Notes: generated by a model not told the origin, from the sequence alone. A stretch of 64,000 bases of DNA from an uncultured delta proteobacterium (GCA_963841435.1 CAWJCS010000005.1:32001-96000); one strand, 5' to 3'; shown: positions 1 to 64,000, counted from the first letter of the stretch. Numbers and translations are program-made.

Positions 1-372
1 CTGTTCACCCACGGGCACCAGAGCGACGCGCTCGTGACCGACGGCATGGGAGCGGCGGAGTACGGGGTCTGGCTCGGCGGCTGGGCACGACGGCTCCACC
101 TCGATCCCATCTACCAATTCGGCAACTGGCTCGACAACGTTCGCGGCGGCATCTCGGTGCACAGCGAGCGCTGTGCGTTCCAGCGGGCGTGGATGGGTCG
201 AGCCGAGCGGCGCGAGATGGACGTGATGATCACGGGCCACACGCACCTCGCGACCCGCGCCGAGCACGGCGCCCGGCTCTACCTCAACAGCGGCTCGTGC
301 AGCGAAGGCAAGTTCAGCTACCTCGCGATCGACACGCGGCTCGGCAGCTACACGGTGCACACGGGCTACTGA
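1..372 (+). CDS. Metallophosphoesterase (calcineurin-like, LpxH/UDP-2,3-diacylglucosamine hydrolase-like), 5'-truncated by window edge
   Basis: Frame open from base 1: LFTHGHQ...MITGHTH...YLNSGS, the C-terminal HGH / GHTH / NxGS motifs of metallophosphoesterases. Confidence 0.7.
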   Translation: MFTHGHQSDALVTDGMGAAEYGVWLGGWARRLHLDPIYQFGNWLDNVRGGISVHSERCAFQRAWMGRAERREMDVMITGHTHLATRAEHGARLYLNSGSCSEGKFSYLAIDTRLGSYTVHTGY

Positions 373-446
373 GGCCCGACTCGCGGGGCGAGCGCCGCTG
401 GGCAGAGCCGCGCGCGGGCACCGTCGTGTAAGCTACCCGCGCCCGC

Positions 447-1277
447 GTGCGTCGTTCCGTCACCGTGGCCCTCGGCATCTCGGGGGCGCTCCTCATGGCC
501 GCCCCTTCGCGGGCCGAGCCGGGCTGCGACCGCGCGGCGCCGTGGAACCGCCTCGGCGACGCCGCGAAGAACTACGCCGCGCCGTTGCCGCTCGGTCTCA
601 CGGCGGCAAGCGCCATCCCTCCTCTCACGCTCGCCACGACGTCCGGCGATCACCGCCTGCGCGTGTTCGCCCAGACCACGCTCGGCGGGAGCTATCGCGC
701 CGAGCCCGTCAGCTACTACGCGCCGTTCGTGGTGGGCGCGGGAGCTCTCGGGACCGTCGCCGTCGCGGCGCTCGGAGGTTCCTGCAAGGTGCAGCGCCCG
801 GCGGCGGCCGTGCTCCAGGCGATGGTGCTTGGCCTTGCGGTGACCGGGCTCTCGAAGTGGGCGATCGGTCGCGGCTGGCCGAACGCCGGCCTCGACCCTC
901 ACGCGCCCGACCGCCTGGACCATCCCGAGCGGGCGCACGTCTTTCGCCCGTTCGTAAACGGCCTCGGCGCCTTCCCGAGCGGCCACACGCTATCGATGAT
1001 GGCCGCGGCGGCGGCGTTCCGCACGGCCGCGCCCGAGCTCGGGGTGGTTTCCTACGTGGGGTATCCGCTCGCGCTCGGCGTGGGGTTCGGCATGTGGTTC
1101 GGCGACCGGCACTGGGCGTCCGACGTGCTTTCGGGCGCGCTGCTCGGCGAGGCCGTCGGCTCGAGCGTGGGCCGAAGCTTCAGAGTGACGGACGACGGAG
1201 CGAAGGGCGCCACGCGGTCGTTGTGGGTCGCGCCCGTCGCGGGCGGCGCCGTCGCCTTCTACGGCGGCGCGTTCTAG
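447..1277 (+). CDS. PAP2-family phosphatase, membrane protein with signal peptide
   Basis: KWAIGRGWP, FPSGH and DRHWASDV match the three PAP2 motifs; hydrophobic segments. Confidence 0.85.
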   Translation: MRRSVTVALGISGALLMAAPSRAEPGCDRAAPWNRLGDAAKNYAAPLPLGLTAASAIPPLTLATTSGDHRLRVFAQTTLGGSYRAEPVSYYAPFVVGAGALGTVAVAALGGSCKVQRPAAAVLQAMVLGLAVTGLSKWAIGRGWPNAGLDPHAPDRLDHPERAHVFRPFVNGLGAFPSGHTLSMMAAAAAFRTAAPELGVVSYVGYPLALGVGFGMWFGDRHWASDVLSGALLGEAVGSSVGRSFRVTDDGAKGATRSLWVAPVAGGAVAFYGGAF

Positions 1278-1369
1278 TGAGCTCTGTCCAGCCCCTCCGT
1301 GGAACGGTGCGCCTCGACGTCATTTCGGCGAGGCACGGGGGTCGCCTCAACCAAGCTCCCGTTGGAGTG

Positions 1370-2164
1370 CTAGACGGCGCCGCCCAGCACGTCGGCGAGC
1401 GTGTAGCGCGCGGCAGGCTTGCCGATCACGAAGCGCGCGGCACGGAGCGCGCCGTTCGCGAACAGCTCGCGGTGGGTGGCGCGGTGCGAAAGCTCGAGCC
1501 GCTCGCCGTTGCCGAGCAAGAGCACGCTGTGGTCGCCGATCACGTCGCCGCCACGAAGCGCCACGACGCCGACCTCGTTCGAGCCGCGCGGCCCGACGTC
1601 ACCGGACCTCAGGTGTTGCTCGACGAGCTCCGGACGAGCGGCGCGAGCGGCCTCGACGAGGCGCTTGGCGGTGCCGCTCGGCGCGTCCACCTTGCGGCGA
1701 TGGTGCACCTCCACGACCTCGACGTCGAAGTCGGCGCCGAGGCGCCGCACCGCTTGCTCGACGAGCTCCGCGAGCACCTGAATGCCGACGCTCATGTTGG
1801 GGGCCCAGAGCACCGGCACGGCCGTCGCGGCGCGTTCGAGCGCGGCCTTTGCGGCGGCGTCGAGGCTCGTCGTGCCCGAAACCATCGCCACGCCGCTGCG
1901 CGCCGCCACGCCGGCGAGCACGGCGACCGCCGACCCGACCGAAAAATCGACGACGACGTCGGCGCCGAGCAGCGCGGCGCCCACGTCCGGGCTCGCGACG
2001 ACGCCGAGCGCGCCGACGCCGGCGAGCTCACCGAGATCGCGCCCCAGGGCGGCATCGTCCGCGGAGCAGGCCCCACCGACGATCTCGACGTCGGACGTGG
2101 CGCGAGCGGCGCGGATCACCGCGAGGCCCATGCGCCCCGTGGCGCCGTGAACGGCGAGCCTCAC
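1370..2164 (-). CDS. dapB: 4-hydroxy-tetrahydrodipicolinate reductase
   Basis: GATGRMG Rossmann motif, VDFS, EVHHRRKVDAPSGTA, RGGDVIGDH; 4-bp overlap with dapA. Confidence 0.95.
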   Translation of the reverse strand: MRLAVHGATGRMGLAVIRAARATSDVEIVGGACSADDAALGRDLGELAGVGALGVVASPDVGAALLGADVVVDFSVGSAVAVLAGVAARSGVAMVSGTTSLDAAAKAALERAATAVPVLWAPNMSVGIQVLAELVEQAVRRLGADFDVEVVEVHHRRKVDAPSGTAKRLVEAARAARPELVEQHLRSGDVGPRGSNEVGVVALRGGDVIGDHSVLLLGNGERLELSHRATHRELFANGALRAARFVIGKPAARYTLADVLGGAV

Positions 2165-3060
2165 GCCGAGGCCTCGTACGCCGACAGCAGCTCCGCCAGA
2201 CGGCCCTTGAGCGTCGGGCTCGCCTCGACGAGCGGCGAGCGCACGCTGGCGCTCGGGAAGAGTCCCTTGTGGACGAGCGCCGCCTTGACGGGCGCCGGGC
2301 TCGGCTCGGCGAACAGCGCGCGGTGCACGGGGTAGAGCGCGAGGTGCTTCGCGCGCGCCGCGGCGTGTCGCCCCGCGGCGAAGTCGTCGACGACGGCATT
2401 GACGGCGCGCGGGTAAACGTTGCTCGTGACGCTGATGACGCCGCGCGCGCCGACGGCGAGCATCGGCAGGGTGAGCGGATCGTCACCGGAGAGCACGGCA
2501 ATGCGGTCGCCGCCCTTCGCGAGCAGCTCCTGGCAGTAAAGGACGCCTCCGGAGGCGTCCTTCAGGCCCACGACGGTCGGGCAAAGCTCGAGAATCCTGA
2601 GCAAGGTGTCCACCGAGAGCTCCACGCCGCTCCGCGCGGGAATGTTGTAGAGCACGAGCGGCCCGGGCACGGCCTGCGCGACGAGCGTCACGTGGCGCAG
2701 CAGGCCGTCCTGCGAAGGACGGCTGTAATACGGCACGACGAGCATCGCGCCGTCGGCGCCGGCGTCGAACGCGGCGCGCGTCGCCTCGATGGTCTTCCTC
2801 GTATCGTTCGTGCCGGTTCCGGCGAGAACCAGCGCCCGACCGCGCAGCACGCGCACCGTGCGCGCCACGAGCTCGCGCTGCTCGGCGTCCGACAGCGTGG
2901 GCGCCTCGCCCGTCGTGCCGCAAGGAACGACGCCACGCACGCCACCTGCGACCTGCGCCTCGAGGAGCGCTTCGTAGGCCGACCAGTCGATGTCGTACTC
3001 CGACGAGGAGAACGGCGTCGCGAGCGCCGTATACGTGCCAGAAAGGTCGAGAGAAGCCAT
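2161..3060 (-). CDS. dapA: 4-hydroxy-tetrahydrodipicolinate synthase
   Basis: GTTGE, PYY, YNIPARSG, catalytic GLKDASG, LSGDD. Confidence 0.95.
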   Translation of the reverse strand: MASLDLSGTYTALATPFSSSEYDIDWSAYEALLEAQVAGGVRGVVPCGTTGEAPTLSDAEQRELVARTVRVLRGRALVLAGTGTNDTRKTIEATRAAFDAGADGAMLVVPYYSRPSQDGLLRHVTLVAQAVPGPLVLYNIPARSGVELSVDTLLRILELCPTVVGLKDASGGVLYCQELLAKGGDRIAVLSGDDPLTLPMLAVGARGVISVTSNVYPRAVNAVVDDFAAGRHAAARAKHLALYPVHRALFAEPSPAPVKAALVHKGLFPSASVRSPLVEASPTLKGRLAELLSAYEASA

Positions 3061-3196
3061 GGGGCCCCCGACCTATGTCCCTTCCGGCGACGCGAAGCAA
3101 GTCGCGGGCGGATCGCGAAGAGCCGCGACGCCGCGCGGGATTGTGGCCCGCACATTGACCGCGGACCTTAGCCGGGTTCTCCTGGGGGTCCGAGCA

Positions 3197-4078
3197 ATGA
3201 GCTCCGACACGCTGTTTCCGGAGCGGCGGACGCGCATCTCCTTCGCGTCGGTGCTGCCGAGCGGACCCGACCGGCCATGCCTGGTCGTCATCGCGGGCCC
3301 GGAGCTCGGACGGCGCGTGGAGCTCGCTGCCGAAACCGTTGACATCGGCCGCGGCGAGCAGTGTGCGCTCACCATCAACAGCGATCTGGTGAGCCGTCAC
3401 CACGCGACCGTCGTCCGCACGGGCGAGCACCACGCGATCCGCGACGAGAACAGCACCAACGGCACGTTCGTCAACGACCAGCGCGTTGACGGCTCGCTCG
3501 ACCTCGAAGACGGCGATCAGATCAAGATCGGGCGCACCGTGCTCAAGTACACGAGAAGCTTGCTCGAGGTCGGCTACCTGGAGCACGTCATGGGGCTGGC
3601 AACGCACGACGCGCTCACGGGCATATTCAACAAGCGGCGCTTCGACGAGGCCTTCCCCGCGGAGGCAAAGCGGGCCGCCAGCGGCAAGCGGCCCCTCAGC
3701 CTCGTCGTGTTCGACATCGACTTCTTCAAGCGCATCAACGACACGCGCGGCCACTCCGCTGGCGACGCCGTGCTGCGCGAGCTCACGGGCGTCGCGAAGG
3801 CGTGCCTGAACGACACCGACCTTCTGGCTCGCGTCGGCGGCGAGGAGTTTGCGGTTTTGCTCCCCGAGCCGCTCGAGAGCGCTCGTGCAAAATCCGAAAG
3901 GTTGCGCGCCGCCGTCGAGGCGCACGATTTTCGCTGGGACGGAGAGCGCGTGCCGATCACCATCAGCGTGGGCGTCGCGGAGCTCGGTACCGACGAGGGG
4001 CCGGAGGCGCTCTACGTGCGCACGGACACCCTGCTCTACCAGTCCAAGCACGGCGGAAGAAACCAGGTCAGCGGTTAG
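3197..4078 (+). CDS. FHA-domain diguanylate cyclase (FHA-GGDEF)
   Basis: FHA motifs IGR, VSRHHA, STNGTFVN; GGDEF domain DALTG, DIDFFKRIND, GGEEF. ATG 3197 chosen because the longer ORF overlaps dapA. Confidence 0.9.
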   Translation: MSSDTLFPERRTRISFASVLPSGPDRPCLVVIAGPELGRRVELAAETVDIGRGEQCALTINSDLVSRHHATVVRTGEHHAIRDENSTNGTFVNDQRVDGSLDLEDGDQIKIGRTVLKYTRSLLEVGYLEHVMGLATHDALTGIFNKRRFDEAFPAEAKRAASGKRPLSLVVFDIDFFKRINDTRGHSAGDAVLRELTGVAKACLNDTDLLARVGGEEFAVLLPEPLESARAKSERLRAAVEAHDFRWDGERVPITISVGVAELGTDEGPEALYVRTDTLLYQSKHGGRNQVSG

Positions 4079-4130
4079 GACACGCGTGGCACCTGCCGCA
4101 CCGGACGGCAGCGGCTATATTCCGACGCCC

Positions 4131-6059
4131 ATGCCGACCGAGGTCCCAAAAGGCCCCCGCCCCGCCCCTCTCGCCCTGCGCCTCAGCGAGGACTTGGTGC
4201 CCGGCGTGCCGTTCGGCGCGGGCTCGGACCGACTGCGCGCGCTCGTTCGCGACCTCGAACGCCCGTCGGCGCCGCTCCCTCAAGCAGCGGCACTGCGCGA
4301 GGCGTGTCGCGCCGTCCTCGCGAGCGGCGCGGCGCGTGTCGTTCTGCTCGATTTTCCCGACGCAACCCTAGAATGCCAGGTCCTGCCCGAGCCAGCGTCG
4401 GGCGGCGGCCGGCGTGGCCTGCTCGCGCTCTTCACGGACGTGACGGGGGAGCGCGCCGCCGCGAGCGAGGAGCACGATCGCGGCCAGCGCTTCCGCGTCG
4501 TCGTCATGCACATGCCGGGCTTTTGCTACACCGTGAATCGAGAGCTCGTGTTCACCTCGTCGGTCGGCTCGGGGCTCTCGAACCTGAGCCTCGCCGAGGG
4601 TCAGCTCGTGGGCGTGCGTCTCACCGACCTCTGGGGCACCTCGGATCCGACCTACGAGCCCTTCGCGTGCCACCTGAGGGCGCTCGGCGGAGCCGCTCAG
4701 ACCTACCAAGACGTGTGCATGGGGCGCTCGCTCGAGTACCAGCTGCAACCGCTGCGCGACGGCGACGGTGCCATCGTGGGCGTGATCGGCGTGGGCTTCG
4801 ACGTGACCGAGCGCGAGCTCGCGAAGGAAGAGAAAGCTCGCCTTTCTGCCCAGCTCCGCCAGGCCCAGAAAATGGAGGCGATCGGCCGCCTCGCGGGGGG
4901 TGTCGCCCACGATTTCAACAACCTGCTCACCTGCATCCTCGGCAACCTCACACTCGCCGAGAATCGCCTCGAGGACGGCTCTCCGCTCAGGCGTCACCTC
5001 ACGGTCGCGACGGCCGCCGCCGAGAGCGCGGCCACGCTGACGCGGCAGCTGCTCGCGTTCGGTCGCAAGCAGGTCATCGAGCCGCGCCCGCTCAACCTCA
5101 GCGTGCTCATCGAGCGCGTGCGCGACATGCTGGAGCGCCTGATCGGCGAGAGCATCACGCTGTTGACGAGCTTTGCGCCCGACCTCTGGTACGTCCAGGC
5201 CGACCCGGGGCAGCTCGAGCAGATCCTGGTAAATCTCATCGTGAATGCGCGTGACGCCATCACGGGGCACGGCGAGATCTTCGTCGAGACGGCGAATCTG
5301 AAGCTCAAGGGAAGGGGCGGCACGGCGCCCGAACAGCTCGCGCCCGGTCAATACGTCGTGCTCACGGTGGGCGATTCGGGACGCGGCATGTCGGAAATCG
5401 TGCGTGCACGGCTGTTCGAGCCGTTCTTCACGACCAAGGAGACGGGGGCGGGCACGGGCCTCGGGCTTGCCACCGTGTACGGCGCGGTGCAGCAAAACGG
5501 AGGCACCATCGCCGTCGACTCCCAGCTCGGTGCGGGGTCCACCTTCCGCATCTTCCTGCCCCGCGTGCACGCCGACGCGGAAGCCGTGCTCGCCGACGCG
5601 CCCACGCCCCCGCCACCCTCGCGCCCGCGGGGCGGCACGGAGACGATCCTGCTCGTCGAGGACGAGCCGCTCGTGCTCGAGCTCGCGCAGTGCGCGCTCC
5701 AGGAGCTTGGCTACAAGGTGCTGCCGTGCGCCAGCGCCGACGAAGCCTTGCGCACCTTCGCCGAGTACCCGGCGACTATCGATTTGCTCGTGACGGATGT
5801 AGTAATGCCCCGCATGAACGGTAAGGAGCTTGCGGCGCGCATCGTTTCGCTACGACCCGGCATCCACGTGCTATTTAGCTCCGGCTACGGCGAGGACATC
5901 ATCACCAGGCAAGGCGTCATCGAGACGGGGCTGCACTTCATCGAAAAGCCGTATAGGCCGAACGACCTCCTGGCGAAGGTGCGCGACATCCTCGACCAGC
6001 AGCGCCCGCGGGCCGGCGCGCCACCGAGCGGCCGCGAGCACTCAGCCGGTGTTGCATGA
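4131..6059 (+). CDS. Hybrid sensor histidine kinase (PAS-HisKA-HATPase-REC)
   Basis: AGGVAHDFNNLL H-box, NLIVNARDA, DSGRGM, FEPFFTTK, GTGLGL; C-terminal receiver ILLVEDE...TDVVMP...KP. Start at 4131 inferred. Confidence 0.9.
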   Translation: MPTEVPKGPRPAPLALRLSEDLVPGVPFGAGSDRLRALVRDLERPSAPLPQAAALREACRAVLASGAARVVLLDFPDATLECQVLPEPASGGGRRGLLALFTDVTGERAAASEEHDRGQRFRVVVMHMPGFCYTVNRELVFTSSVGSGLSNLSLAEGQLVGVRLTDLWGTSDPTYEPFACHLRALGGAAQTYQDVCMGRSLEYQLQPLRDGDGAIVGVIGVGFDVTERELAKEEKARLSAQLRQAQKMEAIGRLAGGVAHDFNNLLTCILGNLTLAENRLEDGSPLRRHLTVATAAAESAATLTRQLLAFGRKQVIEPRPLNLSVLIERVRDMLERLIGESITLLTSFAPDLWYVQADPGQLEQILVNLIVNARDAITGHGEIFVETANLKLKGRGGTAPEQLAPGQYVVLTVGDSGRGMSEIVRARLFEPFFTTKETGAGTGLGLATVYGAVQQNGGTIAVDSQLGAGSTFRIFLPRVHADAEAVLADAPTPPPPSRPRGGTETILLVEDEPLVLELAQCALQELGYKVLPCASADEALRTFAEYPATIDLLVTDVVMPRMNGKELAARIVSLRPGIHVLFSSGYGEDIITRQGVIETGLHFIEKPYRPNDLLAKVRDILDQQRPRAGAPPSGREHSAGVA

Positions 6060-6071
6060 CTGCGCCGCCGG

Positions 6072-6093
6072 AGGGCCCTAGCTGGCCCTTTTT
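6072..6093 (+). terminator. Probable intrinsic terminator
   Basis: AGGGCC-ctagct-GGCCCT stem followed by TTTT, 12 nt after the kinase stop. Confidence 0.5.
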
Positions 6094-6177
6094 GAACGAT
6101 TCCACCATGATCAGAAGCCTCTGGGCCGGGAATGTACGTGGACCCAGGATGAAAACCTCCCCGAAGGAGTTCCGTTG

Positions 6178-8731
6178 ATGAGCCGGTCGTTACCCTTTGC
6201 GCCCACTGCGACAACGTCGGTATTGGTGATGGCGTTGACCGCTGCCTGCGGTCACTCGAGCGATACGTTGGACGCGTTCGAGCAGTCCAAGAAGGACAAT
6301 GGCCCCATCATGAGCGCGGGCGGCAGCGCGGGAACCGGCACGGGCGGCAGCGCCGGGACCGGCACGGGCGGGACCGGCAACATGAGCGGCAGCGCGGGCT
6401 CGGGCGGGAACCTGCCTCAGTTCGACTGCAACGCCGTTGCCTCGCAGCAGTTCGATCCGAACTACATGAAGGCCTACAGCGTGACGCCCGAGGTGGCCCA
6501 GGCCGTCACCAACACTCTGAGCAAGATGGACGGCGAAGGCAGGGCCAGCCAGATGCTCGGCATCCCCGCCGGCACCAGGGACTATCTGGACATCGAGCGC
6601 AGCCCCGACTTCAACGTCTCGGGCATCGGCAACATTCGCGGGTACAACTACCGCGACGCCGGTCGCGGCGTGAACCTCGACGCGGGGCAGCACAACCGCA
6701 CCCACAGCGGTGGCAACTACGCCACGGTGTTCCCCGCTCCGTCGATCCGCGCGGCGTCCTGGGATCTCGACCTCGAGAAGCGTGTCGGCGCGGCTGCCGG
6801 TGACGAGACGGCGGCGTCCCTGAACAACATGCTGCTCGCCCCCTGCATGAACATCATCCGCCACCCCTACTGGGGCCGCACGCAGGAAACCTACGGCGAG
6901 GACACGTACCACGTCGGCCGCATGGCGACGGCCTTCACGGTCGGCCTGCAAGAGTACGTCACGGCCTGCGCCAAGCACTTCGCGGCCAACAACATCGAGA
7001 AGGCGCGCTCGACGCAGAACGCGAAAATGAACGAGCAGACGCTGCGCGAGATCTACGCGCGCCACTTCGAGATGGTCGTTCAGGACGGCGGCGTCGGCTG
7101 CATCATGGCGTCCTACAACCTGATCAACGACGTCAAGTTCGACGCAGAACCCGCACCTCCTCCGCGACATCCTGAAGGCGCCCATCGAGCAGGGCGGCAT
7201 GGGCTTTCAGGGCCTCGTGATCTCGGACTGGTGGGCGATGCCGGGCGATCAGAACGATCGGGATTCACAGACCGCCCAGACCGAGACCACCGAAGCGGTG
7301 AACGCGGGCCTCGATATCGAGGTGCCCTGGCAGCTCCACTATTCGACGGCCACGCTGGCGAACGCGGACCAGACGCTCGTCGAGGACTCGGCCAGGCGCG
7401 TGCTCACGCAGAAGTACCGGTTCAAGACGGCCCTCGACACCGACGGTTGGAGCGTCAAACCGCCGGTGTCCACGCTCGCGGCCGACGGGTCGATCGCGAC
7501 GAACATGGATCACGAGGCGCTATCCGAGGAAGCGGAGATCAAGTCGGCCGTGCTGCTGTCGAACGGCATCATGCCGTCCCCGCCAGTGCTCCCGCTCACG
7601 GCAGCGACGAACATCGGCGTGCTCGGCCCCGACCAGGCCTTCAGTCTCATCAGCTCGTCAGTGCCGAAGGTCTGCGACCCTCCCACGGGCAGGACCTGCA
7701 CGGTCCACTTCGCGACCGATGTTTCGCTCGGGGATCGTGGCTCGAGCCGCGTCAATGGCGACCCCGCACGCTCGGTCGGCCCCTTCGCCGGCATCCAGAT
7801 GGCCGCGCCAACGGGCGTGACCGTCCAGAGCGGCAACTCGGCGGCTTCGGAAGCGGCCACGGCCGCCGACACGCTCGTGGTCGTCGTCGGCTACACGCCC
7901 GGCGACGAGGGCGAGGAATACGCCATCAACGAGGGCGGCGATCGCAGCACCCTCGATCTTCCGGCAGGGCAAAACGAGTTCGTGTCCGCCGCGCTCGATC
8001 TGATGAAGCCGACGGTGATCATCGTCCAGTCGGGCTCGATCGTGAACCTGCCCTGGCTCGCTCATATGAATCACAATCAAGCCACGATTTGGGCGGGCTA
8101 TGGCGGCCTTCGCGGCGGGGCGGCGCTCGGCAAGCTCATCTTCGGCGCCGCGAACTTCTCGGGCAAAGTGCCGCTGGCCTGGCCGACGCAAGCCGAGCAA
8201 GACCTGATGGCGTTCAAGGGCGTCGATACGGCGACGAACATGGGCTACTTCTTCGGCTATCGTGAGTACGATCGCCGAAAGTACGTCGCGAGCCAGGCGA
8301 TCAACATGGTCTTCCCGTTCGGCTGGGGCATGAGCTACTCCACGTTCGAGTATTCGAACGTCATGCTCCCCTGCACGGCCGTCACGAAGGACGCCGTCTT
8401 CAACGTCTCCGTGGATATCGCGAACACCTCGACCGTTGACGGCGACGAGGTCGCCATGCTCTTCGTCAAGCCGCCCCCGAAGCCGGCCGACATCACGGGC
8501 GATCGCCCGTGGAAGGAGCTCAAGAGCTTCGCACGCGTCCACGTGCCCGCGGGCCAGACCGTCATGGCCCAGCTCCCGCTCCGCATTCGGGATCTTCGCC
8601 GGTGGGAGGGCGACAAGACGGGCCACTGGGTCGTCGACAGCGGCGACTACACGATCCTCGTGGGCAAGAACGCCGACGACGCAGAGGCTACGACCACCAA
8701 CCTTGGTACCCTCACGGTCAACGGCGGCTGA
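6178..8731 (+). CDS. GH3 beta-glucosidase-like lipoprotein with Gly-rich linker and C-terminal FnIII-like domain; +1 frameshift at ~7138
   Basis: Lipobox LTAAC; WGRTQETYGED, CAKHFAAN, IMASYN in frame 1; ISDW nucleophile motif, FPFGWGMSY and ELKSF in frame 2. Removing one T at 7138/7139 restores VKSTQNPHLLRDILK...MGFQGLVISDW. RBS AAGGAG. Confidence 0.85.
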
Positions 8732-8775
8732 GCCACCCCACGCAAGCTACGACCGCGACATTCGGAACAAGCACC

Positions 8776-10329
8776 ATGACTTTTCGACCAAATGGTTTGG
8801 GGCTCGGTGTAGCCCTATCTCTGGGTTCGTTCTGCTCGAGCTTCAGCGCCACGGCGCTGGCTCAGGACGAGGCACCGCTTGCCGGGAGCCCGGGAGACGC
8901 AGCGACGACGCCGAGCAGCGACGAAGCGCCCCTAACGCCCGCCGAGGCCCCCGCTGAAACGCCTGCGGCGGAGCCCGCAACGGAGCCCGAGCCAAAGCCG
9001 GAGCCGGCGAAGCCCCCCGAGCCGGTGGCCGCGGCGGGGCCGACCACCGCGTCTGGAACGAGCGTGGAGCGCGAGAAAACCGTGTCGCTCGTGGGCCTCG
9101 AGCTGTTGCCCGGCTCGGCGTACCCGAGCGTCCAGACGCGCGGCATCAAGTACGGCTCTCTGTGGCTCACGTTTCACGGCCAGCAATGGCCGTACATGCC
9201 GCTCGTCGAAGGCGGCCCGGGCGTGCGCGTCGGGATCTCCGGGTCGGTCTGGAACGATCTCAGCAACACGCGGATTGCGGTGGACAACTCCCTCAAGGCA
9301 TCCGCCATCAACGACCAGAATCGCTGGACGACGCAAACGCGCGGAGTGCTGCGCGTCACACCGACGTACAGCGCCAAGAACGGTTGGTTCGTCCAGGGCA
9401 ACGCCGAGTTCGTCGCCCACGGCGACATGCGCGTTGACCCCACGTCGGGAGTCCTCGGCACCAACGATGACCTCTGGGTGCGCGGCGGCAAGTGGAACCT
9501 CTTCGACGTGACGGTCGGGCGCTTCCAGGGCTGGGAAATCGCCAACCACTACGGCATGGCGCTCGATCAGAACACGCTCGAGCGTTCCGGCGCGTGGATC
9601 GTGAGCTCGTCGCTCACGAGGCCGACGGACGGTTACGGCCTCAGCTACTTCTGGGACCGGCAGGACTTTTTGCTCGGTGGCTACGCCGTGCACGTCTACC
9701 CGACGAAGTTTTTGCGCGCTGAGATCCTCGGCCACGTCGGCGCCGGTGGCTCCCCCTTCGCGGGCACCCCGCATCAGGTGGACGTTCGTCCGTCGGCCAT
9801 CTTCGACATCGGCTACGTCAAGCTCAAAGCCGGGTGGGAGTACGGCAAGGCGATCCCGCAGGACAAGACGCAGCACCAGCGTGACTCGAAGAACGGCTAC
9901 GGCTTCGCCGCCCAGTTCGTGCTCGCCCCGTGGGTCGAGGCCGGAGGCAGCTTCGCGCGCGGTTTTCAGGACGTTCTGGACCAGTACGGCAACGTTAACC
10001 TGGCTGGCAGCAACACCGTTCAAACCTTCGGAGGCTTTCTGAACGTGAGCCCCGCCTACGAGCCCCTCGTGATCGGGTTCGGTGCCTTCCAGAACAACTA
10101 CGAAAACTTTCGTATCGACGCCAACACGGGGCCGCACAACGGCAAGGTTGACACCAACGACCAACTCCAGATGTTCGGCGCCGTTCAGTACACGCTGTGG
10201 GACCAGCTCTATTTGAAGTTCGTCGTGGCGCGCGCGAAAAACCACGTCGAGGCCTTCAAAGTCGGCGGTAGCAGCGTCTACACGAATGAGTCGTTGAGCG
10301 GCCGCTTGCGCGCGATGCTCCTGTTCTGA
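8776..10329 (+). CDS. Outer-membrane beta-barrel / porin-like protein
   Basis: Signal peptide (ALA|QD), Pro/Glu/Ala-rich spacer, many amphipathic aromatic strands, C-terminal Phe (RLRAMLLF). Confidence 0.7.
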   Translation: MTFRPNGLGLGVALSLGSFCSSFSATALAQDEAPLAGSPGDAATTPSSDEAPLTPAEAPAETPAAEPATEPEPKPEPAKPPEPVAAAGPTTASGTSVEREKTVSLVGLELLPGSAYPSVQTRGIKYGSLWLTFHGQQWPYMPLVEGGPGVRVGISGSVWNDLSNTRIAVDNSLKASAINDQNRWTTQTRGVLRVTPTYSAKNGWFVQGNAEFVAHGDMRVDPTSGVLGTNDDLWVRGGKWNLFDVTVGRFQGWEIANHYGMALDQNTLERSGAWIVSSSLTRPTDGYGLSYFWDRQDFLLGGYAVHVYPTKFLRAEILGHVGAGGSPFAGTPHQVDVRPSAIFDIGYVKLKAGWEYGKAIPQDKTQHQRDSKNGYGFAAQFVLAPWVEAGGSFARGFQDVLDQYGNVNLAGSNTVQTFGGFLNVSPAYEPLVIGFGAFQNNYENFRIDANTGPHNGKVDTNDQLQMFGAVQYTLWDQLYLKFVVARAKNHVEAFKVGGSSVYTNESLSGRLRAMLLF

Positions 10330-10631
10330 TCCGCGCGAGCTAGCGGGCGACCTTGCCCGCGCGGTCTCGCGCTCGACGCGGGTCGGCACACGCTGCGCGG
10401 CGCCACCCACGCGCTGGGCTCACGTTCGCTCCGAGCTACCTCGGCCACCTGCGCTGAAAGCCGCGGGCGAGACGCCGATCGGAGCTCGGAAAACGACCCC
10501 GGGAACACCCGGAGAACAAAAGTGCGGCTGCGCTCTCTCTTGAAATGGGGAGCATCGCTCGCTCCTTGTCGCCAGCTGTGCAAAGATCGGGCTGCTGCTT
10601 TCCACTTGCTTCGTCCCCGAGGGAGCCTCTC

Positions 10632-12815
10632 ATGCGCGCACATCGAGTCATCGGCGTTCTCCTCTTACCGGCTGCTCTTGCGTGCCAGAACGCAGACTCG
10701 ACGGATGGCGACGGTAGCGGGAACGCGGCGTCGGCGGGGACCGGTGCGACCGGCCCCGGCAGTGGCGGGGTTGCCGGGTTGACGTCAGCGGGTGCGGCGG
10801 GAGTTTCTGCCGGCGCCTCCGGCGTCGGGGTCGGCGGCGCTGCCGCTCAGGCTGGTACGGGCGCTGGGGGTTCGTCGGGCGGCGACTTCGGAGGAACCTC
10901 GGGCAGCGGTGCTGGCTTGGGGGGAGCTTCCAGCGGCAACGGTGGCGCGGCCGGCGCGGCCGGAGGCACGAGCGGCATCGGTGGGAGCGATAGCAGCGGA
11001 GGGACGGCAGGCGGTGCCGGGGGCCCCACGTTCGTGTATCCCGCGCCGGTGGCGCCGTGGCAGCCGAGTCAGGCGTGCGTTGACAAGGCAGCCCAAGTCC
11101 TCGCGGGCATGACGCAGAAGCAGAAGGCCGGCCAGATGGTTCAGGCCAACTCCGACGGGGTGACTCCGGCGGACGTGGCCTCCTACGCGCTCGGGTCGGT
11201 GTTCAGCGGAGGAAGCGCCGATCCCCCGTCGGGTGATGCCCCGCAGACCTGGCGAAGCTTCGTCGAGGGCTTCGAGGCACAAGCTACCGCCGGGATCCCA
11301 CTCATCTACGGCATCGACGCGGTGCACGGGAACAACAACGTCAGCGACGCCGTGCTCTTCCCTCACAACATCGGGCTCGGCGCGACTCGCGATACCGCGC
11401 TCGTCACGGAAATCGGGCGGATCACCGCCAGCGAGATGCGCGGCACGAGCATCGACTGGACGTTCGGTCCCGCGATCTCCCCGGCTCAAGACGAACGCTG
11501 GGGGCGCATCTTCGAGAGCTACTCCGAGGACCCTGCGCTCACCGCCGAGTTTGCCGTCGCCGTCGTCAAGGGGCTGCAGGGCGACACGCTGGGCGGTCCG
11601 GAGTCGGTGCTCGCGTGCGCCAAGCATTTCGCCGGCGACGGAGCGACCCAGGGAGGCGTGGATCAGGCCAACACCGTGCTCGACGAAGCCACGTTCCGAA
11701 AGCTCGGCGTCGAAGTGTACCAACCGCTGATCAATGCCGGCGTCGGCAGCATCATGGTTTCTTACAGCAGCTACAACGGCGTGAAGATGACGGGGAACAC
11801 CCACTGGCTCACCGACGTGCTCAAGGGCGAGATGGGCTTCCGCGGCATCCTGGGCTCCGACTGGGCAGCCACGGGACAATTGTCAGGCACCGCCGAAACG
11901 CAGGTTGCCACGGCGATCAACGCGGGCCTCGACATGCTCATGGAACCGTACGCCTGGAAAGAAGTGGCCGGCATCCTCGAGGCCGCGCCCACGGCGGGTG
12001 GCACCGCCATGATTCCGCAGTCGCGCATCGACGATGCGGTGACGCGGATCCTCACGGTCAAGTGCGAGCTCGGCATGCTCACGCCCGGCTACAATCCGGG
12101 CGGCGACGCCGCGCTGCTCTCCCAAGTCGGCTCACAGGCTCACCGCGACGTTGCCCGCCAGGCCGTTCGAGAATCCGCGGTGCTGCTTCGCAACGAAAGC
12201 AGCGCGCTCCCCATTCCCGAGACGGCGCGGGTTCACGTCGCGGGCTCGGGTGCGGACTCCTTGCAGCGTCAGTGCGGTGGTTGGACGATCGATTGGCAAG
12301 GGCTCGGCGTCACGAACGGAACGCCCGGTGTCACCTCGGGGACGACCATCCTCACCGGGATCAAGGACATCGCGGGCGCCGGCAACGTGACCTACTCCCA
12401 GGACGGCAGTGGCGTTCCCAGCAACGCCACTCACATCGTCGTCGTGCTGAGCGAGGCGCCGTACGCCGAGGGCGTCGGTGACGAAACGGACCTCGATCTG
12501 GCCGCCAGGACGCCGGACGTGCCCGTGCTCCAGGCGGTCAGCTCGCTGGGTCTCCCCGTCATCGCCGTGATCGTCAGCGGGCGACCGCTGATCATCGAGC
12601 CGTACCTCAATCTCGCCAACGCCTGGGTCGCGGCCTGGCTCCCGGGCTCGGAGGCCAACGCTCTCGCCGATGTGCTCTTCGGACGCTACCCGCCCACTGG
12701 CAAGCTCAGCCACAGCTGGCCCAAGACGATGGCGCAGATCCCCATCAACGTGGGCGACGCCGACTACGCCTCCGATCCGCCGCTCTATCCGTTCGGCTAC
12801 GGACTGAGCTACTGA
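10632..12815 (+). CDS. GH3 glucan exo-hydrolase/beta-glucosidase lipoprotein with Gly-rich linker
   Basis: Lipobox ALAC; GIDAVHG, FPHNIGLGA, RWGRIFESYSED, CAKHFAGDG, IMVSYSS, GSDW, WLPGSE, YPFGYGLSY. Confidence 0.92.
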   Translation: MRAHRVIGVLLLPAALACQNADSTDGDGSGNAASAGTGATGPGSGGVAGLTSAGAAGVSAGASGVGVGGAAAQAGTGAGGSSGGDFGGTSGSGAGLGGASSGNGGAAGAAGGTSGIGGSDSSGGTAGGAGGPTFVYPAPVAPWQPSQACVDKAAQVLAGMTQKQKAGQMVQANSDGVTPADVASYALGSVFSGGSADPPSGDAPQTWRSFVEGFEAQATAGIPLIYGIDAVHGNNNVSDAVLFPHNIGLGATRDTALVTEIGRITASEMRGTSIDWTFGPAISPAQDERWGRIFESYSEDPALTAEFAVAVVKGLQGDTLGGPESVLACAKHFAGDGATQGGVDQANTVLDEATFRKLGVEVYQPLINAGVGSIMVSYSSYNGVKMTGNTHWLTDVLKGEMGFRGILGSDWAATGQLSGTAETQVATAINAGLDMLMEPYAWKEVAGILEAAPTAGGTAMIPQSRIDDAVTRILTVKCELGMLTPGYNPGGDAALLSQVGSQAHRDVARQAVRESAVLLRNESSALPIPETARVHVAGSGADSLQRQCGGWTIDWQGLGVTNGTPGVTSGTTILTGIKDIAGAGNVTYSQDGSGVPSNATHIVVVLSEAPYAEGVGDETDLDLAARTPDVPVLQAVSSLGLPVIAVIVSGRPLIIEPYLNLANAWVAAWLPGSEANALADVLFGRYPPTGKLSHSWPKTMAQIPINVGDADYASDPPLYPFGYGLSY

Positions 12816-12844
12816 GGCGGCGGGCTGGTACCCCGGCCCGGAGC

Positions 12845-13720
12845 TCAGCCGCCCGAATCCCACTCGCACACGTACGGCTTCGTCCCGCCGCAGATGTCGT
12901 CGTTCCAGGCACCGTTGCTGCTCATCTGCATGAAGCCGCAGTGCTCGTAGCAGTCTCCCGAGCCCGACGGGCAGGTCTTCATGTAGTTGTTGGGCTCGCC
13001 GTCCGCCCAGCCGTTGAACTGTGCGATGTCTTCGCCGGTGATCCAGGTCGAGGGCGTGCCGTCCCCGCCTTCGTTGTCCATCTTCCCGTCGGTGCACCCG
13101 ATCCACGTGTCGACCATGCCCGTCAGTCCCCAGACGAAGTCCTGCTCGGCCTGGGACGTGATGGTGACGAGGTGCCCGTTCGAGAGCGCCATGCACGCCT
13201 GGCGAGCGTTCGACCAGATCACCCCGCCCGTGTTCATGTAATAGCAGTGGCCCGCGTTGGCTTGAGCCTGCGGGTTGATGGCCGCGCACGACGAGGGGCC
13301 GCCGCCGCTTCCCGCGCCTCCGGTGGCTCCCGCTGCGCCGCCGACGCCGGCGCTTCCAGCGCTGCCACCCGTCGCGTCGCCGGCACTGCCCGACGTTCCG
13401 GCCGCGGCCGCGGTGTCCCCGGCGCTGCCCGCAACGCCACCGACGCCGGCGCCGCTCGCCCCGCTTCCCGCGTCGCCCGCGCTGCCGCCGAGGCCCGCCG
13501 TACCGGCGGATAGGTCGCCGGCGCTGCCGGCAATCCCCGCGGTTCCGCTCGTTGCGCCTGTGCCACCCGCGAGATCACCACCGACGCCGGCGCTGCTACC
13601 GCCCGTGCCCGCCGGGCCGCCAGCACCCCGCGGAAAGGTCTGCTTGTAGTCCTCTTGACCAAAGCACCCCACGGCCACCGTGAGCAGCGGAACGAGCATC
13701 CGAAGACGAAAGATAGGCAT
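12845..13720 (-). CDS. C-type lectin domain lipoprotein with Gly-rich linker
   Basis: Lipobox VAVGC; GHCYY, ARQAC, HLVTI, WIG, GEPNN, WNDDIC, YVCE typical of C-type lectin domains. Confidence 0.85.
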   Translation of the reverse strand: MPIFRLRMLVPLLTVAVGCFGQEDYKQTFPRGAGGPAGTGGSSAGVGGDLAGGTGATSGTAGIAGSAGDLSAGTAGLGGSAGDAGSGASGAGVGGVAGSAGDTAAAAGTSGSAGDATGGSAGSAGVGGAAGATGGAGSGGGPSSCAAINPQAQANAGHCYYMNTGGVIWSNARQACMALSNGHLVTITSQAEQDFVWGLTGMVDTWIGCTDGKMDNEGGDGTPSTWITGEDIAQFNGWADGEPNNYMKTCPSGSGDCYEHCGFMQMSSNGAWNDDICGGTKPYVCEWDSGG

Positions 13721-14306
13721 GCTCCAAACTTAGCGCCGCGCACGGGTGCTGCGCTAGTTGTCGGTAACGTGAGAGCCACGCGACGAGGCACGAGAAGCAC
13801 GCCGCTCCAGCGAGCCGAGCACGAAGGCCAACGTCTACGGGACCCATCGGGCAGAAATGCGACGCACGGAGGAATCGACAGCGCACGAGCTTCGACGAAC
13901 CGTCGCTTTCGCTCGTGCTCCGCGCGCGGAACCACGCGCGCGCCGTGCGACGACGCGCGCCCGCGCGACGAGACACGCCTCACGCGAAGGAGAGCACGCC
14001 ACGCATAGCGCCGGTTCCGCCCCGCGCGGCTCGCGGTTCGACGACCAGTCGCGGTCTCTCAGGGTCCCGCTCCCCGCCCGGCGCCGCGGCCGGACCGCGT
14101 GATCACGCGCTCTTCACGCGGGAATTCCATCGCGCGTGTTACTCGCCGTTGGATTCCATCGCGGGCAAAAGTTTTCCGCGACGAGCGGCGGGGGAGATCG
14201 GTTGCTTGGCGAAGGCTGGCGGTCGGCGGCCTCGCCTCGTCGCGTGCTCGGCACGCCGGGTACCCGCGTGAGGCGCCGCATGGTGGTCGGCGTGGAGCGC
14301 ATCCCG

Positions 14307-15446
14307 ATGGAGGCCGCAGCGCTCGGTCTCCTCGGCAATCTCGGGGGCGCGACGCCACACGGCCCGCGAACAGCCCTCGCTCACCCGCCCCGCTCGCTCG
14401 ACGCCGAAGGGTTGCTCACCGAATTTCCCGCGGGCCGCTCACCGGGCGAGATCGGCCGGCGTGTCGCCGAACGCTTCGTCGCCGACCCGCTGAGCTCCGA
14501 TCGGGGGGAGCCGATTCACTGCGCGGAGGCGTGCGCCTTTTACGGGTCCCTGGCGGTGGCGCGGCGCCTTGGTGATCGCGACCTCGAGGCCAGGCTCGTG
14601 AAAAAGCTCGCCCCTCTACTCTCCGCGCCGGGCTCGGCCTGGGTGCCGACGCGCCCGCACGTCGAGGATCGCGTGTTCGGCATCGTCCCGCTCGAAGCCT
14701 ATCGGCATGGCAGGAGCTCGGAGCACCTGGCGTTGGGCCTCGGCCTCGCGGACGCCCAGTGGCGAAGCACGAGCACCGACGGCATCACGAGCGAGGCTCG
14801 CTACCGGGTCGACGACATGTACATGATCACCGCGCTCCAGGTGCAGGCCTTTCGCGCCACCGGAGCCGTGCGGTACCTCGAGCGGGCGGCGAGAACTGTC
14901 ATCGCCTACCTCGAGCGATTGCAGGAGCCCTCGGGCCTCTTCGCCCACACGCTTTCGTCGCCCGCCCACTGGGGCCGCGGCAACGGCTGGGCCGCGGCGG
15001 GCATGACCGAGCTCTTGCTGGCGCTGCCCGCCGAGCACCCCTATCGCCCGCGCGTGCTCGAGGGCTATCGCCTCATGCTGTCGGCGCTGCTCGCCCACCA
15101 GAACGCCGACGGCCTCTGGCACCAGATCGTCGATGCGCCCGAGGCGTGGATCGAAACGTCCGCGAGCGGCATGTTCACCTTCGCGATGCTGACAGGCGTC
15201 AAGCACGGCTGGGTCGATGAACCGAGCTACGCCCGGGCCGCGCGCAAGGCCTGGCTCGGGCTCACCGCGTACCTCGACGACGAAGCGAGACTTCGCGAAG
15301 TGTGCGGAAACGGCGGCGACGGGAATTCGGAGGCCGGCGCGACCCGCTCGGCGGAGGTCGGGTACCATTTGAGTCGCCCCCGTCGCGCGGGCGACGTGCA
15401 CGGCCAGGCGCCCCTGCTCTGGTGCGCAGCCTCCCTTCTTCCTTGA
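14307..15446 (+). CDS. GH105/GH88-like unsaturated uronyl hydrolase (start uncertain: 14280 or 14307)
   Basis: DDMYMIT, WGRGNGW, GLWHQ, ETSASGMF, GDVHGQAPLLW. Confidence 0.8.
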   Translation: MEAAALGLLGNLGGATPHGPRTALAHPPRSLDAEGLLTEFPAGRSPGEIGRRVAERFVADPLSSDRGEPIHCAEACAFYGSLAVARRLGDRDLEARLVKKLAPLLSAPGSAWVPTRPHVEDRVFGIVPLEAYRHGRSSEHLALGLGLADAQWRSTSTDGITSEARYRVDDMYMITALQVQAFRATGAVRYLERAARTVIAYLERLQEPSGLFAHTLSSPAHWGRGNGWAAAGMTELLLALPAEHPYRPRVLEGYRLMLSALLAHQNADGLWHQIVDAPEAWIETSASGMFTFAMLTGVKHGWVDEPSYARAARKAWLGLTAYLDDEARLREVCGNGGDGNSEAGATRSAEVGYHLSRPRRAGDVHGQAPLLWCAASLLP

Positions 15447-15608
15447 GCAGCCCGGAAAGGCCCGAGGGGACCTCCCGATGAACCGAAGACTGATGGGGCC
15501 CGCCGCGAGCGACCCTACGAATGTGCAAAAGAGGCCTTTCTTGCGCCCCGGTGCTGAACGAAGGATGCTCTACAACGTTCCGAAACAGCCGTTTCGGTGG
15601 AGGCTCGT

Positions 15609-16832
15609 ATGAACCGCACCCGATTTCTTTCGCTGGCGACCGCCAGCGTCGCGCTCGTTGTTTCCGTCGCGAGCTGCTCACAGGACGCCCTGGATAACGG
15701 CAACCCCGCATCAGGCGCCACCCCCGGCGCCGGCAGCGGCGGCGCCAGCGGCAGCGTGGCCACGGGCGGCGCCGGAGTCGGCGGGGGCTCGGGTGTCGGC
15801 GGGAGCCTGGGCGGCACCGGCGGCACGGCCGGCAGCGGAGCCGGCGCGAGCGGCCTGGGCGGCAGCGCCGGGTCGCTGCAGGGGGGCTCTGCTGGGCTCG
15901 GCGCCGGTGGCGCCGGCACGGGCGGCACTCCGCCCGGCGGGGGTGACGCGGGTCTAGGTGCAGGCACGTCGGGCGCTTCCGGCAGCGCGGGCGACGGCGG
16001 CGCGAGCGGCACGCTGGGGAGCGGTGGCATGGGCGGCGCGGGAGGGAGCGCGGGCACGGCCGGCACCGCCGGCACCGCCGGCACGTCGGGCGGCGGCAGC
16101 GGCGGCGCGGCCGGCTGCGCGTCGGTCAACCCTGCCGTCATCGTCCCGGAGTTCGACGGCTTCTACTGGGAGGGCACGTGCTCCGGCAACGTCACCACCT
16201 CGGGGAAGAACTGCCCCATCTACGACCAGGGCACGACGTGCCCGAACGGCGCTTCGTACGACACCACGGGGACCGTCCGCGACAAGACCATGAAGGTGAT
16301 GGGCACGGCGGGGGTCAAGTACACCATCAACTTCGAGGTTCGCGGCATCGCCGGAACGCGCTGCTACTCGGGCGGCATGGCGGCGTCCTCGGCGTCCCCC
16401 AGCACGACCAACCCGAACAACACCTGGTACGTCGGTGGCCGGCAATCGGGCGACAGCTGGTGGAACACCTACGAGCTGCACGTCGAGAGCCCCACGGTGC
16501 AGGGCGAGGCAAACACCTATTTCTTGAACGCCTTCCCCTCGAATCCCGACTGGTGCCAGAAGGAAGCGACCTACAAGATCGGCTATACGGCAAGCTTTGC
16601 CGTCATGGGTGACAGCACGCTTCGTTTCACCATCCACGATTCGAACTGCCAGGCGCAACAGAACTGCGGCCCCGACGAGGGCGCGAACACCTGTGCGAGC
16701 CCCCAAAGCGTCGATCTGACGGGAATGTCCCCTGCGGCCACGTTCACCCAGCCTCCGGTGAACGTCATCGGCAACAGCACCTACCACCCGCAGTGGCTCT
16801 ACTTCGACGTGAAGTCGATCACATGTCAGTAG
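15609..16832 (+). CDS. Gly-rich-linker lipoprotein with an unrecognised Cys/aromatic-rich C-terminal domain
   Basis: GGAGG RBS, lipobox VASC, ~140 aa G/S/A/T linker, then ~240 aa beta-rich domain with ~10 Cys. Confidence 0.75.
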   Translation: MNRTRFLSLATASVALVVSVASCSQDALDNGNPASGATPGAGSGGASGSVATGGAGVGGGSGVGGSLGGTGGTAGSGAGASGLGGSAGSLQGGSAGLGAGGAGTGGTPPGGGDAGLGAGTSGASGSAGDGGASGTLGSGGMGGAGGSAGTAGTAGTAGTSGGGSGGAAGCASVNPAVIVPEFDGFYWEGTCSGNVTTSGKNCPIYDQGTTCPNGASYDTTGTVRDKTMKVMGTAGVKYTINFEVRGIAGTRCYSGGMAASSASPSTTNPNNTWYVGGRQSGDSWWNTYELHVESPTVQGEANTYFLNAFPSNPDWCQKEATYKIGYTASFAVMGDSTLRFTIHDSNCQAQQNCGPDEGANTCASPQSVDLTGMSPAATFTQPPVNVIGNSTYHPQWLYFDVKSITCQ

Positions 16833-16953
16833 TTGCGCCACTCTACTCAGTGGTTGCGTCGTTGAGCCAATTGTAGTTCGTTCGGGCGGCGCCGTCCGGG
16901 TCAACGACAGGGCGGCGCGGCCTGCAGCCATTTTCCCAAAGAGGAGAAAACAA

Positions 16954-18430
16954 GTGTCTCCATCGCGACTCTGGGCGCGACTCGTCCGCCCACACCTGGC
17001 ATCCCTGCGCCGAATCGCTGCCTCCACCGGAGCTTCTCGAGTCGAGGGCCCTTTTACGAGCGCTCGTCCCGAGTGCCGTTCTGTCGATGACGCTGTTCAC
17101 GGCGGTGCAGGCGCGTGCCGAGAAGGTCATCTTCAAGGGAGACGATTGGGAGGTCTACACCGACGGTCGCATGGGCGGCTTCGTGAGCTGGACCTACGGG
17201 GATGGCTATCCTCAGAACACCTACGGCCCCGCACCGTATTTCGCCACCGTCACCACGGTCCAGGGTGGCGGCTGGCAGGGACCGAGCGAAAACAAGTACC
17301 TCTATCCCGACGGTGGCATGGCGGGCGGATCGACCCTGACCGATCAGGGCACGATCAACATGATGCGCGTGCGCAGCGGCTTCGTGAGCAACGTGCTCGG
17401 CTTCGGCGTCCGGAACAAGCTCACACCGACGACGACCGTCACGGCCTACACGCAGATCTGGGCCTACATCGAGAGCCAGAGTCGCCAGAAGAATCAGCCG
17501 AACCCCGCGGATCTCCGCCAGGGCTACGCGAAGATCGACGCACCCTGGGGCAGCGTGACGATCGGTCGCACGCGAGCGCTCTTCTCGCGCGGCGCGACGG
17601 ACATCGACGTGATGTACGCCCATCGCTGGGGCGTGGGCATGCCGGCGCCGCTCGACTCGAACGGTCCCACGCCGGGTCAGATCGGTTTCGGCGTGCTCGG
17701 CAGCGGCTTCGCGGGCGGCGTCATCTACGGCACACCGACCTTCGCGGGTCTGCAGCTCAACGCCGGTATCTTCGAGCCGATTGCACTGCCGGCCGGCGGC
17801 TCGTGGTTGCGCACGAAGTACCTGCGCCCCGAGGGCGAGCTCACGTTCGAGCAGGCCCTCGGCACGTTGGGCAAGATCGTGCTCTTCACGAACGGCGGGT
17901 TCCAGAAGGTCTACAAGCCGGGCGCGTGCATTCCGGGCAGCGTCTCGAATCCCGGGCCGTGCGACGCGACCGCGGCGGGCTTCGGCTACGGCGGTCGCCT
18001 CGAGCTCGGCCCCGTGCACCTCGGCGTCGCGGGCCACCGCGGCAAGGGGCTGGGGCTCACCTACGCCCTCGAATCGACGCCGGCTTCGTCGGACAGCCAG
18101 GGCAACCTGCGCGTGGCGGACGGCTACTACGCGCAGACGCAGTTCGTGCTCGGCCAGGTCAACCTTTCTGCGGGCGCTGGCATTGCGCGCGTGTTCTTGA
18201 CCACCAAGGACAAGACCAAGGTCGTCGATCCGAGCGACCCGACCGGCGTGAACATGGTGTACCCGGTCAGCGTCATCAAGTACCAGATGGGCATCAACGC
18301 CGGCGTGGTCTATCACCTGTCGCCTGCCGTCCACCTCGACCTCGACTACTTCCGTGCGACGGCCAAGTGGTACCTGGGCGAGCAGCAGATCATCAATGCC
18401 GTCAACGGCGGCATGATGGTGAGCTGGTAG
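16954..18430 (+). CDS. Porin-like outer-membrane beta-barrel; true start probably GTG 16954 with a +1 frameshift before 17042 (intact ORF from 17087)
   Basis: WEVYTDGR, SNVLGFG, RQGYAKIDAPWGSVTIGR, YGTPTFAGL resemble Gram-negative porins; C-terminal W. Signal peptide SRALLRALVPSAVLSMTLFTAVQARA lies partly upstream of the first in-frame ATG; RBS AGAGGAG precedes GTG 16954 in another frame. Confidence 0.7.
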
Positions 18431-18487
18431 CCACCGAGCGCGCGTGCCCGGGCAAGCGCTCGGGCCGCGCGCGTCGAGTTCTCCTCC

Positions 18488-21037
18488 TCACTTCGGGGGC
18501 GGAGGCGGAGGCGGAGGCGGGGGCGGAGGCGGAGGCGGAGGCGGCATCTCCGTCGGCGGGGGCGGATTGCCAGGCGGCGGCGTGCCGGGGGGCGGCACGG
18601 GAGGAGGCGGCGTGCCGGGCGGGATGGGCGGCGGCACGGGCGGCACGGGATCGGCGTCGTCGGGCTGAACGCAAGCAGCGAGATCGAAGAAGATGAACTC
18701 GAGCGCCTTGCCCGTGGGCGAGGTGGGCTTCGTGCTGCAGCCCGTCGGGAACCCGTCGTCGGGATCGGAGTGGTCGCCGCCCGTGTTGTCCGGGTAGCTC
18801 ACGTTGATGTGAAGATCCGTGAACACACCGCGCCCACACTGCTGGTCCTCGGGAGCGGTGATCGGCGTGTTGAACGTCATGTACTGCACGGCGGGGCGCA
18901 TCTGCGAGTCGTCCGGGTTCGACGGCACGTAGACCCAGCGCTGGCTCGGCGGGCCCACCACCGACACCGAGTGCTGCCCCTGCCGGATCAAAAGGCGCCC
19001 CGGCGTCGTCGAAGCGCCAGTCACCGTGAGCCACTGCGACATCGCGGCGCCCTTCGGGAACGACGTGTCGACGACGCCGTCGATGCCGTCGGCGGGCAGA
19101 TTGCCCGTGCCGATGAAGGTGGCGACGCTGGCGAGCGGAGCGTAGTCGCGCAGCCACAGAAAGTGCATGTGGTCGAAGAACACGCGGCCGCCGCCGTCGA
19201 GGTACGCCGCCATGTTCGGGTAGTACGGCGTCTTGAACTGGGCGAGCGGGCTGCCCGAGCCTTCGCACGAGAGCAGCACCATGTCGTAGGTGAGAAGCTT
19301 CTGGGTCGTGCCCCAGAGCTGGGTGGCCGGCGCGAAATCCGCGCCGCCGTTGAAGTGGGTCGCTCCCTGGTGATCGCCGTTCGGGTTGCCGCCGGCGTAG
19401 AGGTGCACGCGGCCGTTGCCGGCGTCGTTGGTGAACTCGCTGTCGGCGATGCCGATGCGGCGGAGCAGGCACTCGAGCGCGTCCGACTTCCCCGTGGCAA
19501 GGGCGATGCGCGGGATGTTGCCCTCGGCCTGTGTGCGCGGAAGCCTGAGGAGCTTCTGGTTCGGATCGGCCGGATTGGGCACCGCCGTGTCCGCACAGGC
19601 GGCGACGTTCGGGATGGTGACCTGACGGCGCCACTTGCCGACCTGCATCACGAGCGGGATGTTGGCGCCCGCGGGCACGCCCGTGAGCACGAAATGGCCG
19701 TTCACGTCGGTGAGCGCCGCCGTGATCGGCTGGCCCGACGCGATGGCGCCGCACTGGTCGCAGGTGGCCCCGCTCGTGATCGGCGCGAGCGGCGCGTTCG
19801 GAACGTAGACGATGACGTTGTAAAGCGGCAGGTTGCCCGCCGGGTCGTACACCGTGCCGCTGATGGACGTGGTGCCCGTCGCGCATTCGGGCACGTTGCA
19901 AGCGATGCCGGTGCAGCCGGTACCGCCCGTACCGGGGCACACGTTGGGCGTTTCGGCACCGCAGGTCATGGCGTCGGGGCAGGCGGTGCCGCAGTCGAGC
20001 ATGCCGCCGCAACCGTCACCGATGACGCCGCAGTAGCGGCCGCCACCTTGCGCGTCGCACGTCACCTTGACGCAGCCGGCGTCGCCGGCACACACGTTGT
20101 CGAGCCCGGCGCCGCCGCACACGCCGCCCGCCGGGCAAGCGCCGCAGTCGAGGCTGCCGCCGCAGCCGTCACCGATGACGCCGCAGTAGCGGCCGCCGTC
20201 TGCTTCGCAGCTGGAAACCGGCACGCAGCCGTCCTCCACGCAAAGGTGGGACGCGTTGCAGCTCTCGCCCGCCGGGCACTCACCGCAGTCGAGCGGGCCA
20301 CCGCAGCCGTCCCCGATGAGACCGCAGTAGGTGCCGCCCTCGACATCGCAGGTGATGCGCTGGCAGCTCGGGCCCGCCGCGCACACGTTCGTGACCGCAC
20401 CACCGCACACGCCGTCGCCAGCACAAACTCCGCAATCGAGCGTCCCGCCGCACCCGTCGCCGATGATGCCGCAGAAGCTCCAGCCGTCCTCCTGGCAGGT
20501 GAGCGGCACGCAGTTTTCGGGGACGCACACGCTTTTCGTGCAGACCTGCCCGGCCGGGCACGTGCCGCAATCGAGGCCTCCGCCGCAGCCGTCGCCGATG
20601 GTGCCGCAGAACTTCGCACCCGCGGGCGTGCAGGTCCCTCGCACGCAGCTCGCCCCGCCCACGCAGAGGCCCTCGTTGCAGGTCCAATCGGCCGAGCACT
20701 CGCCGCAGGAGACCATGCCGCCGCACGGCGTACCGAGGTCCCCGCAGTATTGCCCGCCAGGCGGATGACAATCGAGCTCACAGGTCTCGGGAGGCGGCGC
20801 GCCCCCGTCCGGGTCGAGCGTGATGCTGCCCGCCGAGGCGCCGTTGCCACCGCTACCGGCAAGCTGCGAGCTCCCACCGGCCCCTCCAGAGCCGCCGGAG
20901 CCGCCGCTCCCCGGCAGGAGCGGGTCCGGGGGGGTGGCAGCCCCACCGGCGCTGCACCCTGCCGTTCCGGCAAGGGGACCGAGCGCGCACAAGGCGAGCG
21001 CGAGAGCAAAGCGATAGGCGCGCTGAGCGTGCGGCAT
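18488..21037 (-). CDS. Cys-rich repeat lipoprotein with carboxypeptidase-regulatory-like domain and poly-Pro tail
   Basis: Lipobox TAGC; six CGxxGDGCGGxLDCG-type repeats; ISGTVYDPAG...TDVNGHFVL beta-sandwich; 17 consecutive Pro at the C-terminus; RBS GAGGAG. Confidence 0.8.
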   Translation of the reverse strand: MPHAQRAYRFALALALCALGPLAGTAGCSAGGAATPPDPLLPGSGGSGGSGGAGGSSQLAGSGGNGASAGSITLDPDGGAPPPETCELDCHPPGGQYCGDLGTPCGGMVSCGECSADWTCNEGLCVGGASCVRGTCTPAGAKFCGTIGDGCGGGLDCGTCPAGQVCTKSVCVPENCVPLTCQEDGWSFCGIIGDGCGGTLDCGVCAGDGVCGGAVTNVCAAGPSCQRITCDVEGGTYCGLIGDGCGGPLDCGECPAGESCNASHLCVEDGCVPVSSCEADGGRYCGVIGDGCGGSLDCGACPAGGVCGGAGLDNVCAGDAGCVKVTCDAQGGGRYCGVIGDGCGGMLDCGTACPDAMTCGAETPNVCPGTGGTGCTGIACNVPECATGTTSISGTVYDPAGNLPLYNVIVYVPNAPLAPITSGATCDQCGAIASGQPITAALTDVNGHFVLTGVPAGANIPLVMQVGKWRRQVTIPNVAACADTAVPNPADPNQKLLRLPRTQAEGNIPRIALATGKSDALECLLRRIGIADSEFTNDAGNGRVHLYAGGNPNGDHQGATHFNGGADFAPATQLWGTTQKLLTYDMVLLSCEGSGSPLAQFKTPYYPNMAAYLDGGGRVFFDHMHFLWLRDYAPLASVATFIGTGNLPADGIDGVVDTSFPKGAAMSQWLTVTGASTTPGRLLIRQGQHSVSVVGPPSQRWVYVPSNPDDSQMRPAVQYMTFNTPITAPEDQQCGRGVFTDLHINVSYPDNTGGDHSDPDDGFPTGCSTKPTSPTGKALEFIFFDLAACVQPDDADPVPPVPPPIPPGTPPPPVPPPGTPPPGNPPPPTEMPPPPPPPPPPPPPPPPPK
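18494..18544 (-). repeat. Near-perfect (GGCGGA)n hexamer repeat encoding 17 prolines
   Basis: Read directly from the sequence. Confidence 0.9.
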
Positions 21038-21201
21038 GATGACTCCTCGAGTCGCTCATGCGCCGGGGAGGCGAATCAATCGCGGGCATCTGCTGGCAAC
21101 GGGCCTAGTCCGCCCTCACGCGATAATTTCGTGAAAGGCGCGGCGCGGGCTCGCGGTCCCACACCTTCGCAGACCCGCGCTCGCGCGGGCGCTCGTTCAC
21201 C

Positions 21202-21579
21202 TCACGTCTTCGGAAACGGCTCCCGGGTGGCCCCGGGGATGTTCGAGGCGTCGGTGCCGCCGGCGAACTCTTTGCTGGCGGAGCTCGGCACGAAGGGGCC
21301 GCCCCAGTCCTCGTCAACGTCGCGATTGAGATCCTCGGCAAGTTGGCTTTCGCCGCTCGTCATCGCCATCACGGCCTCCTCCGCGAGCTCGATCGCGAAC
21401 GGGTCGTCGGACAGCTCCTTGAACATCGCCTTCTGGCCGTCGCTGCCATTGCGCCCCGTGAGCGCGAGCAGCCTTGCCGCGGGCCCTTCTCGAAGGTGAC
21501 CGGCATTGTCGAAAAGACGATGCGCAGAATGACCGTTGTCACGAGCCGCGCGCCTGATCCTGCCTCGAGTGATTCCCAT
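21202..21579 (-). CDS. Small acidic hypothetical protein
   Basis: ELAEEAV...TSGE...GGPFV...EFAGGTDASNIPGATREPFP; TACAAT -10-like box 16 nt upstream of ATG 21579. Confidence 0.65.
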   Translation of the reverse strand: MGITRGRIRRAARDNGHSAHRLFDNAGHLREGPAARLLALTGRNGSDGQKAMFKELSDDPFAIELAEEAVMAMTSGESQLAEDLNRDVDEDWGGPFVPSSASKEFAGGTDASNIPGATREPFPKT

Positions 21580-21701
21580 CGATCGCCTGCTTCCGATTGT
21601 ACCCCTACCGATCGATCGTAGAATAACCTCTGTCGCCCCTTCGTGTCTTCGGGATTTCGACGAAGAACGAATGCACACCGGTTAACGCGACTCGAAGGGC
21701 C

Positions 21702-21717
21702 CGGCACGCTCCTTGCT
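21702..21717 (+). promoter_or_regulatory. Sigma54 (-24/-12) promoter
   Basis: CGGCACG-CTCC-TTGCT versus consensus TGGCACG-N4-TTGCW, with exact GG-N10-GC spacing, in an intergenic region. Confidence 0.65.
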
Positions 21718-21728
21718 GAGTGGTCGTC

Positions 21729-21860
21729 AGCCCTCGAGTCAGTTTCCGTGATGGTGAGTCGAGGTCGTGCCCGCCCGCGCCGATTCGAGATCGCTTCTTA
21801 CGGGACCCGCATGCCCTCTCGACGCGGAGGCGACTTCGGCCTCCCCGCTAGTAACTTTTC
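21729..21860 (+). ncRNA. Candidate sigma54-dependent small RNA
   Basis: Starts at the predicted +1; stem 21732-41/21755-64, internal stems, final GGAGGC/GCCTCC stem (21826-21844) followed by TAGTAACTTTTC; no convincing ORF. Confidence 0.4.
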
Positions 21861-21917
21861 AGCATGCCTCGCTCCGTGAAACGCGCTCGACGCGTTCGGC
21901 CGCCTCCCGCCAGCGCT

Positions 21918-23186
21918 TCACGCGCGGCGGACGAAGCTCGCGACGAAGTATCCGTCCGTCGCGTGAGCGCCGGGAAGCAACCGGATCTCGGTCGCCTCCG
22001 CACCGAATAGCGCATGGATCTCGGGAGCATCGAACGGTACCGGCTCGAGCAGTGAGGCCACGCTTTGCGTCACGGCCTCGGCCTCGTCGCGGAGCACGCT
22101 GCACACCGCGAAGACGACGCGCCCTCCGGGTCTCGCGCGGTCGGCCGCACCACGCAAGATACGCGCCCCGAGCTCGCCGAGCCGCGCCGGATCCCCCGGC
22201 GCGAGCCGCCTCGCGATTTCGGGACGCCGTCTGAGCGTCCCCACGCCCGTGCAAGGAGCGTCAACGAGCACCCGGTCGAAGCCGCCGGGCACGTCGCCGG
22301 GCCCGAGGGTAAAATCGACGGCCGCGCGCGCCGGCTCGGGCAGTCCGAGGCGCGCGGCCGAAAGCGCCAGGGCCTCGAGCTTGCGCGGGTGCACGTCGGT
22401 CGCGAGCACCTCGCCCGAGGCCCCGACGGCGTCGAGCAAGATCATGGTCTTTTGCCCACGACCCGCGCACGCGTCGAGCACGCGCTCGCCCGGGCGCGCG
22501 CCGAGCGCGAGCGCGACGAGCTGGGCGCCGGGCTCCTGCATGGTGAAGGCGCCCTCTCGGTAGCCTTCGAGCCGCTCGGGGTCGCCGCCGGGGGCGAGGC
22601 GCGCCTCGGGCACGACGCGGTGTCGCTCGGCGGTCTCGAGCCAGGGCGGCGCCGGCACGCGCTTGCTCGGTCGCACCCAAACCTGACCGAGCGGGACGCC
22701 AATCCCGAACAGCGCCTCCGCGTCCGCCACGCCGACGGCCTCGGTGAGCGCCGCGAGCAGCCACGGCGGGGCGCTATCGCGCACGGCCGAAGCGGGATCC
22801 AGGCGTTCGCCGCCGAGCTTGCGTAAAACGGCGTTGGCGAAGCCCGCAACGCGCGCCCCGCGTAGCCCCTTGAGCGCCTCGACGGCCGCGTCAACCGCGG
22901 CCCACGCCGGCACGCGGTCGAGCAGCAACATCTGATACGCCGCGACCAGCAAGTGGCGCCGCACGGCGTCGTCGGGCACGCCGCGCGGCGCGTGCGCGAG
23001 CAGCCGCCGCGTGAGCGCCCCTTCGGTACGCAGGACGCCGTAGCAAAGCTCCGACAAGAGCCCACGCTCGCGCGCGTCGAGCGCGGGGTGCCGATCGAGC
23101 ACGGCGTCGAGGGCCGCGGCCGCGAACGCGCCGTCGCGCTCGACGCGCTCGAGCACGTTGACGGCGAGCGTGCGTGCCGTGCTCAT
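21918..23186 (-). CDS. rsmB: 16S rRNA m5C methyltransferase RsmB/Sun (NusB-like N-terminal domain)
   Basis: ELCYGVLR, FANAVLR, VLDACAGRGQKT, LVDAPCTGVG, AVCS, DGYFVA. Confidence 0.88.
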   Translation of the reverse strand: MSTARTLAVNVLERVERDGAFAAAALDAVLDRHPALDARERGLLSELCYGVLRTEGALTRRLLAHAPRGVPDDAVRRHLLVAAYQMLLLDRVPAWAAVDAAVEALKGLRGARVAGFANAVLRKLGGERLDPASAVRDSAPPWLLAALTEAVGVADAEALFGIGVPLGQVWVRPSKRVPAPPWLETAERHRVVPEARLAPGGDPERLEGYREGAFTMQEPGAQLVALALGARPGERVLDACAGRGQKTMILLDAVGASGEVLATDVHPRKLEALALSAARLGLPEPARAAVDFTLGPGDVPGGFDRVLVDAPCTGVGTLRRRPEIARRLAPGDPARLGELGARILRGAADRARPGGRVVFAVCSVLRDEAEAVTQSVASLLEPVPFDAPEIHALFGAEATEIRLLPGAHATDGYFVASFVRRA

Positions 23187-24859
23187 CCGGACAGCCCGCG
23201 CACTTGACCCGCGATCACGTCCCAGCGCTTCTCGAGATCGTTTTTGAACGCCAGCACCATGAGGGCGAGCAAAATCGCCATGCCCACGATGTGCGACAGC
23301 TCGCGCACGCGAAGTGGTAGCCGGCGCCTGAGCACGCCCTCGATGGCGAGGAAAAACAGGTGGCCCCCGTCGAGGACGGGAATCGGCAACAGGTTGAAGA
23401 GCCCCAGATTGATGCTGATGACCGCCATGGCCCAGACGAAGTAGTCGGCGCCCTTGCGGCCTTCCTCGCCGGCCACCTGGTAGATCGTGATCGGACCCGA
23501 CAGCGATTTCAGGCTGATCCTGCCCTCGACGAGCCTCACGAGCCCGACGAGCACGAGGCGCGTGACGCTGACCGTCTCCTCGGCGGCCTTCGAGAGCGCG
23601 TAGCGAACGGGTGCGGGGTGGCTCACGCGCTCCTCCGGGGCGACGGGAGCCCAGTGCTGGATCGGCAGCACGTAGCGCGCGAAGGTCTGACCGTGCTCGT
23701 CGGTGAAATCCTCGCGACGCATCTGGAACTTGCCGTAGCGCACGCGCCCGTCGCGTGCCGACAGGTAGTCGACGCGGTGCTGTCGATCGGGCGCCGTGAA
23801 CACGCGCTCGCGGAACGTGGACCAGGCGCCGACCGGCTCGTCGTCGAGCTTCAAAATCTTGTCGCCGGGCCTGAGCCCTGCGCGGTGCAAGTAGGAGTCT
23901 GCGGGCACGATCGACACGTAAAGGTCGGCCAGATCGATGCCCGTACGTTCGAGCAGCGTGTTGCCGTTCGGATCGGGCGTGAGGGCGACGACGCCCGCTT
24001 CGAAGACGGCCATGTCGGCGAGCCCCCCGAGCGCGTCGGGCACCTCGGCGGGGCGAAGATAGGTGACGGGCAGCGTCTCCCCGACGTCGGAGCCGAACGC
24101 GTCGTCGAGGTCCATGAAGCGCCGCACGGTACGGCCGCCCACGCTCGTGATGACATCGAAGGTGCGCAGGCCCGCGCGGTACGCCGGCGATTCGGGATTG
24201 GACACGCCGATGACCGGCGCGGGAGCGCTCGGCTGGATGCCGACCGTCCCGATGCGCTCGGTGATCTCGAAATTGCGGCGCTCCGTGGAGTCCTCGACGG
24301 GCACGTCGACGTTGACGTGCCGGTTGTCGCGGAACACGACGAAACGCAGCGTCTTGCCGGGGTTCTTCGAGATGATGCGCTTGACCTCGTCGAAGGTCCC
24401 GACCTCCTCCCCGCTCACCGACATGATGCGATCGCCGGGGAAAAGCTTGCCTTCCGCCGGGTGGCGCGGCAAGACGACGCCGACCGTCGGCGGCAGGAAC
24501 GGCCCGTCGCCCACGAACACCGAGAAGTAGAGCAAGACGGGGAAGACCAGATTCATGGCCGGCCCCGCGAGCACGACGAGCACCCGTTTGAACGCCGAGA
24601 GCGACTCGAAGGTGCGCTTCCGATCCTCCGGCAGCACGAGGTCGTTCTTCGACTCTTCCAACATGCGCACGTAGCCGCCGAGCGGCAACAGCGACACGCA
24701 GTATTCGGTCTCGCGGCCGCGCAGCTTGATGATCTTCGGACCGAAGCCGAGACTGAAGGTGATCACCTTCACGCCGAAAGCCTTGGCGAAGAGGAAGTGG
24801 CCGAGCTCGTGAACGAGGATCAGCGAGCTTACCAGGATGATGAAATAGACGAAATCCAT
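23183..24859 (-). CDS. rseP: RIP metalloprotease RseP with three PDZ-like segments
   Basis: HELGH, FSLGFGP, PLGGYV, AGPAMN, NLLPIPVLDGGH. Confidence 0.93.
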   Translation of the reverse strand: MDFVYFIILVSSLILVHELGHFLFAKAFGVKVITFSLGFGPKIIKLRGRETEYCVSLLPLGGYVRMLEESKNDLVLPEDRKRTFESLSAFKRVLVVLAGPAMNLVFPVLLYFSVFVGDGPFLPPTVGVVLPRHPAEGKLFPGDRIMSVSGEEVGTFDEVKRIISKNPGKTLRFVVFRDNRHVNVDVPVEDSTERRNFEITERIGTVGIQPSAPAPVIGVSNPESPAYRAGLRTFDVITSVGGRTVRRFMDLDDAFGSDVGETLPVTYLRPAEVPDALGGLADMAVFEAGVVALTPDPNGNTLLERTGIDLADLYVSIVPADSYLHRAGLRPGDKILKLDDEPVGAWSTFRERVFTAPDRQHRVDYLSARDGRVRYGKFQMRREDFTDEHGQTFARYVLPIQHWAPVAPEERVSHPAPVRYALSKAAEETVSVTRLVLVGLVRLVEGRISLKSLSGPITIYQVAGEEGRKGADYFVWAMAVISINLGLFNLLPIPVLDGGHLFFLAIEGVLRRRLPLRVRELSHIVGMAILLALMVLAFKNDLEKRWDVIAGQVRGLSG

Positions 24860-24921
24860 CCGCTCGCGCGCGGCCAGCCTAGCACGCGAGAGGGGGCCTC
24901 GCCGTGATACCCTCGGGGCCA

Positions 24922-25383
24922 ATGGGCGCCCCGAAACATTCGAGCGAGTCGCGCGTGACGCTGCATCAGCTGATGCTGCCGGAGCACGCCAATGCGCACG
25001 GCAACGTCCACGGCGGCGTGATCATGCGCATGGTGGACGAGGCGGGGGCGATCGTGGCGATGCGCCACGCGCGCATGCCGTGCGTCACGATCTCGATCGA
25101 TTCGATGACGTTCCGCCAGCCGGTTCACCTCGGCGAGCTCCTGATTTGCGACGCTCACGTCACGTGGATCGGCAAGAGCGCGATCGAGGTCGGCGTCAAC
25201 GTGCACGCCGAGAACCCGATCACCGGCGTCGTCAGCCACACGAACTCGGCGTTCGTCGTGTACGTCGCACTCGGTCCCGATGGGCGCCCGTCACCCGCGG
25301 CGCCGCTCGAGTTGCGCGACGACGACGAGCGGCGCGCCTTCGAGGACGGCAAAGCGCGACAGGCGCATCGCGTGGGGCGCTAG
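24922..25383 (+). CDS. Acyl-CoA thioesterase (hotdog fold, YciA-like)
   Basis: PEHANAHGNVHGG...MVDEAG, FRQPV, YVALGPDGRP. Confidence 0.88.
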   Translation: MGAPKHSSESRVTLHQLMLPEHANAHGNVHGGVIMRMVDEAGAIVAMRHARMPCVTISIDSMTFRQPVHLGELLICDAHVTWIGKSAIEVGVNVHAENPITGVVSHTNSAFVVYVALGPDGRPSPAAPLELRDDDERRAFEDGKARQAHRVGR

Positions 25384-25580
25384 CACTACTGTCAGAGTCT
25401 TGGAGGAACAGATCACGATCCGGCAGAGAGAACATGAGCCACGAAAGCAACTGGCGCGGCCAGCGGGCGGCCGTCTTCGAGCACGAAATGGACGCAAGAC
25501 GTGGGCGCCGCCGTCCGAAAGGTTCGCCGCTCGCCAATCTGCGAATTTCTCGAAGGAAACGCGAATCTCTGACAGTAGTG
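25384..25580. mobile_element. 197 bp MITE-like non-autonomous element
   Basis: Perfect 14 bp terminal inverted repeats CACTACTGTCAGAG (25384-97) / CTCTGACAGTAGTG (25567-80), flanked by CTAG on both sides (25380-83, 25581-84); lower GC; no transposase. Confidence 0.75.
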
Positions 25581-25636
25581 CTAGTCCCAACGGGCGGCTC
25601 TCGGACGGGAGTCGATGCGTATCGGCGTGAGTCGCA

Positions 25637-26701
25637 ATGGTGGTCTTCTTCCTTTTGGCGACCATGGTTCCGAGACGAAAAGGCGGGGGGCGACGCCGTT
25701 CCACCTGCGCATCGCTGCTCTTTTGCGCGAGCGTCGCGTGCGGCTTCGCGCCCGCGCAGACGGCGCGGGCGGATCCGACGGCTGACCGCGCCGACGGCGC
25801 GCCGTGGCACATCAAGAGCGATTCGGCGTGCCCCGAGGGGGCACGCGTCGAGGCGGCGCTCTGGCCGATCCTCGGTGTGTCGAGCGACACGGCGCTCGGC
25901 GAGTCAATCGAGCTGACGCACGAGGGCAGTGGACTTGCCGTGCGGATGCGCTCGCGCGAAGGGGCGCCGCTCGGCGAGCGCGTGCTGCCGCTCGGCGAGG
26001 ACTGCGAGGAGCTTGCGCGCGCCGCAGCCGTCGTGCTCGCGAGCTGGCTCACGGATGCACATCCGGAGTTTCTCGCGCCCCCGCCGCCGCCTCCGGCGCC
26101 GGCACCCGAGCCGCTGGAGCCCGCGCCGCCGCGCGTCCTGCCCATCGCGAAGATGACGGCGCGCGGCGAGGTCACGCCCGGGCCGGGAGCGGGCCTCTAC
26201 GTCGGGCTCGGCGGCGGCGCAGCGTTGCTCGGCGCACCCCCGGCCGCGCTCGGGACGCTCCTCGCCGGCTACGGTCCTTCGTCGAGCGGCCTCGGTCTCG
26301 AAGCGAGCGTTGGTACGACCACGATGCGTTCGAAGCCGCTCGATGCGGGTCACGTCCACTACACGCGCTTTCCGTTCGCGGTTTGCGCGTCGCTGCGCTT
26401 CGCGGCAGGCCGTGCTCGGGCAGAGCTTCTCGCCGGGGCGGCCGTCGCGTGGCTGAGGCTGTCGGGCGACGGTTTCGCGCCGGACCGATCGCAGAGTGAC
26501 CGAGCCTTCGCAGCGCTCGCGGGGGCGCGCCTTTCGGGGCGATTCGGGGCGCTCGAACCCTTCGCCGAGCTCCGACCCCTTCTGTGGCTGACGGGCGCCA
26601 CGGCGTACGTCGACACACCCGAGGACGGGGTCGCGCTACCCCGCGGGGAGCTTTTCGCGCTCGCCGGCGTGGTCTACCGCCCGCCTCTCGGCGTACGCTG
26701 A
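25637..26701 (+). CDS. ECF-cassette protein: signal peptide, periplasmic alpha/beta domain, Pro-rich linker, small OM beta-barrel (start may be 25664)
   Basis: ARA| signal site, CP...DCEELARAAAVVLA, PPPPP linker, alternating amphipathic strands ending LAGVVY. Confidence 0.65.
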   Translation: MVVFFLLATMVPRRKGGGRRRSTCASLLFCASVACGFAPAQTARADPTADRADGAPWHIKSDSACPEGARVEAALWPILGVSSDTALGESIELTHEGSGLAVRMRSREGAPLGERVLPLGEDCEELARAAAVVLASWLTDAHPEFLAPPPPPPAPAPEPLEPAPPRVLPIAKMTARGEVTPGPGAGLYVGLGGGAALLGAPPAALGTLLAGYGPSSSGLGLEASVGTTTMRSKPLDAGHVHYTRFPFAVCASLRFAAGRARAELLAGAAVAWLRLSGDGFAPDRSQSDRAFAALAGARLSGRFGALEPFAELRPLLWLTGATAYVDTPEDGVALPRGELFALAGVVYRPPLGVR

Positions 26702-26742
26702 AAGGTTCGCAGTCCTCACCGCACCAATCAGCGATGCACGAA

Positions 26743-28005
26743 ATGGCTCGCTCGCTCCCTGGTCTTGGCTGGTCGCTCCTCGGGGCGTCGCTCGTCCTAC
26801 TCTCCTGCGGCGGCCGCTACGACGTCGGGGACAAGGGCGACGGCGGCACGGGAGGCATGGAAGCCGGCGCCGGCGGCTCCGACGCGAACGGCGGCTCGAA
26901 GGCCACCGGTGGCGGCGCCGGCAACGCCGCCGGTGGGAGCGGCGGCGAAACGGCGGGCAGCTCCGGCGAGACGGGCGGCCGGGGCGGCACCTCGAGCTCC
27001 ACGGGGGGCTCGGGCATCGGTGGCGGCACGGGCGGCGACACGGGCGGCACGGGAACGAGTGGCAGCGCAGGGGCTCCGATGACGGGCGGCGCGGCGGGCA
27101 TGCCAACCCCCACGACGTGCGGCGTCGAGCAGGCTTCCCTCGAGTACGGCGAGCTCGCCGCGCCCGACGAAGTCTACCGCCGCATCAGCCGCCTCCTCTA
27201 CGACGAGGAGCGCGACCCGCCCGCCGACTTACCCGAGGTGACGACGCCGGAGCTCGCGAGCACCCTGTTGGTAAACGAGCTCGAGGCGATCCGCTCGGTC
27301 AGTACGCCACCGGACGGGCTCGCTCGGTTCATGCAGGGCTATCTCGCGGCGGAGGGAGAGGACCCGGCCCTCGGCGAGCGCTGGGGGCGCTTGTTGGCCG
27401 AGGAAAATTCCATGCTCTGGTCGCTCTTCACGTCGCCCGCGAGCGAACCCGATGAGTTCGGGCTGTTCTCCGACGTGGCGCGGCTCCGTCCGGGGATCTC
27501 CGGGCGGGGCACCGTTCTTTCCAACTCCCTTTTCTGTACGGGAGTTCCGGCGCCGCCCGTCAACATCGCGCCGATCGTGCCCGGCCCGGACCAAACTCGG
27601 CGCGAGGCGCTCGAAGAAGACGTGGCCAGCCCCACGTGCGCCGGGTGCCATGCCCTCACCGATCCACTCGGCTATGCCCTCGAGATCCTCGCGCCCGAGA
27701 CGGCCGAGCTTCGCAGCACCGACAACGGGCAGCCGATCGACGCCTCCGGCAGGTACAGCTCGGTGGGCGGCAGCTACTTCGTCTTCCAGGACATCCGCCA
27801 GCTGTCGGGCGAGCTTTCCACGTCCTGCGAGGTGGGCGCGTGCTTCGCGAGCCAGCTCTTTTCCTACGCTCTCGCCGCGGGGAACGGCGGCGACTACGGC
27901 CAGGAGGAGCTCGACCAAGTGCTGTTCGCCTTCGGCAGCGGCAATGCGTTCCGCCTCGAATCGCTGCTACTCGCCATCGTCGAGTCACCCTCCTTCCTCC
28001 GTTGA
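26743..28005 (+). CDS. Gly-linker lipoprotein with DUF1588 (PSCyt2-like, CxxCH) and DUF1585-like C-terminus
   Basis: Lipobox LLSC; RG...LFC..VPAPP, TRRE, CAGCH..TDPLGYALE, IDASG, CFASQLFSYAL; clearly similar to the C-terminal half of 48277..50100. Confidence 0.8.
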   Translation: MARSLPGLGWSLLGASLVLLSCGGRYDVGDKGDGGTGGMEAGAGGSDANGGSKATGGGAGNAAGGSGGETAGSSGETGGRGGTSSSTGGSGIGGGTGGDTGGTGTSGSAGAPMTGGAAGMPTPTTCGVEQASLEYGELAAPDEVYRRISRLLYDEERDPPADLPEVTTPELASTLLVNELEAIRSVSTPPDGLARFMQGYLAAEGEDPALGERWGRLLAEENSMLWSLFTSPASEPDEFGLFSDVARLRPGISGRGTVLSNSLFCTGVPAPPVNIAPIVPGPDQTRREALEEDVASPTCAGCHALTDPLGYALEILAPETAELRSTDNGQPIDASGRYSSVGGSYFVFQDIRQLSGELSTSCEVGACFASQLFSYALAAGNGGDYGQEELDQVLFAFGSGNAFRLESLLLAIVESPSFLR

Positions 28006-28031
28006 GAACGGCGGCGGGGTATGCTCGACGC

Positions 28032-28622
28032 GTGCGGGAGATCGATCTCGAGGCGGTGCCTGTCCCGAGTCAACACGAGCGGGACACCGCGACTTCCGCA
28101 GCGCTCTCGCTCGACGCCGTCTACCGCGCGCACGCGGCGCTCGTCTCGCGCTGGATCGAGCGGCTCGATCCGCAAGGTGACGCCGAGGATCTGCTGCACG
28201 ACGTGTTCATGGTCGTCCAGCGGCGTCTGCCGGAGTTCCGTGGGGACGCAGCGATCACGACGTTCCTCTACGCCATCACCTTGCGCGTCGTCACGGGAGC
28301 CCGCCGCAAGCGCCGTCTCCGAAGCGTGCTCTTCGCGGCGCTCTCGCCCCTGCTACGCGAAGCAGAGAAGGATCCGCGCACTCCGGAGCGCTCCGTGGCG
28401 AGCGACCGCACCCGGGCCCTGCTCTACGAGCTACTCGACGAGCTCGGCGAAAGGGATCGAACCTTGCTGATCCTTTTCGAGCTCGAGGAGCTGCCGGGAC
28501 GCGAGATCGCGAGCTTATTGGGCATGCCGGAAAAGAACCTGTGGGCCGCTCTGCACCGCGCGCGACAGCGGCTGCGCCGCGCGTACGTCGCGCGCTACGG
28601 CGAGGAGGGCGGCGAGCCGTGA
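28032..28622 (+). CDS. ECF RNA polymerase sigma factor
   Basis: Region 2 DAEDLLHDVF...FRGDA...FLYAI; region 4 LFELEELPGREIASLLG...LHRARQRL; GTG start 6 nt after TATGCT. Confidence 0.88.
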   Translation: MREIDLEAVPVPSQHERDTATSAALSLDAVYRAHAALVSRWIERLDPQGDAEDLLHDVFMVVQRRLPEFRGDAAITTFLYAITLRVVTGARRKRRLRSVLFAALSPLLREAEKDPRTPERSVASDRTRALLYELLDELGERDRTLLILFELEELPGREIASLLGMPEKNLWAALHRARQRLRRAYVARYGEEGGEP

Positions 28623-29581
28623 GGGCCGGGAGCGACGGCACCCCGCCCCCTCTCGGCGGCAGCTCGGGCAGCGACGCGGCCATGGGGCGCCTCGCCGAGC
28701 TGTTTCGGGCGGCGCCCGAGCCTTCGGGGCTCCCGCCGGCGGCCCTCGCGCGCGTGCGGCACCGCCTGCTCGACGCGAGCCGCGGCTCCGGCGCGTCCTC
28801 GCGGCGGCGCCTGCTTTCCTTCGCGCTCGCAGGCGCCGCGCTTGCTCTCGCCGGCGGCGCGCTCGCGCGCTTCGCGCTCGCGCCCCCAACCGAGCCCCGA
28901 CCAGCGCTCTCGCAAGCCTCGAGCGAGGCACCGCCGAGCGAGCAAGCGCGACCCGTGCGCGTGGCGCGACACGCCGACATGCCGGAGCCAGGTGCGGACC
29001 CGAAGCCTGCGCCGAGCGCCGCCCCCGTCGTCAGGGCGGTCCCGGCGGTGTCGGGCCCCAGTGTGCCGACCGAAAGCGCGCTCTCGGCCGAAACGACCGC
29101 CCTCGAGCCGGCGCTCAGGGCCCTGCGCGGCCGGCACGACGCGAACGCGGCGCTGGCCGCGCTCGACGCGTACGACGCGGCATTTCCCCACGGCCTGCTC
29201 GCGCTCGACGCTCGCGTGGCGCGCGTCGATGCGAACCTCTTGCTCGGGCGCCGCGCGGCGGCGCTCGCCGTGCTCGAAACCTTGCCGCTCGGGCGCGTCG
29301 GGCGGGGGCTCGAGCTCCGGCTCGTACGCGCGGAGCTCACGGCCGACCACGATTGCCGGGGGGCGCTGCCGGATTTCGACGCGGTGCTCGCGACGGCGCC
29401 CACGCCGGCGCTCGAAGAGCGCGCGCTCTACGGGCGAGCAGCCTGCCGGCGAAAGCTCGGCGATGTCTCGGGCGAGCACGCCGACGTGGCGCGCTACCTC
29501 GAACGCTACCCGAACGGACGCTTCGCTTCGCCGCTACGCGAAAGCCAGGCCGTGGCAGCCCCCGCCGCGACGGACCGCTGA
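28619..29581 (+). CDS. Putative anti-sigma factor: single TM, Pro/Ala-rich linker, periplasmic TPR-like domain
   Basis: GTGA overlap with the sigma gene; TM LLSFALAGAALALAGGALA; YDAAFPHG and YLERYPNGRFA TPR-like ends. Confidence 0.72.
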   Translation: MRAGSDGTPPPLGGSSGSDAAMGRLAELFRAAPEPSGLPPAALARVRHRLLDASRGSGASSRRRLLSFALAGAALALAGGALARFALAPPTEPRPALSQASSEAPPSEQARPVRVARHADMPEPGADPKPAPSAAPVVRAVPAVSGPSVPTESALSAETTALEPALRALRGRHDANAALAALDAYDAAFPHGLLALDARVARVDANLLLGRRAAALAVLETLPLGRVGRGLELRLVRAELTADHDCRGALPDFDAVLATAPTPALEERALYGRAACRRKLGDVSGEHADVARYLERYPNGRFASPLRESQAVAAPAATDR

Positions 29582-29594
29582 CCCACAGCGGAGC

Positions 29595-29957
29595 TCAAAA
29601 CGAGCAAACGTTGACGCTCGGGTGCGCGCGACAGTAGCTCGCAACGCAATCGAGATAGGCCGTCACCTCGTCCGAGCACGCCGTGGGCGCCGTGCAGATG
29701 TCGTCGAGCTTCGCCGTGCACGCGAGCGAGCTCACGTAGAGCGGCTTGCAGTCGGTGCCGATGGCCCGCACGTCCTCGCCGAGGCAATTCTCCTCACAGC
29801 GTAAATCCTCGGAGTGTGGACAGCGCGCGGACTTGCCCTTCTCGCAGAGCCCAACACAATCAACGTCTTCCTCGCCGTTCGAGCTCTCACCACCACACGA
29901 AAGCGCCGCCCCCGCGACGAACAACAGGCACGCGACCACTCGACGCCCGACCACCAC
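29595..29957 (-). CDS. Small Cys-rich lipoprotein
   Basis: Lipobox ALSC, then 12 Cys in ~90 aa; TGC-TAGCCT 7 nt upstream of the GTG. Confidence 0.7.
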   Translation of the reverse strand: MVVGRRVVACLLFVAGAALSCGGESSNGEEDVDCVGLCEKGKSARCPHSEDLRCEENCLGEDVRAIGTDCKPLYVSSLACTAKLDDICTAPTACSDEVTAYLDCVASYCRAHPSVNVCSF

Positions 29958-30095
29958 GTGAGCCAGGCTAGCATGCCGGCCGGGAGCTCTCGAACGTCGC
30001 GCCCCGGGCGGAAAAACGGGCGCGAGCAGGCCTCCCCCCTGGCGTGGCCCCCCTCGACGGACTAGGTTCCGCGGGGTCTTGCGGCCAAAACCACG

Positions 30096-33195
<3,100 letters not shown>

Positions 33196-33331
33196 CGAAA
33201 GTCCGCGCTTCGCGCGGGTCTCCGAGAAGCCGGCGAATAAACCGCGGCTCGCCGCCGTCGACGAGCGCCATGGGGACGTAGCGCTTCGACTCTCAATCCC
33301 CTCGCCCCGCGTGGTACGCCTTCGTGCCCGG

Positions 33332-34333
33332 ATGATCGAAGCGCGGCATTTGACGAAGGATTACGGCACCGTCGTGGCCGTGCGCGACGTGTCGTTCGAG
33401 GTCGGCAAGGGTGAGATCGTCGGCTTTCTGGGGCCGAACGGCGCGGGAAAAACCACGACGCTACGCATCCTGGCCGGATTCTTGGGAGCCACGGAGGGCA
33501 GCGCGTCGATCGGTGGTTTCGACATAGCGACGGACTCGCTCCGCGCGCGCGCCCAGCTCGGCTACATGCCGGAGGCGGCGCCGCTCTACCCCGAGCTTCG
33601 CGTGCGCGAGTATCTCGCGTTTCGCGCCGAGCTCAAGCGCGTGCCGCGACGGGAGCGGCGCCGCGCCGTCGACCGCTCGCTCGAGCAGGCGGCGGTCGCC
33701 GACGTCGCGGAGACGCCCATCGGGCACCTGTCGAAGGGGTATCGGCAGCGGGTCGCGCTCGCCGACGCGCTCGTGTCGTCGCCGCCGCTGCTCATCCTGG
33801 ACGAGCCGACCGCGGGGCTCGACCCCAATCAAATCGTCGAGGTAAGAAAGCTGATTCGCGAGCTCGGCGAGAGCCACACCATCCTCTTGTCGACGCACAT
33901 CCTCCCGGAGGTCGAGGCCGTGTGCGACCGCGCGCTCGTCATCGCGCGCGGGCGGCTCGTCGCCGAGGGCACGCTCGCCGAGCTCAAGGAGCGGCGGCGC
34001 GGCCGCGAGCTCATCGTCGTCGCGCGCGGCGAAGGGGCGAAGCTCGAGGCGGCGCTCCACGACATCGCCGGCGTCGCCCGTGCCTCGTTCGAGCCCGTTT
34101 TCGACGATGCCGCGCTCGTCACCATCAGCGTGGAGCTCGACGAGACGAGCGAGCCGGGGAGCGCGGCGGAGCGCGTCGTTTCGGCGCTCGTCGCGGCTGG
34201 AGCCGGCGTGCAGAGCGTGACGGCGCGCCGCGCCTCGCTCGAGGAGGTGTTCCACGAGCTCACGGCGAATGATGCGCCGCCGCCGCCCGCCGACGGATCG
34301 GAGAAAGCGGACGGATCGGAGCCAGCCCCGTGA
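33332..34333 (+). CDS. ABC transporter ATP-binding protein (GldA-like)
   Basis: GPNGAGKTT, LSKGYRQR, ILDEPTAGLDPNQ, STH. Confidence 0.92.
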   Translation: MIEARHLTKDYGTVVAVRDVSFEVGKGEIVGFLGPNGAGKTTTLRILAGFLGATEGSASIGGFDIATDSLRARAQLGYMPEAAPLYPELRVREYLAFRAELKRVPRRERRRAVDRSLEQAAVADVAETPIGHLSKGYRQRVALADALVSSPPLLILDEPTAGLDPNQIVEVRKLIRELGESHTILLSTHILPEVEAVCDRALVIARGRLVAEGTLAELKERRRGRELIVVARGEGAKLEAALHDIAGVARASFEPVFDDAALVTISVELDETSEPGSAAERVVSALVAAGAGVQSVTARRASLEEVFHELTANDAPPPPADGSEKADGSEPAP

Positions 34334-35079
34334 GCGGATTTCTGGGCGTCTACCGGCGCGAGATGCTGAGCCTCTGGGTGACGCCGCTCGCCTGGGTGCT
34401 GCTCGTGGTGTTCTTGCTGCTCCAGGGCGGGATTTTCTACGCCATCGTCGTCCACTTCTCGAGCCTCGCCGACCTCGCCGTCGAGACGGGGCCGATCCAG
34501 GCGTACTTCGGGCAGGAGTCGGTGTTCTTGCTGATGACGCTCCTGCTCGTGTGCCCGGCGCTCACGATGCGCGCCTTCGCCGAGGAGCGGCGCAGCGGCA
34601 CCATCGAGACGCTGCTCACGGCGCCCGTCACGCCCGCGGGGGTGGTGCTCGGGAAATACGCGGCCGTGCTCACCACCTACGCGGCGCTGTGGGCTCCGAC
34701 GTTTCTCTACGTGCTCGTGCTCCGCAAGACGGGCTCGGTAGACTACGGCAGCGTGCTCTCGAGCTACATCGGGCTCTTCGGCATCGGCGCGAGCTACCTG
34801 GCGCTCGGCACGCTGATGAGCGCGATGTCGAAGAGTCAGCTCGTCGCGCTGCTCCTCTCGATCTTCGCGCAATTCGGCCTGTTCGTGCTCGGCGTCGGCG
34901 AGTACGTGTTCGGCCCGGGGCTGCTCCACGAGGTCTCTGCGCACGTGTCCATGGCGTCGCAGATGGAGGAGATGTCGCGCGGCATCGTCGATCTACGGCG
35001 CCTCGCGTTCGACGGCTCCGTCACCGTCACGAGCCTGTTCCTCACGACGCGCGTCGTCGACTCGTGGAGGTGGGGGTGA
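34330..35079 (+). CDS. ABC-2 permease (GldF-like)
   Basis: TMRAFAEERRSGTIETLLTAP...VLGKY; ~6 TM segments; overlaps both neighbours. Confidence 0.88.
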   Translation: MSGFLGVYRREMLSLWVTPLAWVLLVVFLLLQGGIFYAIVVHFSSLADLAVETGPIQAYFGQESVFLLMTLLLVCPALTMRAFAEERRSGTIETLLTAPVTPAGVVLGKYAAVLTTYAALWAPTFLYVLVLRKTGSVDYGSVLSSYIGLFGIGASYLALGTLMSAMSKSQLVALLLSIFAQFGLFVLGVGEYVFGPGLLHEVSAHVSMASQMEEMSRGIVDLRRLAFDGSVTVTSLFLTTRVVDSWRWG

Positions 35080-36608
35080 CCCACCCGAGCATGCCTCGCG
35101 GCAGGAAAGCGCTGTCGGCGCTGGGCGTCACCGCCGCCGTCGTGATCGCCGTGAACGTCAACGTGCTCGTGTCGCGGTTCTACACGCGCTGGGACCTCAC
35201 GAGCGAAGGCCTCTACACGCTCTCGACCGCGACCAAGAGCATCCTGGGCGGCCTCGGGGAAACGCTCAGCGTCACGGTGCTGCTCGCGCGCACCGATCCC
35301 TTGCTGCCTCCCGTGCGCCAGATGCTCGTCGCCTACGGCGCGGAGACACACCGCCTGGACGTGCGCACGGTGGACCCTGAGCAGAGCCCCGCGGAGTTTC
35401 TCGCCGTGCAGCAGAAGTACGGCATCGTGGCGGGCAAGGCCGAGGACGGCCGCGTCGTCACCGACGCCGTCGTGATCATCGCGCGTGGCGACCGCGTGTG
35501 GTTCCTGACGGCCGACGAGCTCGGCACGCTCGACGACGAGGGTCGCGGCCGCCCGCGGCTCGAGCAGGCGCTCACCGAGGGCATCGCCAACGTGCTCGCG
35601 GGCGACAAGGCGAAGGTGTGCTTCGCCACGGGCCACGGCGAAACGTCGATCGACGACGTCGGGCCGGACGGCCTCGCGGAGCTCAGGCGGAGGCTCGAGA
35701 AGAACAACTACGACCCCGTGCCGCTCGATCTCACGCGTTCGGACGCCGAACGCGAGCTTGCGAGCTGCCGTTTGCTCGTCATCGTGTCGCCAGCGGTGCC
35801 GTACGGTGCGGACGCCGCCGCGCGCGCCCAGCGCTACCTCACGGCAGGCGGGAGCGGCCTTTTGATGCTGGGCCCGCTCTTCGGCGACGATCGGCGCGTC
35901 ACGGCTTCCGGCCTCGAGGGGGTCACCGAGCCCTTCGGCATCGGGCTCGCGCGAACGATCGTGCTCGAGGCCGATCCGAGTCTCAGGCTCCCGCGGGGCG
36001 CAGGTGAGGTCTTCTTCGCGACGCCCATCGAGCACGCGACGACGCGCGGTCTCGTGCTGCCGGGCGGCAAGGTGGAGATCCGCGTCGTCATGAGCGAGAC
36101 GAGGAGCCTCGACTTGTCCCCGTCGGGTGCCGCAAAGCCCATCCTGAAGTCGAGCAGCGAGGCGTACGCGCTCGAGGACGTCCAGAGCGTGCTTAAGGGC
36201 CACGGCGTTCCCCCGGACGCGCGCGGCGCCGAGCGCGTGCTCGGGGCCGCCGCCGAGCTCGAAAAGCCACCCGCTCGAAAAGAAGCCCCCCACGGGCCGC
36301 GGCTCGTCGTTTTCGGCAGCGCGGGACCGAGCTTCGGGCGCAGCTTTCGCGACCCGGCACTCGTCGGCGACCGGCTGCTCGTCGAGAACGCTCTGGCCTG
36401 GGCCGCCGCGCGACCGGCAATCGTGAGCGTCCCCGAGAAGCCCGCACGCGAGGTAGGGCTGGCGCTCACGGAGGAATCGCTCGGCGAGGTCCTGCGTTAC
36501 GTGCTCGTGTTCATGCCGGCGACCGCGGGGCTCTTCGGCGTCATGATTTTCATGCGCCGCCGCGCACGGGAAAAGAGCTCCCGTGCGACCGCACGAGGAT
36601 CGGCGTGA
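35076..36608 (+). CDS. GldG-like ABC-associated periplasmic protein
   Basis: RWDLTSEGLYTLS, VDP, FATGHGE; N- and C-terminal TM segments. Confidence 0.85.
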   Translation: MTHPSMPRGRKALSALGVTAAVVIAVNVNVLVSRFYTRWDLTSEGLYTLSTATKSILGGLGETLSVTVLLARTDPLLPPVRQMLVAYGAETHRLDVRTVDPEQSPAEFLAVQQKYGIVAGKAEDGRVVTDAVVIIARGDRVWFLTADELGTLDDEGRGRPRLEQALTEGIANVLAGDKAKVCFATGHGETSIDDVGPDGLAELRRRLEKNNYDPVPLDLTRSDAERELASCRLLVIVSPAVPYGADAAARAQRYLTAGGSGLLMLGPLFGDDRRVTASGLEGVTEPFGIGLARTIVLEADPSLRLPRGAGEVFFATPIEHATTRGLVLPGGKVEIRVVMSETRSLDLSPSGAAKPILKSSSEAYALEDVQSVLKGHGVPPDARGAERVLGAAAELEKPPARKEAPHGPRLVVFGSAGPSFGRSFRDPALVGDRLLVENALAWAAARPAIVSVPEKPAREVGLALTEESLGEVLRYVLVFMPATAGLFGVMIFMRRRAREKSSRATARGSA

Positions 36609-38758
36609 AGCTTGGCCGCACCGAGATCGCGAGCCTTTCACTGGGCGCGCTCGCGCTCGCGAGTGTCGTGGCGGTCGTCGCGACGCGAAACGAGCCGACG
36701 ACTCAGGAACTCAAGGAGCGCGACAAGAACCTGTTGCCGGTCTTTCGCAAGGAGACGGTGACCGAGCTCTCGATCCGACACGGTGACACGAAGCTCGTCT
36801 TCTTGCGCTCGAACGAAGGCGGCGAGACCGGCTTCCGCGCTGACGCCGTCGGCGCCGTCGATGCCGCCGCCGTGGAGCGGATCCTCGACACGCTCGCCTT
36901 CGCAACGCCTTTGCGTCGGCTCGACAACGCCGATGCGGGGTCGCTCGGAGTCGACGCACCGCGCGCCACGCTCGAGCTCGCCTCGCCCGACGCGAGCTAC
37001 CGGCTCGCGCTCGGAAAGCCCGCCCCCGCGCCGACCGGTGCCGCCTACGTCGCCGTTTCCGGCTCAGCCACGGAGCCTTTCGTCGCCGTGGTGCCCGACG
37101 ACGTCGTGGCGGTGTTTCTCACCACGGCCGGCGACGTGCGCGACCCCACGCTCGTCCGGCTCGGTGAAAGAGACATCGCCGAGCTGACGCTCGAGCGCCC
37201 CGACAGCAGCCTCAGGCTCGTCCGCGGCAAGAACGACACCTTCCGCATCGACGGCGGCGAACGGGCGAGCCGCGACGCGCTCGAGCCGCTCTGGCACGCC
37301 CTCTCCGAGCTTCGGGCCACACGCTTTGTCGAGCTCGGCGAAGCGGAGCGGGCGCGCGGCACGGAGGCGCGCACCGTGGTCCACCTCGTGCCGCGCGAGG
37401 CCGCGACCCCCAGGCTCACGGTCGAGGTCGGCGGCACGTGCCCCAGCGCGAAGGACGACACCGTGGTCATCGTGCGCGAAAAGGCCGTGCGCGCCGCGTG
37501 CGTTGCCACACGCGGGCTCGCCCCGTTTTCGCTGGACCGGGCGGCGGTCGTCGACGACATGCCCTTTTCGGCGAAGATTGACGAGGTCGAAACCCTGACG
37601 CTCGCGCGCGGCGACCGAAAGCTCGTGCTCACGCGTCGCGGTACGAGCTTCCTGTTGCGCGAGCCCGCCTCCGCCGAGGTGGATCTCGACGCAGGCAACC
37701 AGCGGCTGTCGGCCGTCGCGAAGGCACGCGGCGAGGTCGTCACCAAGCCCGACCTCGGCCGTCTCGGCCTCGCGACCCCGGGCGACCGCGCGACCCTCAC
37801 CGTGGTCGGCAAGGACGACCGCGCGCACGACGAGGTCGTCACGATCGGGCGGACCGAAGCGGACGGCAGCTTGCCCGTGCGCCGCGCCGACGACGGCGTC
37901 GTACTGAGGCTCACGCGCGAGGCGGCGCGCGCCTTCGCCGTGGACTCGACGCTGCTCCGCAGCCGGCGCCTACTCGACTTCTCGCTTTCGGCGCTCGTCG
38001 AGCTCGAGCTGTCCCAGCCGGAGCATCAGCTTCTGCGCCGCGCGCCGAACGGCTTCGAGCTCGTCGCGCCGCCCGGCTTCGGCGCCGACGGCGAGCTTGC
38101 GACCAACGCCGTGCTCGGGCTCGGCTCGCTCACGGCGCTCGGCTTCGTCGCCGATGCCGACGACGGCAGCTTCGGGCTCGCGACCCCGAGGCTCACGGCG
38201 CACGTGCGCTTCGATCCGGGCGACGCCGGCAGCGGGGAGCGCACGCTCGTGGTCGGAGCGACCGCGCCGGGCGGCTACTACGCGAGCTTTTCCGGACAAC
38301 CCGGCGTGTTCCTCGTCGAGCGCGCCGTCGTGGAGCGTCTCGAGACACTGCTCGTCGATCGCTCGGCGCTCATGGCGGACGAAAACTCGCTCGCTCGCGT
38401 CGTGCTCACTCACGCTGGCAAGCGACTCGTCTTCGAGCGCCGCGGCGACGAGCTCTTGCCGGCTCCCGGCACGAATCTCGAGCCCAGCGTGGCGACCGAG
38501 GCGCTCGAAGCCCTGGGCGCGCTGCGCGCCGAGGCCGCACTGCACACGGGCAAAGCATTGCCGAGCGAGGGCTTCGTGGAGCCGGCGTTGGACGCGCGCG
38601 TCGAGCCCGTCGCCGCGGGCGGCAAAGTGCGCCACTTTCGCGTCGGCGCCCCCGAGGTGTTCCGGGGCCTCTCCGTGCGCTACGCGCGCGCCGACGACAT
38701 CGACGCGACCTTCGTGGTGCTCGAGTCGAAGCTCCGTCCGCTGCTCGACCTGTTCTGA
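36605..38758 (+). CDS. DUF4340-like repeated-domain membrane-anchored protein
   Basis: N-terminal TM; repeated (L/F)G(L/V)xxP...L.(L/I/V)G units; position after GldG. Confidence 0.72.
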   Translation: MKLGRTEIASLSLGALALASVVAVVATRNEPTTQELKERDKNLLPVFRKETVTELSIRHGDTKLVFLRSNEGGETGFRADAVGAVDAAAVERILDTLAFATPLRRLDNADAGSLGVDAPRATLELASPDASYRLALGKPAPAPTGAAYVAVSGSATEPFVAVVPDDVVAVFLTTAGDVRDPTLVRLGERDIAELTLERPDSSLRLVRGKNDTFRIDGGERASRDALEPLWHALSELRATRFVELGEAERARGTEARTVVHLVPREAATPRLTVEVGGTCPSAKDDTVVIVREKAVRAACVATRGLAPFSLDRAAVVDDMPFSAKIDEVETLTLARGDRKLVLTRRGTSFLLREPASAEVDLDAGNQRLSAVAKARGEVVTKPDLGRLGLATPGDRATLTVVGKDDRAHDEVVTIGRTEADGSLPVRRADDGVVLRLTREAARAFAVDSTLLRSRRLLDFSLSALVELELSQPEHQLLRRAPNGFELVAPPGFGADGELATNAVLGLGSLTALGFVADADDGSFGLATPRLTAHVRFDPGDAGSGERTLVVGATAPGGYYASFSGQPGVFLVERAVVERLETLLVDRSALMADENSLARVVLTHAGKRLVFERRGDELLPAPGTNLEPSVATEALEALGALRAEAALHTGKALPSEGFVEPALDARVEPVAAGGKVRHFRVGAPEVFRGLSVRYARADDIDATFVVLESKLRPLLDLF

Positions 38759-38785
38759 GCTGGCGCGGGCGCCCCGTGGCGCGGT

Positions 38786-41692
38786 TCAGAAGCCGATTTC
38801 GGCGGACGCGAGGAACGTGCGCCCGTCCTGGCGAATCACGCGCTGGGTAAACTCGGCGCTGACGGGCAGCGAGTAGCGCCAGTCGAAGGCGTTGTACACG
38901 CCGAGCGCGTAGCTCAGACCGAGACGCCGCTCCGTGCCCGTGAGCACGATGTCCCAGAGCACGAAGGGCGACGTCTCGCCCTGCGGGTCGTCGCCGACCA
39001 CCTCGTAGCGATCGTGACGCGCGCCCTCGACGGTCAGGCGCGTCGCGACGCGCAGCTTCTGCGACAGGATCGGAGCGACCGCCTTGAGGGAACCGAGGTG
39101 CATCGGCGCGTTGGCCACCTGCCGGAACGCGGGGTTCTTCCGGAGGGTGAAAACGTCGCCGGCCGAGCTCGTCGCCAGGAAGCGCGCTGGCGAAAAGGCG
39201 TAGCTTGCGCTCAGCATGAAGCCCTTGCGCCACTCACGCCGGAGCGAAAGCTCACTGCCGAGCGCTGCGAGGGGTGCCGCCGAGTTGACGTAGCGAAGCG
39301 GGTCGGTCTCGTCCCCGGCACCCTGTGTGACGATCAACCGTTCGACGATGTTCCCGTAGACGGTGAGGCTGCCCGAGATGGTCGGGCTGAAACGATGCGT
39401 GTGCTCGATCTCCCCGGAATAGACGACCTCGGGGACGAGGTCGGGACTCTGGATCTGCGTGAAGCCGCCGTCGTTGTAATAGAGCTCGTAGACGCTCGGG
39501 GCACGAAACGCCTTGCCTCCGAGGATCTTGAGGTTGCCGCCCTCGTAGGGCCTCAGGATCAGCGCGCCGCGCGGACTGACCGACGTGCCGAACGTCGAAT
39601 AAGCGTCGAGGCGAGCCCCGGCCGACGCGCGCACGGCCTCGGAAAAGTCGATGTCAGCGTTGACGTAGCCGGCCGCGACCTGGAACGGGTGCGACTCGTC
39701 GAGGTAAACGCCGCTCTCGTCCTCCGCGCGCTGGACGACGTCGACGTGGAGCTGGGCCTCGCCGCCCCCCGTCAGTCTTAGCTCGGGGATGGGGCGCACG
39801 ATCACGCGCTGCTCGAGGCCGAACCACGCCCCGCGAAATCGGTCGAGCTCGACGCCACCGTCCGCGGCGTCGCGCGCGTAGGCACCGCGGAAACGGTAGA
39901 GGTCGGTGCTCAGGCGCGTGAAGCTCTGAACCTTGTCCGTGAGCTTCGGCTCGGCCCGAAGCTCCAGAAAGCCGCGCGTGTCGGTCTGCCGGGTTCTCGC
40001 GTCGCCGACGAGCGTCTCGTAGGCGCCGCTCGGCAAATGCTTGCTGTGCGAGTGGAGCGACCAATCTGCGCTGAGGAAGCGATAGAAGGCGCCGCCGCGC
40101 ACCGTGCCCGCCTGGAACCCGTCGGCGCCCGCGGCCCGTGCGGCGAGCTCGGGAAAGTCGAAATCCTCCCCGCGGCTGCGGGCCGCCGCGACGCTCGTCC
40201 AGGCGCCCGCGTCGGGACCGAGGCGCACGTCACCACGCGCGCGGGCGCGAGCCACGCCGTTCTGGTTCGTGCCGATGCCGACGGATGCGCCCTCGGGCCG
40301 GTGCCGATCGCTGACGACGTTGAGCACGCCCGAAAAGGCGTTGGTGCCGTAGAGCACGGACCCCGGGCCGCGCACGACCTCGATGCGCTCGACGTCCCCG
40401 AGATCGGTGAGCGCGTCGTAACCGACGTACGAAGAGCCAATCCAGTCGTCGTTGACGGGGTGTCCGTCGTAGAGCACGACGATGCGATTGCCGTAGCTGC
40501 CGAGGCGACCGAGACCCCGGAGCCCCACGGTGACGTAGGAGCGATCATCCCACACGTAGACGCCAGGCGTGCCGCGCACGGCCTCGGCGAGCGTCGGATA
40601 GGCGAACGACGTGAGCTCGGCGGTCGGAATCACGGACACCGAGCTCGGCGCGTCCTCGACGGATTCACCGACGCGCGAGGCTGCCACGACCTCCTCCGCT
40701 TGCGTCAGCACGGCGTCGACGTGAACCTCGGCAGAGGGCGCGACGTCAATCTCGCGCTCGATGGGACGGTAGCCGGACAGCGCGAGCTCGACGCGGTGGT
40801 GCCCCACCGGCACCGTGAGGATCGCGGGCGTGAACCCGCTCGGTTTGCCGTCGACGAGAATGAGCGCTCGGGGCTCGTCGGTGCGTAAAACGACCGTGCC
40901 CGTGAGCGGCTCGAGCCGTAGCGAAACGCTCGCGCGGCGGCTCGGCAGCACCGTGACCTTGGCTTCGGCGGGTCGAAAGCCGGGCGCCGTCGCCACCGTC
41001 GTGTACGGCCCCGGCGGCAGCTCCAGCGTGCACGGAAGCACGCAACGCACGGCGGCGCGGGCGTCACCGAGGCGTAGGCTCGCACCGGCGGGGCCAGTCG
41101 CGGCGAGCGTGCCGAGGATCGGCTTGAGCTCGAGCTTCACGTGGCGTTCTGCGCCGACGCCGACGCCCTCCACGAGGACGGTGGCCGGCTCGTACCCCGG
41201 AAGCTCCGCGAGAATACGGTAGGTGCCGGCCCCGAGCCCGAAGGTGCGCGGCGAGTCGCCGCGCGGCCCGAGGTCCTTCCGATCGATGTACAGCGTGGCC
41301 CCAGGCGGCGTGGTCTCCACGCGCACGACGGCGACCCGCTGGGCAAGAGCCGCTAGCGCCGTTTCGATCGTCGAACGAGCGCCGGGGTCGGTTTCGTCCT
41401 CGAGCGCCTGTGTGTAGTAGCGATACGCTTCCGGGTAGCGCTTCAGCGCGTCGTAGACGCGCGCGATATTGTAGAGCACGTTGCGGTTCGGAACGAGGCG
41501 ATTCGACGCGAGGAACCGCTCGAGCGCCGAACGGAAGTCACCGCGCTGGTACGCCTCTGCGCCGAGCGTGAAGAGCAGATCCGCTTCGTCGGCGACGTCG
41601 TCGGCCGCGCTCGGCTTCGCGATCGAGGAGAGCGCCAACACGAGCGCGAGCGCCACGCCGCGAGCCTTCCGCCGACAGGTGCCATTAGCCAC
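38786..41692 (-). CDS. TonB-dependent receptor with N-terminal TPR and three PEGA-like domains (start uncertain: 41692 or 41710)
   Basis: Signal peptide; TPR LYNIARVYDAL..YPEAYRYY; PEGA PPGATLYID and LVDGKPSGFTP; plug DAPSSVSVI and ERIEVVRGPGSVLYG; FRAPSVYELY; ends GRTFLASAEIGF. Confidence 0.88.
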   Translation of the reverse strand: MANGTCRRKARGVALALVLALSSIAKPSAADDVADEADLLFTLGAEAYQRGDFRSALERFLASNRLVPNRNVLYNIARVYDALKRYPEAYRYYTQALEDETDPGARSTIETALAALAQRVAVVRVETTPPGATLYIDRKDLGPRGDSPRTFGLGAGTYRILAELPGYEPATVLVEGVGVGAERHVKLELKPILGTLAATGPAGASLRLGDARAAVRCVLPCTLELPPGPYTTVATAPGFRPAEAKVTVLPSRRASVSLRLEPLTGTVVLRTDEPRALILVDGKPSGFTPAILTVPVGHHRVELALSGYRPIEREIDVAPSAEVHVDAVLTQAEEVVAASRVGESVEDAPSSVSVIPTAELTSFAYPTLAEAVRGTPGVYVWDDRSYVTVGLRGLGRLGSYGNRIVVLYDGHPVNDDWIGSSYVGYDALTDLGDVERIEVVRGPGSVLYGTNAFSGVLNVVSDRHRPEGASVGIGTNQNGVARARARGDVRLGPDAGAWTSVAAARSRGEDFDFPELAARAAGADGFQAGTVRGGAFYRFLSADWSLHSHSKHLPSGAYETLVGDARTRQTDTRGFLELRAEPKLTDKVQSFTRLSTDLYRFRGAYARDAADGGVELDRFRGAWFGLEQRVIVRPIPELRLTGGGEAQLHVDVVQRAEDESGVYLDESHPFQVAAGYVNADIDFSEAVRASAGARLDAYSTFGTSVSPRGALILRPYEGGNLKILGGKAFRAPSVYELYYNDGGFTQIQSPDLVPEVVYSGEIEHTHRFSPTISGSLTVYGNIVERLIVTQGAGDETDPLRYVNSAAPLAALGSELSLRREWRKGFMLSASYAFSPARFLATSSAGDVFTLRKNPAFRQVANAPMHLGSLKAVAPILSQKLRVATRLTVEGARHDRYEVVGDDPQGETSPFVLWDIVLTGTERRLGLSYALGVYNAFDWRYSLPVSAEFTQRVIRQDGRTFLASAEIGF

Positions 41693-41745
41693 GAGGACGA
41701 CTTTCCTCAACGTCCCGTTGCCTTCCACGACCGCCCAATTCGAGT

Positions 41746-43242
41746 CTAGCGTTGTAGTCGAATATCGAGGCTCGGGGGCGCCTCGGTTCGCGGGGGGCTC
41801 CTGCGCGCCGCGGGCACGCTCTTCGCGGGGGCTTTTCGGGCACTCGTGACGCTCGCGGGCGGCTCGGACACCCCGTGCGCCGATGCCCCGGGCTCGGCAG
41901 CCGCGGCGCTCTCCGCGGGTGCCGCCGCGGCGCTCTCCGCGGCGCTGTCCGCGGGCGAGGCGGCCGAAGGGGCTTCCGGAGGCGCCGGCGTCGCGGGCTC
42001 GGCAGCGACGGGCAGCGACGGGCTCGCGGTGGCGCGCGACGGCGCTTCCGCCGCACTCTCCGGGCCGCGCATCCTCAAGAGCGCGAGCACGGCGAACACC
42101 AGGGCCAGCGTGCCGACGGCGGTCAAGAGGACGATCGGCCACACGCCGTGGCGCTGCACGCTCGGAGGCGTGGCGGTCGTCGGGCTCCCCGTGAGGCCCG
42201 TCGGTAGGACGAGCGTCGGCGCGGCGGGCGGCATGAGCAGCGGATCGTCGCCCATCGCCGAGACGACCGAATCGGAACCCGGTCGCGCAGGCGCGGGCGC
42301 GGGCGCGGTGTCGCGCTGGCCGAGCTCGGCCTCGGGCACGGCAACGAGCGGGAGCGGCGCTTCGTCCGTGATGGGGGCGATGCGCTGGGTCATCCCACAG
42401 AGCGCCGCGAGCGACTCACCGAGCTCGCTGGCGGTCGCGAAGCGCTCGGCGGGAATCCGCGAAAGCGCCCGCGCCATCCAGTCGTCGAAGCCCGGCGGCA
42501 CGTCGGGTGCGAGCTCCGACGGCACGGGAATCGGCCCCGTGCAAAGATTGACGAGCACGTCGCCCACCGCTTCCCCCCGGAAGGGCAGGCGCCCGACGAT
42601 GCAGCGAAAAGCAATCACGGCTACCGACCAGAGATCGGTGCGATGATCGACCGAGCGCAGGCCTCGCGCTTGCTCCGGGCTCATGTACGACGGCGTGCCG
42701 AGCACATGGCCGGTGCGCGTAGAACTTTCCCCGTCGGTGTCGTCCGCAATCTTCGCGATACCGAAGTCCACCACCTTGGCGATGTCGGCCCCATCCTCTT
42801 CGTCCCGCATCAAGAACACATTTTCGGGTTTGAGATCGCGATGCACGATCCCGACCGAGTGCGCCTTGGCGAGCGCCCGACAGATCTGCAGGACGACGCG
42901 CGCGGTGTCTGCGGCCGGGAGCCTCCCCACGCGCTCCAAGCGCTTGTCGAGCGGCTCGCCCGAGAGGTACTGCATCACGATGAAGGGGCGACCGTCGGGT
43001 CCGACGCCGTAGTCGTAGACCTCGACCACGTGCTTGCTTTGCAGCTTCGCGGCTGCCCTCGCCTCGTTCTCGAAGCGCTTGCGCGAATCGGCGCTCTGGA
43101 TGTGCTCGGCATCGATCAGCTTCACGGCGACACGGGTGCCGAGCGTCTGATGAACACCTTCCCAGACAGACCCCATGCCGCCGCGACCGAGCAGGCGCGT
43201 GAGCCGGTATTTGCCCGCGATCACCGCGGTTCGGCTACTCAC
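41746..43242 (-). CDS. Membrane Hanks-type Ser/Thr protein kinase with Ala/Pro-rich periplasmic tail
   Basis: [54 protein letters not shown]. Confidence 0.93.
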   Translation of the reverse strand: MSSRTAVIAGKYRLTRLLGRGGMGSVWEGVHQTLGTRVAVKLIDAEHIQSADSRKRFENEARAAAKLQSKHVVEVYDYGVGPDGRPFIVMQYLSGEPLDKRLERVGRLPAADTARVVLQICRALAKAHSVGIVHRDLKPENVFLMRDEEDGADIAKVVDFGIAKIADDTDGESSTRTGHVLGTPSYMSPEQARGLRSVDHRTDLWSVAVIAFRCIVGRLPFRGEAVGDVLVNLCTGPIPVPSELAPDVPPGFDDWMARALSRIPAERFATASELGESLAALCGMTQRIAPITDEAPLPLVAVPEAELGQRDTAPAPAPARPGSDSVVSAMGDDPLLMPPAAPTLVLPTGLTGSPTTATPPSVQRHGVWPIVLLTAVGTLALVFAVLALLRMRGPESAAEAPSRATASPSLPVAAEPATPAPPEAPSAASPADSAAESAAAAPAESAAAAEPGASAHGVSEPPASVTSARKAPAKSVPAARRSPPRTEAPPSLDIRLQR

Positions 43243-43393
43243 TGCTCGCCCTCGTTCTGGGTCGGCCAAGGCGCATTCAGGGTACCGTTTCGAGCGGGCC
43301 GCTGCCACGACTTCGCCGCGGCGCCCCTTGTTTGGGGGGGTCCGTAGGTGCCAGTAGTAGTAGGTGGGCTCCCGAGGGTAGGATTATTGGGGC

Positions 43394-44131
43394 ATGACTC
43401 GCCACTTTCGCTTGGGTCTCCTACTTTCGCTCGGCACGGGCTGCTCGGGCTGCTCGTTCCTGTTCATGGATGCCGCCCCCGAGCACCGTGACCAGCTCGT
43501 CTATTTCGACTGCACGTTGACCGCCGGACCGATCGTCGCCGACGGCACCGTGGGGGCCCTGACGGGCCTGGTAGCGGCCGCAGAGATTTCGACCACGAAC
43601 AACACGCAAGCGAACACGAACGCCGCGGCCTTCGACCTCGCGCTCACCGGCCTGTTCGCGAGCTCGATGGTCTATGGAATCGTACGCACCAGCCAGTGCC
43701 GGGAGGCGAAGGCCGAGCTCCGACACCGGCTCATCGAGCTTGCCACGCGCGACGCCAAGGCCCGCGCCGACGAGGCGCGCCGGCAGAGGGCCGAAGCACG
43801 CGCCGCCCTGGCCGGAAGCAGCGCCACCGCCTCCGGGCCGCCCGAGGAGCTGCCCCGGGCCGCCCCCGCAGAAAGCGGCGCGCTTCCCGAAAGCACGCTG
43901 CCGCCGATTCCACCGCCGAGCCCGGCGCCCACACCGCCCGAACGAAGCGCGCCCCCCGCGACGCCGCCCGCCGGCCCGCCCCCCGCAAAGCCGGCGCCGC
44001 CCACGGCCGCGCCACCCGCGGCTCCGACACCGAAGGCGCCCGCCAAACCGCCGAGCGCCGCACCTCGCGCGCCCGCGCCGGCGAGCTCGAGCGCGCCGAC
44101 GCCGGGGCCCGTCGGCACGGCATCGTTCTGA
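43394..44131 (+). CDS. Hypothetical lipoprotein/membrane protein with Pro-rich tail
   Basis: Lipobox-like GTGC/SGC, two hydrophobic segments, coiled segment; TAGGAT 9 nt upstream. Confidence 0.6.
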   Translation: MTRHFRLGLLLSLGTGCSGCSFLFMDAAPEHRDQLVYFDCTLTAGPIVADGTVGALTGLVAAAEISTTNNTQANTNAAAFDLALTGLFASSMVYGIVRTSQCREAKAELRHRLIELATRDAKARADEARRQRAEARAALAGSSATASGPPEELPRAAPAESGALPESTLPPIPPPSPAPTPPERSAPPATPPAGPPPAKPAPPTAAPPAAPTPKAPAKPPSAAPRAPAPASSSAPTPGPVGTASF

Positions 44132-44201
44132 AACCGGCGCGCCCCGCTCGTGGCAAGGCGGCCCGACCCTGCTGAGGGGGGCAACCGCTGAGCGATGCCG
44201 C

Positions 44202-45542
44202 TCAGCGCGGCGGAAAAGCCGTGTGGTAGAGCGGCACGCCCGCGGGCGCCGGGAACAGTGCGACCCTGAGCTCGCTGTCGAGCTCGGTACTGGTCACGAC
44301 CATGGCGGGTGTCACGGGGCTACCGGGGTCACTGCTCTCGGTGAGCTGGTCTGGAGCGAAGCGGCCGATCGCCGTGCTGCTGTAGGAGATCCAAAGTCCG
44401 CCGCCTTCGTCGAACGCGCCTCGATCGAGCAGCGTGAGCACGCCGACGACGAAGCTCACCTCGGACACGACGCTCTCGTCGCCGCTCCCATCGAGATCTG
44501 CCGCGCTGACCTCGAAGATCACGTTGCCACCGAAATCGAAGCCCCAGAGGTTGCCGCTCGCATCGAAGGCGAGACCGGTCGCGCCGAGATCGGCGCTGTC
44601 GCCGGCGTTGCGCGCCGTCAGGGTCAGATCGGGCGCCGTGGCGTCGGACAAGTGATCCGCGTCGAAGCGCAGGATCTTGCCGCCCGCTGCCGCCCAGAGA
44701 TTGCCGGCGGCGTCGAACGCGAGGTCCTCCGGGTCGTCGTCCGACGCGAGCGCGGCGGAGGATGCCGCGTCGCCCGAGCGAGCGAGCGCGCTCGAAGGCA
44801 GCCTAAGGAGCCGGCCGCCGCAGCCCGCGAGCCACAGGTTACCGGAGCCGTCGAACGCCATCGCCTTGAGCGCGGGGATGCAATCGATCTCGGGCACGTT
44901 GATCTCGCGATCGAAGCTCTTCGTTCCCGAGCTCCCGAGGTCGTCGGCGGGCAGCCGCACGAGCATGGTCTCGGCGAGCGTTGCGCCCATGCTCCAGAGG
45001 TTCCCGTCGCGATCGAAGGCGACGTCCTTGCCGACGGGCGCGTCGCCCACGACACTCGGGTCTATACTGTCCGTCGCCTCGAGCTGGGACGAGGCGAAGC
45101 CGCGCAGATTGCTGGTCCAGAGCTTGTTGCTGCTGGGGATCGCCGCGTAATCGACGGTGACCTCGTGCGTCATGCCGTCCCCGAGGCAGAACGAGCCGGA
45201 GCGGACGACCGGATCGAACACGGTTTTCACGATGGGGTCGTCGTCGACCACGCGCCGCGCCACGACCGTGACGTCGCCGCTGTCGAGGTCGAGCTCCGTG
45301 CTTTCGGTAACCGCGACGGGCGATGCCCCCGCCGGCGTGACGACAACGTCGGCGTCGACGCCCGACGGGAGGTTCACCGTGATGGAGACGGTGCCCTTGC
45401 CGTCCGTGGGGCACGCCGAAGAGCCGCCGCCGCCGCCTTCCCCGGCAGCGCCGGGACCCGATGAGTCGTCGTCGCCTCCGCCGCACGCGGCGAGGACCGT
45501 GAAGATCGTGAGCGCGAGACCGATGCCGAAAGTTTTGTTCAT
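44202..45542 (-). CDS. Beta-propeller (NHL/Vgb-like repeat) lipoprotein
   Basis: Lipobox LAAC; five xAFDxxG(N/G)LW repeats. Confidence 0.8.
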   Translation of the reverse strand: MNKTFGIGLALTIFTVLAACGGGDDDSSGPGAAGEGGGGGSSACPTDGKGTVSITVNLPSGVDADVVVTPAGASPVAVTESTELDLDSGDVTVVARRVVDDDPIVKTVFDPVVRSGSFCLGDGMTHEVTVDYAAIPSSNKLWTSNLRGFASSQLEATDSIDPSVVGDAPVGKDVAFDRDGNLWSMGATLAETMLVRLPADDLGSSGTKSFDREINVPEIDCIPALKAMAFDGSGNLWLAGCGGRLLRLPSSALARSGDAASSAALASDDDPEDLAFDAAGNLWAAAGGKILRFDADHLSDATAPDLTLTARNAGDSADLGATGLAFDASGNLWGFDFGGNVIFEVSAADLDGSGDESVVSEVSFVVGVLTLLDRGAFDEGGGLWISYSSTAIGRFAPDQLTESSDPGSPVTPAMVVTSTELDSELRVALFPAPAGVPLYHTAFPPR

Positions 45543-45608
45543 GAGTGCGTCGGACGATAGTACGGCGGCGTGCGCGCGTCGTCGGCTTTGGCACCTGGCA
45601 AGACGGTG

Positions 45609-46709
45609 TCAGTGCTTCGTCGTGGGCGGCCCGCTGCGCTCCCACGTGAGAGCAGGTAGGCGGGTGTAGGGCGGCTGGTACACCTCGTTGATGAAGTGCA
45701 CCACTTGAATGCCGGCCGACGGCTCATTGCCGGGAGCGAGCAAGAGGTCGTCGAAGAGGCTCTGGAAGTTGAACGAGAAACCAATCGACACGAGCTCGCG
45801 CACGCGCTCCGGCGGATCCGGTATCGGCTTGTAGCCCCGCGTCGCGTAGCCGAACGACACGTCGACGTAGCGCAACCAGCGCAGCGCCTTCTCGCGGTTG
45901 ACCACCTCGAGCGACGCCGGGTGGTAACACAAGAGGTAGGTCTGCCCGGAGTAGTCCTCGGGGGTGTTGAGCGGGCCGTCGGTCGAGAGCGCATGGAAGA
46001 AATCCCGCGACGGGAAGTACATGATCTTCACGCTCACCGCCCGATCGAGCGAGGGCAGGAGCATCAGCGCAAGCGCCGTGCCCTGGCCGCTCAGGTTCGC
46101 GATGACGTCGCCGGCAGAAAAGCCGTAGTTGAAGTGGTAGCCGTCCTTCACCTCGATGGCGCTGAAAAAGGCGGTCGTGAGCAGCGTCGAGCTGATGATC
46201 GAGCCGGTGCGCGAGAAGCCGCCCCACTCGAGGATGCCGGCGAAGCCGCGGTTCATCAGATAGTTCGTGTAGTAGTGACCGAGCTTGTCGGCGCCGCCCG
46301 CGTAGGTGTCGATCCCGAAGGCGCCCTCGTCGAGGAAGACGAAGCCCTTGCTCGCGTTCTTGCGCGACCACCAAGCCGCCGACACCCACGTCCAAGCGGT
46401 GCCGTAGATCGCGCCGACAATCGCCACCGAACCAGCTTTCTTCCACGGGAAGCCCGGGTCGGGGGGCGGAGGCTCACCGAACGGAACGATGGGCCGGCGC
46501 GCCTGCTCGTCGTTTTTCCGTACGGGCTTCGCCGCCACGGCAGCTGTCGCGCTCGATACCGCGGGTCCCGTCGATGCACCCGCGGGCGTGGCGGCGCCTT
46601 CGGTCTGCCCGGGAGCGCCAGCGGGCCCCGTGGCGCCTTCGCTCTGTGCAGCCGCCGGGACGGTGACGGTCAGGCCCCACGCGAGCGCTCCTCTTACCAA
46701 TTTGCGCAT
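45609..46709 (-). CDS. DUF2279/YfiM-like exported protein
   Basis: Signal peptide; GADKLGH, EVKDGY..GFS.GD..AN, EDYSGQTY. Confidence 0.72.
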   Translation of the reverse strand: MRKLVRGALAWGLTVTVPAAAQSEGATGPAGAPGQTEGAATPAGASTGPAVSSATAAVAAKPVRKNDEQARRPIVPFGEPPPPDPGFPWKKAGSVAIVGAIYGTAWTWVSAAWWSRKNASKGFVFLDEGAFGIDTYAGGADKLGHYYTNYLMNRGFAGILEWGGFSRTGSIISSTLLTTAFFSAIEVKDGYHFNYGFSAGDVIANLSGQGTALALMLLPSLDRAVSVKIMYFPSRDFFHALSTDGPLNTPEDYSGQTYLLCYHPASLEVVNREKALRWLRYVDVSFGYATRGYKPIPDPPERVRELVSIGFSFNFQSLFDDLLLAPGNEPSAGIQVVHFINEVYQPPYTRLPALTWERSGPPTTKH

Positions 46710-46873
46710 GCAGGGCCGCCTCGGCAAGCGTCACGCCCCCGGGTAAACGTCCGCTTCTCGGACTCTTCCACGTGAAGCAAGCACGGGCTTTCCTTACCAC
46801 AGCCGGGACCCACGCCCGTACGCGGCCAAAAGGCCGCCTCCACCGGCCGACTGTGCGGCCGCCCGCGTGCCGT

Positions 46874-48280
46874 TCAGAGGATGCCGGCGAGCGGCCCGGA
46901 GTTCGGGTTGCGGTCGCCGACGCCGTCCGTCTCGAGACCCATGGCCTGACAGATCGAGACGAGGAGCTTCGCGTGAGGCTCGTTGTTGAAGCTGAGGAAG
47001 CGACCGGGAACGATGAGGCCGCGCGCGCCGCCGGCGAGCACGAGATTCACGGGGCTCATGCGATGGTTGGTCTGGCCCATCTCGCGACCCCAAACGACGA
47101 GCGTGTTGTCGAGCAGCGTACCGTTGCCCTCCTGCACGCCGTCGAGCGCGGCGAGCAACGCGGCGAATTGCGTCGCGTACCAGGTGTCGATGGCGGCAAG
47201 CTCGGTGCGGTTGTCGCCGTCGAGGTGCGAAACGGTGTGATGACCCTGCGACGAGCCCGCCCAGCTGTGAACGATGGTGCTAAAGCCCCGGCTGAGCTGC
47301 ACGCTCGCGACGCGCGTGAGGTCGCAGGCGAAGGCGTGCGTCACGATGTCCATCATCGCCGAGGTCTCGGCGGGGAAGGTGGCGCTGTTCTCGCGCGAGT
47401 TCGACGCGGCCGCCGCCGGTGCCGTCGTGGGCACGGTGCAGCCGACGGTGGTGGGCGTCGAGCCGATGCGCTGCTCGAGCGCGCGCAGCCCCGCGAGATG
47501 CGCGTCGATCTTCACGTACTCCTCGGAGCCGACGCGGCCGCGCAGGCGCTCCACCTGCGTCATGAGCACGTCGAGCTGAGCCCGCCGCCGCGCGGCCGCG
47601 GCGTCGGTCATCTGCGGCGTCTGGTCGATGGGCGTGCCGAACAGGCGGTTGAAGGCCGCCTGCGGGTTGGTCTCCGGGTGAAGCGGCTGGTTTTCGCCCT
47701 TGTAAATCATCCTGTGCTTGCTGTCGGGCTGCAGGCACTGCACGCCGAGCTCGAGCGTGCGATAGGGCGTCTCCTGGGCCGGGTCGTCAACCGTGCGGGC
47801 GTAGGGTGCCTCGGGTCCGGTGGCGAGCGCGATCATCTGATCGATCGACGGGCCGCTGCCCCAACCCGTGCGGTTGCCGTTGCCGCCGTCGAAGTTGGCG
47901 TCGGCGGTCGGGCCGTTGAGCGTGGCGCCGCTCCACAGGCCGGACATGCCGAACGCGTGCTCCTGACCAGCGCCCCCCGCGCTCATCTTCAGCCCCCAGG
48001 GCACGATGATCTTCGCTTGGTGCGGCGCGAGCGGCGTGTGCAGCGAGCCCAGCGTGAAGGACGTTTCGCTGCCGGTCGGCTTCCAGTCAACGGCTGCGCC
48101 GCCATCATCGATCGAGGCAGTCCCGTCGGGGCTGTAGAAGAGGAGCAGGCGCTTCGGAAACACGAGCTCCTGACCGCTCGCGTTGAGCAGGGGCAAAAAT
48201 GGCGAGAGCGCGGCGCTCGCCCCGAGCGTCTTCAAGAGGTTGCGACGCGAGAGGCCGGGACCAGTTCTTCTGAATGTCAT
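46874..48280 (-). CDS. DUF1552 family protein with Tat signal
   Basis: SRRNLLK twin-arginine motif; PKRLL, SIDQMIA, P.AAFNRLF, AFACDLTRV, HH..SH, EGNGTLLDNT. Confidence 0.85.
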   Translation of the reverse strand: MTFRRTGPGLSRRNLLKTLGASAALSPFLPLLNASGQELVFPKRLLLFYSPDGTASIDDGGAAVDWKPTGSETSFTLGSLHTPLAPHQAKIIVPWGLKMSAGGAGQEHAFGMSGLWSGATLNGPTADANFDGGNGNRTGWGSGPSIDQMIALATGPEAPYARTVDDPAQETPYRTLELGVQCLQPDSKHRMIYKGENQPLHPETNPQAAFNRLFGTPIDQTPQMTDAAAARRRAQLDVLMTQVERLRGRVGSEEYVKIDAHLAGLRALEQRIGSTPTTVGCTVPTTAPAAAASNSRENSATFPAETSAMMDIVTHAFACDLTRVASVQLSRGFSTIVHSWAGSSQGHHTVSHLDGDNRTELAAIDTWYATQFAALLAALDGVQEGNGTLLDNTLVVWGREMGQTNHRMSPVNLVLAGGARGLIVPGRFLSFNNEPHAKLLVSICQAMGLETDGVGDRNPNSGPLAGIL

Positions 48281-50100
48281 GGTGCCACCGCCGTGAGACG
48301 AACGTTGCGGAATGCGTCACTTTTCACGATCGCCGCGAGGAGCGAGCGAACGTTGTTGCCCGACGCCGCGAAGGTTTCGTGGATCGCCTGCATGCTGCAG
48401 GCGTCGTCGGCCGACTCCATGCGACCGAGCGCGAAGCGGAACCACTGATTGGCCATGCAGTCGGCGACCGTGCGGCTCGCGGCGAGCTTCTGGCCGAGCT
48501 CGATGGCACCCACGAACCCACCGTCGAGCTCCGGGGCCCCGTCGAGGATCTCGCCGGACGCATCGACGACCATGCCATTTTCCGTGGCCCGGTAGGCGCC
48601 GATGGCGTCGTAGTTCTCGAAGGCGAGCCCGATCGGGTCGATGAGCACGTGGCAGCCGCCACAGACCGGGTCCGCCTCGTGCTGCTCGAAACGCTCGCGC
48701 GTCGTCGTCGCGGGCGTGGGGGCGGGCGGCGTCGTGTTGACGTTCAAGGGCGGCGGATCGAGCGGCTGGCAGAGCATGTTCTCGCGCACCATGATGCCGC
48801 GGTGGACGGGCGAGGTTTGATCGCGATGCGCATGCGCCGTGAGCACGGACGCCTGCGTGAGGATGCCGGAGCGCTCGCCGGGGTTCAGGGCCACCTGCGT
48901 GCCCGGCACGAAGCCCGCCGGCTGGGTAACGCCATAGAGCGCGAAGAGCGGCCCCTCGGGGAACGAGAACGGTGCCGTGAAGAGCGTGCTCATGAGGCCG
49001 TCGCCGCGGCGCACGACGTAGTCGGTGAACGTCGCCGTCTCCTTGGCCATGGCGTCGGCGAGGGTCGGGTTGAAGCTCGGGAACAGCGCCGCGTCCTTGT
49101 CGAGGCCGACGAGCTCCCCGATCCCGAGCCACTGCAGGTGAAACTCGGGGATGGCGTCGCCGGCCTTCGCGTCCGTGAGCATGCGGTCGACCTCGGACGT
49201 GAGCACGGCATCGTTGACGAGCGTGCCGTCGGCGGCCCGGTCGAAGAGCTCCGCATCCGGCATGGTGTCCCAAAGGAAGTACGAGAGCCGCGAGGCGAGC
49301 TCGTACGGCGAGACGGCGCCGGGCGCTGTGCTCGGGGCCATCGATGACCCGCGATCGACGTGATAGAGAAAGAACGGCGACTCGAGCATCGTCGCGACGA
49401 CCAGCTCGAATGCCGTTTCGGGGGTGCCGCGCGCGAGCTCACCCGTGTAGAGCGCGAGGTACTCATCGTGCTCGGCTTGCTCCAGGGGGCGGCGATGCGC
49501 CCGCTCGCCGAAATGGTCGATGAAGGAAGCGGCGCACGTCGTCCCGGTATCCGCGGCGAGATCACAGCCGGCGATCTCGTTCATGCGGGGCATAGCCTGC
49601 TGGGCGAGCGCTGCGGCCACTTCGTCGTGCTGTTGCACCAGCAGATCGGTGATGGGCGCGATGGCGTTGGAGTAGAAGGGACCGATGCGTTCGTCGGGTG
49701 AGATGGCGTCGGCCGGGGTGCCGGTAATCCCGAGGAGGTCACGCACGGTGTGGTTGAATTGGGAGCGCGACATGCGCCGAAGCCGCGTCCGCCCCACGGA
49801 GAGCCCGCCGCCAGGCTGGCACAGCGTGTCGACGCTACCGCCGGAGCCTGCCGTCACGCCGGTGCCGCCCGTCGAGGAGCCGCCCGTCGAAATGCTGCCG
49901 CCGGTGCTCCCGCCCGTGCCACCCGCTGCCATGGCGCCGCCCGTGCCCTGCTGGGAGCCGCCGCTGCCGCCGCCTGGGGCCGTCGCCCCGCTGCCTCCGG
50001 AAGCGGCCGGGACCGCGCTCGAGCCCGGACTTTCGATCGAGCCCTGGCAGCCGAGAGCCCATGCGACGGTCGGGATCAGGAGCGCGTGGAGCTTGGTCAC
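48277..50100 (-). CDS. DUF1587/1595/1592/1588/1585 lipoprotein with c-type heme motif
   Basis: Lipobox ALGC, Gly linker, LRRMSR.QFNHTVRDLLG, SPFFLY, ELASRLSYFLW..MPD, TSPVHRG, CGGCH..IDPIG; ATGA overlap with DUF1552. Confidence 0.88.
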   Translation of the reverse strand: MTKLHALLIPTVAWALGCQGSIESPGSSAVPAASGGSGATAPGGGSGGSQQGTGGAMAAGGTGGSTGGSISTGGSSTGGTGVTAGSGGSVDTLCQPGGGLSVGRTRLRRMSRSQFNHTVRDLLGITGTPADAISPDERIGPFYSNAIAPITDLLVQQHDEVAAALAQQAMPRMNEIAGCDLAADTGTTCAASFIDHFGERAHRRPLEQAEHDEYLALYTGELARGTPETAFELVVATMLESPFFLYHVDRGSSMAPSTAPGAVSPYELASRLSYFLWDTMPDAELFDRAADGTLVNDAVLTSEVDRMLTDAKAGDAIPEFHLQWLGIGELVGLDKDAALFPSFNPTLADAMAKETATFTDYVVRRGDGLMSTLFTAPFSFPEGPLFALYGVTQPAGFVPGTQVALNPGERSGILTQASVLTAHAHRDQTSPVHRGIMVRENMLCQPLDPPPLNVNTTPPAPTPATTTRERFEQHEADPVCGGCHVLIDPIGLAFENYDAIGAYRATENGMVVDASGEILDGAPELDGGFVGAIELGQKLAASRTVADCMANQWFRFALGRMESADDACSMQAIHETFAASGNNVRSLLAAIVKSDAFRNVRLTAVAP

Positions 50101-50108
50101 GCCCCTTG

Positions 50109-50136
50109 ATGGGGCCCGCGATGCGATGAGGGTCGG
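50109..50136 (-). promoter_or_regulatory. Candidate ECF-sigma promoter of the DUF1592-DUF1552 operon
   Basis: Minus strand CCGACCC-N16-CCCAT, 8 nt before GTG 50100; same motif precedes the sigma gene at 51423. Confidence 0.6.
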
Positions 50137-51352
50137 AACATTCGGGCTTCGAAATGGTGATTCTGTCCGTGCGGAACAATTCCGACGAGGGAGCCTCGCG
50201 CGGCTCGTCGGCGCGGCGGTCGGCACGCTGCTCGTCGCGGGGCACGTTGCGGCGCAGCCCCGCGCGGCGCAGCCCGCAAACGCGGGGCCGAGTAGCGCCG
50301 CGACCGGCGACGCGAGCACGAGCGGCGCCACGCCGGAGATGCGCACGCTCCTCGTCGTGCGGCTCGAGGGCGCGCTCGGCGAAGCTCGCGAGGCGGCGCT
50401 CGAAAGCCTGCTGCGCTCCGAGCTTTCGTCCGCCGGCGTCGAGGTGTCGCTCGCGCGCTCGGACGAGCCGAGGCTCGCCTGGACCGCGCGCGCGCGACGC
50501 GATCGGCGCGTGCTCGTGCTCGGAATCCTCGATGCCCGCGACGAGGGCGCCTGGCGGCTCTACGTCATCGACGCCGCTCGCGGCCGGGCCATCGTGCGTC
50601 GGCTGCCGGGCGGGCTCGCAGCCGACGCAGCGGCGCTCGAGGGCGTGTCGGCGATCCTGAGCTCGGCCGTAGCCGCGGTGCGCGAGGGGCTCGAGGTCGC
50701 CTCGGCGCCCGTCGAGGAGGTGGTCGGCGGCTTGCCCGCCGAGAAGCGCGCCGCGTCCCCGCCTCCTCCGGCGCGCGCGCCGCTCGATGACGAGCGCGTG
50801 GAGACGGAGCCGTCTTCGACAGGCGCGCTCTTTCGTCCGTTCGCTGCGGCGCTCGCGCGCGGGTCGACGCTCGCGTCGCGCGTCGTGCCGGGCGGTGCGG
50901 TGCGCCTCGGGCTCTCGCACGGTCGCCTGCGTCTTTCGCTCGACGCGTCGTACGACACGCGCGCCACCGTGACGACTCCGCTCGGCGAGTTCGACCTCGA
51001 GCGCTGGCTTCTCGGCTTGAAGGCGGGCTACGTCCTTCTGCTCGGCGAGCTCTCGCTCGAGCCGCGCCTCGGCACGGGTGCCGAGCTCCTGAGCCGCCGC
51101 GGCACGATGCCGGAGGCCGGCGTCAGCGCGAGCGGCGATCGCTCCTACGCGCGCTTCACGGCGTTCGCCGGCGTGTGGCTCGGCGTGCCGCTCGGCGCCG
51201 CCGTCGCCCTGGAGCTCGGCGCCGAAGCCGCCTTCGCCCCGCGCAAGGTCCGGTTCGTCACCGAAAGCGGGGCGGAGCTCGACTCGCTGTCGCGCTTCAC
51301 CGGCGTGGCGGCGGCGGGCCTGGTGTTCGGCGCGAGCGGGTACCGGCGCTAG
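50126..51352 (+). CDS. ECF-cassette protein: signal, periplasmic alpha/beta domain, Pro-rich linker, small OM beta-barrel (start uncertain)
   Basis: Signal-like RRGSLARLVGAAVGTLLVAGHVAA|Q; SPPPP linker; amphipathic strands ending AAAGLVF; same layout as 25637..26701. Confidence 0.65.
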   Translation: MRVGTFGLRNGDSVRAEQFRRGSLARLVGAAVGTLLVAGHVAAQPRAAQPANAGPSSAATGDASTSGATPEMRTLLVVRLEGALGEAREAALESLLRSELSSAGVEVSLARSDEPRLAWTARARRDRRVLVLGILDARDEGAWRLYVIDAARGRAIVRRLPGGLAADAAALEGVSAILSSAVAAVREGLEVASAPVEEVVGGLPAEKRAASPPPPARAPLDDERVETEPSSTGALFRPFAAALARGSTLASRVVPGGAVRLGLSHGRLRLSLDASYDTRATVTTPLGEFDLERWLLGLKAGYVLLLGELSLEPRLGTGAELLSRRGTMPEAGVSASGDRSYARFTAFAGVWLGVPLGAAVALELGAEAAFAPRKVRFVTESGAELDSLSRFTGVAAAGLVFGASGYRR

Positions 51353-51422
51353 GAGCGCCCCCTTCGGAAAGCGGGTGCGGCACCCGGAAACCCGAGGAAT
51401 GCAGCAGGGCTTGCGCTTTGTG

Positions 51423-51450
51423 CCGACCCGGGAAAGGCCCTGGGGCCCAT
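51423..51450 (+). promoter_or_regulatory. Candidate autoregulatory ECF-sigma promoter
   Basis: CCGACCC(51423-29)-N16-CCCAT(51446-50), 12 nt before the sigma GTG. Confidence 0.6.
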
Positions 51451-51462
51451 AATCAGAGAAGC

Positions 51463-52044
51463 GTGGACGTGCCGTTCCAGAGCCCCCCCGACGGTGACCG
51501 GGACCTCGACCTCATGGCGAGCGTTGCACGGCGGGAGCCCGCCGCGGAGCGAGCGATGGTCGAGCGGCTCTCGGGCCGGGTGCGCCGCCTTGCGCGCCTG
51601 CTCGCCGGCACGACGGTGGATGCCGACGACGCCGCGCAGATGTCGCTGCTCGAGATCCTGCGCTCCGCATCCGGTTTTCGTGTCGCGATGAGTCTCGAGC
51701 GTTGGGCGGACCGCATCACGGTCCGCACGACGCGCCGGCTCGTCCGCCGGGAGGTCGAGCACCGGGGGCTTCTGGCGCGCTGGGTGCCACCGGGGGCCCT
51801 GCCCTGGGGCCGCCGCGAGGCTCCGAGCCCGGAGCGGCTCGGTCTCGAGGCGTTTCTCGAGCGCCTCTCCCCCGAGCGGCGCGAGGCGCTCGTGATGCGC
51901 CACACGCTCGAGTACAGCGTGGAGGAGATCGCCGAGCTCACAGGGGCGCCAATCGGCACCGTGAAGGACCGCCTGGTGTCGGCGCGCAAGGAGCTCCGGC
52001 GCGCCCTCGAGCGCGAGGCCGCGCGCGGCGGGAGGCGGTCATGA
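51463..52044 (+). CDS. ECF RNA polymerase sigma factor
   Basis: DADDAAQ..LLEILRS..GFR....ERWADRI; region 4 EYSVEEIAELTGAPIGTVKDRL. Confidence 0.88.
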   Translation: MDVPFQSPPDGDRDLDLMASVARREPAAERAMVERLSGRVRRLARLLAGTTVDADDAAQMSLLEILRSASGFRVAMSLERWADRITVRTTRRLVRREVEHRGLLARWVPPGALPWGRREAPSPERLGLEAFLERLSPERREALVMRHTLEYSVEEIAELTGAPIGTVKDRLVSARKELRRALEREAARGGRRS

Positions 52045-53594
52045 CGGACCGGCGCAGCTGGGAGGCGTTGCAGAATCGCTGGGCGGCGGGCGAGACCCTG
52101 TCGGCGGAAGAGGAGCGCGAGCGCCTGTCTTACGCCGACTTCGACGCGCTCGCGCGCCGAGAGCTCGAGCTCTTGGCCGAGCTCTCGGGAGAGCTGAGCG
52201 CCCCCGAAGGCGAGCCGCAAAACCTCGCGCTCGCGCTCGCCGGAGCGCGGGGCGTGCGGCTGCGCGTGCTCGGTCCCGAAGGCGATTCGAAGCCCGCACA
52301 AGGGCGCAGGCGGGGCCGGCGCGCGGCGCTCGTCGGCGCGGGAGTCGCCGTCGCGGCGGCGGCAGCGACCGTCGTGTGGGTCTCTCGGCCACGACCCAGC
52401 GAGCCGGTCGCCGTCTCGGTGCCGCCGCGAGCGCCCGTTGTCGCGCCGGCACCGCGGAGCCTCGCCCGCTCCGAGCTCGTCTTCGCGAGCGGCAGCGTGA
52501 CGCTCGACGGAAAGCCGATGACGCTCGGCAGCGGGACGCTGCACGCGGGCGCCGAGCTTCGTACGGCCGAGGGCCGCGCCTGCCTCACCATCGATCCGAG
52601 CATCGACGTGTGCCTCGACGCGCAGAGCGCCGTCAGGCTCGAGTCGCTCGACCAGACGGCGCTCACGGTGCGCGTCACGGCGGGGACCGCGGTCGCCGCG
52701 CTCGCCCCGCGCAAGAGGGGACGTTTCGCGCTCGTCGGAGGCGACGTCGTGGCGACCGCTCACGGCACGGTGTTCGCGATTTCCCGGGAACCTTCGGGCA
52801 GCGCCACGCGGGTGACCGTCATGGAGGGGGAGGTCGCCGTGCAGCGCGGGCGCGGGCAGGTCTCGCTCGTCGAAGCGCATTCGGGCGTCGAGCTCGCGGG
52901 CGATCGCAGCGGCCCCCCGACGATCGTGGGTCGCGGCGAGGAGGCTCGCCTCTACGCGCTGCTCTCGCCCCGCGAGCTCTGGCAGGGTGGCAACGTGGGC
53001 GTGCTCGAAGTGGTCCAGGCGAGCCCCGGCGACCGCGTGCTCGTCGATCAGCTCGGGCCGTTCGAGATGCCGCTCGGCGTGTACGTCGGCAGCGGGCGAC
53101 ATCGGATCACGCTGCGCAGCGCCGAGAGCCCCGAGCGCGGGCTCGACGTCGACGTCGAGGCGGGCGGCACCCGGCACCTGACGCGCGCCGAGCTCGACGG
53201 CGGCGCGAGCACGACGCCGGCCTCGGCCTCGGCGCTGCTCGACCAAGCGCGCAAGCAGCTCGCCGCCGGCAACCGCCGCGCGGCCCTCGCGGCGTATCGC
53301 GAGCTCGGGCGCGCCTTCCCGAAGAGCTCGGAAGCAATCACGGTGCTCGTCACGCTCGGCAAGCTCGAGCTCGAGCTCGGCGCGCCCGAACGCGCCCTCG
53401 GCGCCTTCGACGCCTACATCGCCCACGGAGGTCCACTGCTTCCCGAGGCCTTTTCGGGCCGCGTCCGCGCGCTCCGGGCGCTCGGTCGCCGCACCGAGGA
53501 GCGGCGTGCCATCGAGCAATACCTCGGGCGCTACCCGACAGGGTTCGAAGCGCCTACGCTCCGGCAACGCCTCGCCGCGCTCTCTTCCGGATGA
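52041..53594 (+). CDS. Putative anti-sigma: TM, FecR-like domain, PEGA-like segment, TPR domain
   Basis: ATGA overlap; TM ALVGAGVAVAAAAATVVWV; AHGTVF...VTVMEGEVAV FecR motif; YRELGRAFPKS and YLGRYPTG TPR-like ends. Confidence 0.8.
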   Translation: MTDRRSWEALQNRWAAGETLSAEEERERLSYADFDALARRELELLAELSGELSAPEGEPQNLALALAGARGVRLRVLGPEGDSKPAQGRRRGRRAALVGAGVAVAAAAATVVWVSRPRPSEPVAVSVPPRAPVVAPAPRSLARSELVFASGSVTLDGKPMTLGSGTLHAGAELRTAEGRACLTIDPSIDVCLDAQSAVRLESLDQTALTVRVTAGTAVAALAPRKRGRFALVGGDVVATAHGTVFAISREPSGSATRVTVMEGEVAVQRGRGQVSLVEAHSGVELAGDRSGPPTIVGRGEEARLYALLSPRELWQGGNVGVLEVVQASPGDRVLVDQLGPFEMPLGVYVGSGRHRITLRSAESPERGLDVDVEAGGTRHLTRAELDGGASTTPASASALLDQARKQLAAGNRRAALAAYRELGRAFPKSSEAITVLVTLGKLELELGAPERALGAFDAYIAHGGPLLPEAFSGRVRALRALGRRTEERRAIEQYLGRYPTGFEAPTLRQRLAALSSG

Positions 53595-55198
53595 CACCGC
53601 CGCGCCAAGCGCTGCTGGCCGCGCTCCTCGGTGCGAGCCTCGCTGCGTGCGGACCGCTAAAAGACGAGGTCTTCGCCTCCCGCGTCCTCGATCATACCGG
53701 GGAGCCGCTCGAGCTCGTGGAGGGCGCCGGCACCGTCGAGATCCCGCTCCTGCTCGCGACGGCGCCGGCCGAGACCGTGTCCGCGCGCTACCATTTCGCG
53801 GAGCTCGAGGCGCAGTCGACCTGCCAGTCGCCCGATTTCTCGTCCCCCGACGGTCGCGTCGTGTGGCCCGCGGGTCAACGGCGGGCCACGGTGAGCCTCC
53901 TCGTGCGCGACGACAATCTGCCGGAGCTCGACGAAGCGCTGAGCCTCGTGCTCGACGATTTCTCGGGCGCTGGCCTGCACGGCAGCGACACCGTACGGCT
54001 CGTGATCCTCGACGACGACCGGACGGGCATCATAGACGCGCGTGCGGAAAGCGGCCTCTTGCCCGGCGTCGCGAGCGATCAGGCCGGGGCGCTCGGCGAC
54101 GCGCTCGCTCGCGCCGCCGCGCTCGGACGCGGCGTCGTGTGGGTCGCGCCCGGCGACTACGAGGTCTCGGGCGTGACGCTGCCCGTCGGCGTGACACTTT
54201 CGGGGCGCGGCGCGACGCTGCACCGTCCGGCGTCGTCGCCGGGCACGACGGTCGGCATCGGCGCAAGCTACCGGGACGACATCGACTCGCCCGCGACGCT
54301 GATCGAAGGCCTGACGCTCGACGGCCGGCGCGACGAGCAGGGGCCCTTCGAGAACGACCAGCTCACCGACGCCCACCTCGTTTCGCTCCGCGGCGACCCC
54401 GAGCGCGCGGGGCAACTTCGCGTGACGCTCGAATCGCTCGGGCTCGAATCGAGCACGGCGAGCGGTGTCTTTCTGGGCCCGGGCGTCAACGCCACGCTCT
54501 GCCGCCTGCACGGCGCGGATCTCTGGCGCAACGTCGTGACGCTGCGCGGCGGGCACACGCGCGTCGATGCCCGCGAGCTAGACGCGAGCGCGAGTCTCGG
54601 TACCACGGGCCTGTGGTTCGACGGCCAGCCCGCGGGCTTCGGCGGCACGCACCGCATCAACGTCACGGTGCGCGACACGCAGCTCGCGAGCGGCGACCTC
54701 GAAATCGAAGCCTACGACGGCTCGACGATCGAGCTCGACCGCTTCAGCATGGCGCGCGGCCCGCTGAGGCTCCAGGCCCCGGACGCGACCGTGACCATCA
54801 CCGACTCGGTGCTGCAAGCGGGCCTACCGAGCGCCGTGCACAACTTCTTCGGCTTACCGCACGACGTGACGCTCACGCGCACGACGCTCGTCGCCACCGA
54901 AACCGACGACGGCGGCCTCGAAACGGTCGACGCCGACCGAACGCTCGCCGTCTCCACGGTTCGCTGGGAGCTCATGTCGAACATGGAGCTGCCGCCGCTT
55001 CTCCCGGCCGCGTCGCCGCCGCATCGAATCGTGTTCGATCAATGCACGTTCCTGCGTGGCCCCGACGTCGAAACGACGGACACCGTGTACGGCGTCGCGA
55101 CGGAGGGCAGAGGCGGATCGGTCGTCGTGCGCGCCCCCGTGCTCGATGCAAACGTCGAGGCACTGTCGCCGAGCTGTGACGGCTGCACGCTCGAGTGA
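53591..55198 (+). CDS. Lipoprotein with Calx-beta-like domain and pectin-lyase-like beta-helix
   Basis: Lipobox LAAC; DF....G.V.WPAGQ....V.LLVRDD..PELDE.L.L.L...VILDDD Calx-beta pattern; VWVAPGDY, GVTLSGRGA and IEGLTLDG beta-helix start. Confidence 0.7.
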   Translation: MTPPRQALLAALLGASLAACGPLKDEVFASRVLDHTGEPLELVEGAGTVEIPLLLATAPAETVSARYHFAELEAQSTCQSPDFSSPDGRVVWPAGQRRATVSLLVRDDNLPELDEALSLVLDDFSGAGLHGSDTVRLVILDDDRTGIIDARAESGLLPGVASDQAGALGDALARAAALGRGVVWVAPGDYEVSGVTLPVGVTLSGRGATLHRPASSPGTTVGIGASYRDDIDSPATLIEGLTLDGRRDEQGPFENDQLTDAHLVSLRGDPERAGQLRVTLESLGLESSTASGVFLGPGVNATLCRLHGADLWRNVVTLRGGHTRVDARELDASASLGTTGLWFDGQPAGFGGTHRINVTVRDTQLASGDLEIEAYDGSTIELDRFSMARGPLRLQAPDATVTITDSVLQAGLPSAVHNFFGLPHDVTLTRTTLVATETDDGGLETVDADRTLAVSTVRWELMSNMELPPLLPAASPPHRIVFDQCTFLRGPDVETTDTVYGVATEGRGGSVVVRAPVLDANVEALSPSCDGCTLE

Positions 55199-55310
55199 GC
55201 CTTCGAACGCGGCCGCCTGCCGGCCGGTCCCGCTCCGTGAGCCGTGATTTTCGGGGGTTACACGAGATACTGTTCACGCGTTCAGCGCTCTGATATCGAG
55301 GGGCAGAGCC

Positions 55311-55640
55311 ATGGAAGACCACGCATTGCCACTCGTTCCGTTTTTCGCGGCCCGCGCCACCGACGGGTCGCGGATCACTCGCTACGCCGTGGGCCTCGAA
55401 AAGGTCCCCGCCGACTTTTTCGCCGACCCGGACGGCGTCTGGACCTTCGAGGGGCTCGCGCAGTCAGCGGGTTTTGCCCTCGACGCCGGCGTCGCCATCG
55501 GCGCGCTGCGCCACGCGTTCAACGGCCACCCGGCGGGCGCCGCCGTCGTCACGCTGAACCGTGCCGCGCGCCCCTACGTCGCGATCGTCGAGTGCCCGGT
55601 CGCCGTCGCACTCGAGCCGCGCGCCGCGTCCGCAGCGTGA
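55311..55640 (+). CDS. Small hypothetical protein
   Basis: GAGGGG RBS, high-GC3 codon pattern, fills the intergenic gap. Confidence 0.55.
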   Translation: MEDHALPLVPFFAARATDGSRITRYAVGLEKVPADFFADPDGVWTFEGLAQSAGFALDAGVAIGALRHAFNGHPAGAAVVTLNRAARPYVAIVECPVAVALEPRAASAA

Positions 55641-55730
55641 AGCGCGCGTTCGACTCTCCCGCCGATCGCGATCGAGGCTTTCGAGGTCGCCCGGCCCGAG
55701 AACCGCCGCGGCCCGCGCCGTCATGGCCGC

Positions 55731-57458
55731 TCACGCCGCGTCGGCTTCGAGCTGGTTGAAGAGCGGTGCGAGCTCGGGGCGGCGGCGCAGCGGCGCGCAG
55801 AAGCGCGTTGCGATCTCGAGGAGCTTCGTTTCGAGCTCGTCGGCGCGTTTGCCGAGCTCGCCGATCGACTTCTCGCGTGCAGCGGTCTCCTTTTCGAGGG
55901 TTTCCTCGTGATTGGCGAGCGCGGCACGGAGCGCCTCGATCTGATATTCGATGTCGGTCACTTCGCTTCTTCGCGCGGCGACGCGCGCATCGGCCTGGCG
56001 CAAGTCCTCGCGCTGAATCACCCAGCCGTCGACGATGTCCGCCGCGGCTCGGTACGCCTGCGCAAGCTCCGGGTACGGCTCCTGGAATGCCGAGCGGCCC
56101 TCCCAGCGCATGATCTCCGCGTGCGCGCGCAGGAGAAGCGCCCGTGGTCCCTCGAGCGCCTGGCGCACGTTCGCCGCGGCCGCGGTCGCCGTCTTGAGCT
56201 CGTCACGGGCCTTGCTAAGGTCGATGCCGAGCGCGTCAACGGCATGACCGAAGCGCTGGCGTGAGTCGCGGCCGCGCGCCTCGATCGACTCGAGCGCACG
56301 CTGTTCGTCGACGGCGCGCCCGCGGATCTCGCTGATCTTTTGCACGAGCCCCTTCACTTCCGCGAGCGCGCTCACGAGATCCTCCGGGCGCTGAGCGCCG
56401 AACGCGGCATCGAGCATTTGGTCGAAGACGGCCGTGCGCTTGACCCAGCGGTCGATGGCAACGGGCGGCAAGGTCTTCGCGGGGCCGCGCGAGCTTTCGC
56501 CTACCTCGTCGATCTCGGCCGGGACGCGAACGCCGAGCGCGCCGGCGATGCGCAAGAGGTCGTTGTGGACGCGATGCGCGTCGACGGGCCGATCTTTGGG
56601 GTCCTTCGCCAAGAGATCGCTCACGAGGCGATCGAGCTCGGCGGGCACACTCGGGTCCCGCTGCCGCAGCGGAATGGGCTTCTCCTTGAGATGCTTGACG
56701 AAGAAAGTCGCGACGTCGTCCGCGTCGAACGGCAGCTGCCCGCAGAGCATCTCGTAGAGCATGACGCCGAGCGCGTAGAGGTCCGCGGACGGCCCGGCGT
56801 CGATCGACGTGATGCGCTCTGGGGCCATGTACTGGGGCGTACCGAACACCTCGCCGGCGCCCGTGAGCCGTACGTCCTGCATCGACCGGGCGATGCCGAA
56901 ATCGAGGAGCTTCACGAAGTCGCTACCGTCCTCGGCCTCGGCGAGGAACACGTTCTCGGGCTTCAAGTCGCGGTGGATCACCTCGAGGTCGTGGGCGCGA
57001 GCGAGCGCGCGCGCGATCTGAATCGTGATGGGGAGCGTGCGCTCGAGCGGGACCTTGCCGCGCACGACCGCGTCGGCGAGCGTTTCGCCGTCGAGCAGCT
57101 CCATGACGAGAAATAGGCTGCCGTCGGGCAGCTCGCCCTGATCGAAGATCTCGATGATGTTGGGGTGGCCGAGCTTCTGTGCTGCCTTGGCCTCGCGACG
57201 GAAGCGCTCGCGGATCACCACGTTCTTGGCGAGCGCCGCGTTCATGATCTTGACGGCGCACGGCCGGTCGACGAGCCGGTGCCTGGCGGCGTACACGGTC
57301 GCCATCCCGCCTTCGCCGATGGCGGCCTCTAGCTGGTATCTTCCCGCCACGGTGAGCCCGATCCGCGGGTCCTGCACCGCTTCGAGCGGCGAGCCACACA
57401 GAAAGCAGGCCGCCGTGTCGTCGGGGAAGCTCAGCTTGCAGCGCTGGCAAGCCTTCAT
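55731..57458 (-). CDS. Cytoplasmic Ser/Thr kinase with N-terminal zinc ribbon and C-terminal coiled coil
   Basis: CQRC...[35 protein letters not shown]; heptad-rich C-terminus, no TM. Confidence 0.92.
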
Positions 57459-57559
57459 GGCAAGGGATGCATCATCGCGCGAGGACCGCGCAACTGCCAC
57501 GGCGACGGCACACGCGCGATATTGTTCTTTGATTTCGAGCGGTTGAAGAACTCAACTTT

Positions 57560-57600
57560 CCTTCACAATCTCGCGCGCACGCCCTTCACGTTGGGTTTGC
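57560..57600 (+). promoter_or_regulatory. Possible OmpR/CpxR-type direct-repeat operator
   Basis: CCTTCAC at 57560 and 57583, then TTTGC 11 nt after the second TTCAC; upstream of the Spy-like gene. Confidence 0.35.
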
Positions 57601-57656
57601 AGGTTCTCTTCGACGGGCTCGCAGGGTGCGAGACCCGAAAACGAGGAGACAATCTC

Positions 57657-58124
57657 ATGTTCGGTTTCTTTTTCGGTACGGCGTGCTTGCTCGGCCTGGT
57701 GGCCGTGGTCGCACGTGGAAGGCGGCATCGGTACCACCGTTTCGGGTACGGCCGCCATGGCGGTTTCGGTCCGCGCGGCGCCGTGAACGCCGTGCTGTCC
57801 AGGCTCGACACGGGGCCCGGCCAGGAGAAGGTGATTCAACAAGCCGTCGACGACTTCGTCGCGCACGCGCGCGAGTCGGGGCGCGAGGTTCGCGGCACGC
57901 GGCGCGACATCGCCGAAGCGGTGCGCGGTGACCGCGTCGACGAGGCACGCCTGAACGAGGTGTTCGACCGCCACGACGCCGCGCTCTCGGGCCTGCGCGC
58001 CGCCGGCGTCGAAACGATGCGCAAGATCCACGAAGCTCTCGACGAACGGCAGCGCAAGATCCTCGCCGATCTCGTCGAGTCCGGACCGCACTACGGCTTT
58101 TACGGGCGTGGCTACGCCTGCTGA
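57657..58124 (+). CDS. Spy/CpxP-like (periplasmic heavy-metal sensor-like) helical protein
   Basis: GAGGAG RBS; N-terminal hydrophobic segment; L.RLD..P.Q and IHEALDERQR..LADL LTxxQ-like repeats. Confidence 0.72.
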   Translation: MFGFFFGTACLLGLVAVVARGRRHRYHRFGYGRHGGFGPRGAVNAVLSRLDTGPGQEKVIQQAVDDFVAHARESGREVRGTRRDIAEAVRGDRVDEARLNEVFDRHDAALSGLRAAGVETMRKIHEALDERQRKILADLVESGPHYGFYGRGYAC

Positions 58125-58139
58125 CCACGGAGGTATCCC

Positions 58140-58400
58140 ATGTGGAGAGGCATTCTGATCGTGTTCCTGGCGGCGGGCGCCGTTTTGGGCTTCGCGGCCG
58201 GGTTCGGCCGGCTTTGCGGGTATCACGGCTACGGCTGGCACCACGGCTTCGGCCCGGGCGGCCATATGGCCTTCGAAGATCGCGCTGCGGAGGCGTGCGT
58301 GCGCGCTGCCGAGCGCGTGATGCACGAGCAAAGGGGCGAGCCGCCGCGACCGTCACCCGCGGCGATCGAGCCGAAAGCGCCGGCGGCGCCCGCGCCGTGA
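58140..58400 (+). CDS. Small membrane protein with His/Gly-rich segment
   Basis: GGAGGT RBS; one TM; YHGYGWHHGFGPGGH. Confidence 0.7.
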   Translation: MWRGILIVFLAAGAVLGFAAGFGRLCGYHGYGWHHGFGPGGHMAFEDRAAEACVRAAERVMHEQRGEPPRPSPAAIEPKAPAAPAP

Positions 58401-58433
58401 GCGGCCCGTGACGATGGTAGGCTCGGGTACACG

Positions 58434-59117
58434 ATGACGACACGCGTGCTCGTGGTCGACGATGACGCTCGGCTCTACGAGCTCATCGAAAGCTACCTGA
58501 CGCAGAACGGAGTGAGCCCGGCGCACGCGCCGGATGGGCGCCGGGCTCTCGATCTGCTCTCGCGAGACGCGTTCGACGCCGTGCTGCTCGACGTGATGAT
58601 GCCCGGGCTCGACGGCCTCGAGGTGCTGTCGAGACTGCGCGCGCGCTGGCCGGGCCTACCCGTCATCATGCTGACGGCGAAGGGGGACGAAACCGACCGC
58701 GTCGTCGGGCTCGAGCTCGGCGCCGACGACTACCTCGCCAAGCCCTTCAGCCCGCGCGAGCTCCTGGCGCGGCTCAAGGCCGTGCTGAGACGCGCTCACC
58801 CCGACCTCGAGCGCCAGCGGCTTGCCGCAGGCGGCGTGGTGCTCGAGGTGGAGACGCGGCAGGTGCATGTCGACGGCAAGCCGGTCGAGCTCACGGGGCT
58901 CGAGTTCGACCTTCTGCTCGCGCTTTTGCGGCGCGCGGGACAGGTGGTGCCGCGCCAGAGCTTGCTTTCCCAAGCGGGTCGCGGCGACATCAACGTCAGC
59001 GACCGCACGGTCGACGTGCACATCTCGCACCTCAGGAAGAAGCTCGGCGACGATCCGCCGCGCCTCATTCGCACGGTGCGCGGTGTCGGCTACGTGCTGT
59101 CGAAGGACGGCTCGTGA
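58434..59117 (+). CDS. OmpR-family response regulator (CpxR-like)
   Basis: VLVVDDD, LLDVMMP, GADDYLAKPF, RTVDVHISHLRKKL, IRTVRGVGY. Confidence 0.95.
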   Translation: MTTRVLVVDDDARLYELIESYLTQNGVSPAHAPDGRRALDLLSRDAFDAVLLDVMMPGLDGLEVLSRLRARWPGLPVIMLTAKGDETDRVVGLELGADDYLAKPFSPRELLARLKAVLRRAHPDLERQRLAAGGVVLEVETRQVHVDGKPVELTGLEFDLLLALLRRAGQVVPRQSLLSQAGRGDINVSDRTVDVHISHLRKKLGDDPPRLIRTVRGVGYVLSKDGS

Positions 59118-60442
59118 GGGGCCACCGTAGGTTCGGTCCGGGACGACCCTTTCGTCACGGACCGCACGGTGGGCCGCACTGCGAGGTGCCGCGCCGCATG
59201 CGGCTCCAGCGCCGGCTCTTCTGGTGGTTCGGCGTGACCATTCTCTTTACGGCCATCGTGGTCGGCGGCGTCGTGAGCGCGTTCGGGCCGGGTGCGGCGC
59301 ACTATCGGGAGGATTTTGCGCGCTTCGAAGCACTCGGCCGCACGGAGCTCGCGCGTGTCTGGCACGATCCCCGAGCACGCGGCGAGCTCACACGCGGGCT
59401 CGCCCACGCCTTCCGCGCCGACGTGACGGTCACGGACGCCTCGGGCAAGCTGCTCGAGCAGGTGGGCGAGCCGTGCAACGAGGGCTACACGCTCGAGGTT
59501 CGCGACGCCCGGGGTTTTCTCGGAACGGTCCACGGTTGTGTCGGTCCACAGCGCCGCGCGCCGTTCGGCTTCGTCGTCGGCGTCGCCACGGCCGCGCTGC
59601 TCCTGTGGGCCGCGTCTGCGGCCATCGCGCGTCGGCTCACGCGTCCGCTCGCCGAGCTCGAGCGGGTCACGCGAGCCATCGGCGCCGGCGATCTCGGCGC
59701 TCGCGTTCGTCTCGGGCGTCATCAGCCCGGCGAGGTCGGCGCGCTTGCCGACTCGGTCAACGAGATGGCCGCGCGCATCGAGCACCAGCTCAAAGAGGAA
59801 CGGGAGCTACTTGCCGCCGTGTCGCACGAGATCCGAAGCCCCCTCGCGCGGCTGCGCGTGCTCGTCGAGCTTGCCGCCGGCGAGGGCACGAGCGGGACGC
59901 GGCTCGCGGAGATCGAGCGCGAGATCCTCGGCATCGACGCGCTCATCGGCAAGCTCCTCGCGTCGTCGCGCCTCGAGTTCGGCGCGCTCGCCCGTCAGAC
60001 CCTGCCCGCCGCCAACGTCGCGCGACGCGCGCTCGAGGCGGCGAGCCTGTCCGAGGGATTGCTCACGGACGAGAGCGCCGGGGCGCGCGTGGACGTGGAT
60101 CCGACGCTCGTCGGCCGGGCGCTCGGCAATCTGCTCGAGAACGCGGAGCGGCACGCCAGCGGCGTGGAGCGCCTCCTCGTCGCCCTCGACGGCGAGGCGC
60201 CCCGCGTGCGTTTCGAGGTGCTCGACCGCGGACCGGGCTTCGCCGCCGAGGCGCTGACGCGGGCCTTCGAGCCATTTTATTCTGGATCGGGTGGCGGCGC
60301 GCGGGGCGGCTCGTCCCTGGGACTCGGGTTGTCGCTCGTTTCGCGCATCGCGCGCGCCCATGGCGGCCGGGCCTTCGCCGAGAACCGCGAGGGCGGCGGC
60401 GCCAGAACCGTCCTCGAGCTACCGGTTCGAGAGACCTCGTGA
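59114..60442 (+). CDS. HAMP-domain sensor histidine kinase (CpxA-like)
   Basis: Two TM segments, HAMP, VSHEIRSPLARL, NLLENA, DRGPG, GLGLSLV. Confidence 0.93.
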   Translation: MRGHRRFGPGRPFRHGPHGGPHCEVPRRMRLQRRLFWWFGVTILFTAIVVGGVVSAFGPGAAHYREDFARFEALGRTELARVWHDPRARGELTRGLAHAFRADVTVTDASGKLLEQVGEPCNEGYTLEVRDARGFLGTVHGCVGPQRRAPFGFVVGVATAALLLWAASAAIARRLTRPLAELERVTRAIGAGDLGARVRLGRHQPGEVGALADSVNEMAARIEHQLKEERELLAAVSHEIRSPLARLRVLVELAAGEGTSGTRLAEIEREILGIDALIGKLLASSRLEFGALARQTLPAANVARRALEAASLSEGLLTDESAGARVDVDPTLVGRALGNLLENAERHASGVERLLVALDGEAPRVRFEVLDRGPGFAAEALTRAFEPFYSGSGGGARGGSSLGLGLSLVSRIARAHGGRAFAENREGGGARTVLELPVRETS

Positions 60443-60463
60443 TAGAGCCCACACGCATCGCTC

Positions 60464-61351
60464 ATGGCGACGTCGCGACGTCAGCGCGGTCTCAAGGTCG
60501 ACGTCCCGGCGGCGAGCAGCACGCCCCTGCGCCTCGGCCGGATCGGCATCATCGCCGCCGTGGGCTTTGCGATCGGCCTCGTCTGGCCCCGACTCGCAGG
60601 AGTGCGCCTCGTGCCGGAGCTGCCGGGGGCCCCGGCCTCGAGCCAGGACCTGTCGGGTGCTCCCGAGGAGGCGCCGCCTGCGGCCTCGGAGGAAAAGCTC
60701 CCCCAGGCCTCGGAAACGCCGCCCCTGCCCGACGCGCCCGAGACACAGCCACCCGTGGTCGGCGACGCTCAGGTCACGAGCTGTCGCGACGGCGGCGGCG
60801 GACGCATCCAGACCTGTGACGCCGTCGACTTCGACCGCGTCGCGCGCCCCCGCCTCGGCTCGCTCACCGACTGCGAGCCGGCCAAGGCGATCGCGGGCGT
60901 GGTCTCGGTCGGCTTCGACCTGGACTTCGGCACCGAGCGCGTGACGCGTGTGACGAGCGGCAAGGCCACCACACTCGAGCACGACGCGCTCGCGCTCCTG
61001 CTCCAGTGCTACGAGAAGAGCTTCTCGAACGTCTCCCTGGTCGGCATCCCCCACCAGCATCAACGCTACACGGTGTTCTACCGCGTGGAGCTCAAGGGCA
61101 CGGCCTCGGCGAGCCCGGAAGGCTCGGCGGACGGCGCGCCGCTCAGCATCACCCCTGCGAGTGGTACGGCTACCGTGACCTGGGACACGGCGCTCGTCCA
61201 CGCCACGCCCGAGCGCGAAAGCAAGGTGAGCGCGCGGCTGCGCTCCGGAACGCGGGTCGCCGTGACGGGCCGGAGCGGCGATTGGTATCGGGTGAAGTAC
61301 GACTCCCGCGGGCGCGAAGGCTGGGTGTTCCGCACGGCGATCGGCCTCTGA
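60464..61351 (+). CDS. Membrane-anchored protein with C-terminal bacterial SH3 domain
   Basis: TM, Pro-rich linker, Cys-containing middle domain, ARLRSGTRV.V..RSGDWYRVKY...EGWV. Confidence 0.75.
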   Translation: MATSRRQRGLKVDVPAASSTPLRLGRIGIIAAVGFAIGLVWPRLAGVRLVPELPGAPASSQDLSGAPEEAPPAASEEKLPQASETPPLPDAPETQPPVVGDAQVTSCRDGGGGRIQTCDAVDFDRVARPRLGSLTDCEPAKAIAGVVSVGFDLDFGTERVTRVTSGKATTLEHDALALLLQCYEKSFSNVSLVGIPHQHQRYTVFYRVELKGTASASPEGSADGAPLSITPASGTATVTWDTALVHATPERESKVSARLRSGTRVAVTGRSGDWYRVKYDSRGREGWVFRTAIGL

Positions 61352-61377
61352 AGGCCCCGGCCCATCCCCGTGCTAGA

Positions 61378-61731
61378 ATGAAGTGGTTGAAAGGCGACGA
61401 GCACGACGGTTCGGACGTTGCGCTGATCCACGGCAGGACGCCGGACGGCGCGGGGCTCCGCATCGTGCGCCGCCGGGAGGATCGGGTCGAGGTCGGCGCG
61501 CTGCATCCGCTGAAGCACGGCACGCCGATCGTGGGCGAGGTGGTGAGCCTCACTCCCCGACCCGACTTTCCCCTGCTCTGCGACGTCAAGGTCGAGCTGC
61601 CGGCTCCCGTACCGCAGAAAGCCGCTCCGGCACGGGTGCAGAAGGGCCCGGCGCAGGTCGCGACGGACCGCTACCGCGAGAACTGGGACCGCATCTTCGA
61701 GCCCAAGAAGAGTCCGCCGCTCCTCAACTGA
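61378..61731 (+). CDS. Small hypothetical protein (start ATG 61378 or TTG 61387)
   Basis: DVALIHG.T.DG.GL..VR.RE...GPAQVAT..YRENWDRIF; coding-like composition. Confidence 0.65.
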   Translation: MKWLKGDEHDGSDVALIHGRTPDGAGLRIVRRREDRVEVGALHPLKHGTPIVGEVVSLTPRPDFPLLCDVKVELPAPVPQKAAPARVQKGPAQVATDRYRENWDRIFEPKKSPPLLN

Positions 61732-61746
61732 GAGCGGGCCGGCGTT

Positions 61747-62955
61747 TCAGTCGGCCTGGTACACGCGCACGTAGTCAACCTCGTAGCGCACGGGGAACGT
61801 CGTGCCGCTCAAGTCGCCGCCGTTGTTGCCGCCGAGTGCGAGGTTCACGAGCAGGTACTCGGGTTGGCGAAACGGGCTGTCGCCGCCCGGATTGAGCATG
61901 TCGGCGAGATTGGACGTGTTCATCAGCTGATCGTCGAGGAAAAGGTCGATTTTGGTGTCGTCCCACACCATGGCCCACACGTGGAATTTCGACGACCAGT
62001 CGGGATCACCGAACGACGTGATGGCCTTCGTGACCGAATCCCACTTGGCCGTGTAGCGAGTGCTCGTGCCGCACGCGACATTGGCGAGCACCTTGCCCTG
62101 GTAAAATTCCATGATGTCGACCTCGCCGTTCGAGGGCCACTCGCCGCTGACGCCGAGGCTCCAGAACGCGGGCCACATGCCCGCCGACGTGGGAATGCGG
62201 CCGCGCATCTCGAAGCGACCGAACTGGAAGCTGTGCTTGCCGCGGGTGTGCAGGCTGCTCGACGTGTACTCGGCGTACTGCCGGTTCGTCTTCCAGTCGC
62301 TCGAGCCCGCCTGGTAGCTCGGGTTCGGCAAGCGCTCCTTTCGGCCCTCGATGACGAGCAGCCCGCCCTCGACGGTCGCGTTGTCAGCCTGGTAAAACTG
62401 ATCTTCTTCGTTTCTGACGAAGCCGGTTTCGAAGCTCCAGTTGGCTGGATTCGGCGGCCCGTCGACGTCGAACTCGTCGCTCCACACGAGGTGGTAGCCG
62501 GGCGGCGACGGGATGCCGCCGCCTCCGGCCGTGGCCCCCGCGGCGCCACCCATGCCGGCGCCTGCGCTGGCGGAGCCCGCGGCGCCGCCCAAACCACCCG
62601 CTGCCGAGCCGCCAGCACCGAGCCCCGCCTGACCACCGCCGCCCGCGCCGCCCGGCGCGTCGCCACCCGCACCGGAAACACCACCGCTACCGTCGCCGCC
62701 GGAACCTGCGTCGCCAGCGGTGCCAGCCGTCGCCCCGCCCACGCCGCCCTGCCCGCCGCCGGCCGCAGCGGCGGCGCCGCCGGCAGTACCGCCGGTGCTC
62801 GCGCCGCTCGTGCCGCCCGCCACCGCGGTGCCGCCCGTTTCGCCCGTGCCTCCGGCACCGCCCGTCTCGATGGTTGAAGCTCCATCCGACCCGCACCCCA
62901 CGGCGAGAAGCAGCGCGAGAAACGCGTAGCCGTGGGTCAGATCGACGCAGCGCAT
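61747..62955 (-). CDS. GH16 beta-glucanase/laminarinase-like lipoprotein with Gly-rich linker
   Basis: Lipobox AVGC; LVWSDEF, WPAFW, catalytic GEVDIME, NLALGG, VDYVRVYQ. Confidence 0.92.
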   Translation of the reverse strand: MRCVDLTHGYAFLALLLAVGCGSDGASTIETGGAGGTGETGGTAVAGGTSGASTGGTAGGAAAAAGGGQGGVGGATAGTAGDAGSGGDGSGGVSGAGGDAPGGAGGGGQAGLGAGGSAAGGLGGAAGSASAGAGMGGAAGATAGGGGIPSPPGYHLVWSDEFDVDGPPNPANWSFETGFVRNEEDQFYQADNATVEGGLLVIEGRKERLPNPSYQAGSSDWKTNRQYAEYTSSSLHTRGKHSFQFGRFEMRGRIPTSAGMWPAFWSLGVSGEWPSNGEVDIMEFYQGKVLANVACGTSTRYTAKWDSVTKAITSFGDPDWSSKFHVWAMVWDDTKIDLFLDDQLMNTSNLADMLNPGGDSPFRQPEYLLVNLALGGNNGGDLSGTTFPVRYEVDYVRVYQAD

Positions 62956-63057
62956 GTCCGGAATGTAACCGAAGACGCGAAGCGCGCCCAACGAGACCTC
63001 CTGACACAAAGGAGGAATCTGGCTAAGACGCGGTTTCAGCCAAAGCAGCAACCCGCG

Positions 63058-64000
63058 GTGTGGAAAGAGATTCGAGCGTTCGTCACCCGGCAGCGCGAAG
63101 CCTTCGTGGCGGCGTCGCCGTGGGAGCGCGCGCGGCTCGTGCTGATGGCGCTGGCCATGCTGTTCGGCATCTTCCTTCGTGCACGCGGCCAGCTCTGGTC
63201 CGTCGAACCGTTGTGGCTCGACGAGGCGAGCGGCGCGCACGATCTGCTCGGGTTGCCGCTACGCGAAATGCCGCTCCGGCCGCTCGGCTTTCTCGCTCTC
63301 ACCAAGAATCTCGCGCATTTCTTCGGGCCTAGCGAGCCCGTGCTCCGGGCGCTGCCCTGGGCCGCGGGCGTCGCCTCGGTTTGCCTCTCCCCATTGCTCG
63401 CGGCGCGCCTCTACTCCGCGCGCGGCGCGCGCCTCCTGTTCGTCGTGATCATCGCGCTGCACCCCGCGGCCATCGATCTCTCGAAGGAGTTCAAGCCCTA
63501 CTCGATCAGCCTGTTTTTGCACCTCGTGCTGGCACTCCTTGCGCTGCGCTACGCCGACGAGCGGCGCACGGGGGATCTCGCTTGGGCGCTCGCTTTCGCG
63601 ATCTTCGGCACGTTCTACGCGCAGGACATCGCCTTCGCCTACCCCGGCTTCTTCTTGCTCCTGCTCGGCGCGACGCGCGGCTCTCGTCCCCACCGTTCGG
63701 CCGTGCTCGCAGGGGGCGCGCTCACGGTCGCAGTGCTCGTCGGCGAGTACTTCTTTCTCTGGAGAACGCTCTCGGAGCCCGCAGAAAGCGCATTCTGGGG
63801 CGACAAGTACGGCGTGTTCCATCGCGCCGGCAGCGGAAGCTACCTCGGCTGGTGGTACCCGCGGCAGCTCGACCTGTTCGCCTTCGCCGGCTACCGGCGG
63901 GCCGTGTGGCGCGCGCCCTGGCCGGACCGCAGCACGCTCCGGGCGCTCGCCGAGGTCGATCGAACGATCTGGGTGGCGCTCGTCTTCGCCGGGCTCGTGA
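63058..64000 (+). CDS. GT-C fold (ArnT/PMT, family 39-like) glycosyltransferase, 3'-truncated; absent from the ORF track
   Basis: Frame open from GTG 63058 to the window end: LWLDE, RPLGF, E.VLR.LP, SKEFKPYS, multiple TM segments. Confidence 0.75.
   Translation, partial: MWKEIRAFVTRQREAFVAASPWERARLVLMALAMLFGIFLRARGQLWSVEPLWLDEASGAHDLLGLPLREMPLRPLGFLALTKNLAHFFGPSEPVLRALPWAAGVASVCLSPLLAARLYSARGARLLFVVIIALHPAAIDLSKEFKPYSISLFLHLVLALLALRYADERRTGDLAWALAFAIFGTFYAQDIAFAYPGFFLLLLGATRGSRPHRSAVLAGGALTVAVLVGEYFFLWRTLSEPAESAFWGDKYGVFHRAGSGSYLGWWYPRQLDLFAFAGYRRAVWRAPWPDRSTLRALAEVDRTIWVALVFAGLV

What the first reader, a model, noticed from the sequence alone, without database searches (positions are those of the whole stretch)
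46874..55198. Candidate ECF regulon read from DNA: the same bipartite promoter precedes the ECF sigma and the divergent DUF1592-DUF1552 operon
Seen: CCGACCC-N16-CCCAT occurs at 51423-51450 (+), 12 nt before the sigma GTG, and at 50136-50109 (-), 8 nt before the DUF1592 GTG. Spacing is identical and the context is shared (GGG(G/C)CCCAT(A/C)A). Known: ECF sigmas usually autoregulate through a -35/-10 pair about 16 nt apart, and the DUF1592 (CxxCH) plus Tat-exported DUF1552 pair has no established function. Inference: this sigma/FecR-TPR anti-sigma/OM-barrel/Calx-beta-beta-helix cassette senses an outside cue and switches on the heme-lipoprotein/DUF1552 pair, from near-leaderless transcripts. This would give both a promoter consensus and a regulatory link for an orphan system.
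Basis: partly seen in the sequence, partly recalled or inferred. Interest (0 to 1): 0.8.

Follow-up and report, generated by a model that had tools for sequence, protein, structure and literature searches.

The report
ECF sigma promoter shared with DUF1592-DUF1552 operon
A small alternative sigma factor in an uncultured soil-type myxobacterium most likely switches on itself and a neighbouring pair of secreted proteins of unknown function through one shared promoter motif, which gives this orphan protein pair its first regulatory handle.

Summary
CCGACCC-N16-CCCAT sits 12 nt before the sigma GTG and 8 nt before the DUF1592 GTG. The extended form occurs only at these two places in the 7.78 Mb genome.

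The main reading is supported by comparative evidence.
- 14 of 18 orthologous sigma genes, from at least five genera of Polyangiaceae MAGs, carry the same bipartite box (tt-CCGACC(S)-N15/16-(S)CCAT). The spacer sequence is free but its length is fixed.
- 4 of 5 true orthologs of this DUF1592-DUF1552 pair carry it 8-10 nt before their start codon. They lie in three gene arrangements: divergent, downstream of the cassette, and on another contig.
- 0 of 28 paralog-type DUF1592 loci carry it, and none of 19 paralogous ECF genes has this variant.
- A GH53 galactanase lipoprotein is a further candidate target. It has the box in 3 of 5 sigma-positive genomes and in 0 of 13 genomes where the sigma was not found.

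The sigma fits the described group ECF267 (FecR+TPR anti-sigma, nearby kinase, Polyangiaceae), for which the published classification reports no conserved promoter.

Nothing is shown experimentally, and no RNA data were available. This scan has noted similar ECF-DUF1592/DUF1552 links on other DNA before.

The parts
46874..48280 (-). DUF1552 (HXXSHH) protein, 468 aa, with a twin-arginine signal. It is the second gene of the target operon and its start overlaps the DUF1592 stop.
   Evidence: Pfam PF07586, E 6e-62. The N-terminus MTFRRTGPGLSRRNLLK is seen. The AlphaFold model (pLDDT 78, pTM 0.79) gives weak sulfatase / alkaline-phosphatase-fold matches (Foldseek E 2.5e-5, TM only 0.33-0.38).
48277..50100 (-). 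DUF1592-family haem lipoprotein, 607 aa, first gene of the target operon. It has a lipobox (LGC), a Gly/Ser linker, PSD3-PSD5-PSD4-PSCyt3-PSD2 domains and a CGGCH motif.
   Evidence: Pfam domains; translation.
50109..50136 (-). Promoter-like box of the DUF1592 operon: CCGACCC (-35), 16-nt spacer, CCCAT (-10), 8 nt before the GTG.
   Evidence: It is conserved before the orthologs in G052, G095 and G225, and tabulated.
50126..51352 (+). 408-aa exported protein with an N-terminal alpha/beta domain and a C-terminal OmpA/OmpX-like outer-membrane beta-barrel. It is the conserved first gene of the cassette but lies upstream of the sigma promoter.
   Evidence: No Pfam family above threshold. AlphaFold model. 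Foldseek matches to OmpA, NspA, Ail and OmpX, E 7e-8 to 2e-6. Syntenic in 12 cassette loci by tblastn, and read from an ORF in G225.
51423..51450 (+). Promoter-like box of the sigma operon: CCGACCC (-35), 16-nt spacer, CCCAT (-10), 12 nt before the GTG, in the 110-nt gap after the barrel gene.
   Evidence: Conserved before 14 of 18 sigma orthologs.
51463..52044 (+). ECF (group IV) sigma factor, 193 aa.
   Evidence: Pfam Sigma70_r2 and Sigma70_r4_2. TIGR02937 scores 54.5 bits against a cut-off of 42.9.
52041..53594 (+). Single-pass anti-sigma factor, 517 aa: short cytoplasmic N-terminus, one hydrophobic helix near residues 95-114, then a periplasmic FecR domain and TPR repeats. Its start overlaps the sigma stop (ATGA).
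   Evidence: Pfam FecR E 4.7e-7, plus TPR_16/14/6. Translation.
53591..55198 (+). 535-aa lipoprotein (lipobox LAAC) with a Calx-beta-like domain and a probable pectate-lyase-type beta-helix. Its start overlaps the anti-sigma stop.
   Evidence: Translation. Pfam Calx-beta E 3.5e-4 and Pect-lyase_RHGA_epim E 0.024, both below the curated cut-offs. Atlas feature hits to GH28 / pectate-lyase-like / Calx-beta clusters score 0.82-0.86, which is a lead only. It is the best-conserved cassette protein.
55731..57500 (-). Ser/Thr protein kinase, convergent with the cassette. This is context only; kinases are typical of ECF267 neighbourhoods.
   Evidence: Pfam Pkinase E 1e-52. Kinase genes also lie near the cassette in L035, L115, L141, L145 and L146.

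Best explanation
The two boxes are promoters read by RNA polymerase carrying the ECF sigma factor encoded at 51463-52044. At rest, the single-pass FecR+TPR anti-sigma factor holds the sigma at the membrane. An envelope or outside cue releases it. The cue is probably sensed with the co-transcribed Calx-beta/beta-helix lipoprotein and perhaps the OmpA-like barrel protein. I guess it is a pectic plant-wall polysaccharide. The free sigma then transcribes (i) its own operon (sigma, anti-sigma, lipoprotein: positive feedback) and (ii) the DUF1592 haem lipoprotein / Tat-exported DUF1552 operon. In some species it also transcribes a GH53 galactanase lipoprotein gene. The -10 box ends only 8-10 nt before the DUF1592 start codon in every ortholog, so that mRNA is probably leaderless or nearly so.

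Shown by computation: the motif, its uniqueness in the genome, its conservation and specificity, the gene link, and the domain content.

Inferred: that the sigma binds the motif, autoregulation, the release mechanism, the nature of the cue, and leaderless initiation.
For: (1) Uniqueness. There are 2 matches in the window against 0.02 expected. Only these two copies of the extended box occur in 7.78 Mb. Of 21 genome-wide matches to the looser cross-species consensus CCGACCS-N15/16-SCCAT, only one precedes a sigma gene.
(2) Sigma footprint. 18 orthologous sigma genes (44-70% identity) were examined. Ten have CCGACC-N(15-16)-NNCAT. Four have a one- or two-base or one-nucleotide-spacing variant (G010 CCGGCCC, G004 CCGTTCG, G051 CAGACCG, G189:C32 N14). 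The spacers are unrelated in sequence.
(3) Target footprint. The DUF1592/DUF1552 orthologs (DUF1552 64-76% identical) in G052, G095 and G225 carry CCGACCG-N15/16-(CACAT/CCCAT/ACCAT) 8-10 nt before a lipoprotein start codon. In G052 the pair is on a different contig from the sigma. In G095 and G158 it follows the cassette on the same strand. In G225 it is divergent, as here.
(4) Specificity. 0 of 28 paralog-type DUF1592 loci (40-62% identity) have a CCGACC box upstream. Among 39 DUF1592 copies in this genome, only the focal one and one other have the box. 0 of 21 loci L009-L029 (19 ECF paralogs plus two divergent orthologs) have CCGACC...CAT. Seven of them have a related A-rich CC(G/A)CCC-N14-16-SCAC box, as expected if each sigma of the clade reads its own variant.
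(5) Co-occurrence. GH53 orthologs carry the box in 3 of 5 genomes that have the sigma ortholog and in 0 of 13 where it was not found.
(6) Form. The box is asymmetric and bipartite, with fixed spacing and fixed orientation just upstream of start codons. It resembles the ECF32 hrp box GGAACCNA-N13-14-CCACNNA (passage in PMC10384996). ECF32 shares a clade with ECF267 in the published tree (figure legend, PMC7826278).
(7) Operon structure. ATGA overlaps join sigma / anti-sigma and anti-sigma / lipoprotein.
Against: There are no transcription start sites, RNA data or binding data; no sequencing run was listed.

Four of 18 sigma orthologs show no clear box: G012, G158 and G236 show none, and G026 has the -35 only. 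In G158 the DUF1592 ortholog has only CCGACCG-N16-CACGT about 290 nt upstream.

Most genomes with the sigma lack an ortholog of this DUF1592 pair, so the regulon content is not fixed. In G004 a more distant DUF1592 pair (37% identical) follows the cassette without a recognisable box. GH53 lacks the box in two sigma-positive genomes, G005 and G051.

An unrelated ECF in G001 (29% identical) has a very similar box (CCGTCCG-N15-GCCAT), as does a nearby GH43 gene. The motif class is therefore not exclusive to this sigma.

Purine-rich, Shine-Dalgarno-like runs lie between the -10 box and the start codon in some orthologs (for example AGGAGGAG in G052), which sits uneasily with strictly leaderless mRNAs.

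Related genomes are not independent, so the counts overstate the statistics.
Confidence: 0.75

Rival explanations
1. The boxes are ECF-type promoters, but the one before DUF1592 (and GH53) is read by a different ECF sigma with a similar specificity. The adjacency to this sigma would then be incidental.
For: A 29%-identical ECF in G001 and a neighbouring GH43 gene carry aaagttCCG(T/A)CCGgtt-N-(G)CCAT. The G020 GH53 box shares that aaagtt...GGT flavour. The genome encodes dozens of ECF sigmas: 34 tblastn hits.
Against: In this genome only the focal sigma gene is preceded by the consensus. The best G000 relative of the G001 second ECF (45% identical) has a different upstream sequence. The DUF1592 pair is physically linked to this cassette in four genera in two arrangements, and it keeps the box when unlinked in a genome that has the sigma. 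The two G000 boxes share flanks beyond the core, and so do the two G225 boxes, which share the spacer start CTCTCC.
Confidence: 0.1
2. The motif is an operator for a conventional DNA-binding regulator (activator or repressor) that co-regulates the sigma operon and the DUF1592 operon. The true promoters would lie elsewhere.
For: No start sites are known. Shine-Dalgarno-like runs downstream of the 'CAT' in some orthologs would make sense if transcription started further upstream.
Against: The two half-sites are different and non-palindromic. They are separated by 15-16 unconserved bases, always in one orientation, and end 8-21 nt before the start codon. Related ECF paralogs carry related two-box motifs at the same position. 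No regulator gene other than the sigma / anti-sigma travels with the cassette. No sigma-70-like promoter was found in 49800-51700, although that scan is weak in high-GC DNA.
Confidence: 0.08
3. The similarity has no function. It is a chance match or a local sequence duplication in a GC-rich genome.
For: The pattern was chosen after the two sites were seen. GC-rich genomes produce many CCG/CCC words: 2308 copies of CCGACCC were counted.
Against: The full box is found only here in 7.78 Mb. It is conserved with diverged spacers at both genes across genera.
Confidence: 0.02

Closest known systems
ECF sigma group ECF267 (Casas-Pastor et al. 2021, NAR; PMC7826278; main-text passages and supplement passages read)
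   Same: The sigma is followed at +1 by a FecR-like anti-sigma fused to TPR repeats. Ser/Thr kinase genes lie in the neighbourhood. There is no TonB-dependent receptor. The hosts are Polyangiaceae: the paper names Sorangium and Chondromyces, and the relatives here are MAGs titled Polyangiaceae, Sorangium sp. or Polyangiales.
   Different: [quoted passage not shown] Here a clear box is conserved within the orthogroup and candidate targets emerge. Formal assignment with the ECF Hub models could not be run. The conserved OmpA-like barrel gene and the beta-helix lipoprotein are not mentioned in the passages I read.
FecI/FecR/FecA-type cell-surface signalling
   Same: An ECF sigma paired with a single-pass regulator that has a periplasmic FecR domain. 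An outer-membrane protein gene sits beside them, and a nearby transport or enzyme operon is the target.
   Different: No TonB-dependent transducer was found among the 12 ORFs scanned between 43.6 and 57.5 kb. The barrel is a small OmpA/OmpX-like one with an N-terminal periplasmic domain. The anti-sigma has an added TPR domain. The sigma appears autoregulated. The published tree places ECF267 far from the FecI clade.
HrpL (ECF32) hrp-box promoters, GGAACCNA-N13-14-CCACNNA (passage in PMC10384996)
   Same: A bipartite box with -35 ending in ACC and -10 beginning with CCA. The paralogous ECFs of this genus even use ...CCAC.
   Different: The -35 is CCGACC rather than GGAACC, the -10 is CCAT, and the distance between the ACC and the CCA is about two bases longer. 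This is a resemblance only. HrpL has no anti-sigma of this kind.
PSCyt3/PSD-domain protein + DUF1552 gene pairs of Planctomycetota and Verrucomicrobiota (He et al. 2017, mSphere, PMC5615132; passages read)
   Same: The same Pfam domain set, the CxxCH motif and the tight pairing with the unknown partner family. Copy number is high: about 39 DUF1592 and 35 DUF1552 hits in this genome. That paper says nothing is known of their function and suspects a role in carbohydrate use.
   Different: Here one specific pair is tied to a dedicated ECF switch and shares its promoter box. The host is a myxobacterium.

Membership tests
ECF (group IV) sigma-70 factors | [quoted passage not shown] | tested here: met
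   Pfam Sigma70_r2 and Sigma70_r4_2 only. TIGR02937 scores 54.5 bits against a cut-off of 42.9.
ECF (group IV) sigma-70 factors | Cognate anti-sigma encoded next to it and co-transcribed | tested here: met
   A single-pass FecR+TPR protein starts at the sigma stop codon with an ATGA overlap. The order is conserved in all cassette loci examined. Binding itself was not tested.
ECF (group IV) sigma-70 factors | Autoregulation through a bipartite -35/-10 promoter upstream of its own gene | tested here: inconclusive
   The conserved box is present in 14 of 18 orthologs, but no start site or activity data exist.
ECF267 | FecR-like anti-sigma fused to TPR repeats at position +1 | tested here: met
   compared with the description in the PMC7826278 supplement.
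ECF267 | One to three protein kinase genes in the neighbourhood; no FecA-like or TonB-dependent receptor | tested here: met
   A kinase lies at 55731-57500, and there is no TonB receptor among the 12 ORFs scanned. Kinases also lie near the cassette in five other loci.
ECF267 | Assignment by the ECF Hub group/subgroup models, or clustering with the Sorangium/Chondromyces members | not testable with these tools
Only the taxonomy of relatives (Polyangiaceae MAG titles) is consistent.
FecI/FecR/FecA cell-surface signalling | TonB-dependent outer-membrane transducer with an N-terminal signalling domain | tested here: not met
   None was found in the ORFs scanned. The conserved barrel protein is OmpA/OmpX-like.
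FecI/FecR/FecA cell-surface signalling | Periplasmic FecR domain in the sigma regulator | tested here: met
   PF04773, E 4.7e-7, 30.6 bits against a cut-off of 24.
PSCyt3/PSD + DUF1552 pairs | PSD3-PSD5-PSD4-PSCyt3-PSD2 domain set with CxxCH, immediately followed by a DUF1552 gene | tested here: met
   All five Pfam domains score above their cut-offs and DUF1552 has E 6e-62. CGGCH is seen. The genes overlap at 48277-48280.
Formylglycine sulfatases (for DUF1552) | Sulfatase fold with the C/S-x-P-x-R active-site motif | tested here: inconclusive
   The fold matches to sulfatases are weak (TM 0.33-0.38). There are no sequence matches to solved structures. I saw no C/S-x-P-x-R motif when reading the sequence by eye.

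The most novel reading that the evidence does not exclude
The four-gene cassette is an OmpA-like barrel protein, an ECF267-type sigma, a FecR-TPR anti-sigma and a Calx-beta/pectate-lyase-fold lipoprotein. On this reading it is a TonB-independent cell-surface signalling device of Polyangiaceae that detects a pectic plant-wall glycan. It fires leaderless mRNAs for a GH53 galactanase and for a PSCyt3 haem lipoprotein / DUF1552 sulfatase-fold pair. That would place the hugely expanded and so far functionless PSCyt3-DUF1552 family of Planctomycetota, Verrucomicrobiota and Myxococcota in oxidative or hydrolytic processing of complex glycans. It would also give ECF267 its first promoter consensus and regulon.
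Probability: 0.25. Interest if true: 0.75.

Novelty: new variant of a known kind. Interest (0 to 1): 0.55.

Why it matters
DUF1592 (PSCyt3/PSD) and DUF1552 proteins come in dozens of copies per genome in several phyla and have no known function or regulation. A dedicated sigma switch with a defined promoter box gives a direct experimental handle. One can induce the sigma, or delete the anti-sigma, and see what the pair does and on which substrate. The co-regulated GH53 galactanase and the pectate-lyase-like sensor lipoprotein point to plant-wall glycans as the first substrates to try. For ECF biology, the finding supplies a promoter consensus and candidate regulon for a group (ECF267-like) that the reference classification lists as having no conserved promoter. 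It also shows a FecR-type regulator working without a TonB-dependent transducer.

Tried and rejected
- RNA evidence: no RNA or DNA holder was listed for window:48000-53000, so start sites could not be mapped and read laying was not used.
- A third G000 site, C5:646465 (CCGACCG-N16-GCCAT, about 60 nt before the likely ATG of a 36-38%-identical DUF1592 paralog). It looked like a further target, but 0 of 13 orthologous loci of that paralog carry the box, including G052, which has the sigma. I keep it only as a G000-specific candidate.
- Other consensus hits in G000 lie in coding frames or before implausible ORFs.
- The G004 DUF1592 pair downstream of the cassette has no recognisable box in its 250-nt gap.
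- Pattern scan of five sigma-positive genomes: of the 30 loci inspected, most hits are coding. Only the G020 GH53 site was convincing. Of the 68 hits listed, 38 were given no locus; apart from the sigma-gene boxes already seen and one site on the G001 sigma contig, these were not inspected.
- A sigma-70 promoter and terminator scan of 49800-51700 found nothing.
- Sequence searches of solved structures with DUF1592 and DUF1552 gave nothing meaningful.
- Literature: searches for DUF1592/DUF1552 (5 papers held a term and 4 were listed; none of the 4 listed concerns regulation, going by their titles and abstract openings, and only PMC5615132 was opened) and for PSCyt3/HXXSHH/DUF1588/PSD4 (the 15 listed of 386 were noise from the human gene PSD4) found no description of this link. 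ECF267 appears only in PMC7826278. Its supplement was stored cut, and I read passages, not the whole file.
- Earlier notes of this scan: nothing near this place and nothing by sigma sequence.
- The idea that the G001 second ECF has a close ortholog in G000 that could own the GH53 site was rejected. The best G000 hit is 45% identical and has a different upstream sequence.
Full report
**1. Observation**

The window is G000:C5:32001-96000 of a 7.78 Mb, 68.7% GC genome in 6 contigs. CCGACCC-N16-CCCAT is present at 51423-51450 (+) and 50109-50136 (-), exactly as reported. The first copy ends 12 nt before the GTG of an ECF sigma gene. The second ends 8 nt before the GTG of a DUF1592-family gene on the other strand.

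Shuffles of the window give 0.02 matches on average. Genome-wide, the N16 form occurs three times, and the third copy lies inside a polymerase-I-like reading frame. The extended form with shared flanks, GTKCCGACCC-N12-GGGSCCCATMA, occurs only at the two sites. The pattern was read off the two sites themselves, so I put more weight on the cross-species tests below.

**2. Genes**

- On the minus strand, a lipoprotein (48277-50100) carries PSD3, PSD5, PSD4 (DUF1592), PSCyt3 and PSD2 domains and a CGGCH haem motif. It is followed, with overlapping stop and start, by a DUF1552 protein (46874-48280) with a twin-arginine signal.
- On the plus strand, a 408-aa exported protein (50126-51352) has no Pfam family. 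Its model shows an N-terminal alpha/beta domain and a C-terminal barrel whose best fold matches are the 8-stranded OmpA/OmpX/Ail barrels.
- After a 110-nt gap come the ECF sigma (51463-52044), a single-pass anti-sigma with FecR and TPR domains (52041-53594) and a lipoprotein (53591-55198). The lipoprotein has a Calx-beta-like domain and, as a lead only, a pectate-lyase-type beta-helix.
- The last three genes are joined by ATGA overlaps, so they form one operon behind the sigma box.
- A Ser/Thr kinase gene converges on the cassette.

**3. The sigma box is conserved**

The block barrel / sigma / anti-sigma / lipoprotein is syntenic in related genomes of the same genus and of four other genera of the family. 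Their public titles read Polyangiaceae, Sorangium sp., Polyangiales or Myxococcota MAGs.

I examined 18 orthologous sigma genes.
- Ten have CCGACC(N)-N15/16-NNCAT 9-21 nt before the predicted start: G000, G005, G020, G003, G001, G013, G052, G189:C205, G133 and G225.
- Four have close variants: G010 CCGGCCC, G004 CCGTTCG, G051 CAGACCG, and G189:C32 with N14.
- Four show no clear box: G012, G158 and G236 show none, and G026 has the -35 only.

The spacers share no sequence but keep their length, and a T-rich stretch usually precedes the -35 box. This is the signature of a promoter rather than of an inherited repeat.

**4. The DUF1592 box is conserved too, and it follows the gene**

The genome holds about 39 DUF1592 and 35 DUF1552 copies, so orthology had to be judged by identity. 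True orthologs of this pair (DUF1552 64-76% identical, against 57% for the closest paralog inside G000) were found in G052, G095, G225 and G158.

| Genome | Arrangement | Sequence before the start codon |
|---|---|---|
| G000 | Divergent from the cassette | cgaatgttCCGACCC-N16-CCCAT-N8-GTGACCAAG |
| G052 | On another contig than the sigma | cgaatcgttCCGACCG-N16-CACAT-N8-GTGACCAAG |
| G095 | Directly after the cassette lipoprotein, same strand | CCGACCG-N16-CCCAT-N10-ATG |
| G225 (another genus) | Divergent from the cassette, as in G000 | CCGACCG-N15-ACCAT-N9-ATG; its sigma gene has CCGACCA-N15-CCCAT |
| G158 | After the cassette, same strand | Only CCGACCG-N16-CACGT about 290 nt upstream, counted as unclear |

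So 4 of 5 orthologs keep the box, in three arrangements. By contrast, 0 of 28 loci with paralog-type DUF1592 genes (40-62% identity) have a CCGACC box upstream. Inside G000, only the focal gene and one other of the 39 copies do.

**5. Specificity among sigmas**

None of the loci L009-L029 (19 paralogous ECFs of 37-45% identity, plus the two divergent orthologs) has CCGACC...CAT. Seven have a related box, A-rich-CC(G/A)CCC-N14-16-SCAC. This fits a clade of autoregulated ECFs that each read a variant of a common two-box theme.

That theme resembles the hrp box of HrpL (GGAACCNA-N13-14-CCACNNA; passage in PMC10384996). The published ECF tree shows ECF267, ECF268, ECF269, ECF02 and ECF32 as one clade (figure legend in PMC7826278).

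One caveat: an unrelated ECF in G001 (29% identical) and a nearby GH43 gene carry aaagttCCG(T/A)CCGgtt...(G)CCAT. The motif class is therefore not unique to one sigma. In G000, however, the focal sigma is the only sigma gene preceded by the consensus, and the best G000 relative of that second ECF has a different upstream region.

**6. Further candidate targets**

The cross-species consensus CCGACCS-N15/16-SCCAT has 21 matches in G000.

- Besides the two focal sites, one site (C3:649401, minus strand) lies 9 nt before the ATG of a lipoprotein whose downstream part is a GH53 galactanase. It sits just after another DUF1592/DUF1552 pair.
- The GH53 orthologs of G020 and G052 also carry the box before a lipoprotein start.
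- Among 18 GH53 orthologous loci, the box is present in 3 of 5 genomes that have the sigma ortholog: present in G000, G020 and G052; absent in G005 and G051.
- It is present in 0 of 13 genomes where the sigma was not found (one doubtful variant in G002). These genomes are related and some are incomplete, so this is suggestive and not a clean statistic.
- A second DUF1592 paralog in G000 (site C5:646465) has the box, but its orthologs elsewhere do not.

**7. What the parts suggest**

The DUF1552 model (pLDDT 78, pTM 0.79) gives only weak matches to sulfatases and other alkaline-phosphatase-fold enzymes (E 2.5e-5, TM 0.33-0.38). No solved relative is found by sequence. He et al. 2017 (PMC5615132, passages) state that nothing is known about PSCyt-domain genes and their paired unknown genes, and suspect carbohydrate metabolism.

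Two features make a pectic glycan a reasonable guess for the cue: the GH53 candidate target and the pectate-lyase-like sensor lipoprotein. It remains only a guess.

**8. Mechanism proposed**

The anti-sigma sequesters the sigma. A signal from the envelope releases it, probably through the FecR/TPR periplasmic part together with the lipoprotein and perhaps the barrel protein. The holoenzyme then starts at the two boxes.

The DUF1592 start codon lies 8, 8, 10 and 9 nt after the CAT in the four orthologs, so a leaderless or nearly leaderless mRNA is likely. The Shine-Dalgarno-like runs seen in some orthologs are a point against this.

None of these steps has been tested. No sequencing run was listed for this DNA.

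**9. Comparison and novelty**

The system works like a classical autoregulated ECF sigma / anti-sigma switch. It fits the published description of ECF267: Sorangium and Chondromyces hosts, a FecR-like anti-sigma with TPR at +1, kinases nearby and no TonB receptor. [quoted passage not shown] I could not run the ECF Hub models, so membership stays probable, not shown. It fails the FecIRA definition because there is no TonB-dependent transducer.

The link between an ECF sigma and DUF1592/DUF1552 modules has been noted by this scan on other genomes (notes e1-1448365 and e1-2250832; unchecked AI notes). I found no paper on it in the searches.

I rate it a new variant of a known kind. The regulon prediction is well supported, of moderate surprise, and useful as a handle on an orphan protein family.

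Noticed in passing
window 50100-50136: The DUF1592 GTG (50100, minus strand) and the only plausible ATG of the barrel gene (50126, plus strand) are 25 nt apart. The -35 box of the DUF1592 promoter overlaps codons 2-4 of the barrel gene, so the barrel gene's own promoter must lie inside the DUF1592 coding region. In G225 the same two genes are 124 nt apart. How the barrel gene is transcribed here is unexplained.
   Followed up: partly
window 26584-28622: A second, shorter PSCyt3+PSD2 protein (26584-28005) is followed directly by another ECF sigma gene (about 28065-28622). I saw no shared box in the two upstream regions.
   Followed up: partly
G000:C3:647898-649365 (locus L102 3899-5366, minus strand): The GH53 gene with the box seems split between two frames. 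The signal peptide and Gly/Ser linker are in one ORF and the GH53 domain is in an overlapping ORF. This could be a frameshift, an assembly error in the G-rich linker, or a pseudogene.
   Followed up: no
L033 (G001:C395) 4775-9252: Directly after the cassette in G001 lies a second, unrelated ECF sigma (4812-5423). It heads a plus-strand cluster with Cip1-like polysaccharide-lyase-like and esterase genes. A GH43 gene on the opposite strand faces it, and GDSL-lipase and GH115 genes lie beyond. The ECF and the GH43 gene carry aaagttCCG(T/A)CCGgtt...CCAT boxes. This looks like a separate small ECF regulon for hemicellulose or pectin enzymes.
   Followed up: partly
whole genome G000: The DUF1592 and DUF1552 families are greatly expanded: 39 and 35 tblastn hits, mostly as adjacent pairs. 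There are also about 130 Ser/Thr-kinase hits. In relatives, the first look found up to about 190 DUF1592 candidates per genome.
   Followed up: no
L036 (G004:C47) 3173-6234: In G004 a more distant DUF1592/DUF1552 pair (37% and 30% identical) follows the cassette on the same strand, without a recognisable box in the 250-nt gap. It may be co-transcribed, or a different pair may have been captured.
   Followed up: partly
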